A stretch of 54,021 bases of DNA from an uncultured Ruficoccus sp. (GCA_965140785.1 OZ223503.1:1-54021); one strand, 5' to 3'. Counted from the first letter of the stretch, positions 1 through 54,021 are shown. Made by a program: numbers and translations. The notes: generated from the sequence alone by a model not told the origin.

Positions 1-78
1 GCCCCAGACAATGGAGGCGAGCATGAAGTAGCGGACGATCCGGTCGTTGTATTCTACGGTAACGGTTTTAGCGGGCAT
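1..78 (-). CDS. ccoN: cbb3-type cytochrome c oxidase subunit I, N-terminus (partial; continues beyond window start)
   Basis: Reverse strand from ATG at 78 reads MPAKTVTVEYNDRIVRYFMLASIVWG, a typical CcoN N-terminus; directly downstream of a ccoS-like gene. Confidence 0.75.
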   Translation of the reverse strand, partial: MPAKTVTVEYNDRIVRYFMLASIVWG

Positions 79-123
79 GATTGCGGACAAAAACGGAAGG
101 GAGAGGGCCGGGCCGGGCGCGGG

Positions 124-312
124 TCAGGACTCGCGCTGCGGCGGCCGGGAATCTTTGCGGTGGGCGGGGCGGGGCTTTTCCTCCTCAAACGGAATCAGCG
201 CGTCACTCTCGGGAGACGAGAAGTGATTGCGGCTCCGGTCGCGATAAAATAAAATAATGAAGACCGCGGCTAGAATCAGACTCAGTAAAAGGGTGAGGAA
301 GAGCACCTCCAT
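124..312 (-). CDS. ccoS: cbb3-type cytochrome oxidase maturation protein CcoS-like
   Basis: 62 aa, one N-terminal TM helix (MEVLFLTLLLSLILAAVFIILF) followed by F-S-S-P-E..A.IP; adjacent to ccoN. Confidence 0.7.
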   Translation of the reverse strand: MEVLFLTLLLSLILAAVFIILFYRDRSRNHFSSPESDALIPFEEEKPRPAHRKDSRPPQRES

Positions 313-600
313 GATTAAATATGCTAATTAGCAAAAGTAATGAATAAAATTGAAGCGACAAGGAAAAAGGCCGCTAATTTTGGATATCATTGGAGGATCT
401 CATTTCGCCCGAGACGGCATCGCGAGTGGGCCTTTTAACGATTCCGAGTCTCAATAGTGCGAGCAGCGAATGGCTTTTTTGATTAGATTTTCTAATTAAA
501 TGCTTGTCGGTTTCTAATCGAAAAAGGCAAGTAGGGGCCCCGGATGGGTGCGTAACCCGGATTCCGTCGCACTCTTCTGCGTATCAGGCGAAGGGGGGAG

Positions 601-1398
601 CTATGCCTGCTGGCGTAGGGGTAGCCAGGCGAGGACGCGCTGAATCCACTGGTCCCAGAAGGCCCAGTTGTGCTCGCCGGGGCCCTCTTCGTAGGTCAGG
701 GGCAGGCCGAGCTCGGCGAAGTGCTGGCGCAGGCGCTGGTTGGCGTCGTAGAGGAAGTCGCCCGTGCCGCAGCAGGCGTAAAGGGCGGGCAGGGGGGGGC
801 CGTTTTTCTGAGCCCGGCTGGCGAGGGCGAGCAGGTCGGCCTCGGAGCCAGCCACGGCGTCAGGATCGGCGAAAATCTGGCGCATGCCTGCATAGGCGGG
901 AGAGCCTTCGGCCTTGCGCATGGCAATGTAGCCGGCCAGGTCGAGCGCGCCGGAGAGGCTGGCGGCGGCGGCGAAGTTTTCGGGGTGGCGCAGGGCGTGG
1001 AGGAAGGCGCCGTAGCCACCCATGGAGAGCCCGGCGATGAAGTTGTCCTCGCGTCGGTCCGAGAGGGGGAAGAAGTCGCGGCAGAGCCGGGGCAGCTCCT
1101 CGGCGATGTAGGTGAAGTAGCGCGGGCCCAGGGCCATGTCCTGGTACCAGCTCAGGTGAACATTCGGCATGACCACGGCCAGCCCGAGGTCGGCGGCGTA
1201 GCGCTCGATCGCGGTGCGGCGCATCCAGATGGTGTGGTCGTCAGTGCGCCCGTGCAGCAGCCACAGGGTGGGGTGGGGGCCGCCGCGGCTGCGTCCGCTC
1301 ATCCCGACCTGGGCGGAAGTCTGCTGGGGCAGGAGGACATTGACGGCGCAGGACATTTCGAGCGCCTCGGAGAACAGGTTGCACTGGATGAAAGCCAT
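601..1398 (-). CDS. Esterase, alpha/beta hydrolase (tributyrin esterase/FrmB-like)
   Basis: LLHG motif, GLSMGG nucleophile elbow, CGTGDFL and GEHNWAFW motifs. Confidence 0.88.
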
Positions 1399-1440
1399 AA
1401 GCGCTCCATTGAGGAGGCCGGGGACGGCACTGGCAAAACG

Positions 1441-1469
1441 AAAAAAGCCCTTCCGGCGTGGAAGGGCTT
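1441..1469 (-). terminator. Intrinsic terminator after the small basic protein gene
   Basis: Stem AAGCCCTTCC / GGAAGGGCTT followed by a T-tract on the minus strand. Confidence 0.75.
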
Positions 1470-1495
1470 GGTCAAAGTGACGGTTGAAGGACCGC

Positions 1496-1654
1496 TTATT
1501 CGGCGGGCTTCGTCTTCTTCAGGCCGACGACGCGGTCGCCCTGGCTCCACTCGCCGCGCTCGCGCAGCAGGTCGATGCGCTCAAAGCGCTTGAGAACGGA
1601 GCGTTTCTTGCGGGCGGCGGCGGCGCCCTTTACAAAGCTGGGATGCTGGGACAT
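1496..1654 (-). CDS. PVC-superphylum small basic protein (TIGR04137-like)
   Basis: 52 aa from ATG at 1654: MSQHPSF...[15 protein letters not shown]...W...VVGLKKTK, matching the Planctomycetes/Verrucomicrobia/Chlamydiae signature protein. Confidence 0.85.
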
Positions 1655-1895
1655 GGCTGGTCTTTCGTTGGAAAAAAGAGGAGGAGAAAAACGTTTCCTG
1701 ACACAAAGGCAACCGAAAAATGACCCCCCGGCTGGTATCTTTTTGCCCGGCGGGCCGGGAAATGCGCCTGAAAGGGCCATCATCGTGTGCTCCGGCGGGC
1801 GCTTGTCAAATATTTGCGGGGCGATTGTTGGAGGGGATGGGGCTGGACTACGTGGGAGCTTGCCAGGGACCGGGGCGCTACGCCAGCATGCGGCG

Positions 1896-2852
1896 GTGAC
1901 TGCGAAACTCCTCTGTGCCTGCCTGCTTCTCTTGTCCGTCTTGCCTGCCGTGAGTGCGCGCACCTTTACGGTTACGCTGCCGGGGGCGCCGGGGCGGGGC
2001 GACGTTCACACGCAGGCGAGCCTGGAGGACTGGGGCGAATCAACCTTGCCGGAGCCGGAGCGGATGGAGCAGTTGCTTGCCGCCCTTGGGGCGCTGGAGG
2101 CGGAGCTGGGCGGGCAGATCGGGCTCTATTATTATGACACCGGTGCGGGCTATGGATTCAGTTGGCGTGGAGCGCAGCGTTTTCCCATGAACAGTACATT
2201 CAAGGTCGTGTTGGCTGGGGCGGTACTGGCGGAACGGGCCGGGCCGGGCCTGATGGATGAAATCATTCCCTACGGGCCGAACGAACTGGTGACCTACTCG
2301 CCGGTGACGGAGCAGCACGCGGGCGAAGGGATGACCCGGGCCGCTCTGTGCCGGGCGGCGCTCCAGCACAGTGACAACACTGCGGCCAACCTGCTTATCC
2401 GCGATCTGGGCGGACCGGCAGCCGTCACCGCCTATGCCCGGACACTGGGCGATGCAAGCTTTCGCCTCGACCGCTGGGAGACGGAGCTGAACGACAATCC
2501 GCCGGGCGATCCGCGCGACACCACCACGCCCCGCGCCATGGGCCAGACGCTGGAAAAACTGCTCCTGGGGGATGCGCTGCCGACGGCCCAGCGCGAGCAA
2601 CTGGTGGCATGGATGCGCGGAAACAAGACCGGCGAGGCCCGCATTCGCGCCGGAGCCCCCACGGGCTGGACGGTGGCCGACAAGACCGGGACTGGCGGCT
2701 ACGGTACGGCCAACGACGTTGGGGTTCTCTGGCCCCCGGCGGGTTCACCGGTCATTCTGGTCGTATTTACGAACAAGGGCGTTTACGGAGCCGCCGGGAG
2801 CAGCGAGGCGATTGCCGGAGCGACGCGGCTGGCCCTGGCCATGAGGGAGTGA
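1896..2852 (+). CDS. bla: Class A serine beta-lactamase with signal peptide
   Basis: STFK, SDN, omega-loop RWETELN (E166) and DKTG motifs; GTG start at 1896 chosen because it precedes a signal peptide (start uncertain). Confidence 0.9.
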   Translation: MTAKLLCACLLLLSVLPAVSARTFTVTLPGAPGRGDVHTQASLEDWGESTLPEPERMEQLLAALGALEAELGGQIGLYYYDTGAGYGFSWRGAQRFPMNSTFKVVLAGAVLAERAGPGLMDEIIPYGPNELVTYSPVTEQHAGEGMTRAALCRAALQHSDNTAANLLIRDLGGPAAVTAYARTLGDASFRLDRWETELNDNPPGDPRDTTTPRAMGQTLEKLLLGDALPTAQREQLVAWMRGNKTGEARIRAGAPTGWTVADKTGTGGYGTANDVGVLWPPAGSPVILVVFTNKGVYGAAGSSEAIAGATRLALAMRE

Positions 2853-2858
2853 GGCTGC

Positions 2859-3185
2859 CTACGGCCTGGAGGTGACCTCGTCGGCCCATCGGAGGTATTC
2901 GGGGGTCACGGTGGTCAGGGGGAGCGCCACCCATTGGAAGACTTGGTAGGGGTGGTTCTGGCGCAGCCATTCGACGATGTCGGCGCCGCGCTCTTCGGAG
3001 AATTTGACCGCGAGCCGGAACTCCGGCTGCACCTCGTCCTTCCCGTCCCAGTGGTAGTGGGACATGACGGGACCGTCCACCTGGACACAGGCGGCGAGGC
3101 GGGCGCGGGTGAGGCCTTCGGCCAGGCGGCGGGCATCGATATCGTTGGGGGCAGTGGTCCAGCCGAGCATCAGTTGTTTAATCAT
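2859..3185 (-). CDS. cutA: Divalent-cation tolerance protein CutA
   Basis: LAACVQ, SHYHWDG, HPYQV and YLRW motifs. Confidence 0.9.
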   Translation of the reverse strand: MIKQLMLGWTTAPNDIDARRLAEGLTRARLAACVQVDGPVMSHYHWDGKDEVQPEFRLAVKFSEERGADIVEWLRQNHPYQVFQWVALPLTTVTPEYLRWADEVTSRP

Positions 3186-3335
3186 TATAGGCCGGTATAG
3201 GGGCCGGGTGGTGAGAATTCACGCCTAAAAACAAGGGGCCGGTTGCCGGGGCATGATATTTTGCTTGCGCAAGGGGAGCAAGTGGCTCATTTTTGCCCGC
3301 TTTTCCCCAGTCAGGTACCAACAGGAGGAACTACT

Positions 3336-3548
3336 TTGAGAGACGAATACTTAATTGAAGCCCAAAAGGTCATCGAGGATCCCAACATTCTCATCAATGT
3401 GGTGTCGCGGCGCGTCAAGCAGCTCAAGTACGGGATGAAGCCCCTGGTCGAATCCCTGGAAAAGCTTGAACCCGAGGACATTGCCCTGCGCGAAGTCATC
3501 GAAGGCAAGATCGACTACGAACTCTACCGCCCCGAAGACGAGGCCTGA
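3336..3548 (+). CDS. rpoZ: RNA polymerase omega subunit
   Basis: TTG start at 3336 after AGGAGG (3323-3328); LINVVSRRVKQL and IALREVIEGKI motifs. Confidence 0.85.
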   Translation: MRDEYLIEAQKVIEDPNILINVVSRRVKQLKYGMKPLVESLEKLEPEDIALREVIEGKIDYELYRPEDEA

Positions 3549-3632
3549 GGACGGGTCGCGGCGGCCTGTCTTGACTAAACCTTCCGCCGGGGCGACCTGG
3601 GTGAAGGGGGCCTCCGATTCCCCGTTTGACCC

Positions 3633-4109
3633 ATGGCAGCCAAAAAGAAAGACCCGGAACGTTACCGCGAGATCCGCAACTCCAAGGCGGGGCGCAACTA
3701 CTTTATCGGGGAAAGGTTCGAGGCCGGGCTCAAGCTGACCGGCACCGAGGTCAAGACCATCCGCGGTGGCAAGGGCCAGCTCAACGACGCCTTTGTCCGC
3801 ATCGACAAGGGGGACGTGCCCACGCTCTACCATTCGCACATCCCCGAGTACGAGTTTGGCAACCGCGAGAACCACAACCCGACCCGCCCGCGCGTCCTGC
3901 TCCTGCACAAGAAGGAGATCGACCGCGTCAAGCTCGAGATGGAGGCCGGGGGACAGGCGTTGATCCCGCTGCGCATGTACTTCAAGGGTGGACTGGTCAA
4001 GGTCGAGGTCGCCCTGTGCAAGGGCAAGAAGCTCTTCGACAAGCGCGAGGATATCAAGAAAAAGGACCAGATGCGCGAAGCCGAACGCGCCATGAGCATC
4101 CGCCGCTAG
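3633..4109 (+). CDS. smpB: SsrA-binding protein
   Basis: FEAGLKLTGTEVK, NHNPTRPRVLLLHKKEI, GKKLFDKRE. Confidence 0.97.
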   Translation: MAAKKKDPERYREIRNSKAGRNYFIGERFEAGLKLTGTEVKTIRGGKGQLNDAFVRIDKGDVPTLYHSHIPEYEFGNRENHNPTRPRVLLLHKKEIDRVKLEMEAGGQALIPLRMYFKGGLVKVEVALCKGKKLFDKREDIKKKDQMREAERAMSIRR

Positions 4110-4253
4110 CAGGACGAAGTCCTGCACCTGTGATCCTGCGGATCACTGAGGGGCTACGCCCCTACGCCGCCAGAAAGGCGGCTACCCCAAACGCACGGCG
4201 TTTGATCCGACTGAGGGGCTGTGCCCCTACGCGGCCAGAAAGGCCGCTACCCC
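4109..4253 (+). repeat. Multi-hairpin REP-like element with an internal 43-bp tandem duplication
   Basis: GCAGGAC-GAA-GTCCTGC, GTGATCC-TGC-GGATCAC and AGGGGC-nnn-GCCCCT hairpins; 4146-4188 is repeated at 4211-4253. Confidence 0.75.
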
Positions 4254-4302
4254 AGGTCGTTCTTTTCGGATGGAGTCACTTCCAGTGGGTATAAACTTAC
4301 GC

Positions 4303-4689
4303 TTACGCCCGTCCGGCGAAGCTCACCCCGATCAGGCCGAGGATGAAGAGCGAGAGGAAGAAAAAGACAATCTGAAAGATGAGGCTGAAGAGGTAGGTCA
4401 CGAAGGCCTTGCCGAAGCTCACGTCGAAGATGCCGCTGATGAGCAGGACGTTGATGGCCACGGCGATGAGCACGCCGAGGACGTTGCCCAGGCCGGGGAT
4501 AAATGTCCCGGCTCCGCCCAGCGCACCGATGATGATCCACGATAAAATCAGGATCAGCAGGGCCCGGCCCAGGGTATTGCGGTGCTTGGGCACACCCGCC
4601 ACGCTTGCCCCCAGCCTGAGGAAGAAGGTGGCGAAAAACAGCAGGACGAACAGCAGCAGGATCGAGACGAGTAGGGGGACCAGCTCCAT
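4303..4689 (-). CDS. Hypothetical membrane protein (about 4 TM helices)
   Basis: 128 aa, almost entirely hydrophobic, fills the gap between smpB and cobQ. Confidence 0.7.
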   Translation of the reverse strand: MELVPLLVSILLLFVLLFFATFFLRLGASVAGVPKHRNTLGRALLILILSWIIIGALGGAGTFIPGLGNVLGVLIAVAINVLLISGIFDVSFGKAFVTYLFSLIFQIVFFFLSLFILGLIGVSFAGRA

Positions 4690-4854
4690 ACGCCGTCTTA
4701 TTGTCCGTACGTGCCGCCCGCTGGCAACCGCAAAAGCGTAGAGCGCAACCCCGTTGGGGTTGGAAAGGCTCGGGCCGAGATGTTAAGGGACCGCCTAAAA
4801 ACGAATAAAAAGTGGCCTTTGCGGGAATCTGCGGGCATTGCGTATCGGATCGCC

Positions 4855-6402
4855 ATGGCAAAAGGGAAATGCATTGCACTGCTGGGGACCGGTTCGGATG
4901 TCGGTAAAAGTTTCATCGTCGCCGGGATTGGCCGGGCGCTGAAGAACCGGGGCTTCGACGTGGCCCCGTACAAGGCGCAGAACATGTCCAACAATTCCTA
5001 CGTGACCCTGGACGGGCTGGAGATGGGGCGGGCGCAGGTCGTCCAGGCCGAGGCCTGCGGGCTGGAGCCCGACGTGCGGATGAATCCCGTCCTGCTCAAG
5101 CCTGCGGGCGACATGTGCTCGCAGGTCGTGTTGCAGGGGCGGGTGCTCGGCTCGCGTTCGGCCCGGGAGTACTACGGGCAGATTGACCGCCTGTTTGACA
5201 AGGTGATGGAGTCGCTGGAATCCCTCCAGCGGGAGCATGCGGTGGTGGTGATGGAGGGCGCCGGCTCCTGCGGCGAGGTGAACCTGCGGGACCGGGACAT
5301 TGTCAACTTCCGGCCCGCCCATGCCGTTGACGCGCCGGTCTTGCTCATCGCGGATATCGACCGGGGCGGGGTTTTCGGCCAGATCGTGGGCACGCTCGCG
5401 GTCATCCCTCCCGAGGACCGGGCACGTGTGCGGGGCATCATTATTAACCGGTTCCGGGGCGATGGCAGTCTCTTTACGGATGGGGTGCGCTGGATCGAGG
5501 CGGAGACCGGGCTGCCCGTGCTCGGCGTGCTGCCCTTCAACCGGGAAATCGCCATCGACGCGGAGGACGGCATGACGGTCGAAACCGTGGTCGATCCGCC
5601 CGCCGTGAAAGAACCGGGGAAGATCCACATCGCCTGTCTGTTGCTGCCGCGTATTTCCAACCACACGGACTTGGCGGCGCTGCAATGCACGGCGGGGGTG
5701 AGCGTACACTTTCTATCCCGTCCGCGCGACCTCGGCCTTTACGATCAGGTGCTGCTGCCGGGCTCGAAAAACGTCCGGGCGGATTTGGACTGGCTGCAAA
5801 CCAGCGGCTGGACTTCCCGGTTGGAGCGCTATGTCGCCGGTGGCGGGCGACTGGGCGGCATCTGCGGCGGCTACCAGATGATGGGAACGGTTGTCCGCGA
5901 TCCGCACGGGGTGGAAGGGGAGCCGGGCGAAAGCCGGGGGCTCGGCTTGTTGCCGGTGGAGACGGAGTTGACACCCGAAAAAACGCTGGAGCGCGTGCGC
6001 GGTATCTGGGCCACCAATGGCCAGCCGGTGGCAGGCTACGAGATTCACATGGGCCACACGCGTTGTTCGCGGGAGGCGGACGGTTTTGAGCCCGCCGTCA
6101 CCCAACTCCGGAAGCGGGGGGAATCCGCCTACGCCACCGACGGGCTCCGCTCCGCCGATGGCCGCCTCTGGGGCACGTATCTGCACGGGCTCTTTGATTC
6201 CGGTGTATTCCGCCAGGCCTTTCTGGACAACTTGGCGCCCGGCGTCGTACTGGGCGGGGGCAGTGCTTTTTCCTCCGTCCGAGTCGCTCCCGGCGAGGAT
6301 TTCGACGCCTTCAAGCAGCGCCAATACGATCTCCTCGGCCAGCACATCGAGGCGCATCTGGACATGGACCGTATCGTCGAGATTAGCGGCCTGAGAGCGT
6401 GA
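4855..6402 (+). CDS. cobQ: Cobyric acid synthase
   Basis: GTGSDVGKS, PYKAQNMSNNS, MNPVLLKP, EGAGS, ISNHTD, GICGGYQM, GYEIH and GTYLHG motifs; ATG at 4855. Confidence 0.96.
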   Translation: MAKGKCIALLGTGSDVGKSFIVAGIGRALKNRGFDVAPYKAQNMSNNSYVTLDGLEMGRAQVVQAEACGLEPDVRMNPVLLKPAGDMCSQVVLQGRVLGSRSAREYYGQIDRLFDKVMESLESLQREHAVVVMEGAGSCGEVNLRDRDIVNFRPAHAVDAPVLLIADIDRGGVFGQIVGTLAVIPPEDRARVRGIIINRFRGDGSLFTDGVRWIEAETGLPVLGVLPFNREIAIDAEDGMTVETVVDPPAVKEPGKIHIACLLLPRISNHTDLAALQCTAGVSVHFLSRPRDLGLYDQVLLPGSKNVRADLDWLQTSGWTSRLERYVAGGGRLGGICGGYQMMGTVVRDPHGVEGEPGESRGLGLLPVETELTPEKTLERVRGIWATNGQPVAGYEIHMGHTRCSREADGFEPAVTQLRKRGESAYATDGLRSADGRLWGTYLHGLFDSGVFRQAFLDNLAPGVVLGGGSAFSSVRVAPGEDFDAFKQRQYDLLGQHIEAHLDMDRIVEISGLRA

Positions 6403-6442
6403 AGGTGTAAATCTCAATCTTCCAAATTCCAGACGCTCAAAC

Positions 6443-6874
6443 CTACTCGGCGAACTGCACGTCCTTGACCCCGGCGCGGGCGCAGGCGTCCATGACCTTG
6501 ACCACGGCCTGATGCTGCGTGCCCTCGGCGGGGGAGAGGGTGACGCGGGCTTCGGAGTGGTTGGCGCGGCAGGCGGCCTGGTAGCGGGTGAGCATGGCGG
6601 CCAGTTCGCGGTAGCGCGGGGCGCCGGGGCGGTCGTAGGCGTAGTCGTTGACCACGGCCTGGCCGTCGTCGCGGATTTCGATGACGGGCTCGTCCGGAAA
6701 CTCCAGCGGCGCGGCCTGCTCGACCGTGCCAGGCAGCTCGAAGGACAGGTCGGCCTCCTGCTCTTCCAACGTGGTCGAGACCATGAAGTAGATCAGAAGC
6801 AAAAAGACGCAGTCAATCATCGGGGCCAGGGGGATGCCCACACGCTCGTCGGGTTTTTTTCGCAGGCGGGCCAT
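6443..6874 (-). CDS. exbD: Biopolymer transport protein ExbD/TolR family
   Basis: PLAPMIDCVFLLLIYFMV and VVKVMDACARAGV; ATG at 6874. Confidence 0.9.
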   Translation of the reverse strand: MARLRKKPDERVGIPLAPMIDCVFLLLIYFMVSTTLEEQEADLSFELPGTVEQAAPLEFPDEPVIEIRDDGQAVVNDYAYDRPGAPRYRELAAMLTRYQAACRANHSEARVTLSPAEGTQHQAVVKVMDACARAGVKDVQFAE

Positions 6875-6878
6875 GGGG

Positions 6879-7289
6879 TCAGTTCGTCTGGACGGTGGCG
6901 TAGATGACTTGCCGGACCCCGGCCTCGGCGCAGGCTTCGAGCACGGGGCGGATTTTCCCGTAGGGGGTGGCGCGGTCGGCGCGGACCTCGACCGAGAGCT
7001 CCGGCTGCGCGGCCAGGGCACGCTCCAGGCGGGCGGTGAGCTGCGGGAGGTTGAGAGGGTCCGTACCGAGGTAGGCGGTGCCGTCGGCCTCGAGCGAGAC
7101 GATGGCGCGGTGGGCGGGATTATCCGGCACCTGGCTCTCGGCGGATTCGGGCAGCTCGACTTCGCGGACCTTGTCGGCGCGGGCGAGTGTCCCGGCGTAA
7201 AGGAAGAAGACCAGCAGCAGAAAGACCATGTCGATCATCGGTGCCATGGGGAAATCTGTCTCCGGGTGCTCGCGTTTGCGCAACCTCAT
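6879..7289 (-). CDS. exbD: Biopolymer transport protein ExbD/TolR family
   Basis: PMAPMIDMVFLLLVFF, VRADRATPYG; ATG at 7289. Confidence 0.9.
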   Translation of the reverse strand: MRLRKREHPETDFPMAPMIDMVFLLLVFFLYAGTLARADKVREVELPESAESQVPDNPAHRAIVSLEADGTAYLGTDPLNLPQLTARLERALAAQPELSVEVRADRATPYGKIRPVLEACAEAGVRQVIYATVQTN

Positions 7290-7383
7290 TGCAACACCCA
7301 GCGCACTCTCTGTCGGCCCCAAAGTCAAGCCAGCAGCGGCCCGAGACGCAGCCGGGAATAAAAAATGCTCTCCATGCTTGCGT

Positions 7384-7402
7384 TATGAGACCGCGTTTCA
7401 TT
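7384..7402. promoter_or_regulatory. Fur/Zur-box-like 19-bp imperfect palindrome
   Basis: TATGAGA-CCGCG-TTTCATT between the divergent exbD pair and the CDF transporter. Confidence 0.4.
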
Positions 7403-7420
7403 TAAGCGTTTTTAATCCTT

Positions 7421-8386
7421 ATGCACGCCCATTCCCACGATCACGGCCACGCGCACGGTGCGGGCCACTCCCATGGACACGGCCACAGCCACGCGCCGCC
7501 GGCCGTCCCGCGCAAGCGCCTCTTGCAGGCCATGCTGATCAGCCTGGTTATAACGGTGGCGCAGGTGATTGGCGGGATCCTGTCGGGCAGTCTGGCGCTC
7601 ATCTCCGATGCCCTGCACACGGCGACGGACGCGGTGGCGCTGATTATCAGCTACTTCGCGCTCAAGCTGGGTGACGCCAAGAGCAGCACGAGTTTTACCT
7701 TCGGGCTCAAGCGGGCGGAGATCATGGCCGCCGTGCTCAACTCCGGAGTCCTGATCGGGATCAGCGTGTGGCTGATTTACGAGGCGATCCTGCGCTTTAT
7801 CCATCCCGAGACGATCGAGCCGGGCATCATGGCCGCAGTGGCGCTGATCGGCCTGATTGCCAACGTGGTCAACGCCGTCCTCCTGCAAAAGGGCTCCAAG
7901 GAAAACCTCAACATGCGCTCGGCCTACCTGCACGTGCTCAGCGACGCCATCGTGAGCGTGTGCGTGATCGCCGGGGGCATTGTCATCCTGATCTGGGAGT
8001 CGGCCACCTGGGTGGACCCGCTGCTGACCCTGTTGATCTCGATCTGGCTCATCCGGGCGAGCTGGGCCATCGTCTGGCACGCCTCCAAGATTCTTATGAT
8101 GGGTGCCCCCGACTCGCCCTCGCTGGAGGAGATCGGCGCGGCTCTGGGTGAGCTGGACGGTGTCTGCAACGTCCACCACGCGCACCTGTGGGCGCTCAAC
8201 GAGCAGAATGTTCACTTCGAGGCGCACGTGGAGGTGGAAGACCGCCTGATCAGCCAGACCACGCCGCTGCTCAACCGGATCGAATCCCTCCTGCACGAGC
8301 ACTTCGGGATCAATCACGTGACCATTCAGTTCGAGTCCGGGCGCTGCGAACACCGCGACCTGATCATCGAAAAAGACGCCGAGTAA
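7421..8386 (+). CDS. Cation diffusion facilitator (CzcD/ZitB-like) with His-rich N-terminus
   Basis: SLALISDALH, NLNMRSAYLHVLSD, HHAHLW, HVTIQFE. Confidence 0.93.
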   Translation: MHAHSHDHGHAHGAGHSHGHGHSHAPPAVPRKRLLQAMLISLVITVAQVIGGILSGSLALISDALHTATDAVALIISYFALKLGDAKSSTSFTFGLKRAEIMAAVLNSGVLIGISVWLIYEAILRFIHPETIEPGIMAAVALIGLIANVVNAVLLQKGSKENLNMRSAYLHVLSDAIVSVCVIAGGIVILIWESATWVDPLLTLLISIWLIRASWAIVWHASKILMMGAPDSPSLEEIGAALGELDGVCNVHHAHLWALNEQNVHFEAHVEVEDRLISQTTPLLNRIESLLHEHFGINHVTIQFESGRCEHRDLIIEKDAE

Positions 8387-8421
8387 GCAGGGCTGTGGCT
8401 ACCTTGCCGCTCCAGCCGACG

Positions 8422-8769
8422 TTATCCGAAGGTGTCGCCTTTCCAGCCCCACATGGAGCCCTGGGCGCTGTTGAATTTGACGTAAACGCGGTCGCTGGGG
8501 ATGCCCAGCTCGGCCTCGATGAGCTCGCACAAGCCCTTGCTGAGGATCTTGGTCTTGTCGGCGGCGAGGCCGAGGGCGTGCAGCTCCAGATAGGCGAGGG
8601 GATCCTCGGTCCCGCCGAAGGCCATGGGCACGTCGGGCTTGAGGGCGACCATCATGTAGGACTCGGGCTTGCCTAAAAGCTCGGCGGTCAGCTTGGAAGA
8701 ACGCTTGAGCAGGAGGTGGCGGGCCTCCTCGTCCACGGAGAGGTTGGTCTGGATGTTAAGGTACGGCAT
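8422..8769 (-). CDS. MIF / phenylpyruvate tautomerase family protein
   Basis: N-terminal M-P, LGKPESY, MAFGG, LGIPSDRVYV, WGWKGDTF. Confidence 0.9.
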   Translation of the reverse strand: MPYLNIQTNLSVDEEARHLLLKRSSKLTAELLGKPESYMMVALKPDVPMAFGGTEDPLAYLELHALGLAADKTKILSKGLCELIEAELGIPSDRVYVKFNSAQGSMWGWKGDTFG

Positions 8770-8850
8770 AGAGCTAACGTACCGATGTAGGGAAAAAGTG
8801 CAATTAGGCCGGGTCGATGTTTATAGGTTTAAACCTTTGAGCGGTCCCCC

Positions 8851-8909
8851 CCACGGAGGCACAGGGGCCACGGAGTTTCCTTGGTAAACGTCTTCGTGCC
8901 CTTTGTGAC
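8851..8909. repeat. CACAG/CACGG-type inverted repeat pair
   Basis: ccacggaggcacaggggccacgg facing cttcgtgccctttgtg; related arms at 10971, 12356 and 30863. Confidence 0.45.
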
Positions 8910-8918
8910 CCGGCTTTC

Positions 8919-10943
8919 TTACAAATACTCGGCCACTGCCGCCGGATCGGTGGCGGGCTCGGTGCAGGTGGTGCCGACACAGAGCTGGTAGCCGTCGGGT
9001 TGGGCGGGGTCGTCGGTCAGTTGGACGAAGACCCGGCGCCAGGGGCGTTCGGCCAGGGCGGCGCGGAGCGGCTCCAGGTCGGTCGTGCCCTTGACCTTGA
9101 TCACGGCGAGTCCGGCGGCGTCCTGGGCGTAGGCCGAGAGGGCGTGCGCGACGGCGGCGGGGGCGCGCTCGACCAGGCCGGGGTAGCCCTGGCGCATGTC
9201 GGTCATCTCGGAGGCAAAGGTGGGGGTGCCGGTCAGGGTGTGCAGGGCGCTGAGGGCGTGCAGGAGGCTGGAGTTGCCGGAGGGGGTGGCGTTGTCGAAC
9301 CACGTCTTTTTGCGGCTGACCAGCTCCTCGCCGTCGTCCGGGGTGAAAAAGAACCCGGCCTGCTCGGCGTGGCGGAAGTGTTGGTAAGTCGTTTCCATCA
9401 GCGCCGAGGCGCGGTCGAGGTAGCGCTGGGCGGTGCCGGGCTCGTGCCAGTCGGCCCAGGCGGCGAGGCTGAGCAGCGCCTCCATGAAGTAGGCGTGGTC
9501 CTCGAGGTTGCCGCTGACGCGGGGACCGGCGTCCGCGTAGTACACGGAGAACAGACGGCCCTCGTCGGTGCGCATGTTGTCCCAGATGAAGTCGGCGGCC
9601 TGCCGGGCGCGGGCGAACCAGTCCTTGTTCCCGAAGGCGACGGCGGCGGTGGTCAGGCCGCGAATGATGAGCGCGTTCCAGGCCAGGAGAACCTTGGGGT
9701 CGCGGGTGGGGGCGACGCGCTTTTGGCGTTCGGCCAAGAGCTTTTCGCGGGCCGGGGCGAGGCGGGCGCGCAGCTCGGTTTCGCCTCCGGCGAAGCAGGG
9801 GTTGGACGCGCCGGATTGTTCGAAGTTGCCCTTTGGGGTGATGAGGTAGGCGTCGTTGAAAACCGCCGCTTCCTCCTGGCCGAGGATCGACTCGATTTCG
9901 TCCGGGGTCCAGACGTAGTACTTGCCCTCGACGCCCTCGGAATCGGCGTCGAGCGAGGCGTAAAAGGCACCGCCGGGAGCGGCCATCTCGCGTTCGAGCC
10001 AGCCGACGGTTTCGGCCACCACGTTGGCATAAAGCGGCTGACGGTAGCGCAGCCAGCCCTTGGAAAAGATGTCCAGCAGCAGGCCGTTGTCGTAGAGCAT
10101 CTTCTCGAAGTGGGGGATGATCCAGTTCCGGTCCACGCTGTAGCGGCAGAAGCCGCCCCCGATCTGGTCGAAGATGCCCCCGCGGGCCATCCCGGCGAGG
10201 GTTTTGCGAATCACGTCGTCGAGCCGGGCGGGCAGTTCGGGCTTGGCGGCGACGGCCTGGGTGGCGCGCATGGCCAGCAGGAAGTCGAGCGTCATCGAGG
10301 GCGGGAACTTCGGCGCGTCGCCAAAGCCGCCCCACTCGTCGTCGTGCTGGCCGCAGATGGCCTCGGCGGCGGTGATGAGCGCCTCGTTGGGCAGGGGGGT
10401 GCCGTCGGCGCCCATGGGGACGTTGGCGGCGGCGAGGTTTTTGACGATGTTCCCGGCGTTTTCCTCCAGCTCGTCGCGGTTTTTCTTAAAATAGTCGGCG
10501 ATGCGCATGATGAGCTGCGGCCAGGGGACGATGCCGTGGCCACGGTCCTCGGGTGGGAAGTACGTGCCGCCGAAGAAGGGCCGCCCGTCGGGCAGGCAAA
10601 AAGCGTTCAGGGGCCAGCCGCCGTGCTGGTTGATCATCTGGACGGCCTCCATGTAGATCTGGTCCACGTCCGGGCGCTCCTCGCGGTCCACCTTGACGCA
10701 GACGAAGTGGCGGTTCATGAGGTCGGCGATGTACGGGTCCTCGAAGCTCTCGCGCTCCATCACGTGGCACCAGTGGCACGAACTGTAGCCGATAGAGACG
10801 ATGAGCGGCACGTCCCGCCGCTGCGCCTCGGCCAGGGCCTCCGGCCCCCAAGGCTGCCAGTGCACGGGATTCTCCGCGTGCTGGCGCAGGTACAGGCTGT
10901 TCTCGTTGGCGAGGCGGTTGCGGGAAAGGTCGTTCTCGGGCAT
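8919..10943 (-). CDS. Thioredoxin-domain protein, YyaL/SSP411 family
   Basis: [56 protein letters not shown] at 10943. Confidence 0.95.
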
Positions 10944-11126
10944 AAAGGCTAAAGGATGGGAAGAGGATGAACCACAGCGGGCACGGAGAGCACAGAGGAT
11001 AACACCGAGTGCTGTCAGCGGCGCTGGCCGGAGTCTGCTGCTGCGGTAAATGGTAATAAAACCCAAGAGGGGAAACCCGCCCGCCCCGAATGGCAAACGC
11101 AAAGCGCGGTTTTATTGGGGGGGGAG

Positions 11127-11735
11127 TCAGCTATCAGGCTGAGGCTTTCTGAAGGGAGTAAGCAGATTCTTTTCCTCTGCGTATTTCAATAATCGTGTAT
11201 TAAGCCTGTTGATGTCCTCGTAGTAGGCGTCGTGGATTTGATCCATTCGAATTTGCCCAGTGCTTCCTTCAGGTAAGAAGTCAATCAGTTGATCACGCTC
11301 TTCATCGTCTGTCGGGACAGTCCGATCGCCCAACAGCAATTGCTTGGCCTCTTGGAGTAACTTGAGGGTTTTAAAGTCACTCAGTTCCAGCAACCCGTCC
11401 ACGACAAATCTATAATAAGCGCCTGAGCTGTTACTGAAAAATTGTTCAAAGCCACCATTGAGGACCTCTCCATCGAAAATGCCTACTGTGTAGTAGGTCT
11501 TCTGTTCTGGAGTGAGTTTTGATAATGACGGTATGTCTTTTTCCGCCAATTTATCAAGGTAGCGCCACAGCTCGACTTGCGGATTATAATCGCGAAATTG
11601 GCGATAGTATTCTTTGGCCGCTTCTATGGATTCGCGGGTTCCCTGCTGGCACGGGATGCACAAGCCTCCCGTTGACTCAGCTGTTGTCGGCAGGATCAAG
11701 GCCCCACATTTCTGGCATGGAACTTTTTGGACCAT
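11127..11735 (-). CDS. DUF4375 (DMP19-like) protein with N-terminal Cys motif
   Basis: EVLNGGFEQFFSNSSG motif; CxxC...CxxC N-terminus; visibly lower GC than flanks. Confidence 0.75.
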   Translation of the reverse strand: MVQKVPCQKCGALILPTTAESTGGLCIPCQQGTRESIEAAKEYYRQFRDYNPQVELWRYLDKLAEKDIPSLSKLTPEQKTYYTVGIFDGEVLNGGFEQFFSNSSGAYYRFVVDGLLELSDFKTLKLLQEAKQLLLGDRTVPTDDEERDQLIDFLPEGSTGQIRMDQIHDAYYEDINRLNTRLLKYAEEKNLLTPFRKPQPDS

Positions 11736-11790
11736 TGTAACTTAACCATTGCAACCCAACGATCTGGCCCAGACGAGCCCAATCACATAC

Positions 11791-12312
11791 TCAGGGGATT
11801 TCAGCAGCGGCCGCTTCCTCCGGCAGGTGGCCGGGGGCGGGTGGGTTGTCCACGCGCTCATAGACGAGTTCGTGGCCCAGCGGGGTGAGCAGGGTGAGGG
11901 TGCTGTCGCTGAGGGTGTAGGTGGAGGCGACGGGTGGGGCGCCTTCCTTGAGAAAGGTAAAGGTCTTCGCGTCGATGGCATAGGTGCCGGGGGCGATGCG
12001 GTGCTCGGGGTGGTTGCAGCCGGATTCGATGGGCCAGAGGCGGGCGGAGCCGTCGGCGTCGAGCCGCATGTAGAAGGGCACGGCGATGCCCTGGCCGTCG
12101 GCTTTGGCCAGGCGCCAGGTGCCGAGGACGGCGGCTGCCGGGGAGGACGCGGGGGTGGATGAATCGGACGCCGGGGCGGAAACGGCGGGAGTCGGGGCGT
12201 TGTGGGCGGCGCTTGAAGCTTCCGTGTCGGGACGGGCGGCGGGTGCTTCGACGGCGCAGGCGAGAGCCGCGTTGATCGTCAGCAGGAGGAAAGACAGAAG
12301 AGTGGCTTTCAT
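11791..12312 (-). CDS. Secreted hypothetical protein, lipocalin-like
   Basis: Signal peptide, Ala/Pro/Ser linker, VLGTWRL motif and C-terminal YERV. Confidence 0.6.
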   Translation of the reverse strand: MKATLLSFLLLTINAALACAVEAPAARPDTEASSAAHNAPTPAVSAPASDSSTPASSPAAAVLGTWRLAKADGQGIAVPFYMRLDADGSARLWPIESGCNHPEHRIAPGTYAIDAKTFTFLKEGAPPVASTYTLSDSTLTLLTPLGHELVYERVDNPPAPGHLPEEAAAAEIP

Positions 12313-12399
12313 GATGCCATCAGGTCATAGACCCGACCGGCCCGAAAAACAACCCCCGCACTGTGCCGTTTCTGTGACGGAGAAATGAAGGATATTTTT

Positions 12400-12774
12400 T
12401 TATTTATCCGTGATCTGCTCGATCATTCGGATGGTGTCGGCTTTGATTAAAAAGCGCTTTTGCTCACTGTCTTCAATGATCAGCATCCCGATAAAATGAT
12501 GGGGGAGGGCGCCGTTTGCCGTATTTTTTTGCGTGACGATTCCTGTGAAGCGGACATCCGTCATGGTCTGGTTGCGGTTGAAGTGAATGTTTATTCGCTG
12601 TCCCTTGTTCAGGATGCCTTCAACCTGCAGCAGCTTAGGGTCGTGTAATCGGCTGGCGATTTTAGCCAGTCCCCAGAAAAACACGGACAAAATCATGATC
12701 CCGGCGCTAATGGCGAGAACAACGGACAGGGTATCATAAAACAACTGCATGGCGTGCGGGGTGGATGGCGTCAT
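12400..12774 (-). CDS. Hypothetical protein, single TM
   Basis: 124 aa ORF, lower GC, begins 3 bp after the upstream gene stop. Confidence 0.55.
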   Translation of the reverse strand: MTPSTPHAMQLFYDTLSVVLAISAGIMILSVFFWGLAKIASRLHDPKLLQVEGILNKGQRINIHFNRNQTMTDVRFTGIVTQKNTANGALPHHFIGMLIIEDSEQKRFLIKADTIRMIEQITDK

Positions 12775-12777
12775 GCC

Positions 12778-13581
12778 TCAATACAGCCCCACGACGTGTC
12801 CCTGGGCAAGCTTGATGACGAAGACGCCGACGTTGCTGGCGAGGTGGGCGGCCATGCAGGGGATGAGGGAGCGGGTCTTGTTCAGGCCGTAGAAGCGCAC
12901 GGTATAGAACCACAGGGAGTTGAGGAAGACCAGCGCGGTGCTGAACCAGCCCTTGAGCCCGAAGTCGAGGGTCAGCGTGCCCTGCCAGAACTGCCACCCG
13001 GCCACGCCCTCGGGCATGTCGAGGTCCCAGAGGAAGGGGTGGAGCGCGGCGAAGAGGAACGAAAAAAGTAAAATGCTGCCGACGAGGGCGGCGGTGCCTT
13101 TTTTTGTCACCACGAGGTAGCCGCGAAAGATCAGCTCCTCGAAAAAGGCGGCGGCGCAGATCGAGAGCAGGGCCAGCCAGGTCATGTCGCTCTGCTCCCC
13201 GGCGATGCCTAGGCCGATCTCCCCCAAGGTTTCGGCGGCGAGCAGGATGAGCGCGCCGACGACGGCCACGACCACGCACAAGCCGGAGCAGGCGGTGGCG
13301 CCGGGGAAGGCCTTCGGGTTGGGCTCGCCGCGCCGGTTGGCCTTGAAATCGTCGAGCCAGAGCTTGAACAGATAGACGCTGGCCGCGAAGAGGATCACGA
13401 TCATGAGCGGGTCGCTCTGCATGTCGCTTTTGTTGTCGGCGGCGGGCAGCTCGGCGGGGATCTGCGTGGCGCTCGTGCCTGCGGTATCGGTGGCTATTTC
13501 AGCCGGGGCGGGGGCCGCCTGATCTTCGGCGGCGGGCGTGAGCAGGGTGGAATCGGCGGCGGGGGCGTCGGTTTCGTTCAT
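12778..13581 (-). CDS. CPBP/Abi (CAAX-type) intramembrane metalloprotease
   Basis: FEELIFRG, FAALH and AHLASN motifs. Confidence 0.88.
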   Translation of the reverse strand: MNETDAPAADSTLLTPAAEDQAAPAPAEIATDTAGTSATQIPAELPAADNKSDMQSDPLMIVILFAASVYLFKLWLDDFKANRRGEPNPKAFPGATACSGLCVVVAVVGALILLAAETLGEIGLGIAGEQSDMTWLALLSICAAAFFEELIFRGYLVVTKKGTAALVGSILLFSFLFAALHPFLWDLDMPEGVAGWQFWQGTLTLDFGLKGWFSTALVFLNSLWFYTVRFYGLNKTRSLIPCMAAHLASNVGVFVIKLAQGHVVGLY

Positions 13582-13622
13582 GGGGAGAGGGCGAAAAGGG
13601 CAGGGGGAATGAAGGGGCTTTC

Positions 13623-13641
13623 TTTGACAATTAGTCTCAAA
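13623..13641. promoter_or_regulatory. 19-bp imperfect palindrome overlapping a TTGACA hexamer
   Basis: TTTGACA-ATTAG-TCTCAAA in the divergent intergenic region. Confidence 0.4.
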
Positions 13642-13710
13642 GGGTCAAGACTCTGTGAAAAGAGGGGTTGAGGTTTTCGGCCCGATCTGCCAAACCGCAA
13701 CGGTAAATTT

Positions 13711-14730
13711 ATGCTGACCGCACAAAATAAAAGCCAGCCGCGCCCCCCGGCCTTTGACGATATTGTAAAGCCGGTGGTGCCGCATATGCAGGCGCTGGGG
13801 ATCTTTCTCGACGAGCAGGTGGAGCAGTTCGAGACGGACATCCGCGACCTGGTGCGCTACAGCCTGCAGAATCAGGGCAAGCGCCTGCGCCCGCTGCTGG
13901 TGTTCTTCGGAGGCTGGCGCGACGGCGAGGTCAACCCGGATCTGGTGCGGGCCGCCGCCGTGGTGGAGCTGGTCCACCTGGCCACGCTGATCCACGACGA
14001 CATCCTTGACGACGCCACCCTGCGCCACAATTCCGACACGGTCAGCGCCCGCTATGGCTCGACCGCGGCGGTGCTGCTGGGCGACGCACTCTTTTCCCAG
14101 GCGCTCGTGCTGGCGGCGGAATTTCCCACCGTGGAGGTCTGCCGGGCCGTTTCGCTCTCGACCCGCCGGGTCTGCGCCGGAGAGATCCGCCAGACCTTCG
14201 AGCGTGGCAACGCCGAGTTTTCGCTGGAGGATTATTTCCGGGTCATCGACCTGAAGACGGCCGAGCTTTTCTCGGTCTCCTCGCACCTGGGGGCCTCGCT
14301 GGCCGGCTACGAGCCGGACTTCGCCGAGGCTGCCGGGAAGTTCAGCCGCCACCTGGGGGTGGCGTACCAGATTTTCGACGACCTGGCCGACTACATGGGC
14401 GACGAGGACAAGATCGGCAAGACCCTGGGCACGGATCTGGCCAGCGGGAAGTTTACCCTGCCGGTACTGGTGCTTTTCCAGCGCCTGCCGCGGGGCGAGC
14501 AGAAGCTCTTCCTCCAGCGCGTGCGCCGGGGCGAGTTCAACCCCGGCCATCTGGTCGAGTTGATGAAGGACTACGCCGTCATCGCCGAGGTCAGCAGCAG
14601 CTTCGAGCGCGAGCTGGCCAAGGCCGAGGCCGTGCTGGAGCCTTTCGCCGGACTGCCGCCGGTCCCGCGTCTGCGCAACCTCAGCCAGTTTGTGCTGAGC
14701 CAGTTCCAGCGCCTGGCGGTGAATCCGTAA
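13711..14730 (+). CDS. Polyprenyl diphosphate synthase (IspB-like)
   Basis: GKRLRP, LIHDDILD, KTAELF, YQIFDDLAD. Confidence 0.93.
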   Translation: MLTAQNKSQPRPPAFDDIVKPVVPHMQALGIFLDEQVEQFETDIRDLVRYSLQNQGKRLRPLLVFFGGWRDGEVNPDLVRAAAVVELVHLATLIHDDILDDATLRHNSDTVSARYGSTAAVLLGDALFSQALVLAAEFPTVEVCRAVSLSTRRVCAGEIRQTFERGNAEFSLEDYFRVIDLKTAELFSVSSHLGASLAGYEPDFAEAAGKFSRHLGVAYQIFDDLADYMGDEDKIGKTLGTDLASGKFTLPVLVLFQRLPRGEQKLFLQRVRRGEFNPGHLVELMKDYAVIAEVSSSFERELAKAEAVLEPFAGLPPVPRLRNLSQFVLSQFQRLAVNP

Positions 14731-14759
14731 TTCCCCTCGCGGGATGGCCGCCACCCCAG

Positions 14760-14975
14760 AACCCCAACGGGGGTTCCGTTGATCAGCCCATGGTTGGTTG
14801 AGCGTAGCGAGACCTACCGTGGGTATTGAAACCAGAGTCTCCCAACCCTGAAAGGGTTGCGCACAAGCGGGTCGCCAAGGATAAGAGAATCCTTTCAGGG
14901 TTGTGGGAAGGACATTTTATCTCTCCCGGGGTAGGCTGCGTAACCCGGGAGAGGCTGCGCAACCCCTGCGGGGTT
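14760..14975. repeat. Nested palindromic (REPIN-like) element
   Basis: Outer arms aaccccaacgggggtt (14760) / aacccctgcggggtt (14961); inner arms caaccctgaaagggttg (14843) / aatcctttcagggttg (14888). Confidence 0.7.
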
Positions 14976-15107
14976 GGCGCTGGGCGCGTATCCGGGGTGG
15001 CTGTTGGGGGATGTGGGGTAAGAATGGGCCGTCGGGGATTGGTGCCAGGGTGAGCGGCGTATGTTTATGGGCTTGTTACAGGCTGTTCCTGTGTCAGTAT
15101 TCCTGGC

Positions 15108-16046
15108 ATGAAGAAGAAACCCCTGAAGGCCAACTCCTCTCTCACCATCAAACTGGGGGAGAGCGACACCCTGAAAATCAAGCTCGGGGAGGTCATGGTC
15201 CCGCCGGGCAAAACCGTCACCCTGAAAAAGGACTTCGATCCGGCCTTCACCGCCGGTTACAAAAACGAGAAAGCCGCCCGGGCAAAGGTGAAGTCCAACG
15301 TCTCCCGCCTGAGCAAGCTTCAGGACAAGCTCTACGCGCAGGACAAATACAGCGTGCTGATCATCTTTCAGGCCATGGACGCGGCGGGCAAGGACGGGGT
15401 CATCAAGCACGTCATGTCGGGGATCAACCCGCAGGGCTGCCAGGTGACGAGCTTCAAGACACCCTCGGCCGAGGAACTCGACCACGACTACCTGTGGCGG
15501 GCGGTCAAGGCCCTGCCGCGCCGCGGCCAGATCGGGATTTTCAACCGTTCGCACTATGAGGAGGTGCTGATCACGCGGGTCCACCCGGAGATCCTTGAGC
15601 GACAGAAGCTGCCGCCTTCGGCCCTCGGGGACGATGTCTATGAGAAGCGGTATGAGCAGATCAACAATTTCGAGAAGTACCTGGTGGAGAACGGCACCAT
15701 CGTCCTGAAATTTTTCCTCAACCTGTCGAAAAAAGAGCAGGCGCAGCGCTTCCTCGCGCGGGTGGAAAACCCGGACAAAAACTGGAAATTCTCCGACGCC
15801 GACTACGCCGAACGCCAGCACTGGGACGAGTATCAAAAGGCTTACGAGACTTGTATCAGCCAGACCAGCACGCCGCACGCACCGTGGTTCGTCATTCCCG
15901 CCGACCACAAATGGTTCACCCGCCTGACCGTGTCCGCGGCCATCGTGCACGCCCTGTCCCTGCTCCCGCTGGAGTATCCCGTTGTCAGCGCCGAGCACAA
16001 AAAAATGATCACCGCTCTCGGGAAAAAGCTGAAGAAAGAGGTCTAA
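15108..16046 (+). CDS. ppk2: Polyphosphate kinase 2 family protein
   Basis: QAMDAAGKDG Walker A, FNRSHYE, KNWKFS, PWFVIPADHKW. Confidence 0.95.
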   Translation: MKKKPLKANSSLTIKLGESDTLKIKLGEVMVPPGKTVTLKKDFDPAFTAGYKNEKAARAKVKSNVSRLSKLQDKLYAQDKYSVLIIFQAMDAAGKDGVIKHVMSGINPQGCQVTSFKTPSAEELDHDYLWRAVKALPRRGQIGIFNRSHYEEVLITRVHPEILERQKLPPSALGDDVYEKRYEQINNFEKYLVENGTIVLKFFLNLSKKEQAQRFLARVENPDKNWKFSDADYAERQHWDEYQKAYETCISQTSTPHAPWFVIPADHKWFTRLTVSAAIVHALSLLPLEYPVVSAEHKKMITALGKKLKKEV

Positions 16047-16146
16047 GCAGCCGCTGGCTTAACTGCGAATGGGGCCATTTCCGTCCTGCCGGGGCAAAGC
16101 GCGGGCTTGCTTTAAGCCGGTTTTTTCGTAAATTTATTCACAGATT

Positions 16147-16782
16147 ATGCCCGAGAGTAATGCCATGACCGGTGCCCTGACGACCCCGGCTGCAACGCAT
16201 GCAGCCGAGGCGGACTCGGATATGGCCCTCGTCAAACAGGTGCAGGCGGGCGAGATTTCGGCCTACGACAAGCTCGTGGTCAAGTACCGGGAGCGTTTAT
16301 ACTCAGTGGTTTACAACCTTACCGGGAACCGCGAGGACGCCAATGACCTGGCGCAGGAGGCCTTCATCAAGGCGTTCCGCTCGATCAACCTGTTCCGGGG
16401 CAAATCGTCGTTTTTCACCTGGCTGTACCGGATCGCGGTCAACAACACGCTGACCCACCTCAAGCGCAACCGCATGCGGCGCTTCCTGAGCCTGGAAAAG
16501 GTGGACGAGGAGGTGCACAGCTCGGACATTCTGGAGAAGCTGACCGCCCGCAACCGCTCGGATAAACCGGCCCTCATGCATGAGTTGCAGGAAAAATTGA
16601 ACGAAGCGCTCCAGAAATTGTCTCTTAAACATAGGACTGTTGTTGTGCTGTTCGAAATTGAGGGACTGAGTCACCAGGAAATCGCCGAGGTCACCAAGAC
16701 TTCGGAAGGAACGGTGCGCTCACGGCTTCATTACGCCAAGCAGCAGCTTCAGGCCACTTTAAAGGAGTACTTGGAACAATAG
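16147..16782 (+). CDS. ECF sigma-70 factor (RpoE-like)
   Basis: DLAQEAFIKAF, FFTWLYRIAVN, EIAE..GTVRSRLHYA. Confidence 0.93.
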   Translation: MPESNAMTGALTTPAATHAAEADSDMALVKQVQAGEISAYDKLVVKYRERLYSVVYNLTGNREDANDLAQEAFIKAFRSINLFRGKSSFFTWLYRIAVNNTLTHLKRNRMRRFLSLEKVDEEVHSSDILEKLTARNRSDKPALMHELQEKLNEALQKLSLKHRTVVVLFEIEGLSHQEIAEVTKTSEGTVRSRLHYAKQQLQATLKEYLEQ

Positions 16783-16808
16783 TTGCTAAAGACCCGAACA
16801 CTTTATTT

Positions 16809-17366
16809 ATGCAGGATAACCAAGAGCCTCAATCCTCTCACGTCTCTGTCGAAGATCTGTTGCGCCTCAAGCGCTACGAGAAGCCCGACGAGGCCTACTG
16901 GGAGCGCTTTGATCGCGAGCTTCACCAGAAATCCTGGCAGGCCCTGGCCAAGCCCCAACCGGCGCTCTGGCGTGGATTAAGGGCCTTCGGAGGCAAGCTG
17001 GTGCCCGCTCTTCCGCTCTCGGCGGCGGCCGCCTTCGTGGTGGCTCTCAGCCTGAACCATTTCCCCGCCTACACGGCCTCGACGCCGGTGGAGACGGCCT
17101 ATGTCGCCCCGGCCCCGATCGCGGCTGACCGTGCTGCTCCGGTGGCCGGCATGGCCGCGGACTTCGCTCAGGGCAACCATGAGTCGACCTTTGTGGTCGG
17201 CCAGTTCGACGCTCAGGACCCGGGCCCGGGGGACAGCAATGTCACACTGGTGGCGGCTTCCCGTCCAATGCCAGTGGAGTCGAACCTCAACGTCCACTAC
17301 GTCGGCGGCTCTTTTGACAGCGGCTTCGGCAGTGAAACCGCCTCGGATCAATCCCGCGTTTACTAA
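16809..17366 (+). CDS. Putative membrane-anchored anti-sigma factor
   Basis: Directly follows the ECF sigma gene; N-terminal LLRLKRYEKP..YWERF region, one TM helix, periplasmic tail. Confidence 0.55.
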   Translation: MQDNQEPQSSHVSVEDLLRLKRYEKPDEAYWERFDRELHQKSWQALAKPQPALWRGLRAFGGKLVPALPLSAAAAFVVALSLNHFPAYTASTPVETAYVAPAPIAADRAAPVAGMAADFAQGNHESTFVVGQFDAQDPGPGDSNVTLVAASRPMPVESNLNVHYVGGSFDSGFGSETASDQSRVY

Positions 17367-17374
17367 TTTCGACC

Positions 17375-18651
17375 ATGCTTAGCTTCAGCAGGATGCGAGC
17401 GTTGCTCGTGTTGGTTTTTTTTTGAGCGTCTATGCGCAGGGAGCCCCCGATAACGGAGGCGGTCCCCTCGCGCTGCAAAAGCGGGTGATCGACATCTACC
17501 GCGCCAACGAAAAGGCGGTGGTGAAGGTGTTCGCGGCCTTCGATGGGAAGCAGCCCAGCGGGAAGACTATGCTCTTCATCGGGACAGGCTTCTACATCAG
17601 TAAGGAAGGCCACATCCTGACCAACACCAACGTGACCTACGGGGCGGACCGGATCTGGGTCGAGCGCAACGGGATCGCCTACGCCGCCGAGCTGGTCGGC
17701 AGCGACCCGCTGACCAATATTTCGATCATCAAGGCTTTCGCGCTGCCGGCGGATTTCCAGTTCCTGCGCCTGAGCGATTCGCCTGAGGCGCCGCCCATCG
17801 GCTCGTTTCTGGTGGCGCTGAGCTGCGAGCTCGGGCAGGACCCCGGCCCCTCGCTTGGGCTGGTCTCGGGGTGGAACACCGCCTACGGCGAGCGCGTGCT
17901 GCCGACCATTTACCTGCGCTCGGACATTCCCTCGGACGGTGGTGAGGGCGGCTCCCCGGTCTTCGACATGAACGGCTCGCTGGTGGGCATGCTCATCGTC
18001 TCGTTACCGGAAATTCGCTCCTCCTTCATCCTGCCCGCGCGCGCCATCCAGCGCATCCGCGACGACATCCTTTTTTCCGGCAATGTGACCTACGCCTACT
18101 TCGGTTTCCAGACCCGCCAGAAGTCCAATCTCGACAGCGGCCCGTGGGTCGAGGTCGAGGGGCTGGTAGAGGGCGGTCCGGCGGCCCAGGCGGGAGTTCA
18201 GGCCGGGGACAAGTTGCTGAAGATGGGCGACTTCGACATTACGACCGACGCCGACCTGCGGGTGGCGACCTTTTTCCAGCGCCCGGACGAATTCGTCCCC
18301 CTCGTGATCCGGCGTGGGGAGAGGAAGTCGAACTCAGCGTCAAGCCCGGCGCGCGCGAAGCTCCGCCTTCGGCCATGCCGCCGGTCGGACCCAGTTCGCC
18401 CAAGCCGCAGGCGCCCGCTGCCGTGGTGCGCGAGGATGTACCGGCCCCGGTAGAGGGTTGACGCTGGCACCGCCCCCGAGGCAAACGGAAGCGCCGATGA
18501 GGCTCCGACTGCCGGGACCGGGAATACTGCGGAAGCCGCCCGCCCGGCCAGCGATGACGCCGGATCCGCCGAGACGCCGAAGACCCCCTCGGGTGAGTCT
18601 TCGGGGACACCCGCCGATTCTACCGCACCGGCGGGAAGCCCCGGCGCATAG
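17375..18651 (+). pseudogene. HtrA/DegP-like trypsin+PDZ protein, interrupted by three apparent frameshifts (possibly assembly errors)
   Basis: GTGFYI, ILTN, PVFDMNGSLVG and PDZ GPAAQAGVQAGD; frame breaks at T9 (17415-17423), G4 (18316-18319) and G3 (18455-18457). Confidence 0.7.
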
Positions 18652-18685
18652 AGAGATTTATGCGCATGTGGAAAACTAGACCAGC

Positions 18686-19156
18686 ATGCGCGCAATAATT
18701 ATTCATCTTCTGCTGACCTCGCTGCTTTGGACGGGGTGTTCTCAAGAGAGCCGTGAGCGTATGTTTGAGACTACGGTGGCTCAATATCCACTCGAGGAGT
18801 CGTATTCTCTGCGAGTAGTCCATGACAGGGATTGGGAAATGTCTATTCCGCTGACTTTCCGTGCCTATCGCGGCGGGGAAGAGTTATTTGAGTCTGCGAT
18901 ATTTTGCGGAGTGGAGCCGGGTGAGGTTGAGGCGCTGCATGAGAGATTAATCGTAGAGAAAGTCGAGGGTAGGGACGGCACTTACATTCTGTATAATAAA
19001 TCCTCACCCAACCAAATCCTGGCGTTTATCGATTTTACCAGAGGCGTGTATTACCCCGAAATGGGGGCGCTTGATCCTGAAGATAGCGCCACGCAGCAGC
19101 GCATTTTTAAGGAAATCCAAGGGGTTATTGGATTGGACAAGGCGCTCGTCGATTAA
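18686..19156 (+). CDS. Hypothetical lipoprotein
   Basis: Lipobox-like LLWTGC after a hydrophobic leader; lower GC. Confidence 0.6.
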   Translation: MRAIIIHLLLTSLLWTGCSQESRERMFETTVAQYPLEESYSLRVVHDRDWEMSIPLTFRAYRGGEELFESAIFCGVEPGEVEALHERLIVEKVEGRDGTYILYNKSSPNQILAFIDFTRGVYYPEMGALDPEDSATQQRIFKEIQGVIGLDKALVD

Positions 19157-19207
19157 ACGTGTGCGCTGGGGTTTCTTTGAGACTTGCTCCGCGTATGGGG
19201 GCTGGTT

Positions 19208-20230
19208 TCAGCGGTACAGGCTTGCGCTCCAGTCGGTGAGGGCGTCCCCGTTGGCAGAGCCGTTGGTCGCGTTGATATTTTCGTTGTTTGGCTGGCGGGA
19301 AGGGGGCGGTGCTCCGTCGATGCGACGCAGGCGCAGGGGGGAGCGGCCGCGCTTCTGGACATGGCTGACGCCGCGCTGGAGGTCCATCCATATCTGGTGG
19401 CGCAGGTGTTCCCAATACTGCTCGACGTAGCGGGTGGTGGTCTCGTCGTGTTCGCTGTCGGCGGCCTGGATCTGCTCATTCAGCGCGGGGAGTTCGGCCC
19501 GGATGAATTTTTCCAGCCGCTCGATGGCCTGGTCGATATGGCGGTGAGCGGTAGCGATATCCTGCTCCCGGATCGTCAGGATACTCTGGCGGGCCTGGAG
19601 GATGGTCAAGCGGGGCAGACTGATGTGGCGGAGGTAGGTCTGCTTGGACTCGTCGGTGTGGCCGTCGGCCAGGTCGTTGAAGTGGCGGATGGCGCGATCG
19701 ACCTTGAGTCCCCCGGCGGCGGCCTCTTCAAAGCGTTCCTGAGCGTTGGCGTGAAAGGCCTTGGCGTGGGGGTCGTACTGGGCGCACATGGCGGCGCGGG
19801 ACTGCCCCAGATCCTTGATGAAGTCCACGATGGCCTGGTGGAAGTCCATCAGGCTCTTGCGCAGGTCGCGGTAAAAGACTTTCACGCGCACGCCGGTGCG
19901 GTACTCCTTATCGCAGTCGCTGAGGAAGCGCTCCAGCAGGCGTTCGGTTTCCTTGCGCAGGGCCTTCCAGCGCTCGGTGCGGTCCTTGATGACGTTGACC
20001 TGGCCGTTGATAGCGGTGGCGAGCATCTCGATCTGGCAGCGCTTCTGCTCGGTCTGTTCCGTGGAAAAGCCGACCCGCTCGGGCAGGGAAAAGGATGATT
20101 CGAGCTCCTGGAGCAGCGTTTTCATCTCTCGCACGGAGGTCTTGAGCTGAGACACCTCCTGATTCAGGTGCAGTTCCTCCTCGATATTGCGGATGATGTG
20201 CGGTGTACTGGGCAACAGCTGTTCGTCCAT
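19208..20230 (-). CDS. Hypothetical all-helical/coiled-coil protein
   Basis: 340 aa from ATG at 20230, heptad-like E/L/Q-rich sequence, host-like codon usage. Confidence 0.65.
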   Translation of the reverse strand: MDEQLLPSTPHIIRNIEEELHLNQEVSQLKTSVREMKTLLQELESSFSLPERVGFSTEQTEQKRCQIEMLATAINGQVNVIKDRTERWKALRKETERLLERFLSDCDKEYRTGVRVKVFYRDLRKSLMDFHQAIVDFIKDLGQSRAAMCAQYDPHAKAFHANAQERFEEAAAGGLKVDRAIRHFNDLADGHTDESKQTYLRHISLPRLTILQARQSILTIREQDIATAHRHIDQAIERLEKFIRAELPALNEQIQAADSEHDETTTRYVEQYWEHLRHQIWMDLQRGVSHVQKRGRSPLRLRRIDGAPPPSRQPNNENINATNGSANGDALTDWSASLYR

Positions 20231-20473
20231 GCTCTTTGTAAAAACACTGGGGCGTTTTCGTGTGTGGGGCAAGGCTCTTTAGGGTGAACGGTTTACTTTA
20301 GCTCGGTGAAATCTTGTAGAAATCACTCGGAAAGGCCCCGGTATGCCCTTCTGGATGAGGCAAACGGCACGTCAACAGATTTTAATGCATCCTCGCCGGT
20401 GCGCTTATAGTTCGGTCGGACATCAGTTTTGATTGTCAGGTGGGTATTCGCCTGCCTTATATTACCGTCACTT

Positions 20474-21859
20474 ATGCGACTAGAGAAAGACTCGATGGGT
20501 GAGATGGAGGTGCCGGAAGAGGCCCTTTATGGTGCTTCAACACAGCGCGCAGTGCTGAATTTTCCGATCAGCGGTCACCGGATGCCGGAAGGCTTTATCC
20601 GTGGGCTGGGGTTGGTCAAGTGGGCCTGCGCCGACGCCAACGAAAAACTGGAACGCCTGCCGAAGGAAAAGTCCGAGCTGATCAAGCGCGCTTGCCAAGA
20701 GGTGATCGACGGTAAGCTCTCGGAGCACTTCCCGGTGGACGTCTTCCAGACCGGCAGCGGCACCTCCTCGAACATGAACCTGAACGAGGTGGTTTCCAAC
20801 CGCGTGTGCCAGTACGAGGGCAACCCGATCGGCTCGAAGAAGCCGATCCACCCCAACGACGACGTTAACATGGGGCAGTCCTCCAACGACATCGTGCCGA
20901 CCGTGCTGCACGTCAGCCTGGCCGTGGCGATCAAGGAGAAGCTCGTCCCCGCCCTCCAGCACCTCTTCGAAGAGCTCGACGCCAAGGCCGAAGCTTTTAA
21001 GGAAATTATCAAGATCGGGCGCACTCACCTGATGGACGCCACGCCGCTGTCCATGGGGCAGGAGTTCTCCGGCTATGCCGCGCAACTGAAGAAGGCCGTC
21101 GTGCGCGCCGAAGACGCCATCGACCGGCTCGAAGAGCTGGCCATCGGCGGCACCGCTGTCGGCACCGGCATCAACTGCCACCCGGAATTCCCCGGCCTGG
21201 TCTGTGAAGTCCTCCGCGAGAAGACCGGCATCGGCTTCCGCGAAGCCGACAACCACTTCGAGGCCCAGGGTGGCCGCGACGACTGCGTGGAAGTGGCCGG
21301 CCTGCTGGCCACCATCGCCACCAGCCTGACCAAGGTCGCCAACGACATCCGCCTGCTGGGCTCCGGCCCGCGTTCCGGCCTGGGCGAGCTGAGCCTGCCC
21401 TCGACGCAGCCGGGCTCCTCCATCATGCCGGGCAAGGTCAACCCCGTCATGAGCGAGATGATCGTGCAGTTGAGCAACTACGTCATCTCGATGAGCAACA
21501 TGGTGGCCGTGTGTGGCCGCGACGGGCACTTCGAGCTGAATGTGACCATCCCGGCCATCGCCTACGCCCTGCATGACTCGGTGGAAGTCCTCTCCAACGG
21601 CGCGAACACCTTCGCCGACCGTTGTGTGGCGGGCATCCAGGTCAATGAGGAACGCTGCCGCGAACTGGTCGAGCGTTCGCTCATGCTGGTCACCGCGCTC
21701 AACCCGTACATCGGCTACGACAACGCCGCCAAAGTGGCGAAAAAGGCCCACAACGAGAACAAGACCCTGAAGGAAGTCCTGCTCGAAGAAGGTCTGATGG
21801 ACGAAGCCACGATGGAAAAGGCGCTCGACCCGAAGACCATGATTCACCCCAAGGCCTAG
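20474..21859 (+). CDS. fumC: Class II fumarate hydratase
   Basis: EKDSMG, FQTGSGTSSNMN, HPNDDVN, GRTHLMDATP, GSSIMPGKVNP. Confidence 0.95.
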   Translation: MRLEKDSMGEMEVPEEALYGASTQRAVLNFPISGHRMPEGFIRGLGLVKWACADANEKLERLPKEKSELIKRACQEVIDGKLSEHFPVDVFQTGSGTSSNMNLNEVVSNRVCQYEGNPIGSKKPIHPNDDVNMGQSSNDIVPTVLHVSLAVAIKEKLVPALQHLFEELDAKAEAFKEIIKIGRTHLMDATPLSMGQEFSGYAAQLKKAVVRAEDAIDRLEELAIGGTAVGTGINCHPEFPGLVCEVLREKTGIGFREADNHFEAQGGRDDCVEVAGLLATIATSLTKVANDIRLLGSGPRSGLGELSLPSTQPGSSIMPGKVNPVMSEMIVQLSNYVISMSNMVAVCGRDGHFELNVTIPAIAYALHDSVEVLSNGANTFADRCVAGIQVNEERCRELVERSLMLVTALNPYIGYDNAAKVAKKAHNENKTLKEVLLEEGLMDEATMEKALDPKTMIHPKA

Positions 21860-21933
21860 CGCGGCGGGCGGGTTGCACCCGCTGGCAATGAGGGGCTGCG
21901 CCCCTACGGCACTGCGTGCCTACCCCTTTACTC

Positions 21934-21965
21934 ATGCCTCCGCTTTCGGGCGGGGGCATTTTTTT
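21934..21965 (+). terminator. Intrinsic terminator of fumC
   Basis: ATGCCTCCGC-TTTCGG-GCGGGGGCAT followed by a T-tract. Confidence 0.75.
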
Positions 21966-22060
21966 ATCGTCATCCAAGCCTCAGCTGTCGCCAAATTTCA
22001 TTTTCGGGGAAGCGCAAGGGGCTGAATGACCCATCAATTTCGAGTACAGTCACTACCCTC

Positions 22061-22138
22061 CGGGGCAGCGGCCTTTCTGGCCGCGATGGGGCGAAGCCCC
22101 ATTCCGGTGCGGAGCACCGAGGGTGCAGGGCTACGCCC
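22061..22138 (-). repeat. Multi-hairpin REP-like element (copy)
   Basis: Near-identical to 31171-31228 over about 55 bp; also carries the GCGGCC-AGAAA-GGCCGC hairpin seen at 4231. Confidence 0.7.
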
Positions 22139-22547
22139 GCCCTTCGTCGGCGTCCATGAAGGCGAAGATGGTGTCGATGTCGTCGCGGTCGGCGAGGCCG
22201 GCTTCCTTTTTGAACCCCTCAAGGCGTTCGCTGGCGAAGTCGCGCCAACCGACTTTTTGCAGAAAGTTGTTCCAGATCAGGAAATCGTTCTCGTTGAGTT
22301 CGCGGCCATTTTCGAAGCACCACTGGAGGATTTCCTCATCGGTGCCGCCGGCGAGCGTGCGCTCGCGCACATCGGGATAGGCGACGCGCAGGAAGTCGCA
22401 GCAGAGGCCGTCGAAGCCCTCGCCGAGACGGTGTTGGAAGTCCTCGCGCAGTTCGCCGTTGGCGTACTTGCGGATCTTGTCCAGCATGCGGGCGAAGTAG
22501 ACCATGCCGCGGGTTTCGACGGTGGGGGCGATGGGGACGCTTTTCAT
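22131..22547 (-). CDS. DUF5069 domain protein
   Basis: GMVYFARMLDKIR, FDGLCCDFL, IFAFMDADEGR. Confidence 0.8.
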   Translation of the reverse strand: MKSVPIAPTVETRGMVYFARMLDKIRKYANGELREDFQHRLGEGFDGLCCDFLRVAYPDVRERTLAGGTDEEILQWCFENGRELNENDFLIWNNFLQKVGWRDFASERLEGFKKEAGLADRDDIDTIFAFMDADEGRA

Positions 22548-22696
22548 AGGGTGGTGGTTTGGGCGGGTTTATTTTTGTGGGGACACGGTTGGAAGCGGAT
22601 GAAACGCGGGCGCTATTTTAACACAGAATTGCGCGAGTTTATGCGGGGCGGTGTTTTAATTTCAAATAAAGGAAAAAGTCGTGGCGGGTGGCAGGT

Positions 22697-24163
22697 TTAC
22701 CGGGCGGACACCGGGGCTTGCAGGCGGGCGGCGAAGGCCTCGGCCTGACGGCGGCCCTTGATCAGGGTGGGGACGGTGACGTTATCGCCGCCGCGGGTGT
22801 GGATGACGGCGTTGTAGAAGATGGTGTTGCCCGAGGACATGGCCTGCTTGAGCTCGATGTTAGTGATGGCGTCGCGCAAGACGGTGCGGACGCGGGCGAA
22901 GCCGAACCGCCGCGTGTGGATCTCCAGCCGATCCGGATAGCGGTGGACGCGCACGGCACTGGTGAGCGAGGAGCCGACGCCGAAGGTCACGAGCAGGCCG
23001 AACCCGGCGAAGACGACCGGGAAAAGCTTGGGCATCTCGCTGTTCCAGGCGAAGAAGGCTCCGGCGAGCATCCCCAGGCCGATCAGCAGCGGGATGAGGA
23101 GCAGGAAAAAGTTGCGCAGGGGGCGGAACTCCAGCACTTCGGCCCCGGAGAGGTCCGGGCGGACGGTGAGGCCGGGGATGGCGCTGAGCGCGGGCAAGGG
23201 GGCAAGCTTGGCGCCGGGGGCCAGTTCGTTGTCCTGCGGGGCGCGGGCGTCGGGGTTGCTGTCCGGGGTGCGGAAGACCGGGACGCGGAAGGTGGCCTTG
23301 TAGTCGAGGCCGGGGGACTTGGCGGTGGCGGTCAGCTCCCAGTAGTTTTTTGAGCTGGAGCTGAGCCGTTCGGTCGGCTTGCAGGAGTAAGGGATGAAGA
23401 AGAGGACGGGCAGGGCGCTGCGGGTGGGGTCCTCGGGCATGGCCTCGTGCTCGAGCACTTGCTCGGATTCCCAGAGGGTGTTGCGGTGGGTGGTGCGGTT
23501 TTTGCCGCTGCCGCTGGTCCACTCGTGGATGCTGCGCAGCGTGAGGGTGAAGCCGTCCTGCGGGCGGATGTTGACCCTCGTCAGGATGAGGCCGCCGAGA
23601 TTACCGCCGATGACGCCGGGAACTTCGGCCATCTCGAAGACAGAGGTGCCGTACTTGCGCCAGCGCAGGAGCTGGTAAATGAAGGCGGCGACCAGGCCCA
23701 GTCCGACAAGCGGGAAGAGCAGCACGAAGTAGGTGGCCGGCTTCTTGTCCAGCTCGCCCGAATTGATCATGGCGATGGTGACGCCCCAGGCGATGGCGTT
23801 CCAGAACACGGCGAACCCGCCGATGAAAAGCATGCCGGTCAGGTTGCTGTCCTTGATCCGCCCGCTGGCCCAGACCTTGTTGTGCAGCCAGGGCTGGTCG
23901 GGATGCAGACGGGCGAGCTTGCTTTCCTGTCCGGCGTGGAAAAAGGCGTAAATGCCGCCGCCGATGATCCCGAGCCCGACAACGATGAACAGGCCGCAGC
24001 CCCCGTAGGCGATCCAGGCCGGGTTGTTCTTCTGCGCGCTCTCCTGAAGGGCATTGACCAGCGCAAAGAAACCCATGCCCGCGAAAAAGCCCCCGAAGAG
24101 GATCATGAAGACGGCCCCGAGTCGGGAGGACTGGCGGGAGGCGGATGCGAACCGGGCGGACAT
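22697..24163 (-). CDS. Multi-pass membrane protein with arrestin-like soluble domain (hypothetical)
   Basis: FAVFWNAIAW, LFPLVGLG, GSGKNRTTH..LW and GLDYKATFRVPVF motifs. Confidence 0.7.
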   Translation of the reverse strand: MSARFASASRQSSRLGAVFMILFGGFFAGMGFFALVNALQESAQKNNPAWIAYGGCGLFIVVGLGIIGGGIYAFFHAGQESKLARLHPDQPWLHNKVWASGRIKDSNLTGMLFIGGFAVFWNAIAWGVTIAMINSGELDKKPATYFVLLFPLVGLGLVAAFIYQLLRWRKYGTSVFEMAEVPGVIGGNLGGLILTRVNIRPQDGFTLTLRSIHEWTSGSGKNRTTHRNTLWESEQVLEHEAMPEDPTRSALPVLFFIPYSCKPTERLSSSSKNYWELTATAKSPGLDYKATFRVPVFRTPDSNPDARAPQDNELAPGAKLAPLPALSAIPGLTVRPDLSGAEVLEFRPLRNFFLLLIPLLIGLGMLAGAFFAWNSEMPKLFPVVFAGFGLLVTFGVGSSLTSAVRVHRYPDRLEIHTRRFGFARVRTVLRDAITNIELKQAMSSGNTIFYNAVIHTRGGDNVTVPTLIKGRRQAEAFAARLQAPVSAR

Positions 24164-24263
24164 GCTTAAGTCAATTTAGGAGCCGTCGGCTCCCGATGGC
24201 AAGCCTGAGGCTGCTCTGTGTGGCTTCAGCGGGTGGTCAGCCCCGGAGAGGGGCATGGACCTC

Positions 24264-25211
24264 TCATGCCGGGGACGATGTTTCCAGCGGCGGGTGGGCT
24301 TTGGGATTACTGAGGGTCGTGATGAAGACGGGGACGATGAAGGTGGCCTTGTAGTCTAGTCCGGCTGACTCGGCGCGGGCTTCCAGTTCCCAGTAATAGC
24401 AGTCGTGGGCGGTGACCCGCTCGGTGGCCATACAGGTGGGGGGGATGAAAAAAAAGACGGGCAGGGCGCTGCGTTTGCTGTCGTTGGGGAGGGCTTCCTG
24501 CTCCAGTACCTGCTCCGACTCCCAGATGGTTTCGCTGTAGCGGATGTTCCGCCCGCCGACGTCGGCGGTGTAGCGGCGGATATTGCGCAGAGTCAGGGTA
24601 AAACCACTTTGCACGAGGTGCGGGCGGACCTTGGACTTGATGAGGATGAGACCGCCCAGGTCGCCGCCGATGAGACCGGGGTTTTCAGCCAGTTCGAAGA
24701 CCGAGGTGCCGTATTTGGACCAGCGCAGTATCTGGTAAGCGACGATGCTGAGGGGTGCCAAGCCGACGAGGGTGATCACTACCACCAGGAATACGCTCGA
24801 GGCATCGCCCCAGTAAATAAGGGCGATGCTCAGGCTCCACGCCGGGACGTTCCAGACCAACGCGAGACCGACCCACAGGATCAGGCGGTTGAGATTGCTG
24901 TCTTTGATGCGTCCGCTGACCCAGGCCGGATTGTGCATCCAGGGCTGGCCCGGGTAGCGGCGAACGAGCCGGACGATGCGCCCAAAATGAAACAGGGCAA
25001 AAATCCCGAGTACGCTGACGATGAAGCTGATGCCGAGGAGCAGGCCGCAAACGGCATCAGCGATCCAGGCCGGGCCATCGTACTGCTGAAAAAAGGCGAA
25101 AACCTCATCATGGACCTCAACGCTCACGCTCGCGACATAGCCGCCGAGAAGGATCATCAGGCCCGCTGCAAACAGGCCAAGAGCGGGGGAGAGACGTGAG
25201 CACAGCGACAT
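24264..25211 (-). CDS. Shorter paralog of the adjacent membrane protein
   Basis: Shared blocks W.KYGTSVFE.AE.PG.IGG.LGGLIL, RSALPV.FFIP and GLDYKATF.VPVF. Confidence 0.7.
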   Translation of the reverse strand: MSLCSRLSPALGLFAAGLMILLGGYVASVSVEVHDEVFAFFQQYDGPAWIADAVCGLLLGISFIVSVLGIFALFHFGRIVRLVRRYPGQPWMHNPAWVSGRIKDSNLNRLILWVGLALVWNVPAWSLSIALIYWGDASSVFLVVVITLVGLAPLSIVAYQILRWSKYGTSVFELAENPGLIGGDLGGLILIKSKVRPHLVQSGFTLTLRNIRRYTADVGGRNIRYSETIWESEQVLEQEALPNDSKRSALPVFFFIPPTCMATERVTAHDCYYWELEARAESAGLDYKATFIVPVFITTLSNPKAHPPLETSSPA

Positions 25212-25283
25212 GGCGAAGCCAAATCTAACGTGCCGGTAACACGAAAGGCAAGCCGTTCGCGCGGATGGCCTCTTTGGTGCTTC

Positions 25284-25703
25284 TTACGCCTTGCCTTCGA
25301 CGAACTCGAGGGTGCCGTCGCTCTTGAGGCGGCGGTAGTAGCAGCCGCTGCGGGCGGTGCCGGAGCTATCCTTGGTGTGGCAGGCGCCCTTGCCCTTGGG
25401 GCGGACGAGGTAGAGCAGGGAGTTCTGCTCGCAGTTGACGCGGATCTCGACGATTTCGAGGAAGTCGCCCGAGGTCTTGCCCTTGATCCAGAGCTCGTTA
25501 CGGGAGGTACTCCAGAAGGTGGCCATACCCTCGGCGATGGCGGTCTTGAAGGCGAGCTCGTTGGCGTAGCCGAGGATGAGCACCTCGCCGGTGTCCACGT
25601 CCTGAGCCACGGCGGGCATGACGTCCGCGCCGCAGTCGGCGACCTTTTTGAGTTTCGTAAAGTCCAGGCTCAGGGTGGAGCCTTCTTCCAGTTCCTTGCT
25701 CAT
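25284..25703 (-). CDS. hisI: Phosphoribosyl-AMP cyclohydrolase
   Basis: FWSTSRNELWIKGKTSG, VNCEQNSLL, GACHT, CYYR. Confidence 0.92.
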   Translation of the reverse strand: MSKELEEGSTLSLDFTKLKKVADCGADVMPAVAQDVDTGEVLILGYANELAFKTAIAEGMATFWSTSRNELWIKGKTSGDFLEIVEIRVNCEQNSLLYLVRPKGKGACHTKDSSGTARSGCYYRRLKSDGTLEFVEGKA

Positions 25704-26044
25704 TTGATGAAACGGATAGTCATTGGATATTGGTAAGCCTCGCCGCTGTTGGCCTTGATTGAGGCGATGATGACGAAGACCAGATCAAGGATCATCAGGG
25801 CGATCAACAAAAAGATGCCGATAAAGACAAACATCAGTAGCCCTGCTACGGCCATGTAGATGGTCATGGAGATCTGAAAGTTCAGCGACTCCTTGCCGTG
25901 GGCGTCAACGCCGGGGATCTCATCTTTCTTGATCAGCCAGATGACGAGGGGGCCGAGGAGGTTGCCGAAGGGGACACCGAGCAGGCCAGCGAGAGCGGCC
26001 AGGTGGCAGAGCATTTCCCAGGTGCGGGTGTTGGTGGTGGTCAT
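25700..26044 (-). CDS. DUF4870 membrane protein
   Basis: MLCHL, GPLVIWLIKK, HGKESLNFQIS, YQYP. Confidence 0.88.
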   Translation of the reverse strand: MTTTNTRTWEMLCHLAALAGLLGVPFGNLLGPLVIWLIKKDEIPGVDAHGKESLNFQISMTIYMAVAGLLMFVFIGIFLLIALMILDLVFVIIASIKANSGEAYQYPMTIRFIK

Positions 26045-26181
26045 GGTGGTTGGTGTGATGGCATGAAACCGGAAACGGTGGCGTCTCCCGGCTTAATTGT
26101 TTACGGCGAACCACCGTATCCACTTTTCGTGGATATTCAAACCTTCAAATGCGTAGTCGCGCCGATGCGCACACGGGGGCC

Positions 26182-27225
26182 TCAGTCCCGCCCGAGCATG
26201 AACGAGTGGGCGGCGAATCCGGCGCCGAAGCTGGTCAGCCAGAGGTCCTTGCCGTTGAGGTCGAGGTGCTCGTTACTTTTGAGGTACTCGTCGAGGGCAA
26301 AGAGGACGGAGGGGCTGCTCATGTTGCCGTAGTTGGTCAGGACGACCTCGGACTCGTGCAGCTCGAAGCCCTTGAGCTTCTTGGCCACGGCGATGAGCAC
26401 GTCGCGCCCGCCGGCGTGGGAGAGCACGTGGGCGATGCCCTTGGGGTCCTGCTTGGCAAAGAGTCCCTCGACCGCGACGGCAGCCTTTTGCGGGACGCTC
26501 AGGTGGAGCTTGTTGCGCAGCTTGCCCTCCCGGTTCTCGAAGCGCAGCAGCTCGCGGTCTTCGGGGAGGTGGACGGTGTCGAAATTTTTCGCCTTGAGGC
26601 CGGTGGGGCCGGGCTTGTCGGTCCAGATGCTGGCCGAGCAGCCGTCACCGAAGAGGCAGAGGGAGACGAGCACGCCGGGGTCGTCGTCGAGGTAGAAGGC
26701 GGCCGAGCAGATCTCCACGGCGATGACGCCGATCTTCATGCCGGGGTTGGCGGCGATGAGGCCCTCGGCGGAGCGCAGGGTGGGCACGGCGGCGCCGCAA
26801 CCGAGGCCGACGATGTCCTGCAGGTAAGTATTGCGCCGCATGTTGAGGCGCTCGGCCACGTAGCTGGTGATGCCGGGGCAGAGGTAGCCGGTGCAGGTGC
26901 AGGCGATGAGGGCGTCCAGCTCGTCGGCCTTGAGACCGGCCTGATCGAGGGCGTCCACGAGGGTGTCGGTGGCCAGTTGCGGCCCTTCGCGCTCGAATTC
27001 GCGATTGAGCTCGCCGCCGTCTTTCTTGAAGACATTCTGGATGTCCGGCACGGCCAGGTGGCGCTTTTCGATCCCGCTGGCACCGCCAATGAGGACCTTT
27101 TCCAGGATATACTTGGAGCGGGGAAGCAGTTGCTTGAAGGGTTCGGTCGGCTGGAGCATGTCCCAGCAGTCTTGTTGTGTGTAGGCGGTCGGCGGGACGC
27201 GGTTGGCGAGTGCTTGCAGATACAT
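26182..27225 (-). CDS. Type III polyketide synthase (chalcone/stilbene synthase family)
   Basis: Cys-His-Asn triad in GLGCGAA, SHAGG and YGNMSSPS; LFGDG; ATG at 27225. Confidence 0.93.
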   Translation of the reverse strand: MYLQALANRVPPTAYTQQDCWDMLQPTEPFKQLLPRSKYILEKVLIGGASGIEKRHLAVPDIQNVFKKDGGELNREFEREGPQLATDTLVDALDQAGLKADELDALIACTCTGYLCPGITSYVAERLNMRRNTYLQDIVGLGCGAAVPTLRSAEGLIAANPGMKIGVIAVEICSAAFYLDDDPGVLVSLCLFGDGCSASIWTDKPGPTGLKAKNFDTVHLPEDRELLRFENREGKLRNKLHLSVPQKAAVAVEGLFAKQDPKGIAHVLSHAGGRDVLIAVAKKLKGFELHESEVVLTNYGNMSSPSVLFALDEYLKSNEHLDLNGKDLWLTSFGAGFAAHSFMLGRD

Positions 27226-28244
27226 CAATGCGTGAGGTTGAACAAAAGGTTGAAGGGCAGGAGTCCGCCGCGGGCGGCGGCGGACAGCGCGGGCTGTCCG
27301 GCGGGATGGAAGATCAAGGGGTGCAGGCAGCGGGCGACGGCCAGGCGGCGTCCGAAGACGCGCCGGAGGCGGCTGCGCACCTCGCTCAGGGCTTGCGGCC
27401 ACTCCCGTTTCCCGTGGGCATACTCGGCCAGCGGAGCCACGGCCAGAGCGGCGCTCTGGAAGGCCATGGCCATGCCGTTACCGGTGAAGGGCGGGATGAG
27501 CCCATAGCGGTCCCCCAGGCAGAAAAACTGCCGTTCGGGCGCGTTTTGCCGGTAGGAAAGCTGAGAGATACCCACTATACTTGAAAAATCCAAGGTGCTT
27601 GCTTCCACCCTGAGCGCGAGATTGTCAAGCCGCGATGCACGCATGTACTTCAGCGGCAGGTCGGATTTAGGCCCGCTGAGGCCGTCCCGGCGGCGGAAAA
27701 GCCCGCAGATATTGACCTTCCCGTCCTCGATGCGGGAGATGCCCATGTAGGCTCCCTGTCCGAGGTGAAGCTCCAGGTCGTCCTCCGGTTCGATGCCGGA
27801 AGCGTGGAATTTCAGCCCGAGCCACTCGGAGGTGTTTTCGGCGGCGCGCCCGGTGGTCCAGACGGTGCCGGGGGTTGGCTCCGGGGGCCGGCGGGAGCCG
27901 GTGATCAGCTCACCCCCGAGGGCGGTGAACAGCTCCGCCAGCCGTTGGTCGAGTCGGTAGCGGGAAATACCCAGGGCGGGCGCGGGGAGGGTCTTTTGCC
28001 AGACACGGCGGTTGTGGGCGTACCAGCCGGTACGCTGGCAGGGGAGGGCGTCGCTGAGGCAAGGGCCGATGCCGAGGATCTCGATCGTCTGCTCGTCCAG
28101 CCCACAGATGAACTCTCCGCAGACGCGGTGGCGGGGGTAGGTGGTGGCCTCGTGGAGGGTGACGGGGAGGTTCAGCCGCCGCAGGGCGATGCCCAGGGAC
28201 AGCCCGGCCAGTCCGCCGCCGACAATGGTGATCGGCGCACTCAT
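27225..28244 (-). CDS. FAD-dependent oxidoreductase
   Basis: IVGGGLAG, HRVCGEF, LGD..GLIPPFTGNGMAMA; ATG at 28244. Confidence 0.9.
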   Translation of the reverse strand: MSAPITIVGGGLAGLSLGIALRRLNLPVTLHEATTYPRHRVCGEFICGLDEQTIEILGIGPCLSDALPCQRTGWYAHNRRVWQKTLPAPALGISRYRLDQRLAELFTALGGELITGSRRPPEPTPGTVWTTGRAAENTSEWLGLKFHASGIEPEDDLELHLGQGAYMGISRIEDGKVNICGLFRRRDGLSGPKSDLPLKYMRASRLDNLALRVEASTLDFSSIVGISQLSYRQNAPERQFFCLGDRYGLIPPFTGNGMAMAFQSAALAVAPLAEYAHGKREWPQALSEVRSRLRRVFGRRLAVARCLHPLIFHPAGQPALSAAARGGLLPFNLLFNLTH

Positions 28245-28915
28245 GCGGCAGCGGCGCGGGCGGGTTGGACCCGGCGGGCGATCATCCAGTAGCAGCCCAG
28301 CCAGGTAGTGCCGTCCTCGACCTGCCACTGGGTGCGGTCGAGCCCGGCCAACGCGGGCAGCTCGCCCCGGCGAAAGCCGCCCCGGATGCTGACGCGTCCG
28401 TCGTGGCGGGTGACGGAGTTGAGCCCGAGCAGGCTGGCCAGCCGGAGCTGCCACAGGTGCAGGCGGTGGCGGGCGGTTTCACAGAAGATCATCAGCCGGT
28501 AGTGGTCGCGGATGCGGTTGAAAAGATCGCGCAGGGCGAGGTTGTCAAACTGGTGGAGGATGAAGTTGCCGATGAGGACATTGTGGTCGGCGTAGTTGTC
28601 GAAGGCGAGCAGGTCCGTCTGCCGCCAGTGCCAGGGCTGGGGCCAGTCACGCGGACGCTCCAGCACATCGAGGCCGGTGTAGTGGGCCTCGCCCCGGTGA
28701 AGCCGCCGGTAAACGCGCCCCAGCTCGCCGCAGCCGCAGCCCAGCTCGAGGATGCGGTCGCCGGGGCGGTGGTGGTGCTTGAGCAGGCTGGCGGCGCGGC
28801 GGTAGTTGCCGCTGAGGCGGGCCAGCAGGATGATCTCGCGCCGGTTTTTGACCGCGTCGGGATGGCCCGGCGGGAGGGAGTCGAGGATTTCGGGCTCAAT
28901 GACGCGTTGATGCAT
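28241..28915 (-). CDS. SAM-dependent methyltransferase
   Basis: EILD, ILELGCGCG, FILHQF, TRHDGRVSIRGGF; ATG at 28915. Confidence 0.88.
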   Translation of the reverse strand: MHQRVIEPEILDSLPPGHPDAVKNRREIILLARLSGNYRRAASLLKHHHRPGDRILELGCGCGELGRVYRRLHRGEAHYTGLDVLERPRDWPQPWHWRQTDLLAFDNYADHNVLIGNFILHQFDNLALRDLFNRIRDHYRLMIFCETARHRLHLWQLRLASLLGLNSVTRHDGRVSIRGGFRRGELPALAGLDRTQWQVEDGTTWLGCYWMIARRVQPARAAAA

Positions 28916-29127
28916 AGGAAACGTGACCGCCCGCGAAGCAGGACGCATGCGCGGCGGGGGATTTTTGAGAGAGAAGGTGGATAATCTGCCTTGAGCCTAG
29001 GCTGTTCCGTCCCAAGCGCAAGGAGATGAGAAAAAAAGGAACCCTTTCGCGGTCAAGTGGGACCAAGTCAATTCCTTCCATCAATTCGCCGTTGTCTTGC
29101 CCATAAGCCGGTGTTATTTCCCAGTCT

Positions 29128-30717
29128 ATGTTTTCCCCTAAAACTCTCGAACGTGTGCGCCCGGCGGCTGTTTTACTGCTGTTGAGCGCGCTTGTCCTGG
29201 GCGCCCAGCCGGCGCAGAAACCCGTCGGCGTCCTGCGGATTCCGCCCCTGCCCGACTTGGCGCAGAAGGTCAACGCGTTCGGCTATGCCACCGACACCAA
29301 CCAGATGATCCAGTTTCTGGCGCTGATGACGCTGGGACAGGTCGGCTACCCGATGTTCCCGGGGGCCTCGCGCACGGAAAACGCCGGGCTGGTGTGCTTC
29401 GACTCCGGCATACCGGGTGAGATTACCTATGCGCTGGTCGCGAAATTTACCCCCAACAGCTCCGTACCCGCCAAAATCAAGGCCGCGGGCATGGCGGTGA
29501 AGGAGGTTGGCGGCTGGACCGTGATTGCGCCCGAACCGTCGGCCCTGTACACCATCAACGCGGCCAACATCGAGGACGTCCTGCGCTTGGTGCGCAAGGA
29601 GCGCAGCTTTGACTTCGAGTTTGAGACGACGCGCTCGCCCGAGGAGATGGACGCCCTGCGCCAGCGCCTGAACACGCCGGGCGGGACCGGCCAGCTCGAC
29701 GTGAACCTGCTCTTTTCCTTTCTGGAGAACATCCAGTCCTCCCTCCTCGGCGTGAACCTCGACAGCGAGCGCCTGCAGATCGGCACGCGCCAGGTGGCCC
29801 GCTCCGGCACACCCGAGGCCGCGTTGCTTTCGGCCAAGTCTGGCGGCGCGGTGCCGGTGGCGCGTTTCGTTCCCGACACCGGCAACGCCGGGCTCATCTA
29901 CCATACCGACCCGGTCGCGGTGAGCGATTATCTCCAAGTGGCCTTCGGACGCCTGAAAGCCGCCGGAAGGGACGACGAGAGCGCCCAACTCCACGCCAAG
30001 CTGGAACAGACCCTGCAAACGATCGCCGAGGACTGGGACGGCACCGGGGCCTACAGCCTGACCTTTGACTCCGAGCGGGTGGACTACGCCGGCGTGGTGG
30101 GCGGAGACTGGGAGCAGGAGCCGTTCAGCCAGTTGCTGGACGAGCTGTTCGCGGACATCATGCCTGCCCTGCTCGACGAGATGCCCATCAGCCAGTACGC
30201 CAGCGCCGTGCAGATGGCCACCAGCACCTCGCAGTCCGTCGGGCCGGTCTCCTCGGCTCTGCCGGGGGCACTCGGCAACGTCGTGGTCGGCGGCAGCCTG
30301 AACACGCTTGATGAGTATCAGCCGCCCTCCCACCAGATCGTGGACGGCATGATCGTCGTCTCCAACCAGCCCGCCCGGCTGGAGGAACTGGCCGCCGCTG
30401 TGGGCGATGACGAGACCGCTGCCCAACCCTTGTCCAACAAGCTTACGCTCAGCTCCGGCCAGGCTCTGCGCGCCTATGTCGATATGAAAGCGCTCACCCT
30501 GCGCAGTCTGGAGCGGATGAACCTCTATCCCACGCCCTCGACCACGCTTGCCATTCACAATCTATCCGCCGCCAATCTGGAGCCGATGGCGATCGAGATC
30601 GATACCGGTGACAACACCCTGACCGGCACGCTGACTATCCCCATCGAGACCGCCCGCGCCCTCTCCAGCACCCTCCAGCAAATCAAGCAAAGCACCTCCG
30701 AACAAACCATGCACTAG
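29128..30717 (+). CDS. Secreted hypothetical protein
   Basis: 529 aa ORF with signal peptide and host-like codon usage. Confidence 0.7.
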   Translation: MFSPKTLERVRPAAVLLLLSALVLGAQPAQKPVGVLRIPPLPDLAQKVNAFGYATDTNQMIQFLALMTLGQVGYPMFPGASRTENAGLVCFDSGIPGEITYALVAKFTPNSSVPAKIKAAGMAVKEVGGWTVIAPEPSALYTINAANIEDVLRLVRKERSFDFEFETTRSPEEMDALRQRLNTPGGTGQLDVNLLFSFLENIQSSLLGVNLDSERLQIGTRQVARSGTPEAALLSAKSGGAVPVARFVPDTGNAGLIYHTDPVAVSDYLQVAFGRLKAAGRDDESAQLHAKLEQTLQTIAEDWDGTGAYSLTFDSERVDYAGVVGGDWEQEPFSQLLDELFADIMPALLDEMPISQYASAVQMATSTSQSVGPVSSALPGALGNVVVGGSLNTLDEYQPPSHQIVDGMIVVSNQPARLEELAAAVGDDETAAQPLSNKLTLSSGQALRAYVDMKALTLRSLERMNLYPTPSTTLAIHNLSAANLEPMAIEIDTGDNTLTGTLTIPIETARALSSTLQQIKQSTSEQTMH

Positions 30718-30727
30718 CACGCAGGCA

Positions 30728-30787
30728 GGGCATGCCCTGCACCCTAGATGCTGTGCATCTGGATGGCATTTCTTGGGGAAATGCCAT
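30728..30787 (+). repeat. Multi-hairpin REP-like element (copy)
   Basis: GCAGGGC-AT-GCCCTGC-ACC, then AGATGC-TGT-GCATCT and ATGGCATTTC/GAAATGCCAT hairpins, just after the stop codon. Confidence 0.6.
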
Positions 30788-30862
30788 GGGGCGCTCGGTG
30801 GTGGCGAGGTACGGATTTAGCGTACTTTTCATTGGGCCTTAGCTAACAGGATTTTGTTTTTA

Positions 30863-30933
30863 ACCACAGAGCCACCAAGGACACAGATGGTGAAGAGGGA
30901 ATATCTTTTGTGTTTTTTGTGCCTCTTTGTGGC
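30863..30933. repeat. CACAG-type inverted repeat pair
   Basis: accacagagccaccaaggacacaga facing tgtgttttttgtgcctctttgtggct. Confidence 0.55.
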
Positions 30934-31091
30934 TATGATTTTAGTTAAAAAAACGCTAGCCCGCCAATAATCTGCGCCCATCTGCGGAATCTGTGGGCAT
31001 CACCTGTATGGCGGCTGCGGTTGATTGCTGGGTACCTGTTGCCATGTTGGGCCATCTCGGCGTTGCCTATTGCGTCCGGGGGTACGCACAC

Positions 31092-31122
31092 AAAAAAAGC
31101 CCCCCGAACCGGGAGGCTTTTT
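31092..31122. terminator. Bidirectional intrinsic terminator
   Basis: A7-GCCCCCCG-AAC-CGGGAGGC-T5. Confidence 0.75.
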
Positions 31123-31170
31123 GAAAAGGGAGGCGGTTGAACCTGAGGCGGTCCGGTTGCCTGAATACCC

Positions 31171-31228
31171 ATTTGGGCGCAGCCCCATCGCGGTGCGTGA
31201 GCACCGAGGGTGCAGGGCATGCCCTGCT
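31171..31228 (-). repeat. Multi-hairpin REP-like element (copy)
   Basis: Minus strand: GCAGGGCATGCCCTGC-ACC-CT-CGGTGC-TCAC-GCACCG-CG-ATGGGGCTGCGCCCAAAT, after the stop of the AsmA-like gene. Confidence 0.7.
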
Positions 31229-31233
31229 GCCTG

Positions 31234-32031
31234 CTAGAAGAGGTTCTTGATGGTATCGACGGTTTTGTCCACGGCGTCGTCGCCGGTGTCGGTGGCACCC
31301 TTGATGATGTTGAGTCCGGCGCCGGCGGGGTCCTTGGCGATTTCGGCGACTTGCTTGCTTACCTGGTCGATGACGGAATCGAGCACATCGGAGAGAATGA
31401 TGTCCACGACCTGAGCCGGGTTCACGCCCTTGGGGGAGTCGTTCTGCAGGTGGATGTCGGGGATTTTGACCTGGATTTTCTGGCCCAGGACGGTGGCGTT
31501 GGCAACGGCATCGGTGACGGTGATTGTGTGGATGACGTACTGCTTGGACTGGGCAGCGGCGGGCGGCTGCTCACCGGCTTCGGGCTGGGGGGCCTTGGCC
31601 GGGGCTTCCTGGGCATCGCTGCCGGAGAAGTCCTTCACGTTGTCGAGGATGGCCTGAAGGTTGCTGGAGTTGAAAGTCTTGGTGATGTAGTTGAACTCGG
31701 CCTTGTCGATGACGATTTCGTTGATCACGACGGTGTCGCTGAAAACGGTGGAGGGGTCGATTTTGATGCTGATCTCCCCGAGGCTGAAGGCGTCCGCCGG
31801 GGGCTGAAAGCCGTCCGGGTTGCCGACCTTGAGGTCGTCGATCTTGGCGTTGCCGCCGAAGACCGAGATACCGACGCTCTCGACGGTGACGGCGGTCTGG
31901 GTGGCCTGCGGGCCGTAGGTGTTAATGGCGTACTTGACGGACTTACTGACGATGCTGTCCAGCGAGAAGTACAGCACCACGCAGGCGATGATGAAGAGGG
32001 CGAGGAGGATCAGGAGAATTTTTTTGATCAT
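31234..32031 (-). CDS. AsmA-like protein
   Basis: N-terminal TM anchor, VGNPDGF...AFSLGEI, SNLQAILDN, IPDIHL. Confidence 0.7.
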   Translation of the reverse strand: MIKKILLILLALFIIACVVLYFSLDSIVSKSVKYAINTYGPQATQTAVTVESVGISVFGGNAKIDDLKVGNPDGFQPPADAFSLGEISIKIDPSTVFSDTVVINEIVIDKAEFNYITKTFNSSNLQAILDNVKDFSGSDAQEAPAKAPQPEAGEQPPAAAQSKQYVIHTITVTDAVANATVLGQKIQVKIPDIHLQNDSPKGVNPAQVVDIILSDVLDSVIDQVSKQVAEIAKDPAGAGLNIIKGATDTGDDAVDKTVDTIKNLF

Positions 32032-32199
32032 AACAGATAGAATTAAGGTAGCTATAAGAATGTGAAGAACCGCGCCATATGCAAGGGCGGAAAAGAGATT
32101 AAGGCATGGACCCGGGGCCGTTAGGACCAGTGGTTTTCCGTGGGGCGGGCGGATGTTACAGGGAAAGTCCGGTGCCGCCGAGGGCTCCAGGCGGGGTAA

Positions 32200-33066
32200 T
32201 CAGGTGTGCCCGGCAGTCGGGGCCGGGCGGCGGATGAGATGCGCGAGCAGGCCCAGCACAACCCCGGCGGCGAAACCAGCCAGGTGGGCCATGATGTCGG
32301 TGCGCTCGCCGCTGGTGCCGGTGAGCACGAGGACGGTCAGCCCGGCGGCCAGGGGGACGAGGCGCGAGCGCAGGCGCTTCCAGCCGCCGGGGTTGAAGCC
32401 GACGGCGAGGGCGTGACCGACGAGCAGCCCGAGCGCGCCGAAAATCGCGGTCGAGGCCCCCAGCGAACGGTACGGCTCGGGGGCATAAAGGAGGGCGCAC
32501 ACGGCGTTGCCAATGACCCCGCTGAGGATGACCAGCGGCCACCCCAGGCGGTTGCCGAAGATCTGCACCACGAGCCAGATCAGGCAGGCGCCCGAGACGA
32601 GATTACCCGCCAGGTGGCCGATGTCGGCGTGCAGCAGCAGCGCGGTGAAGCACCGCCAGAGCTGCCCCTGCTCGGTGACGGCCTGAGCGTCGTTCATGCC
32701 TACGGCTTTCAGGGCGGGCCAGATGTCCTGGGCAATGAAGGCCGTGATCAGGACGGCGGCGAAAATCCACAGGCCGCGGGCGGCGGGGTGGGTGCCGTAG
32801 GCGACGGGCTCGCGCGGGGGCCAGTGGGCGTTCTCCTGCTCGAAGCGGGTGAGCTGCTCGGCCACGGCCTCGGCGCGGGCACTGTCCACGCACAGCAGGT
32901 AGCGGCCCTCGGCGTGGATCATGCGGTAGGACAGACGCATGGAGAGGACGACCAGGGCGCGTTCATTGGCGGCCTGGAAGCTCTCGTAGGAGCCGACCAG
33001 GGTCAGGCCTTCGGGGACAGCGTCTTGCACGGCGTTTAGGGTTGCCGCCCGCCGGCACAGGTACAA
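32200..33066 (-). CDS. Rhomboid family intramembrane serine protease
   Basis: WRCFTALLLH, HLAGN, SLGAS (catalytic Ser), AHLAGF (catalytic His); start uncertain. Confidence 0.9.
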   Translation of the reverse strand: MYLCRRAATLNAVQDAVPEGLTLVGSYESFQAANERALVVLSMRLSYRMIHAEGRYLLCVDSARAEAVAEQLTRFEQENAHWPPREPVAYGTHPAARGLWIFAAVLITAFIAQDIWPALKAVGMNDAQAVTEQGQLWRCFTALLLHADIGHLAGNLVSGACLIWLVVQIFGNRLGWPLVILSGVIGNAVCALLYAPEPYRSLGASTAIFGALGLLVGHALAVGFNPGGWKRLRSRLVPLAAGLTVLVLTGTSGERTDIMAHLAGFAAGVVLGLLAHLIRRPAPTAGHT

Positions 33067-33077
33067 GGCTTTTCCCC

Positions 33078-33557
33078 ATGGAAACGACGCAATCCCTGAA
33101 CCAGCTCGGCCAGCTCAAGGGGCTGGTGAGCGGGTGGACGCAACGGCCGTCCTGGGACGAGTATTTCTCCGCCATGAGCATCCTCATGGCCTCGCGTTCG
33201 CCCTGCGAACGCCTGCACGTGGGCTGCGTGCTGGTCTCGGCCGGCGAGCATAAAAACCGGGTCGTGGCCGCCGGGTACAACGGCTTCCTGCCGGGCTCAC
33301 CGCACCTCTCGCGCGTGCGCGACGACCACGAGCAAGGCACCGTCCACGCCGAGCAGAACGCCATCGCGGACGCCGCCCGGCGCGGGGTCAGCCTCGACGG
33401 CGCGACGGCCTACATCACGCATTTTCCCTGCATCAACTGCGCTAAAATTCTCTGTGCCGCCGGGGTCAAGGTGGTCAAGTACCTCGACGACTACCGCAAC
33501 GACCCCATCGCGCTGGACTTGCTGGTGGAGGCCGGTGTCGAGGTGATCAAGATTTAG
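33078..33557 (+). CDS. dCMP deaminase / ComEB family
   Basis: RPSWDEYF, GYNG, HAEQNAI, PCINC. Confidence 0.92.
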   Translation: METTQSLNQLGQLKGLVSGWTQRPSWDEYFSAMSILMASRSPCERLHVGCVLVSAGEHKNRVVAAGYNGFLPGSPHLSRVRDDHEQGTVHAEQNAIADAARRGVSLDGATAYITHFPCINCAKILCAAGVKVVKYLDDYRNDPIALDLLVEAGVEVIKI

Positions 33558-33564
33558 ATTTCCC

Positions 33565-34125
33565 ATGGTGCAGCCCAAAGAAACCCCGCCTTTTTCCGGC
33601 TCCCTGCTGGTGTCGCACCCGGGGTTGCTGGACCCGAACTTCCGTAAGTCGGTGGTGCTGCTCTCGGCTCATGACGAGGAGAGCGGCTCGCTCGGGGTGA
33701 TCATTAACCGCCCGACCGGGCAGACGCTGGCCGAGCTTAACGGCGAATACACCTACGGGCCGCTGGCCGAAGTGCCGGTGTACGAGGGTGGCCCGGTGCA
33801 GCGCGACCAGATGCTGCTGGTGGCCTGGCACTGGCTCCCCGAGAGCTCGGCCTTCCGGCTGTATTTCGGGATTTCCGAGGACAAGGCCGCCGAGTTGATG
33901 GCCGATTCGAACAGAGCGGAGGTGCGGGCCTTTCTGGGGTATTCCGGCTGGTCCGAGGGGCAGCTGGAGATGGAGCGCCAGCAGAACGCCTGGCTGGTCA
34001 TCCCGATCAGCGGCCACCTGATGGAGGGGCTCGACGGTCCGGCCATGTGGCGCGAAATTCTGGCCAGCACCTGGCCCGAGCTGGCCTTCCTGGCCGACGC
34101 GCCCGACGATCCGACTTTGAACTAG
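33565..34125 (+). CDS. YqgE/AlgH family protein
   Basis: DPNFRKSVVL, GVIINRP, GGPV, LGYSGWSEGQLE. Confidence 0.93.
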   Translation: MVQPKETPPFSGSLLVSHPGLLDPNFRKSVVLLSAHDEESGSLGVIINRPTGQTLAELNGEYTYGPLAEVPVYEGGPVQRDQMLLVAWHWLPESSAFRLYFGISEDKAAELMADSNRAEVRAFLGYSGWSEGQLEMERQQNAWLVIPISGHLMEGLDGPAMWREILASTWPELAFLADAPDDPTLN

Positions 34126-34274
34126 GCCACGTGGAGAAAATACTCATGTCGCCCCCTTTGGCGCTTTTAGACATGTCCTCAGCTCGACAATTCGGCAAAT
34201 TGCCTCGCTTCGAAGCCTGAATTTCGGACCCAAAATCGCCTTCGGCTGCTCGTTCCGTATTTAGTCCACGCGGC

Positions 34275-35228
34275 CTAGCGGCGGATGCCGAGGGTGCGGT
34301 CGAGCTCGGTGACGGACTCGTCGCGGGGCAGGGGCTTCGACTCGACGGTGGCGTCGATGGTCGAGGTGATCATCAGTCGGCGGGGGGTGAAACGGTTCTG
34401 CTCCACCGGGTCGCCGATGAAGACGACTTTCAACTGTGTCCTCTGGCGGACGGGATAGACCGGGCCCTCCTGCGGCATCCATGCCTCGGAGCGGAAGGTG
34501 AGGTTGCCCTTGATCAGGCGGATGCCCTCCTGCTCGGGGAGCTTGAGGCGGGAAATTTCCATCTCGCTCAGAATGTGGGTGCAGGGGACGCCATCGAGGC
34601 TGTCAGCGTCGAGCAGGGTGACTGAGCCGGTGAGGTTTTTCGGTGCCGTCTGAAGGCTCATGTCAAAGTTGAAGTCCTCGGAGGCCAGGTCGGCGTTGAC
34701 GGGCCAGGATTCGCCGATGGAGACCGGGTGGCCGGGAGCGAAGATGTCCGCGTCGGTGATGGAATTATCGCGCAGGGCGATGATTTGCTCCAGGTAGAGG
34801 GTGGCGGCCTTGGGCAGTTCATGGCCGTCGGCATCGGTGAAGACTTTTTTGCCCAGGTCGAGTTTGCCGGTGAAGACCGTGCCGGGAGGCAGCAACTCCT
34901 GCGGTTCGCCGCCATTGGTGCTGACGGTAAACTTGATGACCTTGAAGCGCTCCTGGATCGCCTTGCCGGTGGCATTGTTGGTGACGACGGTGGCGTTGGC
35001 CTCGAAGACACTCTCGAACTTCGACTTGTCGCTGTTGACGACCGAGCCGCCCTGCATGATGAGCGTGGAGTTGGCGACCGTGCGCTGGTCGCGGAACCAG
35101 TAGCTGTCTCCCGTGCGCTTGGGAGAAAACAGGCGGGGGGTGTAGGTTTGCTCTGCGGCGACCGGACCGATGAGGGAGAAGGCGGTGAGCAGCAGCGGCA
35201 GAAAGCGCAGGGAGGAGAGGCGGATCAT
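34275..35228 (-). CDS. Secreted hypothetical protein (beta-rich)
   Basis: Signal peptide from ATG at 35228; PVSIGESW motif. Confidence 0.65.
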   Translation of the reverse strand: MIRLSSLRFLPLLLTAFSLIGPVAAEQTYTPRLFSPKRTGDSYWFRDQRTVANSTLIMQGGSVVNSDKSKFESVFEANATVVTNNATGKAIQERFKVIKFTVSTNGGEPQELLPPGTVFTGKLDLGKKVFTDADGHELPKAATLYLEQIIALRDNSITDADIFAPGHPVSIGESWPVNADLASEDFNFDMSLQTAPKNLTGSVTLLDADSLDGVPCTHILSEMEISRLKLPEQEGIRLIKGNLTFRSEAWMPQEGPVYPVRQRTQLKVVFIGDPVEQNRFTPRRLMITSTIDATVESKPLPRDESVTELDRTLGIRR

Positions 35229-35387
35229 GGCGGAAGGGTCAGATGTTTCCCGCACATTTGAAAAGATCGGGCTCCGGGTCAAGTGCCGCTTCGACAAAGG
35301 GCGCGGATTGATCCGCCGGAATGGACCCGGCGGGCGGGGCTGACGATGGCATCGCCGCGGGAGTGGCCCCGCTCATAGAAGTGCCTC

Positions 35388-36134
35388 TTAGTTGGGCGGT
35401 TCGAAATAGTAATCGAAGACGCCGGCGTTGGGCTCGATCGAGTTCCATCGCAGGCTCTGGTGGGTATTTTTATTCACCTGGGTGAGAATGGTGTAGGGCA
35501 GGAGCACCCCTTTGACACTGCGATAGTCCTCGAAGATACTGGTGGTTTCCTCGGTTTCGCCTTTGTTATTGGGGGCATCGACCGTCCGCTGGAGCAGTTT
35601 GAGGTCGTCTTTGGAGAGGTAGTAACGCTCGCTGCCTGGGAGCTTGGGGCGGGTGACCTCGATGACATAGGCTTCGGTACCGTTGAGGGTTTGCTCCTCC
35701 AGCAACTGGTAGGTATAGGAAGAGTCCCGGTAGCTGACCAGCGGGTCGATCAAGTCGCATTCGCGGATCAGGTTCGCCGCCTCCATGCCCTCAAGCACCG
35801 TGCTCTCTAGTAGATGGCCGTTTTGCGCGGTGCGCATCCAGCAGGTCGTCCCGTCGTAGCCGAGGGTGACTTTTCGCTGCGCCTGCTGCATGACGAGGCG
35901 GATCATATGCGGGCGCTTCTGGATGACGATGACGTCCGTGACATGCTGGCCGTTTTGGCTCAGACTGCCTTCCCAGCGCAGGCTGTTCAGATCCTGGATC
36001 GTGTATCTGCCCCCGCGCTGCTCCACGTAGCCCTGCAGGATTTCCCGCAACTGGGGGTCGGAGACATCGGCGTGGCCGGTGCCGGCCAGCGCCAGCCAGG
36101 AGGAAAAAAACAGGGCAGTCAGGGTAGTGCGCAT
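35388..36134 (-). CDS. LolA-like / outer-membrane lipoprotein-sorting fold protein
   Basis: Signal peptide; GYDGTTCW, FEDYRSVKGVLLPY, C-terminal F..P pattern. Confidence 0.6.
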   Translation of the reverse strand: MRTTLTALFFSSWLALAGTGHADVSDPQLREILQGYVEQRGGRYTIQDLNSLRWEGSLSQNGQHVTDVIVIQKRPHMIRLVMQQAQRKVTLGYDGTTCWMRTAQNGHLLESTVLEGMEAANLIRECDLIDPLVSYRDSSYTYQLLEEQTLNGTEAYVIEVTRPKLPGSERYYLSKDDLKLLQRTVDAPNNKGETEETTSIFEDYRSVKGVLLPYTILTQVNKNTHQSLRWNSIEPNAGVFDYYFEPPN

Positions 36135-36182
36135 CCTTAAGTGTATCGGCAAAAGCGTTAGTGTACTTAAGAGTAAAAACGC

Positions 36183-36962
36183 TTACGCCGGGCTAGGCAA
36201 GCCCGGGAATAAGGTGCGACGGAGCCAGTCCAGGCACGCGCCTGCCCAGTCGTACTCGGCGTTGAGGCCGAGGCCGTGGCCGCCGTGTTTGTAAACATGA
36301 AGCTCGTAGCTGACCCCCGCCCGCTCCAGAGCCTGGGCGAAGAGGAGGCTGTTCATCGGGGCGACCGATCCGTCCTCGCGTGTGTGCCACAGGAAGCAGG
36401 GCGGTGTCTGGGGGGAGACCAACAGCTCCGGCGAGGTGGCGGCGGCCTGCTCGTCCGTGGGTTCGCCGCCGTGGAGCTTTTGAGCCGATCCGGCGTGGCG
36501 GTGGGGGCCCTTCATGCTGATCACCGGATAGCACAGGATGCCGAAGTCCGGGCGCAGGGAAATCTCTTCGCTGTACTGGTCCCAGGCGGTCAGGCAATGC
36601 GCCGTGAGGTGTCCCCCGGCTGAAGAGCCCATCACGCCGATCCGGTTCGGGTCGAGGCCGAACTCCTCCGCCCGGCTGCGGACGGCATGGACCGCGGCCA
36701 GCGCGTCCTCCAGCATGGCCGGGTGCTGGGCACCGTCGGGGGCGACGCGGTAGCGCGTCACAAAGCACGCGTAACCGGCGGCGGCGAAATACTCCGCGTA
36801 GCCTTTACCCTCGTGCTCGGCATGGCGCTGGTAGCCGCCGCCCGGAAAGATGATAATGGCCGCCCCGTTGCGGTCGGCTTCGTCGGGCAACCAGGCCTGC
36901 ATGGCGGGAGCCGGGTTCGTCGTGCCCGAGGGGAGGGTACCGTGAAGGCTGAAAGTTTCCAT
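36183..36962 (-). CDS. Alpha/beta hydrolase (carbohydrate esterase-like)
   Basis: FPGGGY, GSSAGGH, RPDFGILCYPVI, DGSV, GGHGLG; ATG at 36962. Confidence 0.9.
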   Translation of the reverse strand: METFSLHGTLPSGTTNPAPAMQAWLPDEADRNGAAIIIFPGGGYQRHAEHEGKGYAEYFAAAGYACFVTRYRVAPDGAQHPAMLEDALAAVHAVRSRAEEFGLDPNRIGVMGSSAGGHLTAHCLTAWDQYSEEISLRPDFGILCYPVISMKGPHRHAGSAQKLHGGEPTDEQAAATSPELLVSPQTPPCFLWHTREDGSVAPMNSLLFAQALERAGVSYELHVYKHGGHGLGLNAEYDWAGACLDWLRRTLFPGLPSPA

Positions 36963-37042
36963 TGCCGACGATGATGAGCTTTCCCGTCCGGGTTTCCAAT
37001 AAAAACAACAGCGGAAGTGACGGAAGCGGGGGAAATCTTTGA

Positions 37043-37216
37043 TCAAGGAGTGTCCTCAAGGGGCGTGAGCGCGGTCGAGCCGGGGGGCAGTGGTGGATAG
37101 CGCTGCTCAAAACCGGTGGGGAGCATGGGCTCAACAGGTGCGGTGGTTGGCTCCGGTTGGCAGCCTCCAAGGACGAGACTAAGCGTCCAGAGAACGAACA
37201 GTAGCAGCTTGTTCAT
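37043..37216 (-). CDS. Small Pro-rich lipoprotein (o-spanin-like)
   Basis: 57 aa: MNKLLLFVLWTLSLVLGGC lipobox followed by a Pro-rich tail; starts inside the 3' end of the upstream gene in another frame. Confidence 0.5.
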   Translation of the reverse strand: MNKLLLFVLWTLSLVLGGCQPEPTTAPVEPMLPTGFEQRYPPLPPGSTALTPLEDTP

Positions 37217-37643
37217 CGGTGAGGTCAAAGAGGCCCCCGTCGGGCTGAGGGTCGAGCTCATAAAGCGTCTTGTCTGCAGCCATCAAGGAACAGACGGAGT
37301 GGCCGCTGCGGGGGTTGGCCGGATCAGTGAGGAAATGAATTTCGGCCAGGGCGGGCTTGAGTGCGGAGTGGCCCATGGCGTTTCTGAGTAGGACGTAGGC
37401 GATGAAAAGCCGGCTCCAGAAGTCGCAATCGCCTTTGCTCCAGGTCCACTTATACGCCCCGTACGGGCCGAGGATGGCCTCCATCCAGGAGAGAAACTGC
37501 CGGTAAAGCTGCACGGTCTCGGCTCGCTCCACCGTATGGTAGCGGCTGTCCCGGAAGGTCGTTCGGGTGGCCGGCAGGTGGGCATAACGCCGCGCGAGAG
37601 CGGTGACCCAGGTGAGTTTGTCGATCTGCTTGGAGGTGGGCAT
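37179..37643 (-). CDS. Putative papain/transglutaminase-like cysteine peptidase
   Basis: GDCDFWS ... GHSVC ... YELDPQ spacing fits a Cys-His-acid triad. Confidence 0.45.
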   Translation of the reverse strand: MPTSKQIDKLTWVTALARRYAHLPATRTTFRDSRYHTVERAETVQLYRQFLSWMEAILGPYGAYKWTWSKGDCDFWSRLFIAYVLLRNAMGHSALKPALAEIHFLTDPANPRSGHSVCSLMAADKTLYELDPQPDGGLFDLTDEQAATVRSLDA

Positions 37644-37650
37644 TGTGGGA

Positions 37651-37689
37651 TAAAAGAAGCCCGCCCCGGCAGGGCCTTCCGGGGCGGGC
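37651..37689 (-). terminator. Intrinsic terminator within the phage-like cluster
   Basis: 11-bp stem GCCCGCCCCGG / CCGGGGCGGGC followed by TTCTTTTA on the minus strand. Confidence 0.65.
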
Positions 37690-37703
37690 GGGTGTTACGC
37701 GGA

Positions 37704-38204
37704 TCAGCGGGAAACCAGTTCGTTCCTGGCTTCGAAAAGCTGCTGGTAGAGCACTCCGCCGTAGTTTTCGCCGGAGGCCGGGGTGGCGCCCACCGTGGTG
37801 GCCTCGGCGGTGCTCTGGTTTTCGAGGGAGGTCATCAATGCCTTGATGAGCGCGGTTTTTTCGTCATCGGGGAGAGGGGCGGACTCGATGTCGGACACGA
37901 CCGCGCTGGCGGCTTGAGCGGCGTTGGCGCCGGTCTCAAAGGCTTCGTCCACCGCATCGAGAAGGGTAAGCAAGTGGTCGCGATAGGGGTCGGTTTCATT
38001 GACCCCGTCGAGGAAGGCTGTGAAACCGATGTTGAGGGCGAGCTTCGCCGCGGCCTTGCCCAACGTGACGGCGGTGTCCTTGACGGCGTCCGGGGTCTGC
38101 TCCCACAGACTTTGCAGGGTGTCACAGCCGGTGAATACACAGGCGGGCGTGGTGGCGGCGATGCCGAGGGCGGTGAGGAGATGGAGCTTTTTAAATGTGT
38201 TCAT
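37704..38204 (-). CDS. Helical lipoprotein of the phage-like cluster
   Basis: Hydrophobic leader ending VFTGC; Ala-rich helical mature part. Confidence 0.65.
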   Translation of the reverse strand: MNTFKKLHLLTALGIAATTPACVFTGCDTLQSLWEQTPDAVKDTAVTLGKAAAKLALNIGFTAFLDGVNETDPYRDHLLTLLDAVDEAFETGANAAQAASAVVSDIESAPLPDDEKTALIKALMTSLENQSTAEATTVGATPASGENYGGVLYQQLFEARNELVSR

Positions 38205-38240
38205 GGTGTATGTGTATTGATTTTTGGATACGTGAGTTGG

Positions 38241-38510
38241 TCAGCGCTTGGGGCCATGGGGGAGCGGGCTCGGCGCTGCCGCGGGCTTGGGCGCCCGCTT
38301 GAGCAAGCGATTCTGCTCGGCGGTGTGGGCGCCGGATTCGGTATCCGTGCGGTCGTTGTCGCGGGCGAAGAGGAAGCCGATGCCGGAGAGCACAAGGGCG
38401 ATGTCCTCGGTGTTCGGGAAACCCTCCCCGCTGAAGAGGGTATAGAGCGCGCGTGCCCCTCCCGCCAGGATGGCGAGAATGGCGACAGTGGTGGTTTTGG
38501 GCGACTTCAC
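38241..38510 (-). CDS. Holin-like small membrane protein
   Basis: MKSPKTT... two TM segments ending GIGFLFARD, charged C-terminus; resembles small phage holins. Confidence 0.55.
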   Translation of the reverse strand: MKSPKTTTVAILAILAGGARALYTLFSGEGFPNTEDIALVLSGIGFLFARDNDRTDTESGAHTAEQNRLLKRAPKPAAAPSPLPHGPKR

Positions 38511-38522
38511 TTTAACTTCACT

Positions 38523-38759
38523 TTAGATAGCCGCGATTTCGGCGGGGGTTAGGGTGAGGTCCTGCGTGGATGCGTCATCCAGCAGGACGGAGAGGGTGAG
38601 CGTCTCCGGGTTCCAGGTACCGGAGACGGCGTTGGCGGGGGCTTCCTTGCCGGCGGGGAAGGGAGCTTCGCGCTGGCCTCCTGGGACGTTGAAGCGCATA
38701 CGGGCCTCGACGGTGGAGCCGTCCGGGGTGCGGAAAAGATAGGCGTCTGCAAATTTCAT
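38523..38759 (-). CDS. Small hypothetical protein (possible fibre chaperone)
   Basis: 78 aa beta-rich ORF starting 2 bp after the fibre gene stop. Confidence 0.55.
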   Translation of the reverse strand: MKFADAYLFRTPDGSTVEARMRFNVPGGQREAPFPAGKEAPANAVSGTWNPETLTLSVLLDDASTQDLTLTPAEIAAI

Positions 38760-38761
38760 GG

Positions 38762-41077
38762 TCAGTAAGTTTGGTAGTTGATGATGATGTCCACGTCGGA
38801 GAGAGAGGCGACGGGCACATCCTCGACGATAGTTTCATGAGCCCCGCCGCTGGAGCGCTGCACGTCCAGGCTGGAGCCGTCCGGCAGGAGACGGATGCGC
38901 CGACGGGTGGCCGTCTGCGTGCCGCTGGCCGGGTAAAGCTGGCCGTCCACGATGACAGAGGTGACTACGGCATTAGCGGGCAGGATGTCACCCCCGCGAA
39001 TCAGGTACATCGCGCTAGAGGCATCGGCGCTTCGCACTCGCAAAAAGGCGGTGTGATTCGGCGCTGTCCATGTCGCACCTGTTTCGGACAAAACACCATC
39101 ATAGGCGCTTGGGCTGGCGTCATGCAGCTGGGAGCCAATGCGGGAATCCTGCGCGGCGGAGAAGGCGGCCAATGCGCCGAGCTGGGTAATCTTGAGGTTT
39201 CGAATCGCGGCCCAGTCGGTATCGTTGCCTGTGTAGGCGTTTTGCCCTGCACTACGCAGATATACGTATGCATTAGCTGAAGTGAAGGTGGAGGCATCTA
39301 TCACCCACATGAGGGTTACCCATTCGTCGGTCGCAGTGACGACATCGAAACGAGTTGAGCCACGAATGGCTAAGCCCAAGTTGTCCACCACCGTGTTGGA
39401 GGAGGGGAAATAATAGTCAATGGAGACTAGAAACAGACCCGAAGTTGCAGTAAAGGGGCTGAATGGAACAAAGTTTAACAGGTGACCGCCCGTCGAAGTA
39501 TCGGAGGTAAGCACCAGCGCGTCATCCACCCCGTCAACGGTCTGGCCCGGATTTGTGGTAAGTCCGGAGGTTCCCCACCCGTCCAGGCCCGCGCTCCAGT
39601 CCGAGCTGTAGATGCCGCCGGGCGACCCCGCCCAACGATAGATTGGTGGCACCCTCGGCCATGTGGGTTGGGGAGTATAGATGGCAGCTATTTCAGAGGC
39701 CGAAAGAGCGAGGTTGAAAACGGCGACGTGCTTAAAATAGCCGGTCCAGAATTGCTCTAGGCCTTCGAGCGAGGTTTCGCGTACGCCGATGTAACGAATC
39801 GCCGGGTAATCCGTGGTGTCGGCGGATGTATCCACACTGCTCACCAATGCCCCATCGACATATAGCTTTACTAACCCGCTGTCCCCACTCACAGCTACGC
39901 GATGGAATTTTGCATCATTGATGCTGTGGTTGCCTAAAGAAAAGGTCGGTCCCCCTATGTTGTAAACGAGCCACTGGCCGCTTGAGGGCTGATAGTTTAT
40001 GGATAAGCCACCTGGGCCCTCCACTCCGCCACACAGGCTATACCGGTTGGTTGAGGCGGCGGAACCTGCGTACTGCACCTCAGCGGCGAAGGTCCATTGC
40101 TCTCCGGCTGGCACGGGGTTGGGCAAGGCGATGTAGCCGCTCACGCCGTCCAGGTACAGGGACGCGCCGAAGGGCTTGGCGGCCAGCTCGTCGGTCTCGG
40201 CCTTGCTGTAAATATCGAGTTGTTCACGGGCCGTCGAGGGACTGGGTAAATCAGCAAGGTTACTGGCTGCGCGCAGATAGCGGGCGTCCCCGATGCGTCG
40301 GTTGAGCGCATCCGCCTCAGCGCTAGCATCACCGACCTGTGTCAGGCGATTGTCATGAAAATCCACGACACCATCAGTGCTGACGTTCAGTCCGGCGAAG
40401 GTCGGAGTAGCCGTCTCACCCAAACCGAGGTTTTCGCGGGCAGCGGTGGTATCGGACAGGTCGGCAAGATTATTGCTCAGTTGCAGGAAGCGGGCGTCAG
40501 CTTCGTCGGTATTGTAGAAAGTTTCCGGCGCGTTGCTTTCCGGGGAGGCCGACTGACTGAGACCGCCACCGAGCACACGAATGGGACCGGCACACACGGT
40601 ACGGGTCAGACCGGGGCTGTCGTTGGTGGTAATGGCGATGGTCAGCCAACGGTCGCCGGCGGCGATGTTGCTCTCGGCTGCGCTCAGCGAAATCAAGGCG
40701 TGGCAGTGCTCTGGATCCCGGGAATTCCAGTTGGTTTCAGTCAGGCCTGTGTTCAAGTCTGACGCGGCAATGGTTTTGCTTCGGATCGGCGTCAGGCTCA
40801 GGTCGGGGCCTCGCAGGTCGTAGTTGTCGGCGTCGTCGTCCTCGGCGAAGCGTTCGATCAGTTCCGCGTCCAGCGGCTTGATCTCCAGCGTCACGCTGGC
40901 GATGCCGGAGAGGTCCTGCAGGGTGCCGTTATTAAAGAAACCGATCTCGAACTGTATGTCGTCGCCTGCGCGGAATTTTGGGCGATAGTCCTCGTCGGCG
41001 CGCAGGACATCGTTAAAAGCTTCGAAGCGGAACAGGTCCGCCGCGATGCGGATGCGGGTCTTGGGAATGGTACTCAT
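38762..41077 (-). CDS. Fibre/receptor-binding protein with LamG (concanavalin-like) domain
   Basis: N-terminal Ig/BppU-like segment; fibre repeats NNLADLSDTTAARENLGL and SNLADLPSPSTAREQLDIY; LamG motifs LYLDGVSGYI, FHRVAV, LYVDG, VFNLALSASEI. Confidence 0.7.
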   Translation of the reverse strand: MSTIPKTRIRIAADLFRFEAFNDVLRADEDYRPKFRAGDDIQFEIGFFNNGTLQDLSGIASVTLEIKPLDAELIERFAEDDDADNYDLRGPDLSLTPIRSKTIAASDLNTGLTETNWNSRDPEHCHALISLSAAESNIAAGDRWLTIAITTNDSPGLTRTVCAGPIRVLGGGLSQSASPESNAPETFYNTDEADARFLQLSNNLADLSDTTAARENLGLGETATPTFAGLNVSTDGVVDFHDNRLTQVGDASAEADALNRRIGDARYLRAASNLADLPSPSTAREQLDIYSKAETDELAAKPFGASLYLDGVSGYIALPNPVPAGEQWTFAAEVQYAGSAASTNRYSLCGGVEGPGGLSINYQPSSGQWLVYNIGGPTFSLGNHSINDAKFHRVAVSGDSGLVKLYVDGALVSSVDTSADTTDYPAIRYIGVRETSLEGLEQFWTGYFKHVAVFNLALSASEIAAIYTPQPTWPRVPPIYRWAGSPGGIYSSDWSAGLDGWGTSGLTTNPGQTVDGVDDALVLTSDTSTGGHLLNFVPFSPFTATSGLFLVSIDYYFPSSNTVVDNLGLAIRGSTRFDVVTATDEWVTLMWVIDASTFTSANAYVYLRSAGQNAYTGNDTDWAAIRNLKITQLGALAAFSAAQDSRIGSQLHDASPSAYDGVLSETGATWTAPNHTAFLRVRSADASSAMYLIRGGDILPANAVVTSVIVDGQLYPASGTQTATRRRIRLLPDGSSLDVQRSSGGAHETIVEDVPVASLSDVDIIINYQTY

Positions 41078-41133
41078 CGTGGATGGCGGTAAAGGGTTGG
41101 AAAAGGATGGGCGGACGCTGTCCGTATAAAAAG

Positions 41134-41595
41134 TTAAAGCCCGCTCAACTGGTCGCCGCTGAGACGGATGGAGCGCTTGCGGGCGACCTCCAGGCCGAAC
41201 TCGGTGCGGACCTCCGGGCTTTTCTGGGGATTAGTGGGGACGCGGACGGGCAGCTTGCCGTCGCGGATGCGGTCGAGGACATCCTCGGCCTCGTCGATCT
41301 CGTCCTCCTGCGATTCGCTCAGGAGAAAGCCCCGGATCTTGCCGCGCAGCTCGGCCATGGCCATTAGGCAGGCGGTGCGCTTGAGCTCCGGGGGGATCGT
41401 GGTCTCGTCCTCGGCGAGGATATTCGTCTCCTGGCTGCGGATGTCGGCCCGGATGCGGCTGACGGTCTGCTCCAGGATGGGCGCGAGCGGGTCGCCGCTG
41501 CCGCCGCGGTTCGGGCGGGTCAGGAGCGTCTCGACCTGGGCGGTGCTCAGGTAGGCGCGCAGATCGGCCTCGGTGATGGGTATCCAGTTTGTCAT
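41134..41595 (-). CDS. Mu gp36-like head-tail adaptor (DUF1320-like)
   Basis: WIPITEADL, IPPELKRTAC and LDRIRDGK motifs; positioned after the major capsid gene. Confidence 0.65.
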   Translation of the reverse strand: MTNWIPITEADLRAYLSTAQVETLLTRPNRGGSGDPLAPILEQTVSRIRADIRSQETNILAEDETTIPPELKRTACLMAMAELRGKIRGFLLSESQEDEIDEAEDVLDRIRDGKLPVRVPTNPQKSPEVRTEFGLEVARKRSIRLSGDQLSGL

Positions 41596-41616
41596 GACAA
41601 AATAAAAAGAGTAAAT

Positions 41617-41648
41617 GGAAGGGCGGGGGAGTGGCCGCCCGCCCTTCC
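41617..41648 (-). terminator. Hairpin/terminator after the major capsid gene
   Basis: 11-bp stem GGAAGGGCGGG / CCCGCCCTTCC followed by a T-rich tract on the minus strand. Confidence 0.55.
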
Positions 41649-41664
41649 TGGATGGCGGGAGGGG

Positions 41665-42606
41665 TTAGGAGGCGCTGACGGCGAGCTTGCGCATGCCGAG
41701 GGCGCTGGTGGCGATGACGGTGCTGTAGTGTTCGACGGTGAGGTCGGTGTACTTGGCGGATTCTTCCACATAGACGCGGAAGTTGCCGCCGCCGTCCACC
41801 GGCGTGACGAAGCGCTTCAGGTTCGAGGGCTCGTCCTTGGTCACGGCGTTCTGCTCGAAGAAGGCATAGACGGCGTTGCCGACCAGGCCGGTCTTTTCGC
41901 TGGCGCTACTCTGGTAGCGGGCTCCGGCGATGCGTACACCCTCGACGAAGAGCTTGCGGGCCAGGCTCTGCGGATCGAGCGCGAGCGAGCGGAAGGCCCC
42001 GGCGTTGTCCTGCGCCTCGTAGGCGGCGGCACGCAGGTCCCAGGCGCCTTCGCCGACGAGGAGGCGGTTCGGGCGCACGCCACTCTCGTCGGTGGCGTCG
42101 ATCAAGGCCGCGCGGATGTCCGCGTCCGGCGTGCCGGTCTCGTCCCAGGTATGGCTGGTGGACGAGGCGGCGGCGTCGAGCGCGCCGATGGCGCGGCGCA
42201 GGTCGTTGCGCAGCAGGCGCTGGAGCAGGATCTGCACGTAGCGCTCCTGCCAGTCGTCGCCGTAAACCTCGTCGTGGTCGATGCGCATGGTCAGGCCCTT
42301 GTTCAGCGTCTTGGCGTTGACGGAGTCGCCGGAGTACTCGACGCGCTTGAAGGCGCTGCCGATGGCGCGCACGTCGTCGGCCTCGGAGAAAAAGGCCTCG
42401 GCGTTGGTGGCGCGCTTGAACTCGAAGCGCCGGCCCACATTGACGCGGGGGGCGACGAATTCGAGCAGCTCGTCGAGGTTCTCGGGGTCCTTCCAGCCGA
42501 CGGTGAAGGCCGTCAGCGGCTCGGAGTAATGGGTGGCGTTAAAGCGGCTCTCATTGGCGGCTGCGATCTCGCCGGGGCGGGAGGTGTCAAGTTTCTCGGT
42601 GTTCAT
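41665..42606 (-). CDS. Major capsid protein (HK97-fold, inferred)
   Basis: 313 aa from ATG at 42606; APRVNVGRRFEF, PDADIRAAL, GVRPNRLLVG; position after protease and cement genes. Confidence 0.75.
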   Translation of the reverse strand: MNTEKLDTSRPGEIAAANESRFNATHYSEPLTAFTVGWKDPENLDELLEFVAPRVNVGRRFEFKRATNAEAFFSEADDVRAIGSAFKRVEYSGDSVNAKTLNKGLTMRIDHDEVYGDDWQERYVQILLQRLLRNDLRRAIGALDAAASSTSHTWDETGTPDADIRAALIDATDESGVRPNRLLVGEGAWDLRAAAYEAQDNAGAFRSLALDPQSLARKLFVEGVRIAGARYQSSASEKTGLVGNAVYAFFEQNAVTKDEPSNLKRFVTPVDGGGNFRVYVEESAKYTDLTVEHYSTVIATSALGMRKLAVSAS

Positions 42607-42646
42607 ATGTGAATCGAAGTTGAAGGATGATTGTCGTGATGGATGA

Positions 42647-43186
42647 CTACGCGATAGGCAGCACGCGGACTTTGTCCGGAGCCTGCTCCAGGACGGCGGC
42701 CAGGCTGACCACGTCCGTGTTGCCGTTGCCGGAGAACGCGTCCATGACGATGAGCTTACGCGGTGCGCACGGCTCGACCTCCAGGACGGCGTTGTCGCCA
42801 GTGGCGGCGGTGACGGCGCGGCCCACCTGGTAGTAGGTGCCGGTGGCGGCGGGTTGGTCCTGAACCTTGCCGCCAGCGGCGGTGTACACGTCCTCGCCTG
42901 CTGAAATGGCCTCGGATGCGACCATAAGCACGGTCGAGGGCGAGGTGCCCAGAAGGTTGATGTTGACCGGGTCGCCGGGCGCGCCGGCGTCGGTGATGAC
43001 GCCCAGCGGGCTGTCACTGGCACTGCAGGGGCTGACCTGGCTGGCAGAGCCGCCGATCTTGCCAAGCAGATGGCGGACGGAGACGGCGCTTTCCAGCGTG
43101 CGGGTGATCAGGCCCGCGTGAATGCCCTCGGCGGTATTGGAGAACACCGGGCGGGCGCGGAATAATTGTTTGATAAAACGAATCAT
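42647..43186 (-). CDS. Capsid cement/decoration protein (DUF2190-like)
   Basis: PLGVITD, MVASEAISAGEDVYTAAGGKV, VGRAVTAA..D..VLEV. Confidence 0.75.
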   Translation of the reverse strand: MIRFIKQLFRARPVFSNTAEGIHAGLITRTLESAVSVRHLLGKIGGSASQVSPCSASDSPLGVITDAGAPGDPVNINLLGTSPSTVLMVASEAISAGEDVYTAAGGKVQDQPAATGTYYQVGRAVTAATGDNAVLEVEPCAPRKLIVMDAFSGNGNTDVVSLAAVLEQAPDKVRVLPIA

Positions 43187-43275
43187 GATGGATGGTTGTT
43201 GGTAGTTATGGATGAGTTCTGCCGGAGGAATCCGGGGTGGAGATAAACCAGAGTGTCGTGAAAAATTGAATACGT

Positions 43276-44403
43276 TCAGATGAGGTTGAGCTGGTCGTAG
43301 AGGTCGGGGCGGTCGCGCTTCATCGCGGACCAGGCGGTAGTGAAATCTTCGCCGGTGCTGTCGGCGCGCTCGTTGACCAGGGCGAGGAAGTCCCGGCGCT
43401 TCTGCACGAGCGGGGCGCGTCGGCCGAGTCCCTCGGTGCGGGGCTGAGTGTGCAGGGCGTGCCCGGCGTTACAGAGCTCGCGCAGCCCGGTCTCGAAGTC
43501 GGCCTCCAGCCCGCGCTCCCAGGTCTCGCGCTCATGCGGGAGGATGCGTCCGCGCAGCAGGGCGTGGTCGATGAGCAAAGAGATGCGTGCGCGCCGCTCG
43601 TTGGCGAAGTCCTCCCGCGTCTGGGTGCGGGACTTTTCGCTCTCGTTAGCGATGCGGTAAAAACGCTCGTTCTCAGCCGACAGTTCCTCGTTGGTTTCGG
43701 CCAGGGCGGCCCCCTCCTCCTCCCAGCGCTGGGCGTTGGCGACGAGTTCGCGGCAGGCGGCTTGCCAGTCGCCCTCGGGATCGACGCCGATCAGCTCCAG
43801 CACATCGAGCGCCTCGACCGGACGGACCTCGGTCGGTTCTTGATCGCGATAATCATTTGTTTCATCTTCGCCAGAGCCGCCCCCTGAGGTTACTTCGTCG
43901 TCATCGAGGGGGCGAATTTCGTTGGCAATGGCTTCGCCGGGGATGTTGGGCTGGTTGGTCAGGCCGATGGAGATGAGCCGGACCGGCTCGTACACATCGG
44001 CGTCGAGGTGCCGCATGGCCCAGCGCGGCGAGAGGAATTTATAAAAGGCGTTGCTCAGCAGTTCGCGCCCGGCCTGTGACCAACGCGGCAGGATGTAGAG
44101 GCCGTCGTCGCGGTCCTGCATGTCGGCGATCCAGGCGTAGGCACGGGTGTCGTCGTGGCCGCTTTGCCCGGCAAAGCCCGGGTCATCCGGGTGGCCGATA
44201 TAGACGGGGAGCCCGCCGAAGCGCCGCGCGAGCCGTCCGCGCAGAGACTTGAAATACTCGCACATGCGCCCGGCTGCTTCGCGGCTGAGGCGCTGGATGC
44301 CGCGCGTGTGCGGCCAGTCGCCGTAGTCGGCAAGTTTGAGCCAGCCGGTGGTGGCATTGGACCATTCCTGGGTGACGAGTGTGCTGATGGTGTCTTCTTT
44401 CAT
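43276..44403 (-). CDS. Mu gpI-like prohead protease with C-terminal scaffold
   Basis: PVYIGHP, AYAWI, W...GRELL...YKFLSP and GLTNQPNI motifs; coiled-coil tail with GRILP; ATG at 44403. Confidence 0.85.
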   Translation of the reverse strand: MKEDTISTLVTQEWSNATTGWLKLADYGDWPHTRGIQRLSREAAGRMCEYFKSLRGRLARRFGGLPVYIGHPDDPGFAGQSGHDDTRAYAWIADMQDRDDGLYILPRWSQAGRELLSNAFYKFLSPRWAMRHLDADVYEPVRLISIGLTNQPNIPGEAIANEIRPLDDDEVTSGGGSGEDETNDYRDQEPTEVRPVEALDVLELIGVDPEGDWQAACRELVANAQRWEEEGAALAETNEELSAENERFYRIANESEKSRTQTREDFANERRARISLLIDHALLRGRILPHERETWERGLEADFETGLRELCNAGHALHTQPRTEGLGRRAPLVQKRRDFLALVNERADSTGEDFTTAWSAMKRDRPDLYDQLNLI

Positions 44404-44473
44404 TTTCAGTTTTTGAAAAGTGGTTAAATAGTTGGAGTGTTCACAGTAAGGGGCAGAGGTCTTACTTGTTCGT

Positions 44474-45691
44474 TTATTGTCCGCTGAGCGGAGCGTCGCT
44501 TTTGCCAAGCAGGCGGCGGACGAACTGGTTGATGACCTTGGGGATGACGGTGCTGATGAGGTCGCGGGCGGTGTCGAGTTCCTCGGCGGAGAGGCCGCTC
44601 TCCTTGTGGCGGATAATGACCCGTGCGCGTGGCTGTTCGGTCTTGAAAAGGTAGCGCAGGACGGGGCGGTCCACCTGAGTGTGAAGAGTGCCGGCAATGT
44701 GCTCGGCGTCCTCGCGCTCGATCAGGGCGGTCTCCTTGCCCTGGAGCGAAATACCCGCCCCGGAGTCGGCGACTGTGCCCATGCTGCTACCGCGCCAGAG
44801 GGTGGCGATGGCCTTGTCCATGCGGTCCACGAGCGCGGGGTAGGGAAGCTCGCCGGTGCCGCGCAGGTCGATGGCCTCGATCTCGGTGCCGCGCGACATG
44901 AGCGCGTGAAACTCCGCGCCGAAGTCCCGCACGGCCTCGCGGGCTGCCTCCCACTCGGGGGTGTCGGGGGCGGCATCGGTTACCCCACGCACGCCGGGCA
45001 TGCCGTTGCGCTCGCAGTACACGAGCCAGTCGCGCAGAGGCAGGTGCTTGAACAGGTAGGCGATGGCGGTCGCCTCCATCAGCCCGTCGCCGGTGGTGAT
45101 GAGCCAGCCGTCCCGCTCCAGCGAGCGACCCTCGACAGCGGTTTCGCTCTCAAGGAAGCGCAGCCGCCCGGTGCGGTTTTCCATGAACCACAGCGGCACG
45201 AATCGGAACTGCGCGGTCAGCAATGTCGCGGGCAGGGGCGGGTTGTCGCCGTCCGGGCCGCCGCTCGTGCGGACTGGTTGCCAGACGATTTCGTGGACGG
45301 CGTAACGCTTGCCGACGGCGTCCATCATCTGGCGCACGAGCAGGGAAAAACCGCCGGATTCATTCAGGTCGCAGGCATGGGCGGCGGTCAGTTGCCGGTA
45401 GAAGAACTTCAGCGCGGCGGCGTGGCGGCGCGCCTCTTCGGAATCGTCGAAGGTCTCGATCTCCCAGCCGAAGCGTCCGACGGCTTTCTTGCGCTTGGTG
45501 GCGACGGCCTTGACCAGGTCGTCGCGCTGTTCGATCGCCTCCCAGGCCAGAGCGGCCTGGCGCATCTCTCCGGCGTGGAAAGCATCGAGCATGCGGGTCA
45601 GCGTGTCCGGTGTCAGGTGCCGGATCGGGTTAAAGCGGGCGCGCCGCGAAGTGCGGGCGCGGTCGGTCGGGATGAGGGAGGCGGTTTTCAT
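44474..45691 (-). CDS. Portal protein, Mu gp29-like (DUF935)
   Basis: LTP..L..ML, KRKKAV, MMDAVGKRYAVHEIVW, DWLVYCERNGMP. Confidence 0.85.
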   Translation of the reverse strand: MKTASLIPTDRARTSRRARFNPIRHLTPDTLTRMLDAFHAGEMRQAALAWEAIEQRDDLVKAVATKRKKAVGRFGWEIETFDDSEEARRHAAALKFFYRQLTAAHACDLNESGGFSLLVRQMMDAVGKRYAVHEIVWQPVRTSGGPDGDNPPLPATLLTAQFRFVPLWFMENRTGRLRFLESETAVEGRSLERDGWLITTGDGLMEATAIAYLFKHLPLRDWLVYCERNGMPGVRGVTDAAPDTPEWEAAREAVRDFGAEFHALMSRGTEIEAIDLRGTGELPYPALVDRMDKAIATLWRGSSMGTVADSGAGISLQGKETALIEREDAEHIAGTLHTQVDRPVLRYLFKTEQPRARVIIRHKESGLSAEELDTARDLISTVIPKVINQFVRRLLGKSDAPLSGQ

Positions 45692-45724
45692 GGAGGTGGC
45701 GGTGTGTATTGAAGATTGGATACG

Positions 45725-47170
45725 TTAGCGGGTGCGGGAAGCGGCGTTGAGGGATTCGTAGTGGGAGCGGGCGGCGGGCCGGCGCCCGGCCTGGAGCGCC
45801 AGCGCCAACGCCCAGAAGCGGTCGGCGTGGCCGTTGGCGCCGCGTTCGGCGCAGAAGCGGATGTTCCCGCTGGCGGTGGCTTCCTTTTTGACCGCGCGCA
45901 GGTCGGCGCGGATTTTTTTATCCGGCGGGATGCGCAGGGTGCGGTTCTCGAAGGCGCTGCGCACGGGGTAGGCGAGCGATTCCTTGAGCCCGGCGGTGAA
46001 GGTCACGCCCTCAATGCGGTAGCCGCCGTAGCGGGCGGCGGCGCGCTCGGCGAACTGCCGCCCGAGACCGCTCTGGTCGATGCAAGCGCGGCGCAGAGTG
46101 GGCAGCGAGAGAAAGGCGTCGAGCACCTCCTCCTGCTGTGCGAAGGGCGTGCGCTCGAGCGTGGTGATATTACGGGTGAGGAAAAGGTCGTTGATGCGCT
46201 CGACCAGCCAAAAAACGGACAGGTCGTGCTCGCGCCCGATGTCCACGCCCAGGAACAGGTCGTGCGCCAGGCGCAGGTCGCGGCCCTCGTCGGGGGCATT
46301 GAGCGAAATCTCCCACTCGTCGTGGGCGGCATATTCGCACTCGCTGATCAGCTCCCAGGTGAGAAAGGCGGTCGTGTCGTCGGCGGGGCGGCAACAGTAC
46401 TCCTGGTTAAAACTTTCCTCGTCGGCACAGGAGGTACGGATGAAATCGTAGTAGGCGGCCTCGTCCATCTGGCTGCGCGGATCTTCGGGCGGGAGCTTTT
46501 CCTTGAGCTTTTGCAAAAAGCCCTGGTCGAGCGCGTCCTGGAGGGTGACGCGGTGGTGCGAGAAGCCCTTCGGGTTGCCCTGCTCGGTGATTTCGCGGAT
46601 GAGCTGATTGAAGAAATTGTTCGAGCCACGGTGGGTGGAAACGATCTCCAACTGGCCGCCCCAGGTGATGCCGGGGTAGGCGATGGCGTAGAGCTGGCGC
46701 GGGTCGGGATGGAGCGCGAACTCGTCCAGCAGGCGCGTGCCTCGCTTACCGGCCTGGGCGTCGGCATTGCTGGAGAGGCAGTGCAGGCGACGGCCATTGG
46801 CGAACTCCAGCGCAAAGGCCGAGCCGCGCCCTTCGTCGATAACGGTGCAGCCGAGGTCGCCGGCGGCGCGGTGCAGGATACCGGCGAAGGCCTTGGCGTC
46901 CTCCAGAAAAAGCCGGGCCTGTGTCTCGTCCCGGGAGGATATCCAGGTGTCCAGCCGGGCATCGGTTCGGGCCTGCTCGCGCACCAGCCGGTAGGCGCTG
47001 GTCCAGGACATGCCGATCTGGCGCGACTTTTCCATGAGCTTGAGCCGCGAGCGGTCCTCGATCCACTTGCGCTGATAGGGCAGGAAGAACGGTAGCGGCT
47101 CACCCTTGGAAACGGGCATGGCAGTGCTTGGCCGGCTGTCGGCGGGGGCTGTTTGCTGGGCGGCGGTCAT
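45725..47170 (-). CDS. Terminase large subunit, Mu gp28-like
   Basis: FLPYQRKW, KSRQIGMSW, LLDEFA, IVST, LGVDIGREHD, IDQSGLG, HADRFWALALA. Confidence 0.93.
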   Translation of the reverse strand: MTAAQQTAPADSRPSTAMPVSKGEPLPFFLPYQRKWIEDRSRLKLMEKSRQIGMSWTSAYRLVREQARTDARLDTWISSRDETQARLFLEDAKAFAGILHRAAGDLGCTVIDEGRGSAFALEFANGRRLHCLSSNADAQAGKRGTRLLDEFALHPDPRQLYAIAYPGITWGGQLEIVSTHRGSNNFFNQLIREITEQGNPKGFSHHRVTLQDALDQGFLQKLKEKLPPEDPRSQMDEAAYYDFIRTSCADEESFNQEYCCRPADDTTAFLTWELISECEYAAHDEWEISLNAPDEGRDLRLAHDLFLGVDIGREHDLSVFWLVERINDLFLTRNITTLERTPFAQQEEVLDAFLSLPTLRRACIDQSGLGRQFAERAAARYGGYRIEGVTFTAGLKESLAYPVRSAFENRTLRIPPDKKIRADLRAVKKEATASGNIRFCAERGANGHADRFWALALALQAGRRPAARSHYESLNAASRTR

Positions 47171-47745
47171 AGGAGTTTGAGCATCTGTTCGATGTCGGAA
47201 AGGGTTTCGGGGGTCAGGCCGTTGCGTTGCTCGGCTTCCTTGAGATGGTTGAGTAGCTGTTGCTTTTTCTCTTCGCGCTCGAGTCGCTCCTGCTCGTAGT
47301 CGTGAAGTTTCTTTTCAAGGCCGCTCATCTGGGTAAACGACGAGCAGAGGCGGTGAATGATGGACGAGAGCGTGTTGAGCTCGGAGATTTCTGCGGTTTG
47401 AAAGGACTGCACCAGCTCGAAGACGATTTGCCACGTGCGTTCGAGGGCGTCGCGGGCGGTCGTGTGTCCGGGGTTGTACTGTTCGAGGATTTGGTTGGTT
47501 TGCTCACGGGCGTGGGCGAGATGTTCGAGGTGGTTATGAAAGGGTTGGGGAAAGCCCATCGGTGAGGGGGCGGAGCCGGTGGCTCCGCCCGCCTCGGGGT
47601 TGGGTTGCCGGGTTTTCCTCGTCTGCCCGTGTGGATGGGCCGACTCGAGGGAACCGCCCGGCGTCGGTGTCTCACTACTGCTCTGGCTGTTCTGGTTTTT
47701 CCCTGATTCCGGTTTCCCGGAGAAAGTTTTTTGGGGTGTATTCAT
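47167..47745 (-). CDS. Putative terminase small subunit, Mu gp27-like (DUF3486-like C-terminus)
   Basis: Overlaps the large terminase start; C-terminal coiled coil ending GLTPETLSDIEQMLKLL; low-complexity N-terminus. Confidence 0.6.
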   Translation of the reverse strand: MNTPQKTFSGKPESGKNQNSQSSSETPTPGGSLESAHPHGQTRKTRQPNPEAGGATGSAPSPMGFPQPFHNHLEHLAHAREQTNQILEQYNPGHTTARDALERTWQIVFELVQSFQTAEISELNTLSSIIHRLCSSFTQMSGLEKKLHDYEQERLEREEKKQQLLNHLKEAEQRNGLTPETLSDIEQMLKLL

Positions 47746-47759
47746 TTTTAAATACACGC

Positions 47760-48029
47760 TCAGGATTCGCTCAGGCCGTTGGCATCCAGGAAGTCCTGGC
47801 CGCGGGCGGCCAGCCGGTAGCGCTTGTCGGACGGGTCGAGATCGGGCAGGGCGCTGTCGATGAGTTTCTTGTCGTCGAGGTAGGCGAGTTCGCGGCGCAG
47901 GATGCGCTCGGTGATCTCGTGTCCGGCATGGCGGATGCCGATGCGGAGTGTATCGACGGGAAGGCAGGCAGGCGCTGCTGCCTCGAGTTGGAGCAAAATA
48001 ACTTCGCGGAGATGTTGGCGTTTGATCAT
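47760..48029 (-). CDS. Mu gp26-like winged-helix protein
   Basis: REVILLQL, RRELAYL...LI and YRLAARGQD motifs; position immediately before the gp27-like gene. Confidence 0.65.
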   Translation of the reverse strand: MIKRQHLREVILLQLEAAAPACLPVDTLRIGIRHAGHEITERILRRELAYLDDKKLIDSALPDLDPSDKRYRLAARGQDFLDANGLSES

Positions 48030-48058
48030 GGATGACGGGCTGAAAGGGTGAGGGCTAG

Positions 48059-48158
48059 GTTGCCTGGGTTGAGCCTTAGTTGCCTCGGTGGCGATGCAGA
48101 TATTATCACGGATTTTCGATCACACAATCGTTCGGTTGGGTGGGTTGGATCGGTTGGG
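48059..48158 (-). promoter_or_regulatory. Candidate promoter/operator region of the phage-like operon
   Basis: Extended -10-like TGATAATAT (48108-48100); direct repeats GTTGCCTsGGT (48059, 48079) and TCGGTTGGG (48132, 48150). Confidence 0.35.
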
Positions 48159-48314
48159 ATAAAAAGTTTTTGGCGGCGGTACGGGCAGATTTCTTTTGCG
48201 GTAGCCGGATGGATAAATTCCACGCTGGCAGGCGCTTGTGGAATACTTCCATTGCAGGGGTGATTTTTGGCTGTCAATAAGGGGGTAAGTCCTCATGCTC
48301 GGCGGCGCTTTTCT

Positions 48315-51300
48315 ATGCGGCGTCAACGCTCATTCTGGCTGATGGCGGCAGCTCTACTCGGGGCTGCGTGGGTTGGCGTATGGCTGATAAAACTACCGTC
48401 CCCTGCCGATGTGCAGACGGACCTGCCCGGGGAAATGCGCTCGCCCACGGCAACCAACCTCGCGACCGCGAACGCTGGCGCGACGGATGAGTCAGGAGGC
48501 CTGGAGGCATAGCGGCCCGGGCTCAACTGCAGGCGAATGTGTCAGGGCGAGTGGATCGACCGGCCCAGGTGGACCGCTTGGAAGGCGCGCGGGTGCTGGA
48601 AGAGCGCTGGGAGGATTTACCGGCTGGGGGCACGCAGCGGTTACGCCTGATCGAGTACCCGGGGCAGGCTCACCCTTTGCGGGTGGTGGAAGTCTTTGAG
48701 AACACAGGGGAGACTGAGCCGACACGGGTCTCACAACTGCGATGATCGCCGATCGCCTGCTCGTGCCCGCCGATTCGCCGCAGCAGGCCGCGTACTGGCG
48801 CGAGCGGCTTCAGCAGGTCGGGTACACGGTGGAGCAGGGAGGCTCGCCGTATCTGGTAAAAATCGCTCTGCCGCTCGCGACGCTTGAGGCCGTGCCGGAG
48901 GCATTGGCTGCTTTGGCGGCAGCAGATTTTGGCGGCCTGAGGGCCGAGCCGGACTATCTGCGCTTTCCGGCGCTTGAGCCGGACGATCCGGAGCTGCCCG
49001 GGCAGTATGCGCATGAGCGGATGGACAGCTGCCGGGCCTGGGATGTGACGGCTGGCTCGCCGGATGTCGTGCTGGCAATTCTCGATACGGGGATGGACCT
49101 CGATCACCCGGACCTGGCGGCAAATCTGTGGACGAACCCCGGGGAGATCGCGGGCAACGGCCTGGACGACGACGGCAACGGCTACGTCGATGACGTCCAT
49201 GGCTGGGACGTCTATGCCGATGACAATATGCCCAACGATACCGATGGCCATGGGACGCATGTGGCCGGTGTCGCCGGGGCGGTGGGCAATAACGCCGTTG
49301 GCGTGGCGGGCGTGAACTGGTCAGTGGCGCTGCTGCCGGTGCGGTTGGGAGAGGGCAGTTTTGCCGCCTCCGAGATTGTCGAGGCGCTGGACTACATTTA
49401 TGACCTGCGTACCAAGCGGGGCATTCCCATTGTTGTATCCAATAATTCCTATGTCGGTGCAGTCGTCGGCGAGAGCGAACGCGAAGCGATCGAGCGGCAG
49501 GGAGAGGCGGGCATCGTCTTTGTCTGCGCGGCCGGTAATCAAGGCGTGGACGTCGAGCAGACGGAGGTGTATCCCGGTGTATTGTCCGGTGAATACATCG
49601 TCAATGTCGCCAGCTCGGATGCGGCGGATAAACTGGCGGACTCGTCCAACTACGGCGTGGAGTCGGTCGATCTGGCTGCCCCCGGCGTCTCCATTCTGTC
49701 TACTGCAATTGGGGGCGGCTATGTTAGCCGGAGCGGGACTTCGATGGCGGCGCCTCAAGTGAGCGGGGCGCTGGCTCTGGCCTTCGCGGTTGACCCTGAG
49801 ATGGATTGGCGGGAGTTGAGGTCGGCTCTGCTCGAGAGCGTTGATCCTGTCCCTGCGCTCAGCGGTGTGACCGTGACGGTGGACGGCTTAATCTCGGACG
49901 ACTGATCGATACGGTGGCCGGAGTTGCAGAGGTGGACATCCTCTCTCCCACCGATACGGTTTGCCTGATCGATCCGCGGGCCGCCCTGCTGCTGGAGGCC
50001 AGGGTGACGGTCGGCGGGGAGGTTTTTATCCCGGAAGGGGGCGTGAGCTGGACGGTCTCTCCAACGTCGGGAGCTGTGCTCACGCAAGAAGGCGAGACAA
50101 GGGTGCAGGCGAGCTTTGCGACGGCGGGCATCTACACCGTGAGCGCGTCGGTCGAAACAGACGGTATTGTGCGCACGGACACGCGCGCAGTGGTGGTCGG
50201 CTCGCGGGCCGTGGCCGAGGGCCTCGTGGCCGAGTGGGGCTTCGAGGGTGAGAGCAGCGCTGTCACGGACAGCTCCGGGCAGGGATGGGACGGCACCCTT
50301 CAGGAAGCCGCGGGCCGGGGTGCGGGCGTGGTGGGCTCGGCCTACCGGGCGCAGGGACAGAGCGACCAGGGGGTGACGCTGGCGCAGCTTCCCAGTCTGC
50401 CCGAGGTCACTCTATGCGCCTGGGTGAAAGCGGAGTCCGACGCCAATGAATTCCCAAGAATTGTCGAAGGGCCGGAGTGGATCTTTTATCTTGGACTCAC
50501 CGACGGAACGCATGTGGAATGCTTAAAATTCAGCAGAATATTTAATGTCTACGCCGATGGCTGGTATACGCCTATCGGCTCCATTCAGACCGGGCGGTGG
50601 TATCACGTCGCTGCTACCTGGAGGGACGGAGACGAGGCCCGAGTCTGTACATTGATGGTGTGGCCCAACGGGTGGAGCAGGAGCGATACGGATCTCAGGG
50701 CCTGGTGTACGGTCCCGGCCCTGCTTGGCTCGGTAACGATGAAACGGGCAAACGTGCACTGGACGGCAGTCTGGACGAAGTGCGGATTTACGACCGGGTG
50801 TTGTCGCCGTCGGAGATTGCAATGTTGGCAGCGAACCACGCCCCCTCGCCGATGCACCGGAGAGCCGGGTGGCGGACCTTCAGGGGGCTTGGGAGTCAGT
50901 GACGGCGGTGGCTGACGAGGATGGGCCTCACCCACTCGCCTGTGTCTGGAAGGTGCTGAACGGTCCCGGCGAGCCCACGGTCGAGGGGGGCGAGACTACC
51001 CGCCCGGTCTTCACCTTTGACGCACCGGGCGTGTATACGGTGGCGCTGGAGGTGGATGATGGCGAGGCCCGCGCGCGCTACAGTTGGCAGGTCGAGGTGG
51101 ACGGCCTGTATCGAGTTTCTATGACAAGCGAAGATGGTGAGCTACTCCTGATGTCGGCGAACCGCTTTCCCGTAAATATCGGTGTCGATTTTACGCCTGC
51201 GCAGGCACTCACCCTCGGCTATACGCTGGGTGGTGACGGGGTCGCCGGGGAGGACTTCGCGGCGCTTTCCGGCACGCTGACTCTGGCCGCCGGGGCGGAC

Positions 51301-51849
51301 ACAGCGGTGATTGATCTTCAGGCCCTGACCCGCATGGCGGGGGAGTCGCGGACACTGACCCTTACCTTGGAAGAGGGCGAGGGGTATGAGCTGGGGGCGG
51401 ATACGAGCGTGACGATCACGCTGCTTCCCTATACCTATGCGAACTGGGCGGCGTATTTCGCTAACGAGTCCGGTAGTGGCGCGGGCAACTGGAGCCCGGC
51501 TTTTGACGCCAATGCCGACGGCTTCGGGAATCTGATAAAGTACGCCCTCGGCGTCGATCCGGTACACGCGACTGACGCGGTGACGCGGGAGCGCCTGCCG
51601 CAGTTGAAGCGGACGCCCGGCGGGCAGCTTGCGCTCTCCTATATCCGTCCGGAAAATGCCGATGCCTCTCTTTACGCCGTCGGTTCGAGTCCTTCGCCGA
51701 CGGGGCTGCCCTTCACCGGGCTGGAGGCACCAGAGGTGGTGGAATCCAATGGCGATGGTACGGAGACCGTCACTGTGACCGATCCGCAGGCCCTCCAGGC
51801 CCGGGAGTTGCGCTTCTTATTCCTGCGCGTCGAGACGGCCACGCAGTAG
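48315..51849 (+). pseudogene. Large secreted S8 subtilase with PKD-like, LamG and Calx-beta-like domains; five apparent single-base deletions
   Basis: ILDTG, HGTHVAG and GTSMAAP triad motifs; adding one base near 48499, 48739, 49878, 50638 and 50841 gives one ~1179-aa ORF (restores e.g. VTGGRLN and SLYIDGV). Confidence 0.75.
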
Positions 51850-51950
51850 CAGTGTCGGCGGGGGGCTGAGGATGATAAGCTATCGGCGTGACCGGAATGA
51901 GACAATTTTTCGTTTTGAAACCTCGGCCAGAATCGATTTGATGAGGGTTG

Positions 51951-53041
51951 ATGAAAGTCATCTCGCGTAAAAAGGTCTTTGACCACGGGCATGGGCTGCC
52001 TCCGGGGCAACTGGTGCGGGTGGATGCGGAACGGGCCCTGAGCGCCCCCTCCATCCGTATCCTGGCCTACAGCGATGATGACTTTCACGAGATCGAAGCA
52101 GCCACTCTCGACAGGTTCGCGAGCAATTGGGTAAATGGCCGGTCTGCTGGATTCAGGTCTCCGGGGGCTCCGACGAGGGGCTGATCCGTGGCTTGGGCGA
52201 AATCCTCGGTATCCACGCCCTGGCGCAGGAGGATATCCTCAACACGAACACGCGGCCCAAGTTCGAGGAGTACGGGCGCGACCTATTCGTCGTGGCGAAG
52301 ACCGCCACGGTGAACCGGGACGCGCGGGAGATCATGATCGAACAGGTGTCCTTCTACGCCACCGATAAGGCGCTGCTGAGCGTGCAGGAAAGCGTCAGTA
52401 ATTTCTTTACCCCGGTCATGACGCGGGTGCGGGAGTCCGGGGCCCGGCTGCGTGCACGCGGGGTGGGCTACCTGCTTTTTGCGCTCATGGATGTCAAGGC
52501 GGACAACATCCTGAGCATTCTCGACATGATCGAGAACGACATCGTGGAGGTCGAGGAGGACCTGTTGTCCGACGACAAGGATTTCACCATCGACATTATC
52601 TACCGGCACAAGCGTGCGGTGCTGGCAATCATGCGCTTTGTTATGCCCATGCGGGATAACGCGCACCGTCTGGAGATCATCGATCATCCGCTGATTAAGG
52701 AACAGGACCGATACTTTTTCCGGGATCTGGCGGACAATGCCCGCCGCGCCGCCGATCGGCTCGAGCACGCCCGGCTCATCCTGCAGAACATGCAGGAGTA
52801 CTACCACCTGATAGAGGAGCATAAGAACAACCATGTGATGAAAGTGCTGACGATCATCGCGACGCTGTTCCTGCCGCTCACCTTCATCGCGGGTGTGTAC
52901 GGGATGAATTTCGACCACGAGGTCAGCCCGTGGAACATGCCCGAGCTGTACATGCGTTTCGGCTATCCGCTGTGCATGCTCTTCATGGCCTCGTTCTTCT
53001 TCGCCATGTTGTATTGGTTCCGCCGCATGAAGTGGTTGTAG
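51951..53041 (+). CDS. corA: Magnesium/cobalt transporter CorA (one apparent frameshift near 52114-52118)
   Basis: GLPPG, HALAQEDI, RPKFEEY, YGMNF, MPEL; one added base joins the two frames. Confidence 0.88.
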
Positions 53042-53047
53042 TCGCTG

Positions 53048-53230
53048 GTCATTGGTTATTTGTCATTGGGAGACCGGCGAGGCACTGTAGCGCTAGCGGA
53101 TAAAGAGCGTCATTGCGCATCCGATCATCAGCCAGAACTTCGGCGTTTCATTGCCTCGCGGGTGCTGGACATTTTTTCTCTGCCTCTCATCAGGTTGTGG
53201 CCAACAAACCATGACCAATGACTACTGACC
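53048..53230. repeat. Inverted pair of heptamer-like repeats
   Basis: gtcattggttatttgtcattgg (53048-53069) facing ccatgaccaatgactactgacc (53209-53230). Confidence 0.45.
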
Positions 53231-54021
53231 GATAACCGGCCCCAGGCACAGGCGGAAGCCGATGGCGGAGGAGCGCGTGTCGGCGGTGAGGCTTTCGCGC
53301 GCGGCCACGCGGGAACGGATGGCGTAGTATTCCCAGCCGCCGCCGCGCACCACATGATGGTTGCCGGGGTCCGTCAGTACCCAGTCGGTTTGTTTGCCGC
53401 CCGGCAGACGGCCATTGTAGAGGTCCAGGCACCATTCAGCCACATTGCCGTGTACGTCGAAAAGACCGAAGGCATTGGGCTCGTAGTTGCCGACGTCGCT
53501 GGTGCCGTAAAAATTCGGGTCCTCGAGCTGTGAGGACGTGAAGTCGCGGGGGTATTTGCCGCGGAAGTTTGCGTGAGAAATGTCGGCGGTATCACCCCAG
53601 TAAAAGGGAGTGGTGGAGCCGGCGCGGGCGGCGTACTCCCATTCGGCCTCGGTCGGCAGGCGGTAGGTGTAGCCCTCGGGCAGGCGCCCGGCGGCTTTTT
53701 CACGTCGGTTAATTTCCTGGCAGAAGGCGACGGCCTCCTCCCAGGTCACTTTCTCGACGGGATGTTTTTCGCCTTTGAATTCGGAGGGGTTCTTGCCGTT
53801 GACGGCCTGATATTGCTCCTGGGTGATTTCGGTTTCGGAGAGCCAGAACCCCTTGGAAAGCGTGACCTCGGTTTGGGGGCCTTCGACCGGGAGGCGGCCA
53901 TGCTCCTGGACGGGGCTGCCCATCACAAACGTGCCGGGCGGAATCCAGGCCATGCCGATATCCAGGTAGGGGATGTCGTAGGAGAGTCCGCTGGCGGGGC
54001 CGGGAATGGGGGTAAGTCGGG
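53222..54021 (-). CDS. Formylglycine-generating enzyme (SUMF1-fold) family protein, C-terminal part (partial)
   Basis: PPGTFVMGS, YRLPTEAEWEYAARAG, NAFGLFDVHGNVAEW, VRGGGW, IGFRL; frame stays open to the window end. Confidence 0.9.
   Translation of the reverse strand, partial: RLTPIPGPASGLSYDIPYLDIGMAWIPPGTFVMGSPVQEHGRLPVEGPQTEVTLSKGFWLSETEITQEQYQAVNGKNPSEFKGEKHPVEKVTWEEAVAFCQEINRREKAAGRLPEGYTYRLPTEAEWEYAARAGSTTPFYWGDTADISHANFRGKYPRDFTSSQLEDPNFYGTSDVGNYEPNAFGLFDVHGNVAEWCLDLYNGRLPGGKQTDWVLTDPGNHHVVRGGGWEYYAIRSRVAARESLTADTRSSAIGFRLCLGPVIGQ

Follow-up and report, generated by a model that had tools for sequence, protein, structure and literature searches.

A chromosomal cluster of Verrucomicrobiota appears to be a domesticated phage head and DNA-packaging module that was captured once, has been inherited vertically and may serve as a carrier similar to gene transfer agents (GTAs). 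We prefer this reading with moderate confidence. It is very probable that the module is domesticated and functional, and it likely packages cellular DNA; gene transfer between cells is proposed more tentatively. The cluster was analysed in a stretch of 54,021 nucleotides (the window), which is present in only two DNA runs of one study.

Structure of the locus

Scanning the cluster and the whole window against Pfam and PHROG, with NCBIfam added for small ORFs, revealed a colinear Mu-type head and packaging module at 38762-48029 on the minus strand (Table 1). The genes encode, in order, a winged-helix (wHTH) protein, a gp27-like protein, the large terminase TerL, a Mu-type portal, a gpI protease/scaffold, a cement-like protein, the major capsid protein (MCP), a gp36-like protein and a 771-aa fibre. 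The boundary of the conserved unit is 38762. An earlier reading made from the sequence alone (the sequence-only reading) had drawn an operon of about 11 kb from 37043; its larger part is this unit, but the segment 37043-38759 is accessory. The large terminase, portal, protease/scaffold, cement, capsid and fibre genes named in that reading all have Pfam or PHROG matches. Its small terminase and adaptor are backed by conserved position in relatives, but their matches are below the curated cut-offs. The first gene, then called gp26-like, matches only a PHROG of unknown function and faint wHTH families, and the supposed lysis-type genes of the accessory segment match no lysis family and lie in a block that is not conserved within the genus.

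Table 1. Features of the cluster and adjacent regions (positions in the window)
Feature	Coordinates	Strand	Evidence and remarks
Candidate regulator site and promoter, conserved non-coding block	48099..48159	-	~70-130 nt upstream of g1
g1, 89-aa winged-helix-like protein, first gene of the operon	47760..48029	-	phrog_436 at 2.8e-9 (unknown function), faint HTH/wHTH families
g2, gp27-like, putative small terminase	47167..47757	-	PF11985 Phage_Mu_Gp27, E 3.8e-3, below cut-off
g3, large terminase TerL (packaging ATPase and nuclease)	45725..47170	-	Terminase_6N/6C; phrog_5909 at 3.9e-33
g4, Mu-type portal protein	44474..45691	-	PF06074 Portal_Mu at 1.8e-56
g5, Mu gpI-type head maturation protease/scaffold	43276..44406	-	PF10123 Mu-like_Pro at 2.6e-14; phrog_328 at 1.3e-17
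g6, cement/decoration-like head protein	42647..43186	-	PF09956 Phage_cement_2 at 2.4e-8; phrog_673 at 9e-12
g7, major capsid protein	41665..42606	-	phrog_1005 major head protein at 6e-10; below Pfam cut-offs
g8, gp36-like head-completion/adaptor protein	41134..41595	-	PF07030, E 2.6e-4 (below cut-off); phrog_195 head-tail adaptor at 5.8e-3
g9, 771-aa fibre	38762..41077	-	tail-fibre PHROGs, Laminin_G_3
Accessory block: five small ORFs (g10-g14) and alpha/beta-hydrolase esterase	36183..38759	-	outside conserved unit

The composition of the cluster is that of the host. Its GC content (0.56-0.67) resembles that of the remainder of the window, its GC3 (0.75-0.91) matches the flanking genes, and across genomes of 36-64% GC the GC3 of the cluster follows that of the host. 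Ordinary host genes were found at the flanks and elsewhere in the window. Families of transposases, integrases or repressors were not observed among the ORFs scanned in the cluster and the whole window; the same ORFs yielded no MuA DDE transposase, MuB ATPase or Mu-type contractile tail genes. Pfam and PHROG scans found no replication genes in the cluster or the window and no match in the window to sheath, tube, baseplate or Mu F (gp30) families. The window scan for tRNA was also negative, and direct repeats resembling att sites around the cluster do not exceed imperfect chance-level matches. The host-like GC, the direct host flanks and the lack of transposase, repressor, integrase, replication genes and end repeats had all been noted in the sequence-only reading and stand confirmed. 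Endolysin and holin families were absent in and beside the cluster (Pfam, PHROG, NCBIfam); such genes could sit elsewhere in the genome.

The g10-g14 ORFs of the accessory block have no Pfam, PHROG or NCBIfam matches; among them, only g11 and g14 contain a hydrophobic segment, one each. Two same-genus genomes, G002 and G003, have matches to g11-g13 and the esterase; g14 was matched in G002 alone, and g10 nowhere. The block was not found in G001 or G004 (two of the four same-genus loci), and in G004 g9 is followed by lolA.

Upstream region and packaging genes

The upstream block contains three CCAACC repeats spaced by 9 nt, followed by TTGTGT, 16 nt and TGATAATAT. It is near-invariant in all five genomes of the genus, and the other intergenic sequence is not alignable. 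The G000 assembly as a whole has no second copy of the triple repeat. The block was not called by a generic sigma-70 scan. We infer a role as regulator site and promoter, and the conservation hints at host control of the operon.

The g1 gene is conserved in the genus, in several other families and in viral contigs, just upstream of gp27-like/TerL; its HMM detected nothing in loci L014-L018. The protein is possibly a DNA-recognition partner of the terminase. The start of g2 is uncertain, with an ATG at 47745; its HMM matched in all five family-level loci tested. Among 63 distinct host sequences of TerL, 110 of the 481 positions reach at least 95% identity. These include K48/R50/G53, D149-E150, S178-T179-H180, D310, D365 and D450, which we take to belong to the ATPase and nuclease motifs. 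In 70 protease sequences, H72 and S126 reach at least 95% conservation. The starts of g5 and g7 were assigned to the ATGs at 44406 and 42606, respectively. The MCP retains 55-90% identity across the order. The position of g8 is conserved in 17 of 20 relatives' loci, and the gene is missing from L015 and L017.

Distribution and co-divergence with the host

The portal gene, single-copy in G000, was found in 24 of 40 relatives. Its identity is 85-91% in all four same-genus genomes, 57-69% across the family and 47-66% in other families. In a survey of the order restricted to genomes at least 90% complete, 101 of 251 carry it. Carriers predominate in families f1 (11/12), f2 (4/4), f3 (19/21), f4 (6/7), f8 (9/9), f10 (3/3) and f19 (4/4), and none were found in f23 (0/21), f33 (0/20) and f21 (0/5). 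By count from the survey table, 38 of the 101 carriers are genomes of 0.7-1.3 Mb. Outside the order, only two genomes of a phylum-wide sample matched at E<=1e-20.

The cluster is colinear and single-copy in the loci of 20 relatives. Within the genus it occupies the same chromosomal place: the shared flanks are LamG/PKD, corA and subtilase genes on one side (subtilase matched in three of four loci), and lolA and a gene for a 340-aa protein on the other (the latter matched in three of four). Four loci of genus g6 also have corA a few kb upstream, and distant loci are likewise flanked by host genes.

Genus g1, genus g6, family f1 and the small-genome clade of the rpoB tree all reappear in the tree of TerL, portal and MCP. 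All trees come from quick searches with SH-aLRT support only, and deep nodes are poorly resolved by rpoB alone. Divergence of the cluster correlates with that of rpoB (Mantel r 0.73, 190 pairs from 20 genomes; none of 5000 permutations as high), and in none of the 190 pairs is the cluster less diverged than rpoB. In a portal and MCP tree of 78 rows, a split with SH-aLRT 100 separates all 48 host rows from 26 of the 30 viral rows. The remaining four viral rows are three contigs of 10-16 kb with the host-type gene order and L165, which is sister to the other host-side rows. The contig of L165, the nearest viral relative outside the host clade, contains a Mu Gam-like gene and a gene for a MuB/TniB-like ATPase, which gives moderate support to a transposable phage as the putative ancestor.

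The three contigs, which come from IMG/VR, and a second, weaker portal copy (E ~1e-97) in some f3 genomes might suggest a prophage or satellite lineage that is still mobile and merely co-speciates with its hosts. We consider this very improbable. The contigs are short and colinear with host loci, and thus are probably host fragments. Moreover, the 54-kb window has no mobility or replication genes, the neighbouring ORFs scanned in L014 and L020-L022 are host genes, the flanks are common to the genus with corA linkage across two genera, and no pair has cluster divergence below that of the host.

On the rpoB tree, carriers are mixed with non-carriers, so that at least six changes are needed; thus the element is dispensable in many lineages. 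One example is G008, which is sister to the carrier G007 and has neither portal nor MCP.

Selection and gene integrity

In comparisons of G000 with G001-G004, dN/dS is 0.09-0.12 for the portal, 0.14-0.19 for the protease, 0.14-0.21 for MCP and 0.17-0.24 for TerL. It is higher for the cement-like g6 (0.32-0.40) and for g2 (0.40-0.54). The flanking genes yield 0.09-0.11 (corA) and 0.28-0.40 (lolA). The dS values of the head genes (0.3-0.8) are below those of the flanks (0.8-2.5), and recombination within the genus could account for this. ORF lengths are in the expected range for 79 of 80 portals, 57 of 62 TerL and 60 of 63 MCP genes in the genome_contigs loci.

An inert prophage remnant awaiting decay would also lack early, tail and lysis modules. 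However, the ORFs are intact across an order-level radiation, the catalytic residues are conserved, dN/dS for TerL, portal, capsid and protease is 0.04-0.24 over the genus comparisons and a Cerasicoccus pair, and the module is retained in the 38 carriers with genomes of 0.7-1.3 Mb. This explanation is contradicted by the selection data, and we give it almost no credence.

Conserved synteny, wide distribution, congruence of trees and low dN/dS had been proposed as checks of the sequence-only reading, and all four came out in its favour.

Tail genes and the possible role of the particle

In other families of the order, the cluster contains additional neck and tail-tip genes, p154, p132, p190 and the gp27/VgrG-like hub p578. 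Foldseek aligns an AF2 model of p578 (pLDDT 86) with hubs and spikes of baseplates, among them Mu gp44 (1wru) and the Mu baseplate (9ki1_G), at E-values from 4e-13 to 4e-9. In G000, neither p154 nor p132 was detected by HMM, and the p578 and p132 profiles found nothing in G001, G003, G004, G007 and G012, all at least 97% complete. We infer that the ancestral form carried all four genes and that they were subsequently lost in the family of the window. The cluster of the window lacks a tail tube, a tape measure and a hub, its sole tail-related item being the neck-fibre-like g9. In some species even gp36 and the fibre are missing, and some Cerasicoccus have head genes only.

The g9 protein begins with an N-terminal anchor (residues ~1-175) of BppU_N-like fold; fibre repeats and a lectin domain of the LamG/ConA type follow, and the C-terminus is variable. 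Its conservation across the order is limited to the N-terminus. In the AF2 model, residues 1-170 have pLDDT of about 90, and in VIA-align comparisons this domain resembles the Sf14 neck chain 9c39_I (Z 11.3) and the N-domain of TP901-1 ORF48, 3uh8_A (Z 10.3, 114 aligned residues, 118-residue target).

Since virus-derived capsid genes are kept intact in a large clade, even in tiny genomes, the bacteria probably use the particles themselves, perhaps for DNA exchange. The preferred scheme is as follows. A phage with Mu-type head genes would have been captured once, at the base of the Puniceicoccales-type clade of the order Opitutales, and the operon would have descended since then in a single chromosomal copy under purifying selection. 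Transcription would be driven by a host-controlled promoter, the CCAACC-repeat block. The gpI protease/scaffold, portal and capsid protein would build procapsids; TerL and the gp27-like protein, possibly aided by the wHTH protein, would cut cellular DNA and fill the heads; and gp36 would close the portal. In the lineage of the window, the fibre may dock at the neck via its BppU_N-like domain and bind a surface glycan via the lectin-like domain. Released particles would then carry chromosomal DNA for the host population. The claim that this is a host-maintained packaging particle descended from Mu-like phages accords with the morphogenesis-only cluster, which passed each in silico test proposed for it, but the tail is missing and the lysis genes are unsupported. 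Because the neck and tail-tip genes are lost in this family, DNA entry via a conventional tail cannot work there; with no tube, tape measure or hub, the cluster itself does not account for delivery to a recipient, the defining property of GTAs. For species without gp36 and fibre, a DNA-delivery role is hard to picture.

One possibility is that DNA-filled tail-less capsids bring a benefit other than gene delivery, such as export or protection of chromosomal DNA (biofilm eDNA, a substrate for natural transformation) or another cellular use. Indeed, no tail genes were found in the family of the window, the head-only Cerasicoccus pair is under very strong purifying selection (dN/dS 0.053 for portal, 0.039 for MCP and 0.146 for TerL), and the conserved TerL motifs imply that packaging matters. 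A ComM-like gene lies directly upstream of the cluster in the small genome L021, which may be coincidence. On the other hand, the lectin-domain fibre in this lineage and the hub and neck genes elsewhere point to adsorption to cells, and we know of no precedent for capsids with such a benefit. We regard this explanation as unlikely.

Capsid-forming PICIs (cf-PICIs) also make heads without tails. By analogy, the cluster could be a chromosomally fixed satellite-like module whose heads take the neck and tail of an infecting related phage, for defence, spread of host DNA or both. Homologues of gp36, p132, the fibre N-domain and the hub are found on related free phage contigs, which means that compatible tails are in circulation, and the host clade adjoins these phages in the tree. 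However, the locus has no integrase, replication gene or att site, its position is fixed and its inheritance vertical, none of the 14 cluster ORFs matched PADLOC families, head-only forms lack the adaptor required for joining a tail, and genomes of 0.7-1.0 Mb retain a version with its own hub. This makes the satellite-like explanation quite improbable.

A broader reading, which we find possible though doubtful, is that of an ancient clade-wide DNA-packaging organelle reduced to the capsid, with neck, tail tip and fibre shed stepwise and a function independent of tails. Terminase, portal, protease and capsid remain strongly selected, including in genomes of 0.7-1.0 Mb. If true, this reading would make the cluster a domesticated viral element of a new kind; candidate roles are tail-less DNA export or exchange coupled to uptake by the recipient, and piracy of the tails of infecting phages in a combined defence and transfer system.

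Comparison with known systems

The cluster shares with GTAs of the RcGTA type a phage-derived set of structural genes without replication, integration and lysogeny-control (repressor) genes. It is inherited vertically at a conserved chromosomal location over a large clade, as indicated by synteny, rpoB, the Mantel test and the tree split, with scattered losses, purifying selection on structural genes, host-like composition and probably a host-controlled promoter. The delivery apparatus, which is a further mark of GTAs, is absent from the cluster of the window: RcGTA has a complete tail with tape measure, distal tail protein, hub and megatron, whereas this cluster is tail-less. The origin is also independent of that of RcGTA in Rhodobacter capsulatus (Alphaproteobacteria). 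The head genes of RcGTA are of the HK97 type, whereas the cluster has Portal_Mu and Mu-like_Pro, and no HK97-type portal, protease or capsid families were found in it at E<=0.01; RcGTA was compared here at the level of family names. Particles of GTAs also package host DNA essentially at random, in pieces too short for everything that the cluster itself requires. Finally, packaging and transfer have been demonstrated for RcGTA, whereas the present cluster is known from its genes.

The cf-PICIs similarly combine terminase, portal, protease, capsid and connector genes and are tail-less. However, they are mobile, with integrase, replication genes and att sites, whereas the locus of the window has no integrase, replication module or att sites and is syntenic and vertically inherited.

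PBSX-like defective prophages and other GTA-like elements (BaGTA, VSH-1, Dd1, VTA and the candidate operons of Faecalibacterium) likewise yield host-maintained phage-like particles; to our knowledge, all of these are tailed. Host-maintained particles packaging host DNA are described for Rhodobacterales, Desulfovibrio, Brachyspira, Bartonella, Caulobacter and Methanococcus, with Faecalibacterium as a candidate (10.1101/2024.11.15.623857). None of the PBSX-like and other GTA-like elements is known from Verrucomicrobiota and, as far as that source describes them, none is built on Mu-type head genes, unlike the cluster described here. No published description of such a cluster in Verrucomicrobia was found in the literature.

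Compared to Mu-like transposable prophages, the window shares only the families of the head module, without transposase, MuB, repressor or contractile tail, and its capsid, gp27 and gp36 matches are below Pfam cut-offs. Within this module, the order of genes for the gp27-like protein, TerL, portal, gpI protease/scaffold, major head protein and gp36 is that of phage Mu and Mu-like prophages, as are the Portal_Mu and Mu-like_Pro families. The hub p578 of the presumed ancestral form structurally resembles Mu gp44, and the nearest viral outgroup has Gam-like and MuB/TniB-like genes.

Gene content and genomic context

The cluster consists of nine colinear genes separated by short gaps or none (gene starts are approximate in this GC-rich DNA). 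Pfam and PHROG assignments confirm the phage head and packaging cluster of the sequence-only reading. Two of its gene names found no support: the first gene, called gp26-like, belongs to a PHROG family without assigned function, and the supposed lysis-type genes are small downstream ORFs lacking any family match. The remaining window ORFs scanned are ordinary host genes, e.g. for SmpB, CobQ, ExbD, PPK2, fumarase and CorA. No transposase, integrase or repressor families were observed among the window ORFs scanned, and neither a tRNA nor an att-like flanking repeat was found around the cluster. GC and GC3 of the cluster are similar to those of its surroundings, and its GC3 tracks that of the host across genomes of 36% to 64% GC. 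Thus the host-like composition, the ordinary host neighbours and the absence of mobility genes and end repeats were all described correctly.

An NCBIfam scan gave no match over the cut-offs. PADLOC matched no cluster protein, its sole match being the neighbouring subtilase, and an Rfam scan of positions 36000-50000 produced two sub-threshold chance matches and nothing else. In public annotation the genes are called only DUF935/portal family protein, terminase, LamG protein or hypothetical proteins, and those of Cerasicoccus arenae bear no GTA label.

Features of the window and of related loci, with family matches and dN/dS of the window's assembly (G000) against four congeners
Feature	Position	Strand	Match or remark	dN/dS
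Nine-gene cluster	window 48029-38762	minus		
wHTH-like protein, 89 aa (first gene)		minus	phrog_436, function unknown	
gp27-like protein		minus	PF11985, E 3.8e-3, under cut-off	0.40-0.54
Large terminase (TerL)		minus	Terminase_6N/6C	0.17-0.24
Mu-type portal		minus	PF06074, 1.8e-56	0.09-0.12
gpI-type protease/scaffold		minus	PF10123, 2.6e-14	0.14-0.19
Cement-like protein		minus	PF09956	0.32-0.40
Major head protein (MCP)		minus	phrog_1005, 6e-10	0.14-0.21
gp36-like protein		minus	PF07030, E 2.6e-4, under cut-off	0.20-0.34
Fibre, 771 aa		minus	tail-fibre PHROG matches, LamG domain	0.16-0.30
Head genes	window 41665-47170		dS 0.29-0.85	
Downstream block, five small ORFs (g10-g14) and esterase	window 38759-36183		small ORFs without match in Pfam, PHROG or NCBIfam	
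Subtilase, LamG and PKD-like genes	window 48742-51849	plus	subtilase: PADLOC candidate model PDLC03014, 1.7e-20	subtilase 0.20-0.29
Flanking corA				0.09-0.11
Flanking lolA				0.28-0.40
31-nt motif at g12	window 38211-38241	minus		
31-nt motif at portal gene	window 45703-45733	minus		
31-nt motif at gp27-like gene	window 47735-47765	minus		
GC-rich stem-loop	window 41621-41640	minus	consensus scan only	
ComM-like gene	L021 3873-5414		Mg_chelatase/ChlI domains	
Split capsid gene	L025 10372-11323		two tblastn pieces, different frames	
Extra ORF, ~148 aa	L031 about 15320-15800			
832-aa ORF and 545-aa p578 homologue	L033 10673-14814	minus	phrog_7025, 4e-7 (832-aa ORF); p578 HMM, E 2.4e-97 (545-aa ORF)	

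Gene order is conserved in the loci of 20 relatives. Within the genus the flanks are common as well: LamG, PKD and CorA genes on one side, with the subtilase matched in three of four loci, and on the other a LolA-like gene and a 340-aa gene, the latter matched in three of four. In the family's second genus, four loci have CorA at a distance of a few kb upstream, and at distant loci the neighbours are likewise host genes. The check for conserved synteny proposed with the sequence-only reading therefore gave a positive answer. The downstream block is outside the conserved unit. Of its genes, g11-g13 and the esterase are matched in congeners G002 and G003, g14 in G002 alone and g10 in neither; G001 has a different sequence in its place, and in G004 the LolA-like gene directly follows the fibre gene.

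The subtilase, LamG and PKD-like genes adjoining the cluster in the genus are transcribed divergently from it; the subtilase has no match in G003. One 0.8-Mb genome has a ComM-like gene immediately upstream of its cluster. It is absent from the same place in another locus, L022, so its position may be a coincidence.

Distribution

The portal gene is single-copy in the window's assembly and occurs in 24 of 40 relatives, with identities of 85-91% within the genus (4 of 4 genomes), 57-69% within the family and 47-66% in other families. A survey of 251 genomes of the order, each at least 90% complete, yielded portal matches in 101. They are concentrated in families f1 (11 of 12), f2 (4 of 4), f3 (19 of 21), f4 (6 of 7), f8 (9 of 9), f10 (3 of 3) and f19 (4 of 4), and the same search found none in f23 (0 of 21), f33 (0 of 20) and f21 (0 of 5). 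With the query used, the capsid gene is also absent from five non-carriers. Such absences rest on profile searches of draft genomes, the window's own assembly being 90.85% complete. Genomes of 0.7-1.3 Mb make up 38 of the 101 carriers (tallied over carriers in the survey table, with 130 non-matching genomes outside it).

In genome contigs, 191 stretches encode a relative. The titles of the best 80 of these 191 name Verrucomicrobiota, Opitutia, Opitutales or Puniceicoccales, and three cultured Cerasicoccus species are included. Two genomes outside the order, and none more, matched at E<=1e-20 in a phylum-wide sample, both with longer ORFs.

Several f3 genomes, e.g. G128, G175, G113 and G208, encode another portal, with a weaker match (E ~1e-92 to 1e-100; ORFs of 485-509 aa), besides the conserved one. 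These additional copies may belong to genuine Mu-like prophages or to a paralogous cluster.

Co-divergence with the host

A tree of TerL, portal and MCP from 21 genomes (G005, G006, G014 and G015 left out) recovers the genus, the second genus, the family and the small-genome clade, and the same groups are seen in the rpoB tree of 33 genomes. Cluster and rpoB divergences are correlated (Mantel r 0.73; 190 pairs from 20 genomes, without G002, which lacks a full rpoB), with none of 5000 permutations reaching this value, and in every pair the cluster is at least as diverged as rpoB. Hence the comparison of terminase and capsid trees with the species tree, also suggested in the sequence-only reading, came out in favour of congruence; every tree comes from a quick search, and the host tree from a single marker. 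Carriers and non-carriers are interleaved on the rpoB tree, requiring at least six changes, which we read as losses because the cluster and rpoB trees are congruent.

In a tree of portal and MCP, a split with SH-aLRT 100 separates all 48 host rows from 26 of 30 viral rows (78 rows, thinned from 119 with both proteins by removal of those at least 90% identical to a kept row). Of the four viral rows grouping with the hosts, three are short contigs whose gene order is of the host type; the fourth is L165, the nearest viral relative outside the host clade, which is sister to the rest. The nearest viral outgroup contig encodes a Gam-like protein and a MuB/TniB-like ATPase. By this gene content, a transposable phage would be an only moderately supported candidate for the ancestor. 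A search of five viral records for the Mu transposase C-domain (PF09299) gave no match, but control genomes were equally silent, so this result carries no information.

Selection

All dN/dS values of the tested cluster genes against the congeners lie at 0.09-0.54, lowest in the portal, as the sequence-only reading had expected of a maintained locus (dN/dS well below 1). In TerL, identity reaches 95% or more at 110 of 481 positions over 63 distinct sequences; we take the conserved residues to include Walker A, Walker B, the coupling motif and the nuclease acids. ORFs have the expected length in 79 of 80 loci for the portal, 57 of 62 for TerL and 60 of 63 for MCP (among the best 80 of 191 stretches), and contig ends may have truncated some of the short ones.

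In one small genome the capsid gene falls into two pieces, an apparent frameshift or an assembly error. The dS of the head genes is lower than that of flanking host genes in the same genome pairs (~0.8-2.5). Either codon bias of highly expressed genes or within-genus recombination could be the cause.

Candidate regulatory sequences

Approximately 70-130 nt upstream of the first gene there is a 61-nt block that is nearly invariant in five genomes of the genus, with unalignable surroundings. It contains three CCAACC repeats followed by TTGTGT, 16 nt and TGATAATAT. No second copy of the triple repeat exists in the window's assembly. A generic promoter scan did not call the conserved block. Its conservation suggests a candidate regulator site with a promoter. 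In G004 an extra ORF, hydrophobic by eye, lies between the block and the first cluster gene.

Each of the three copies of a 31-nt motif (65-81% identity to the reference copy) lies at a minus-strand start codon or shortly before it. The motif may be a translation-initiation signal, or it may be due to chance. The stem-loop between the capsid and gp36-like genes could be a transcription attenuator.

Neck, tail tip and fibre

In other families of the order, gp36 is followed by genes for p154, p132, often the fibre, then p578 (560-590 aa) and p190. None of p154, p132, p578 and p190 has a Pfam, PHROG or NCBIfam match, and PDB sequence profiles of p578, p154 and p132 gave no meaningful match. With the AF2 model of p578 (pLDDT 86, from an alignment of 25 sequences), Foldseek retrieves central hubs and spikes of baseplates (E 4e-13 to 2e-7), among them eCIS and PVC hubs, VgrG, Mu gp44 (1wru), the Mu baseplate (9ki1_G) and T4 gp27. 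The ESM Atlas relates p578 to viral hypothetical proteins and one Sipho_Gp37 cluster, which is a lead only. Ordinary siphovirus prophages contain homologues of p154 immediately ahead of the major tail gene; p132 may be a Dit-like ring protein.

Only the N-terminal domain of the fibre is conserved. Its model (pLDDT ~90) aligns to the phage Sf14 neck chain (Z 11.3, 112 residues) and to the BppU N-domain of TP901-1 (Z 10.3, 114 residues aligned, target of 118). The BppU_N-type fold is used for docking fibres on a ring. In the ESM Atlas this domain resembles viral hypothetical proteins, and BppU_N at 0.80 (again a lead only). By its predicted fold, the fibre may dock at the neck. Foldseek with the whole fibre model gave only generic ConA/LamG jelly-roll matches (pentraxins, lectin-like subdomains of neurotoxin binding domains, a tailspike), which we read as probably a common carbohydrate-binding fold and nothing beyond.

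Related phage contigs have gp36, p132, the fibre N-domain and the hub in identical order; PHROG scans of their tail-side ORFs found no family of known function except for a fibre-like ORF. From p578, p154, the fibre N-domain and this order, it follows that the captured ancestor had a neck and a tail tip. No tape-measure-sized ORF was seen in host clusters. HMMs of p154 and p132 found nothing in the window's assembly, nor did profiles of p578 and p132 in five genomes of its family, all at least 97% complete. The window's family has, as far as these profiles indicate, lost the neck and tail-tip parts.

Reduction differs within the family. Cerasicoccus arenae KCTC 12870 has gp27-like through fibre, i.e. 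head, gp36 and fibre. Of gp36 and the fibre, G007 retains only the former, and neither is present in two second-genus genomes. In C. maritimus NBRC 105382 and C. frondis NBRC 105381 the head genes alone are present, with dN/dS between the two species of 0.053 for the portal, 0.039 for MCP and 0.146 for TerL.

Two sets of tail genes were considered as parts of the element and rejected. One is on a 14.9-kb contig of the window's assembly with chemotaxis genes alongside, where a p578 homologue follows an 832-aa ORF with a faint tape-measure match. That ORF adjoins the homologue, and this is probably a separate prophage fragment because a profile including its sequence is silent in three congeners. 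The other is the p154-like genes of G001, G003 and G004. They are the only homologues of p154 in the family and lie just upstream of the major tail gene in an ordinary siphovirus-type prophage (TerL phrog_15, portal phrog_21, protease, MCP, major tail, tape measure) at four loci of these three congeners (two in G003); it was not detected in the window's assembly.

Proposed role

The module would build procapsids, TerL and the portal would fill them with DNA, and gp36 would close the filled heads. In the window's lineage the fibre may decorate the neck, its lectin-like domain binding a cell-surface glycan. As the locus lacks replication and integration ability, any DNA in the heads would have to be cellular. 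The host may retain the module because it serves the population, GTA-like DNA exchange being the simplest possibility. Particles lacking a tail would need another way into a recipient, e.g. the recipient's uptake machinery or borrowed tails. The existence of head-only forms speaks for two serious rivals: that the capsids have a role other than delivery, or that they pirate tails. The series from head, neck and hub through head and fibre to head only, all under selection, is a natural experiment on the purpose of a domesticated capsid. The three cultured Cerasicoccus strains make the module directly testable.

Comparison with known systems

Passages in PMC8987985 define GTAs as domesticated phages. 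The hosts known so far are enumerated in 10.1101/2024.11.15.623857, parts of which speak of a handful of independent phage domestications into GTA-like particles, mostly in Alphaproteobacteria. In searches of the literature on GTAs, phage domestication and phage genes of Verrucomicrobia and Puniceicoccales we found no description of the element.

The absence of early and tail genes sets the window's cluster apart from Mu prophages, and that of mobility genes from cf-PICIs. Judged by its families, which are of Mu type, it is not homologous to RcGTA-type heads. On every evolutionary point tested, the Opitutales cluster, known here from its genes, behaves as a GTA does, whereas the window's lineage departs from GTAs in its delivery apparatus, having no tail genes. 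The cluster would date back far enough to cover much of an order, and it is retained in strongly reduced genomes, where useless DNA normally disappears. It would add a further origin of GTA-like domestication, in a new phylum and from a different type of phage, one with Mu-type heads.
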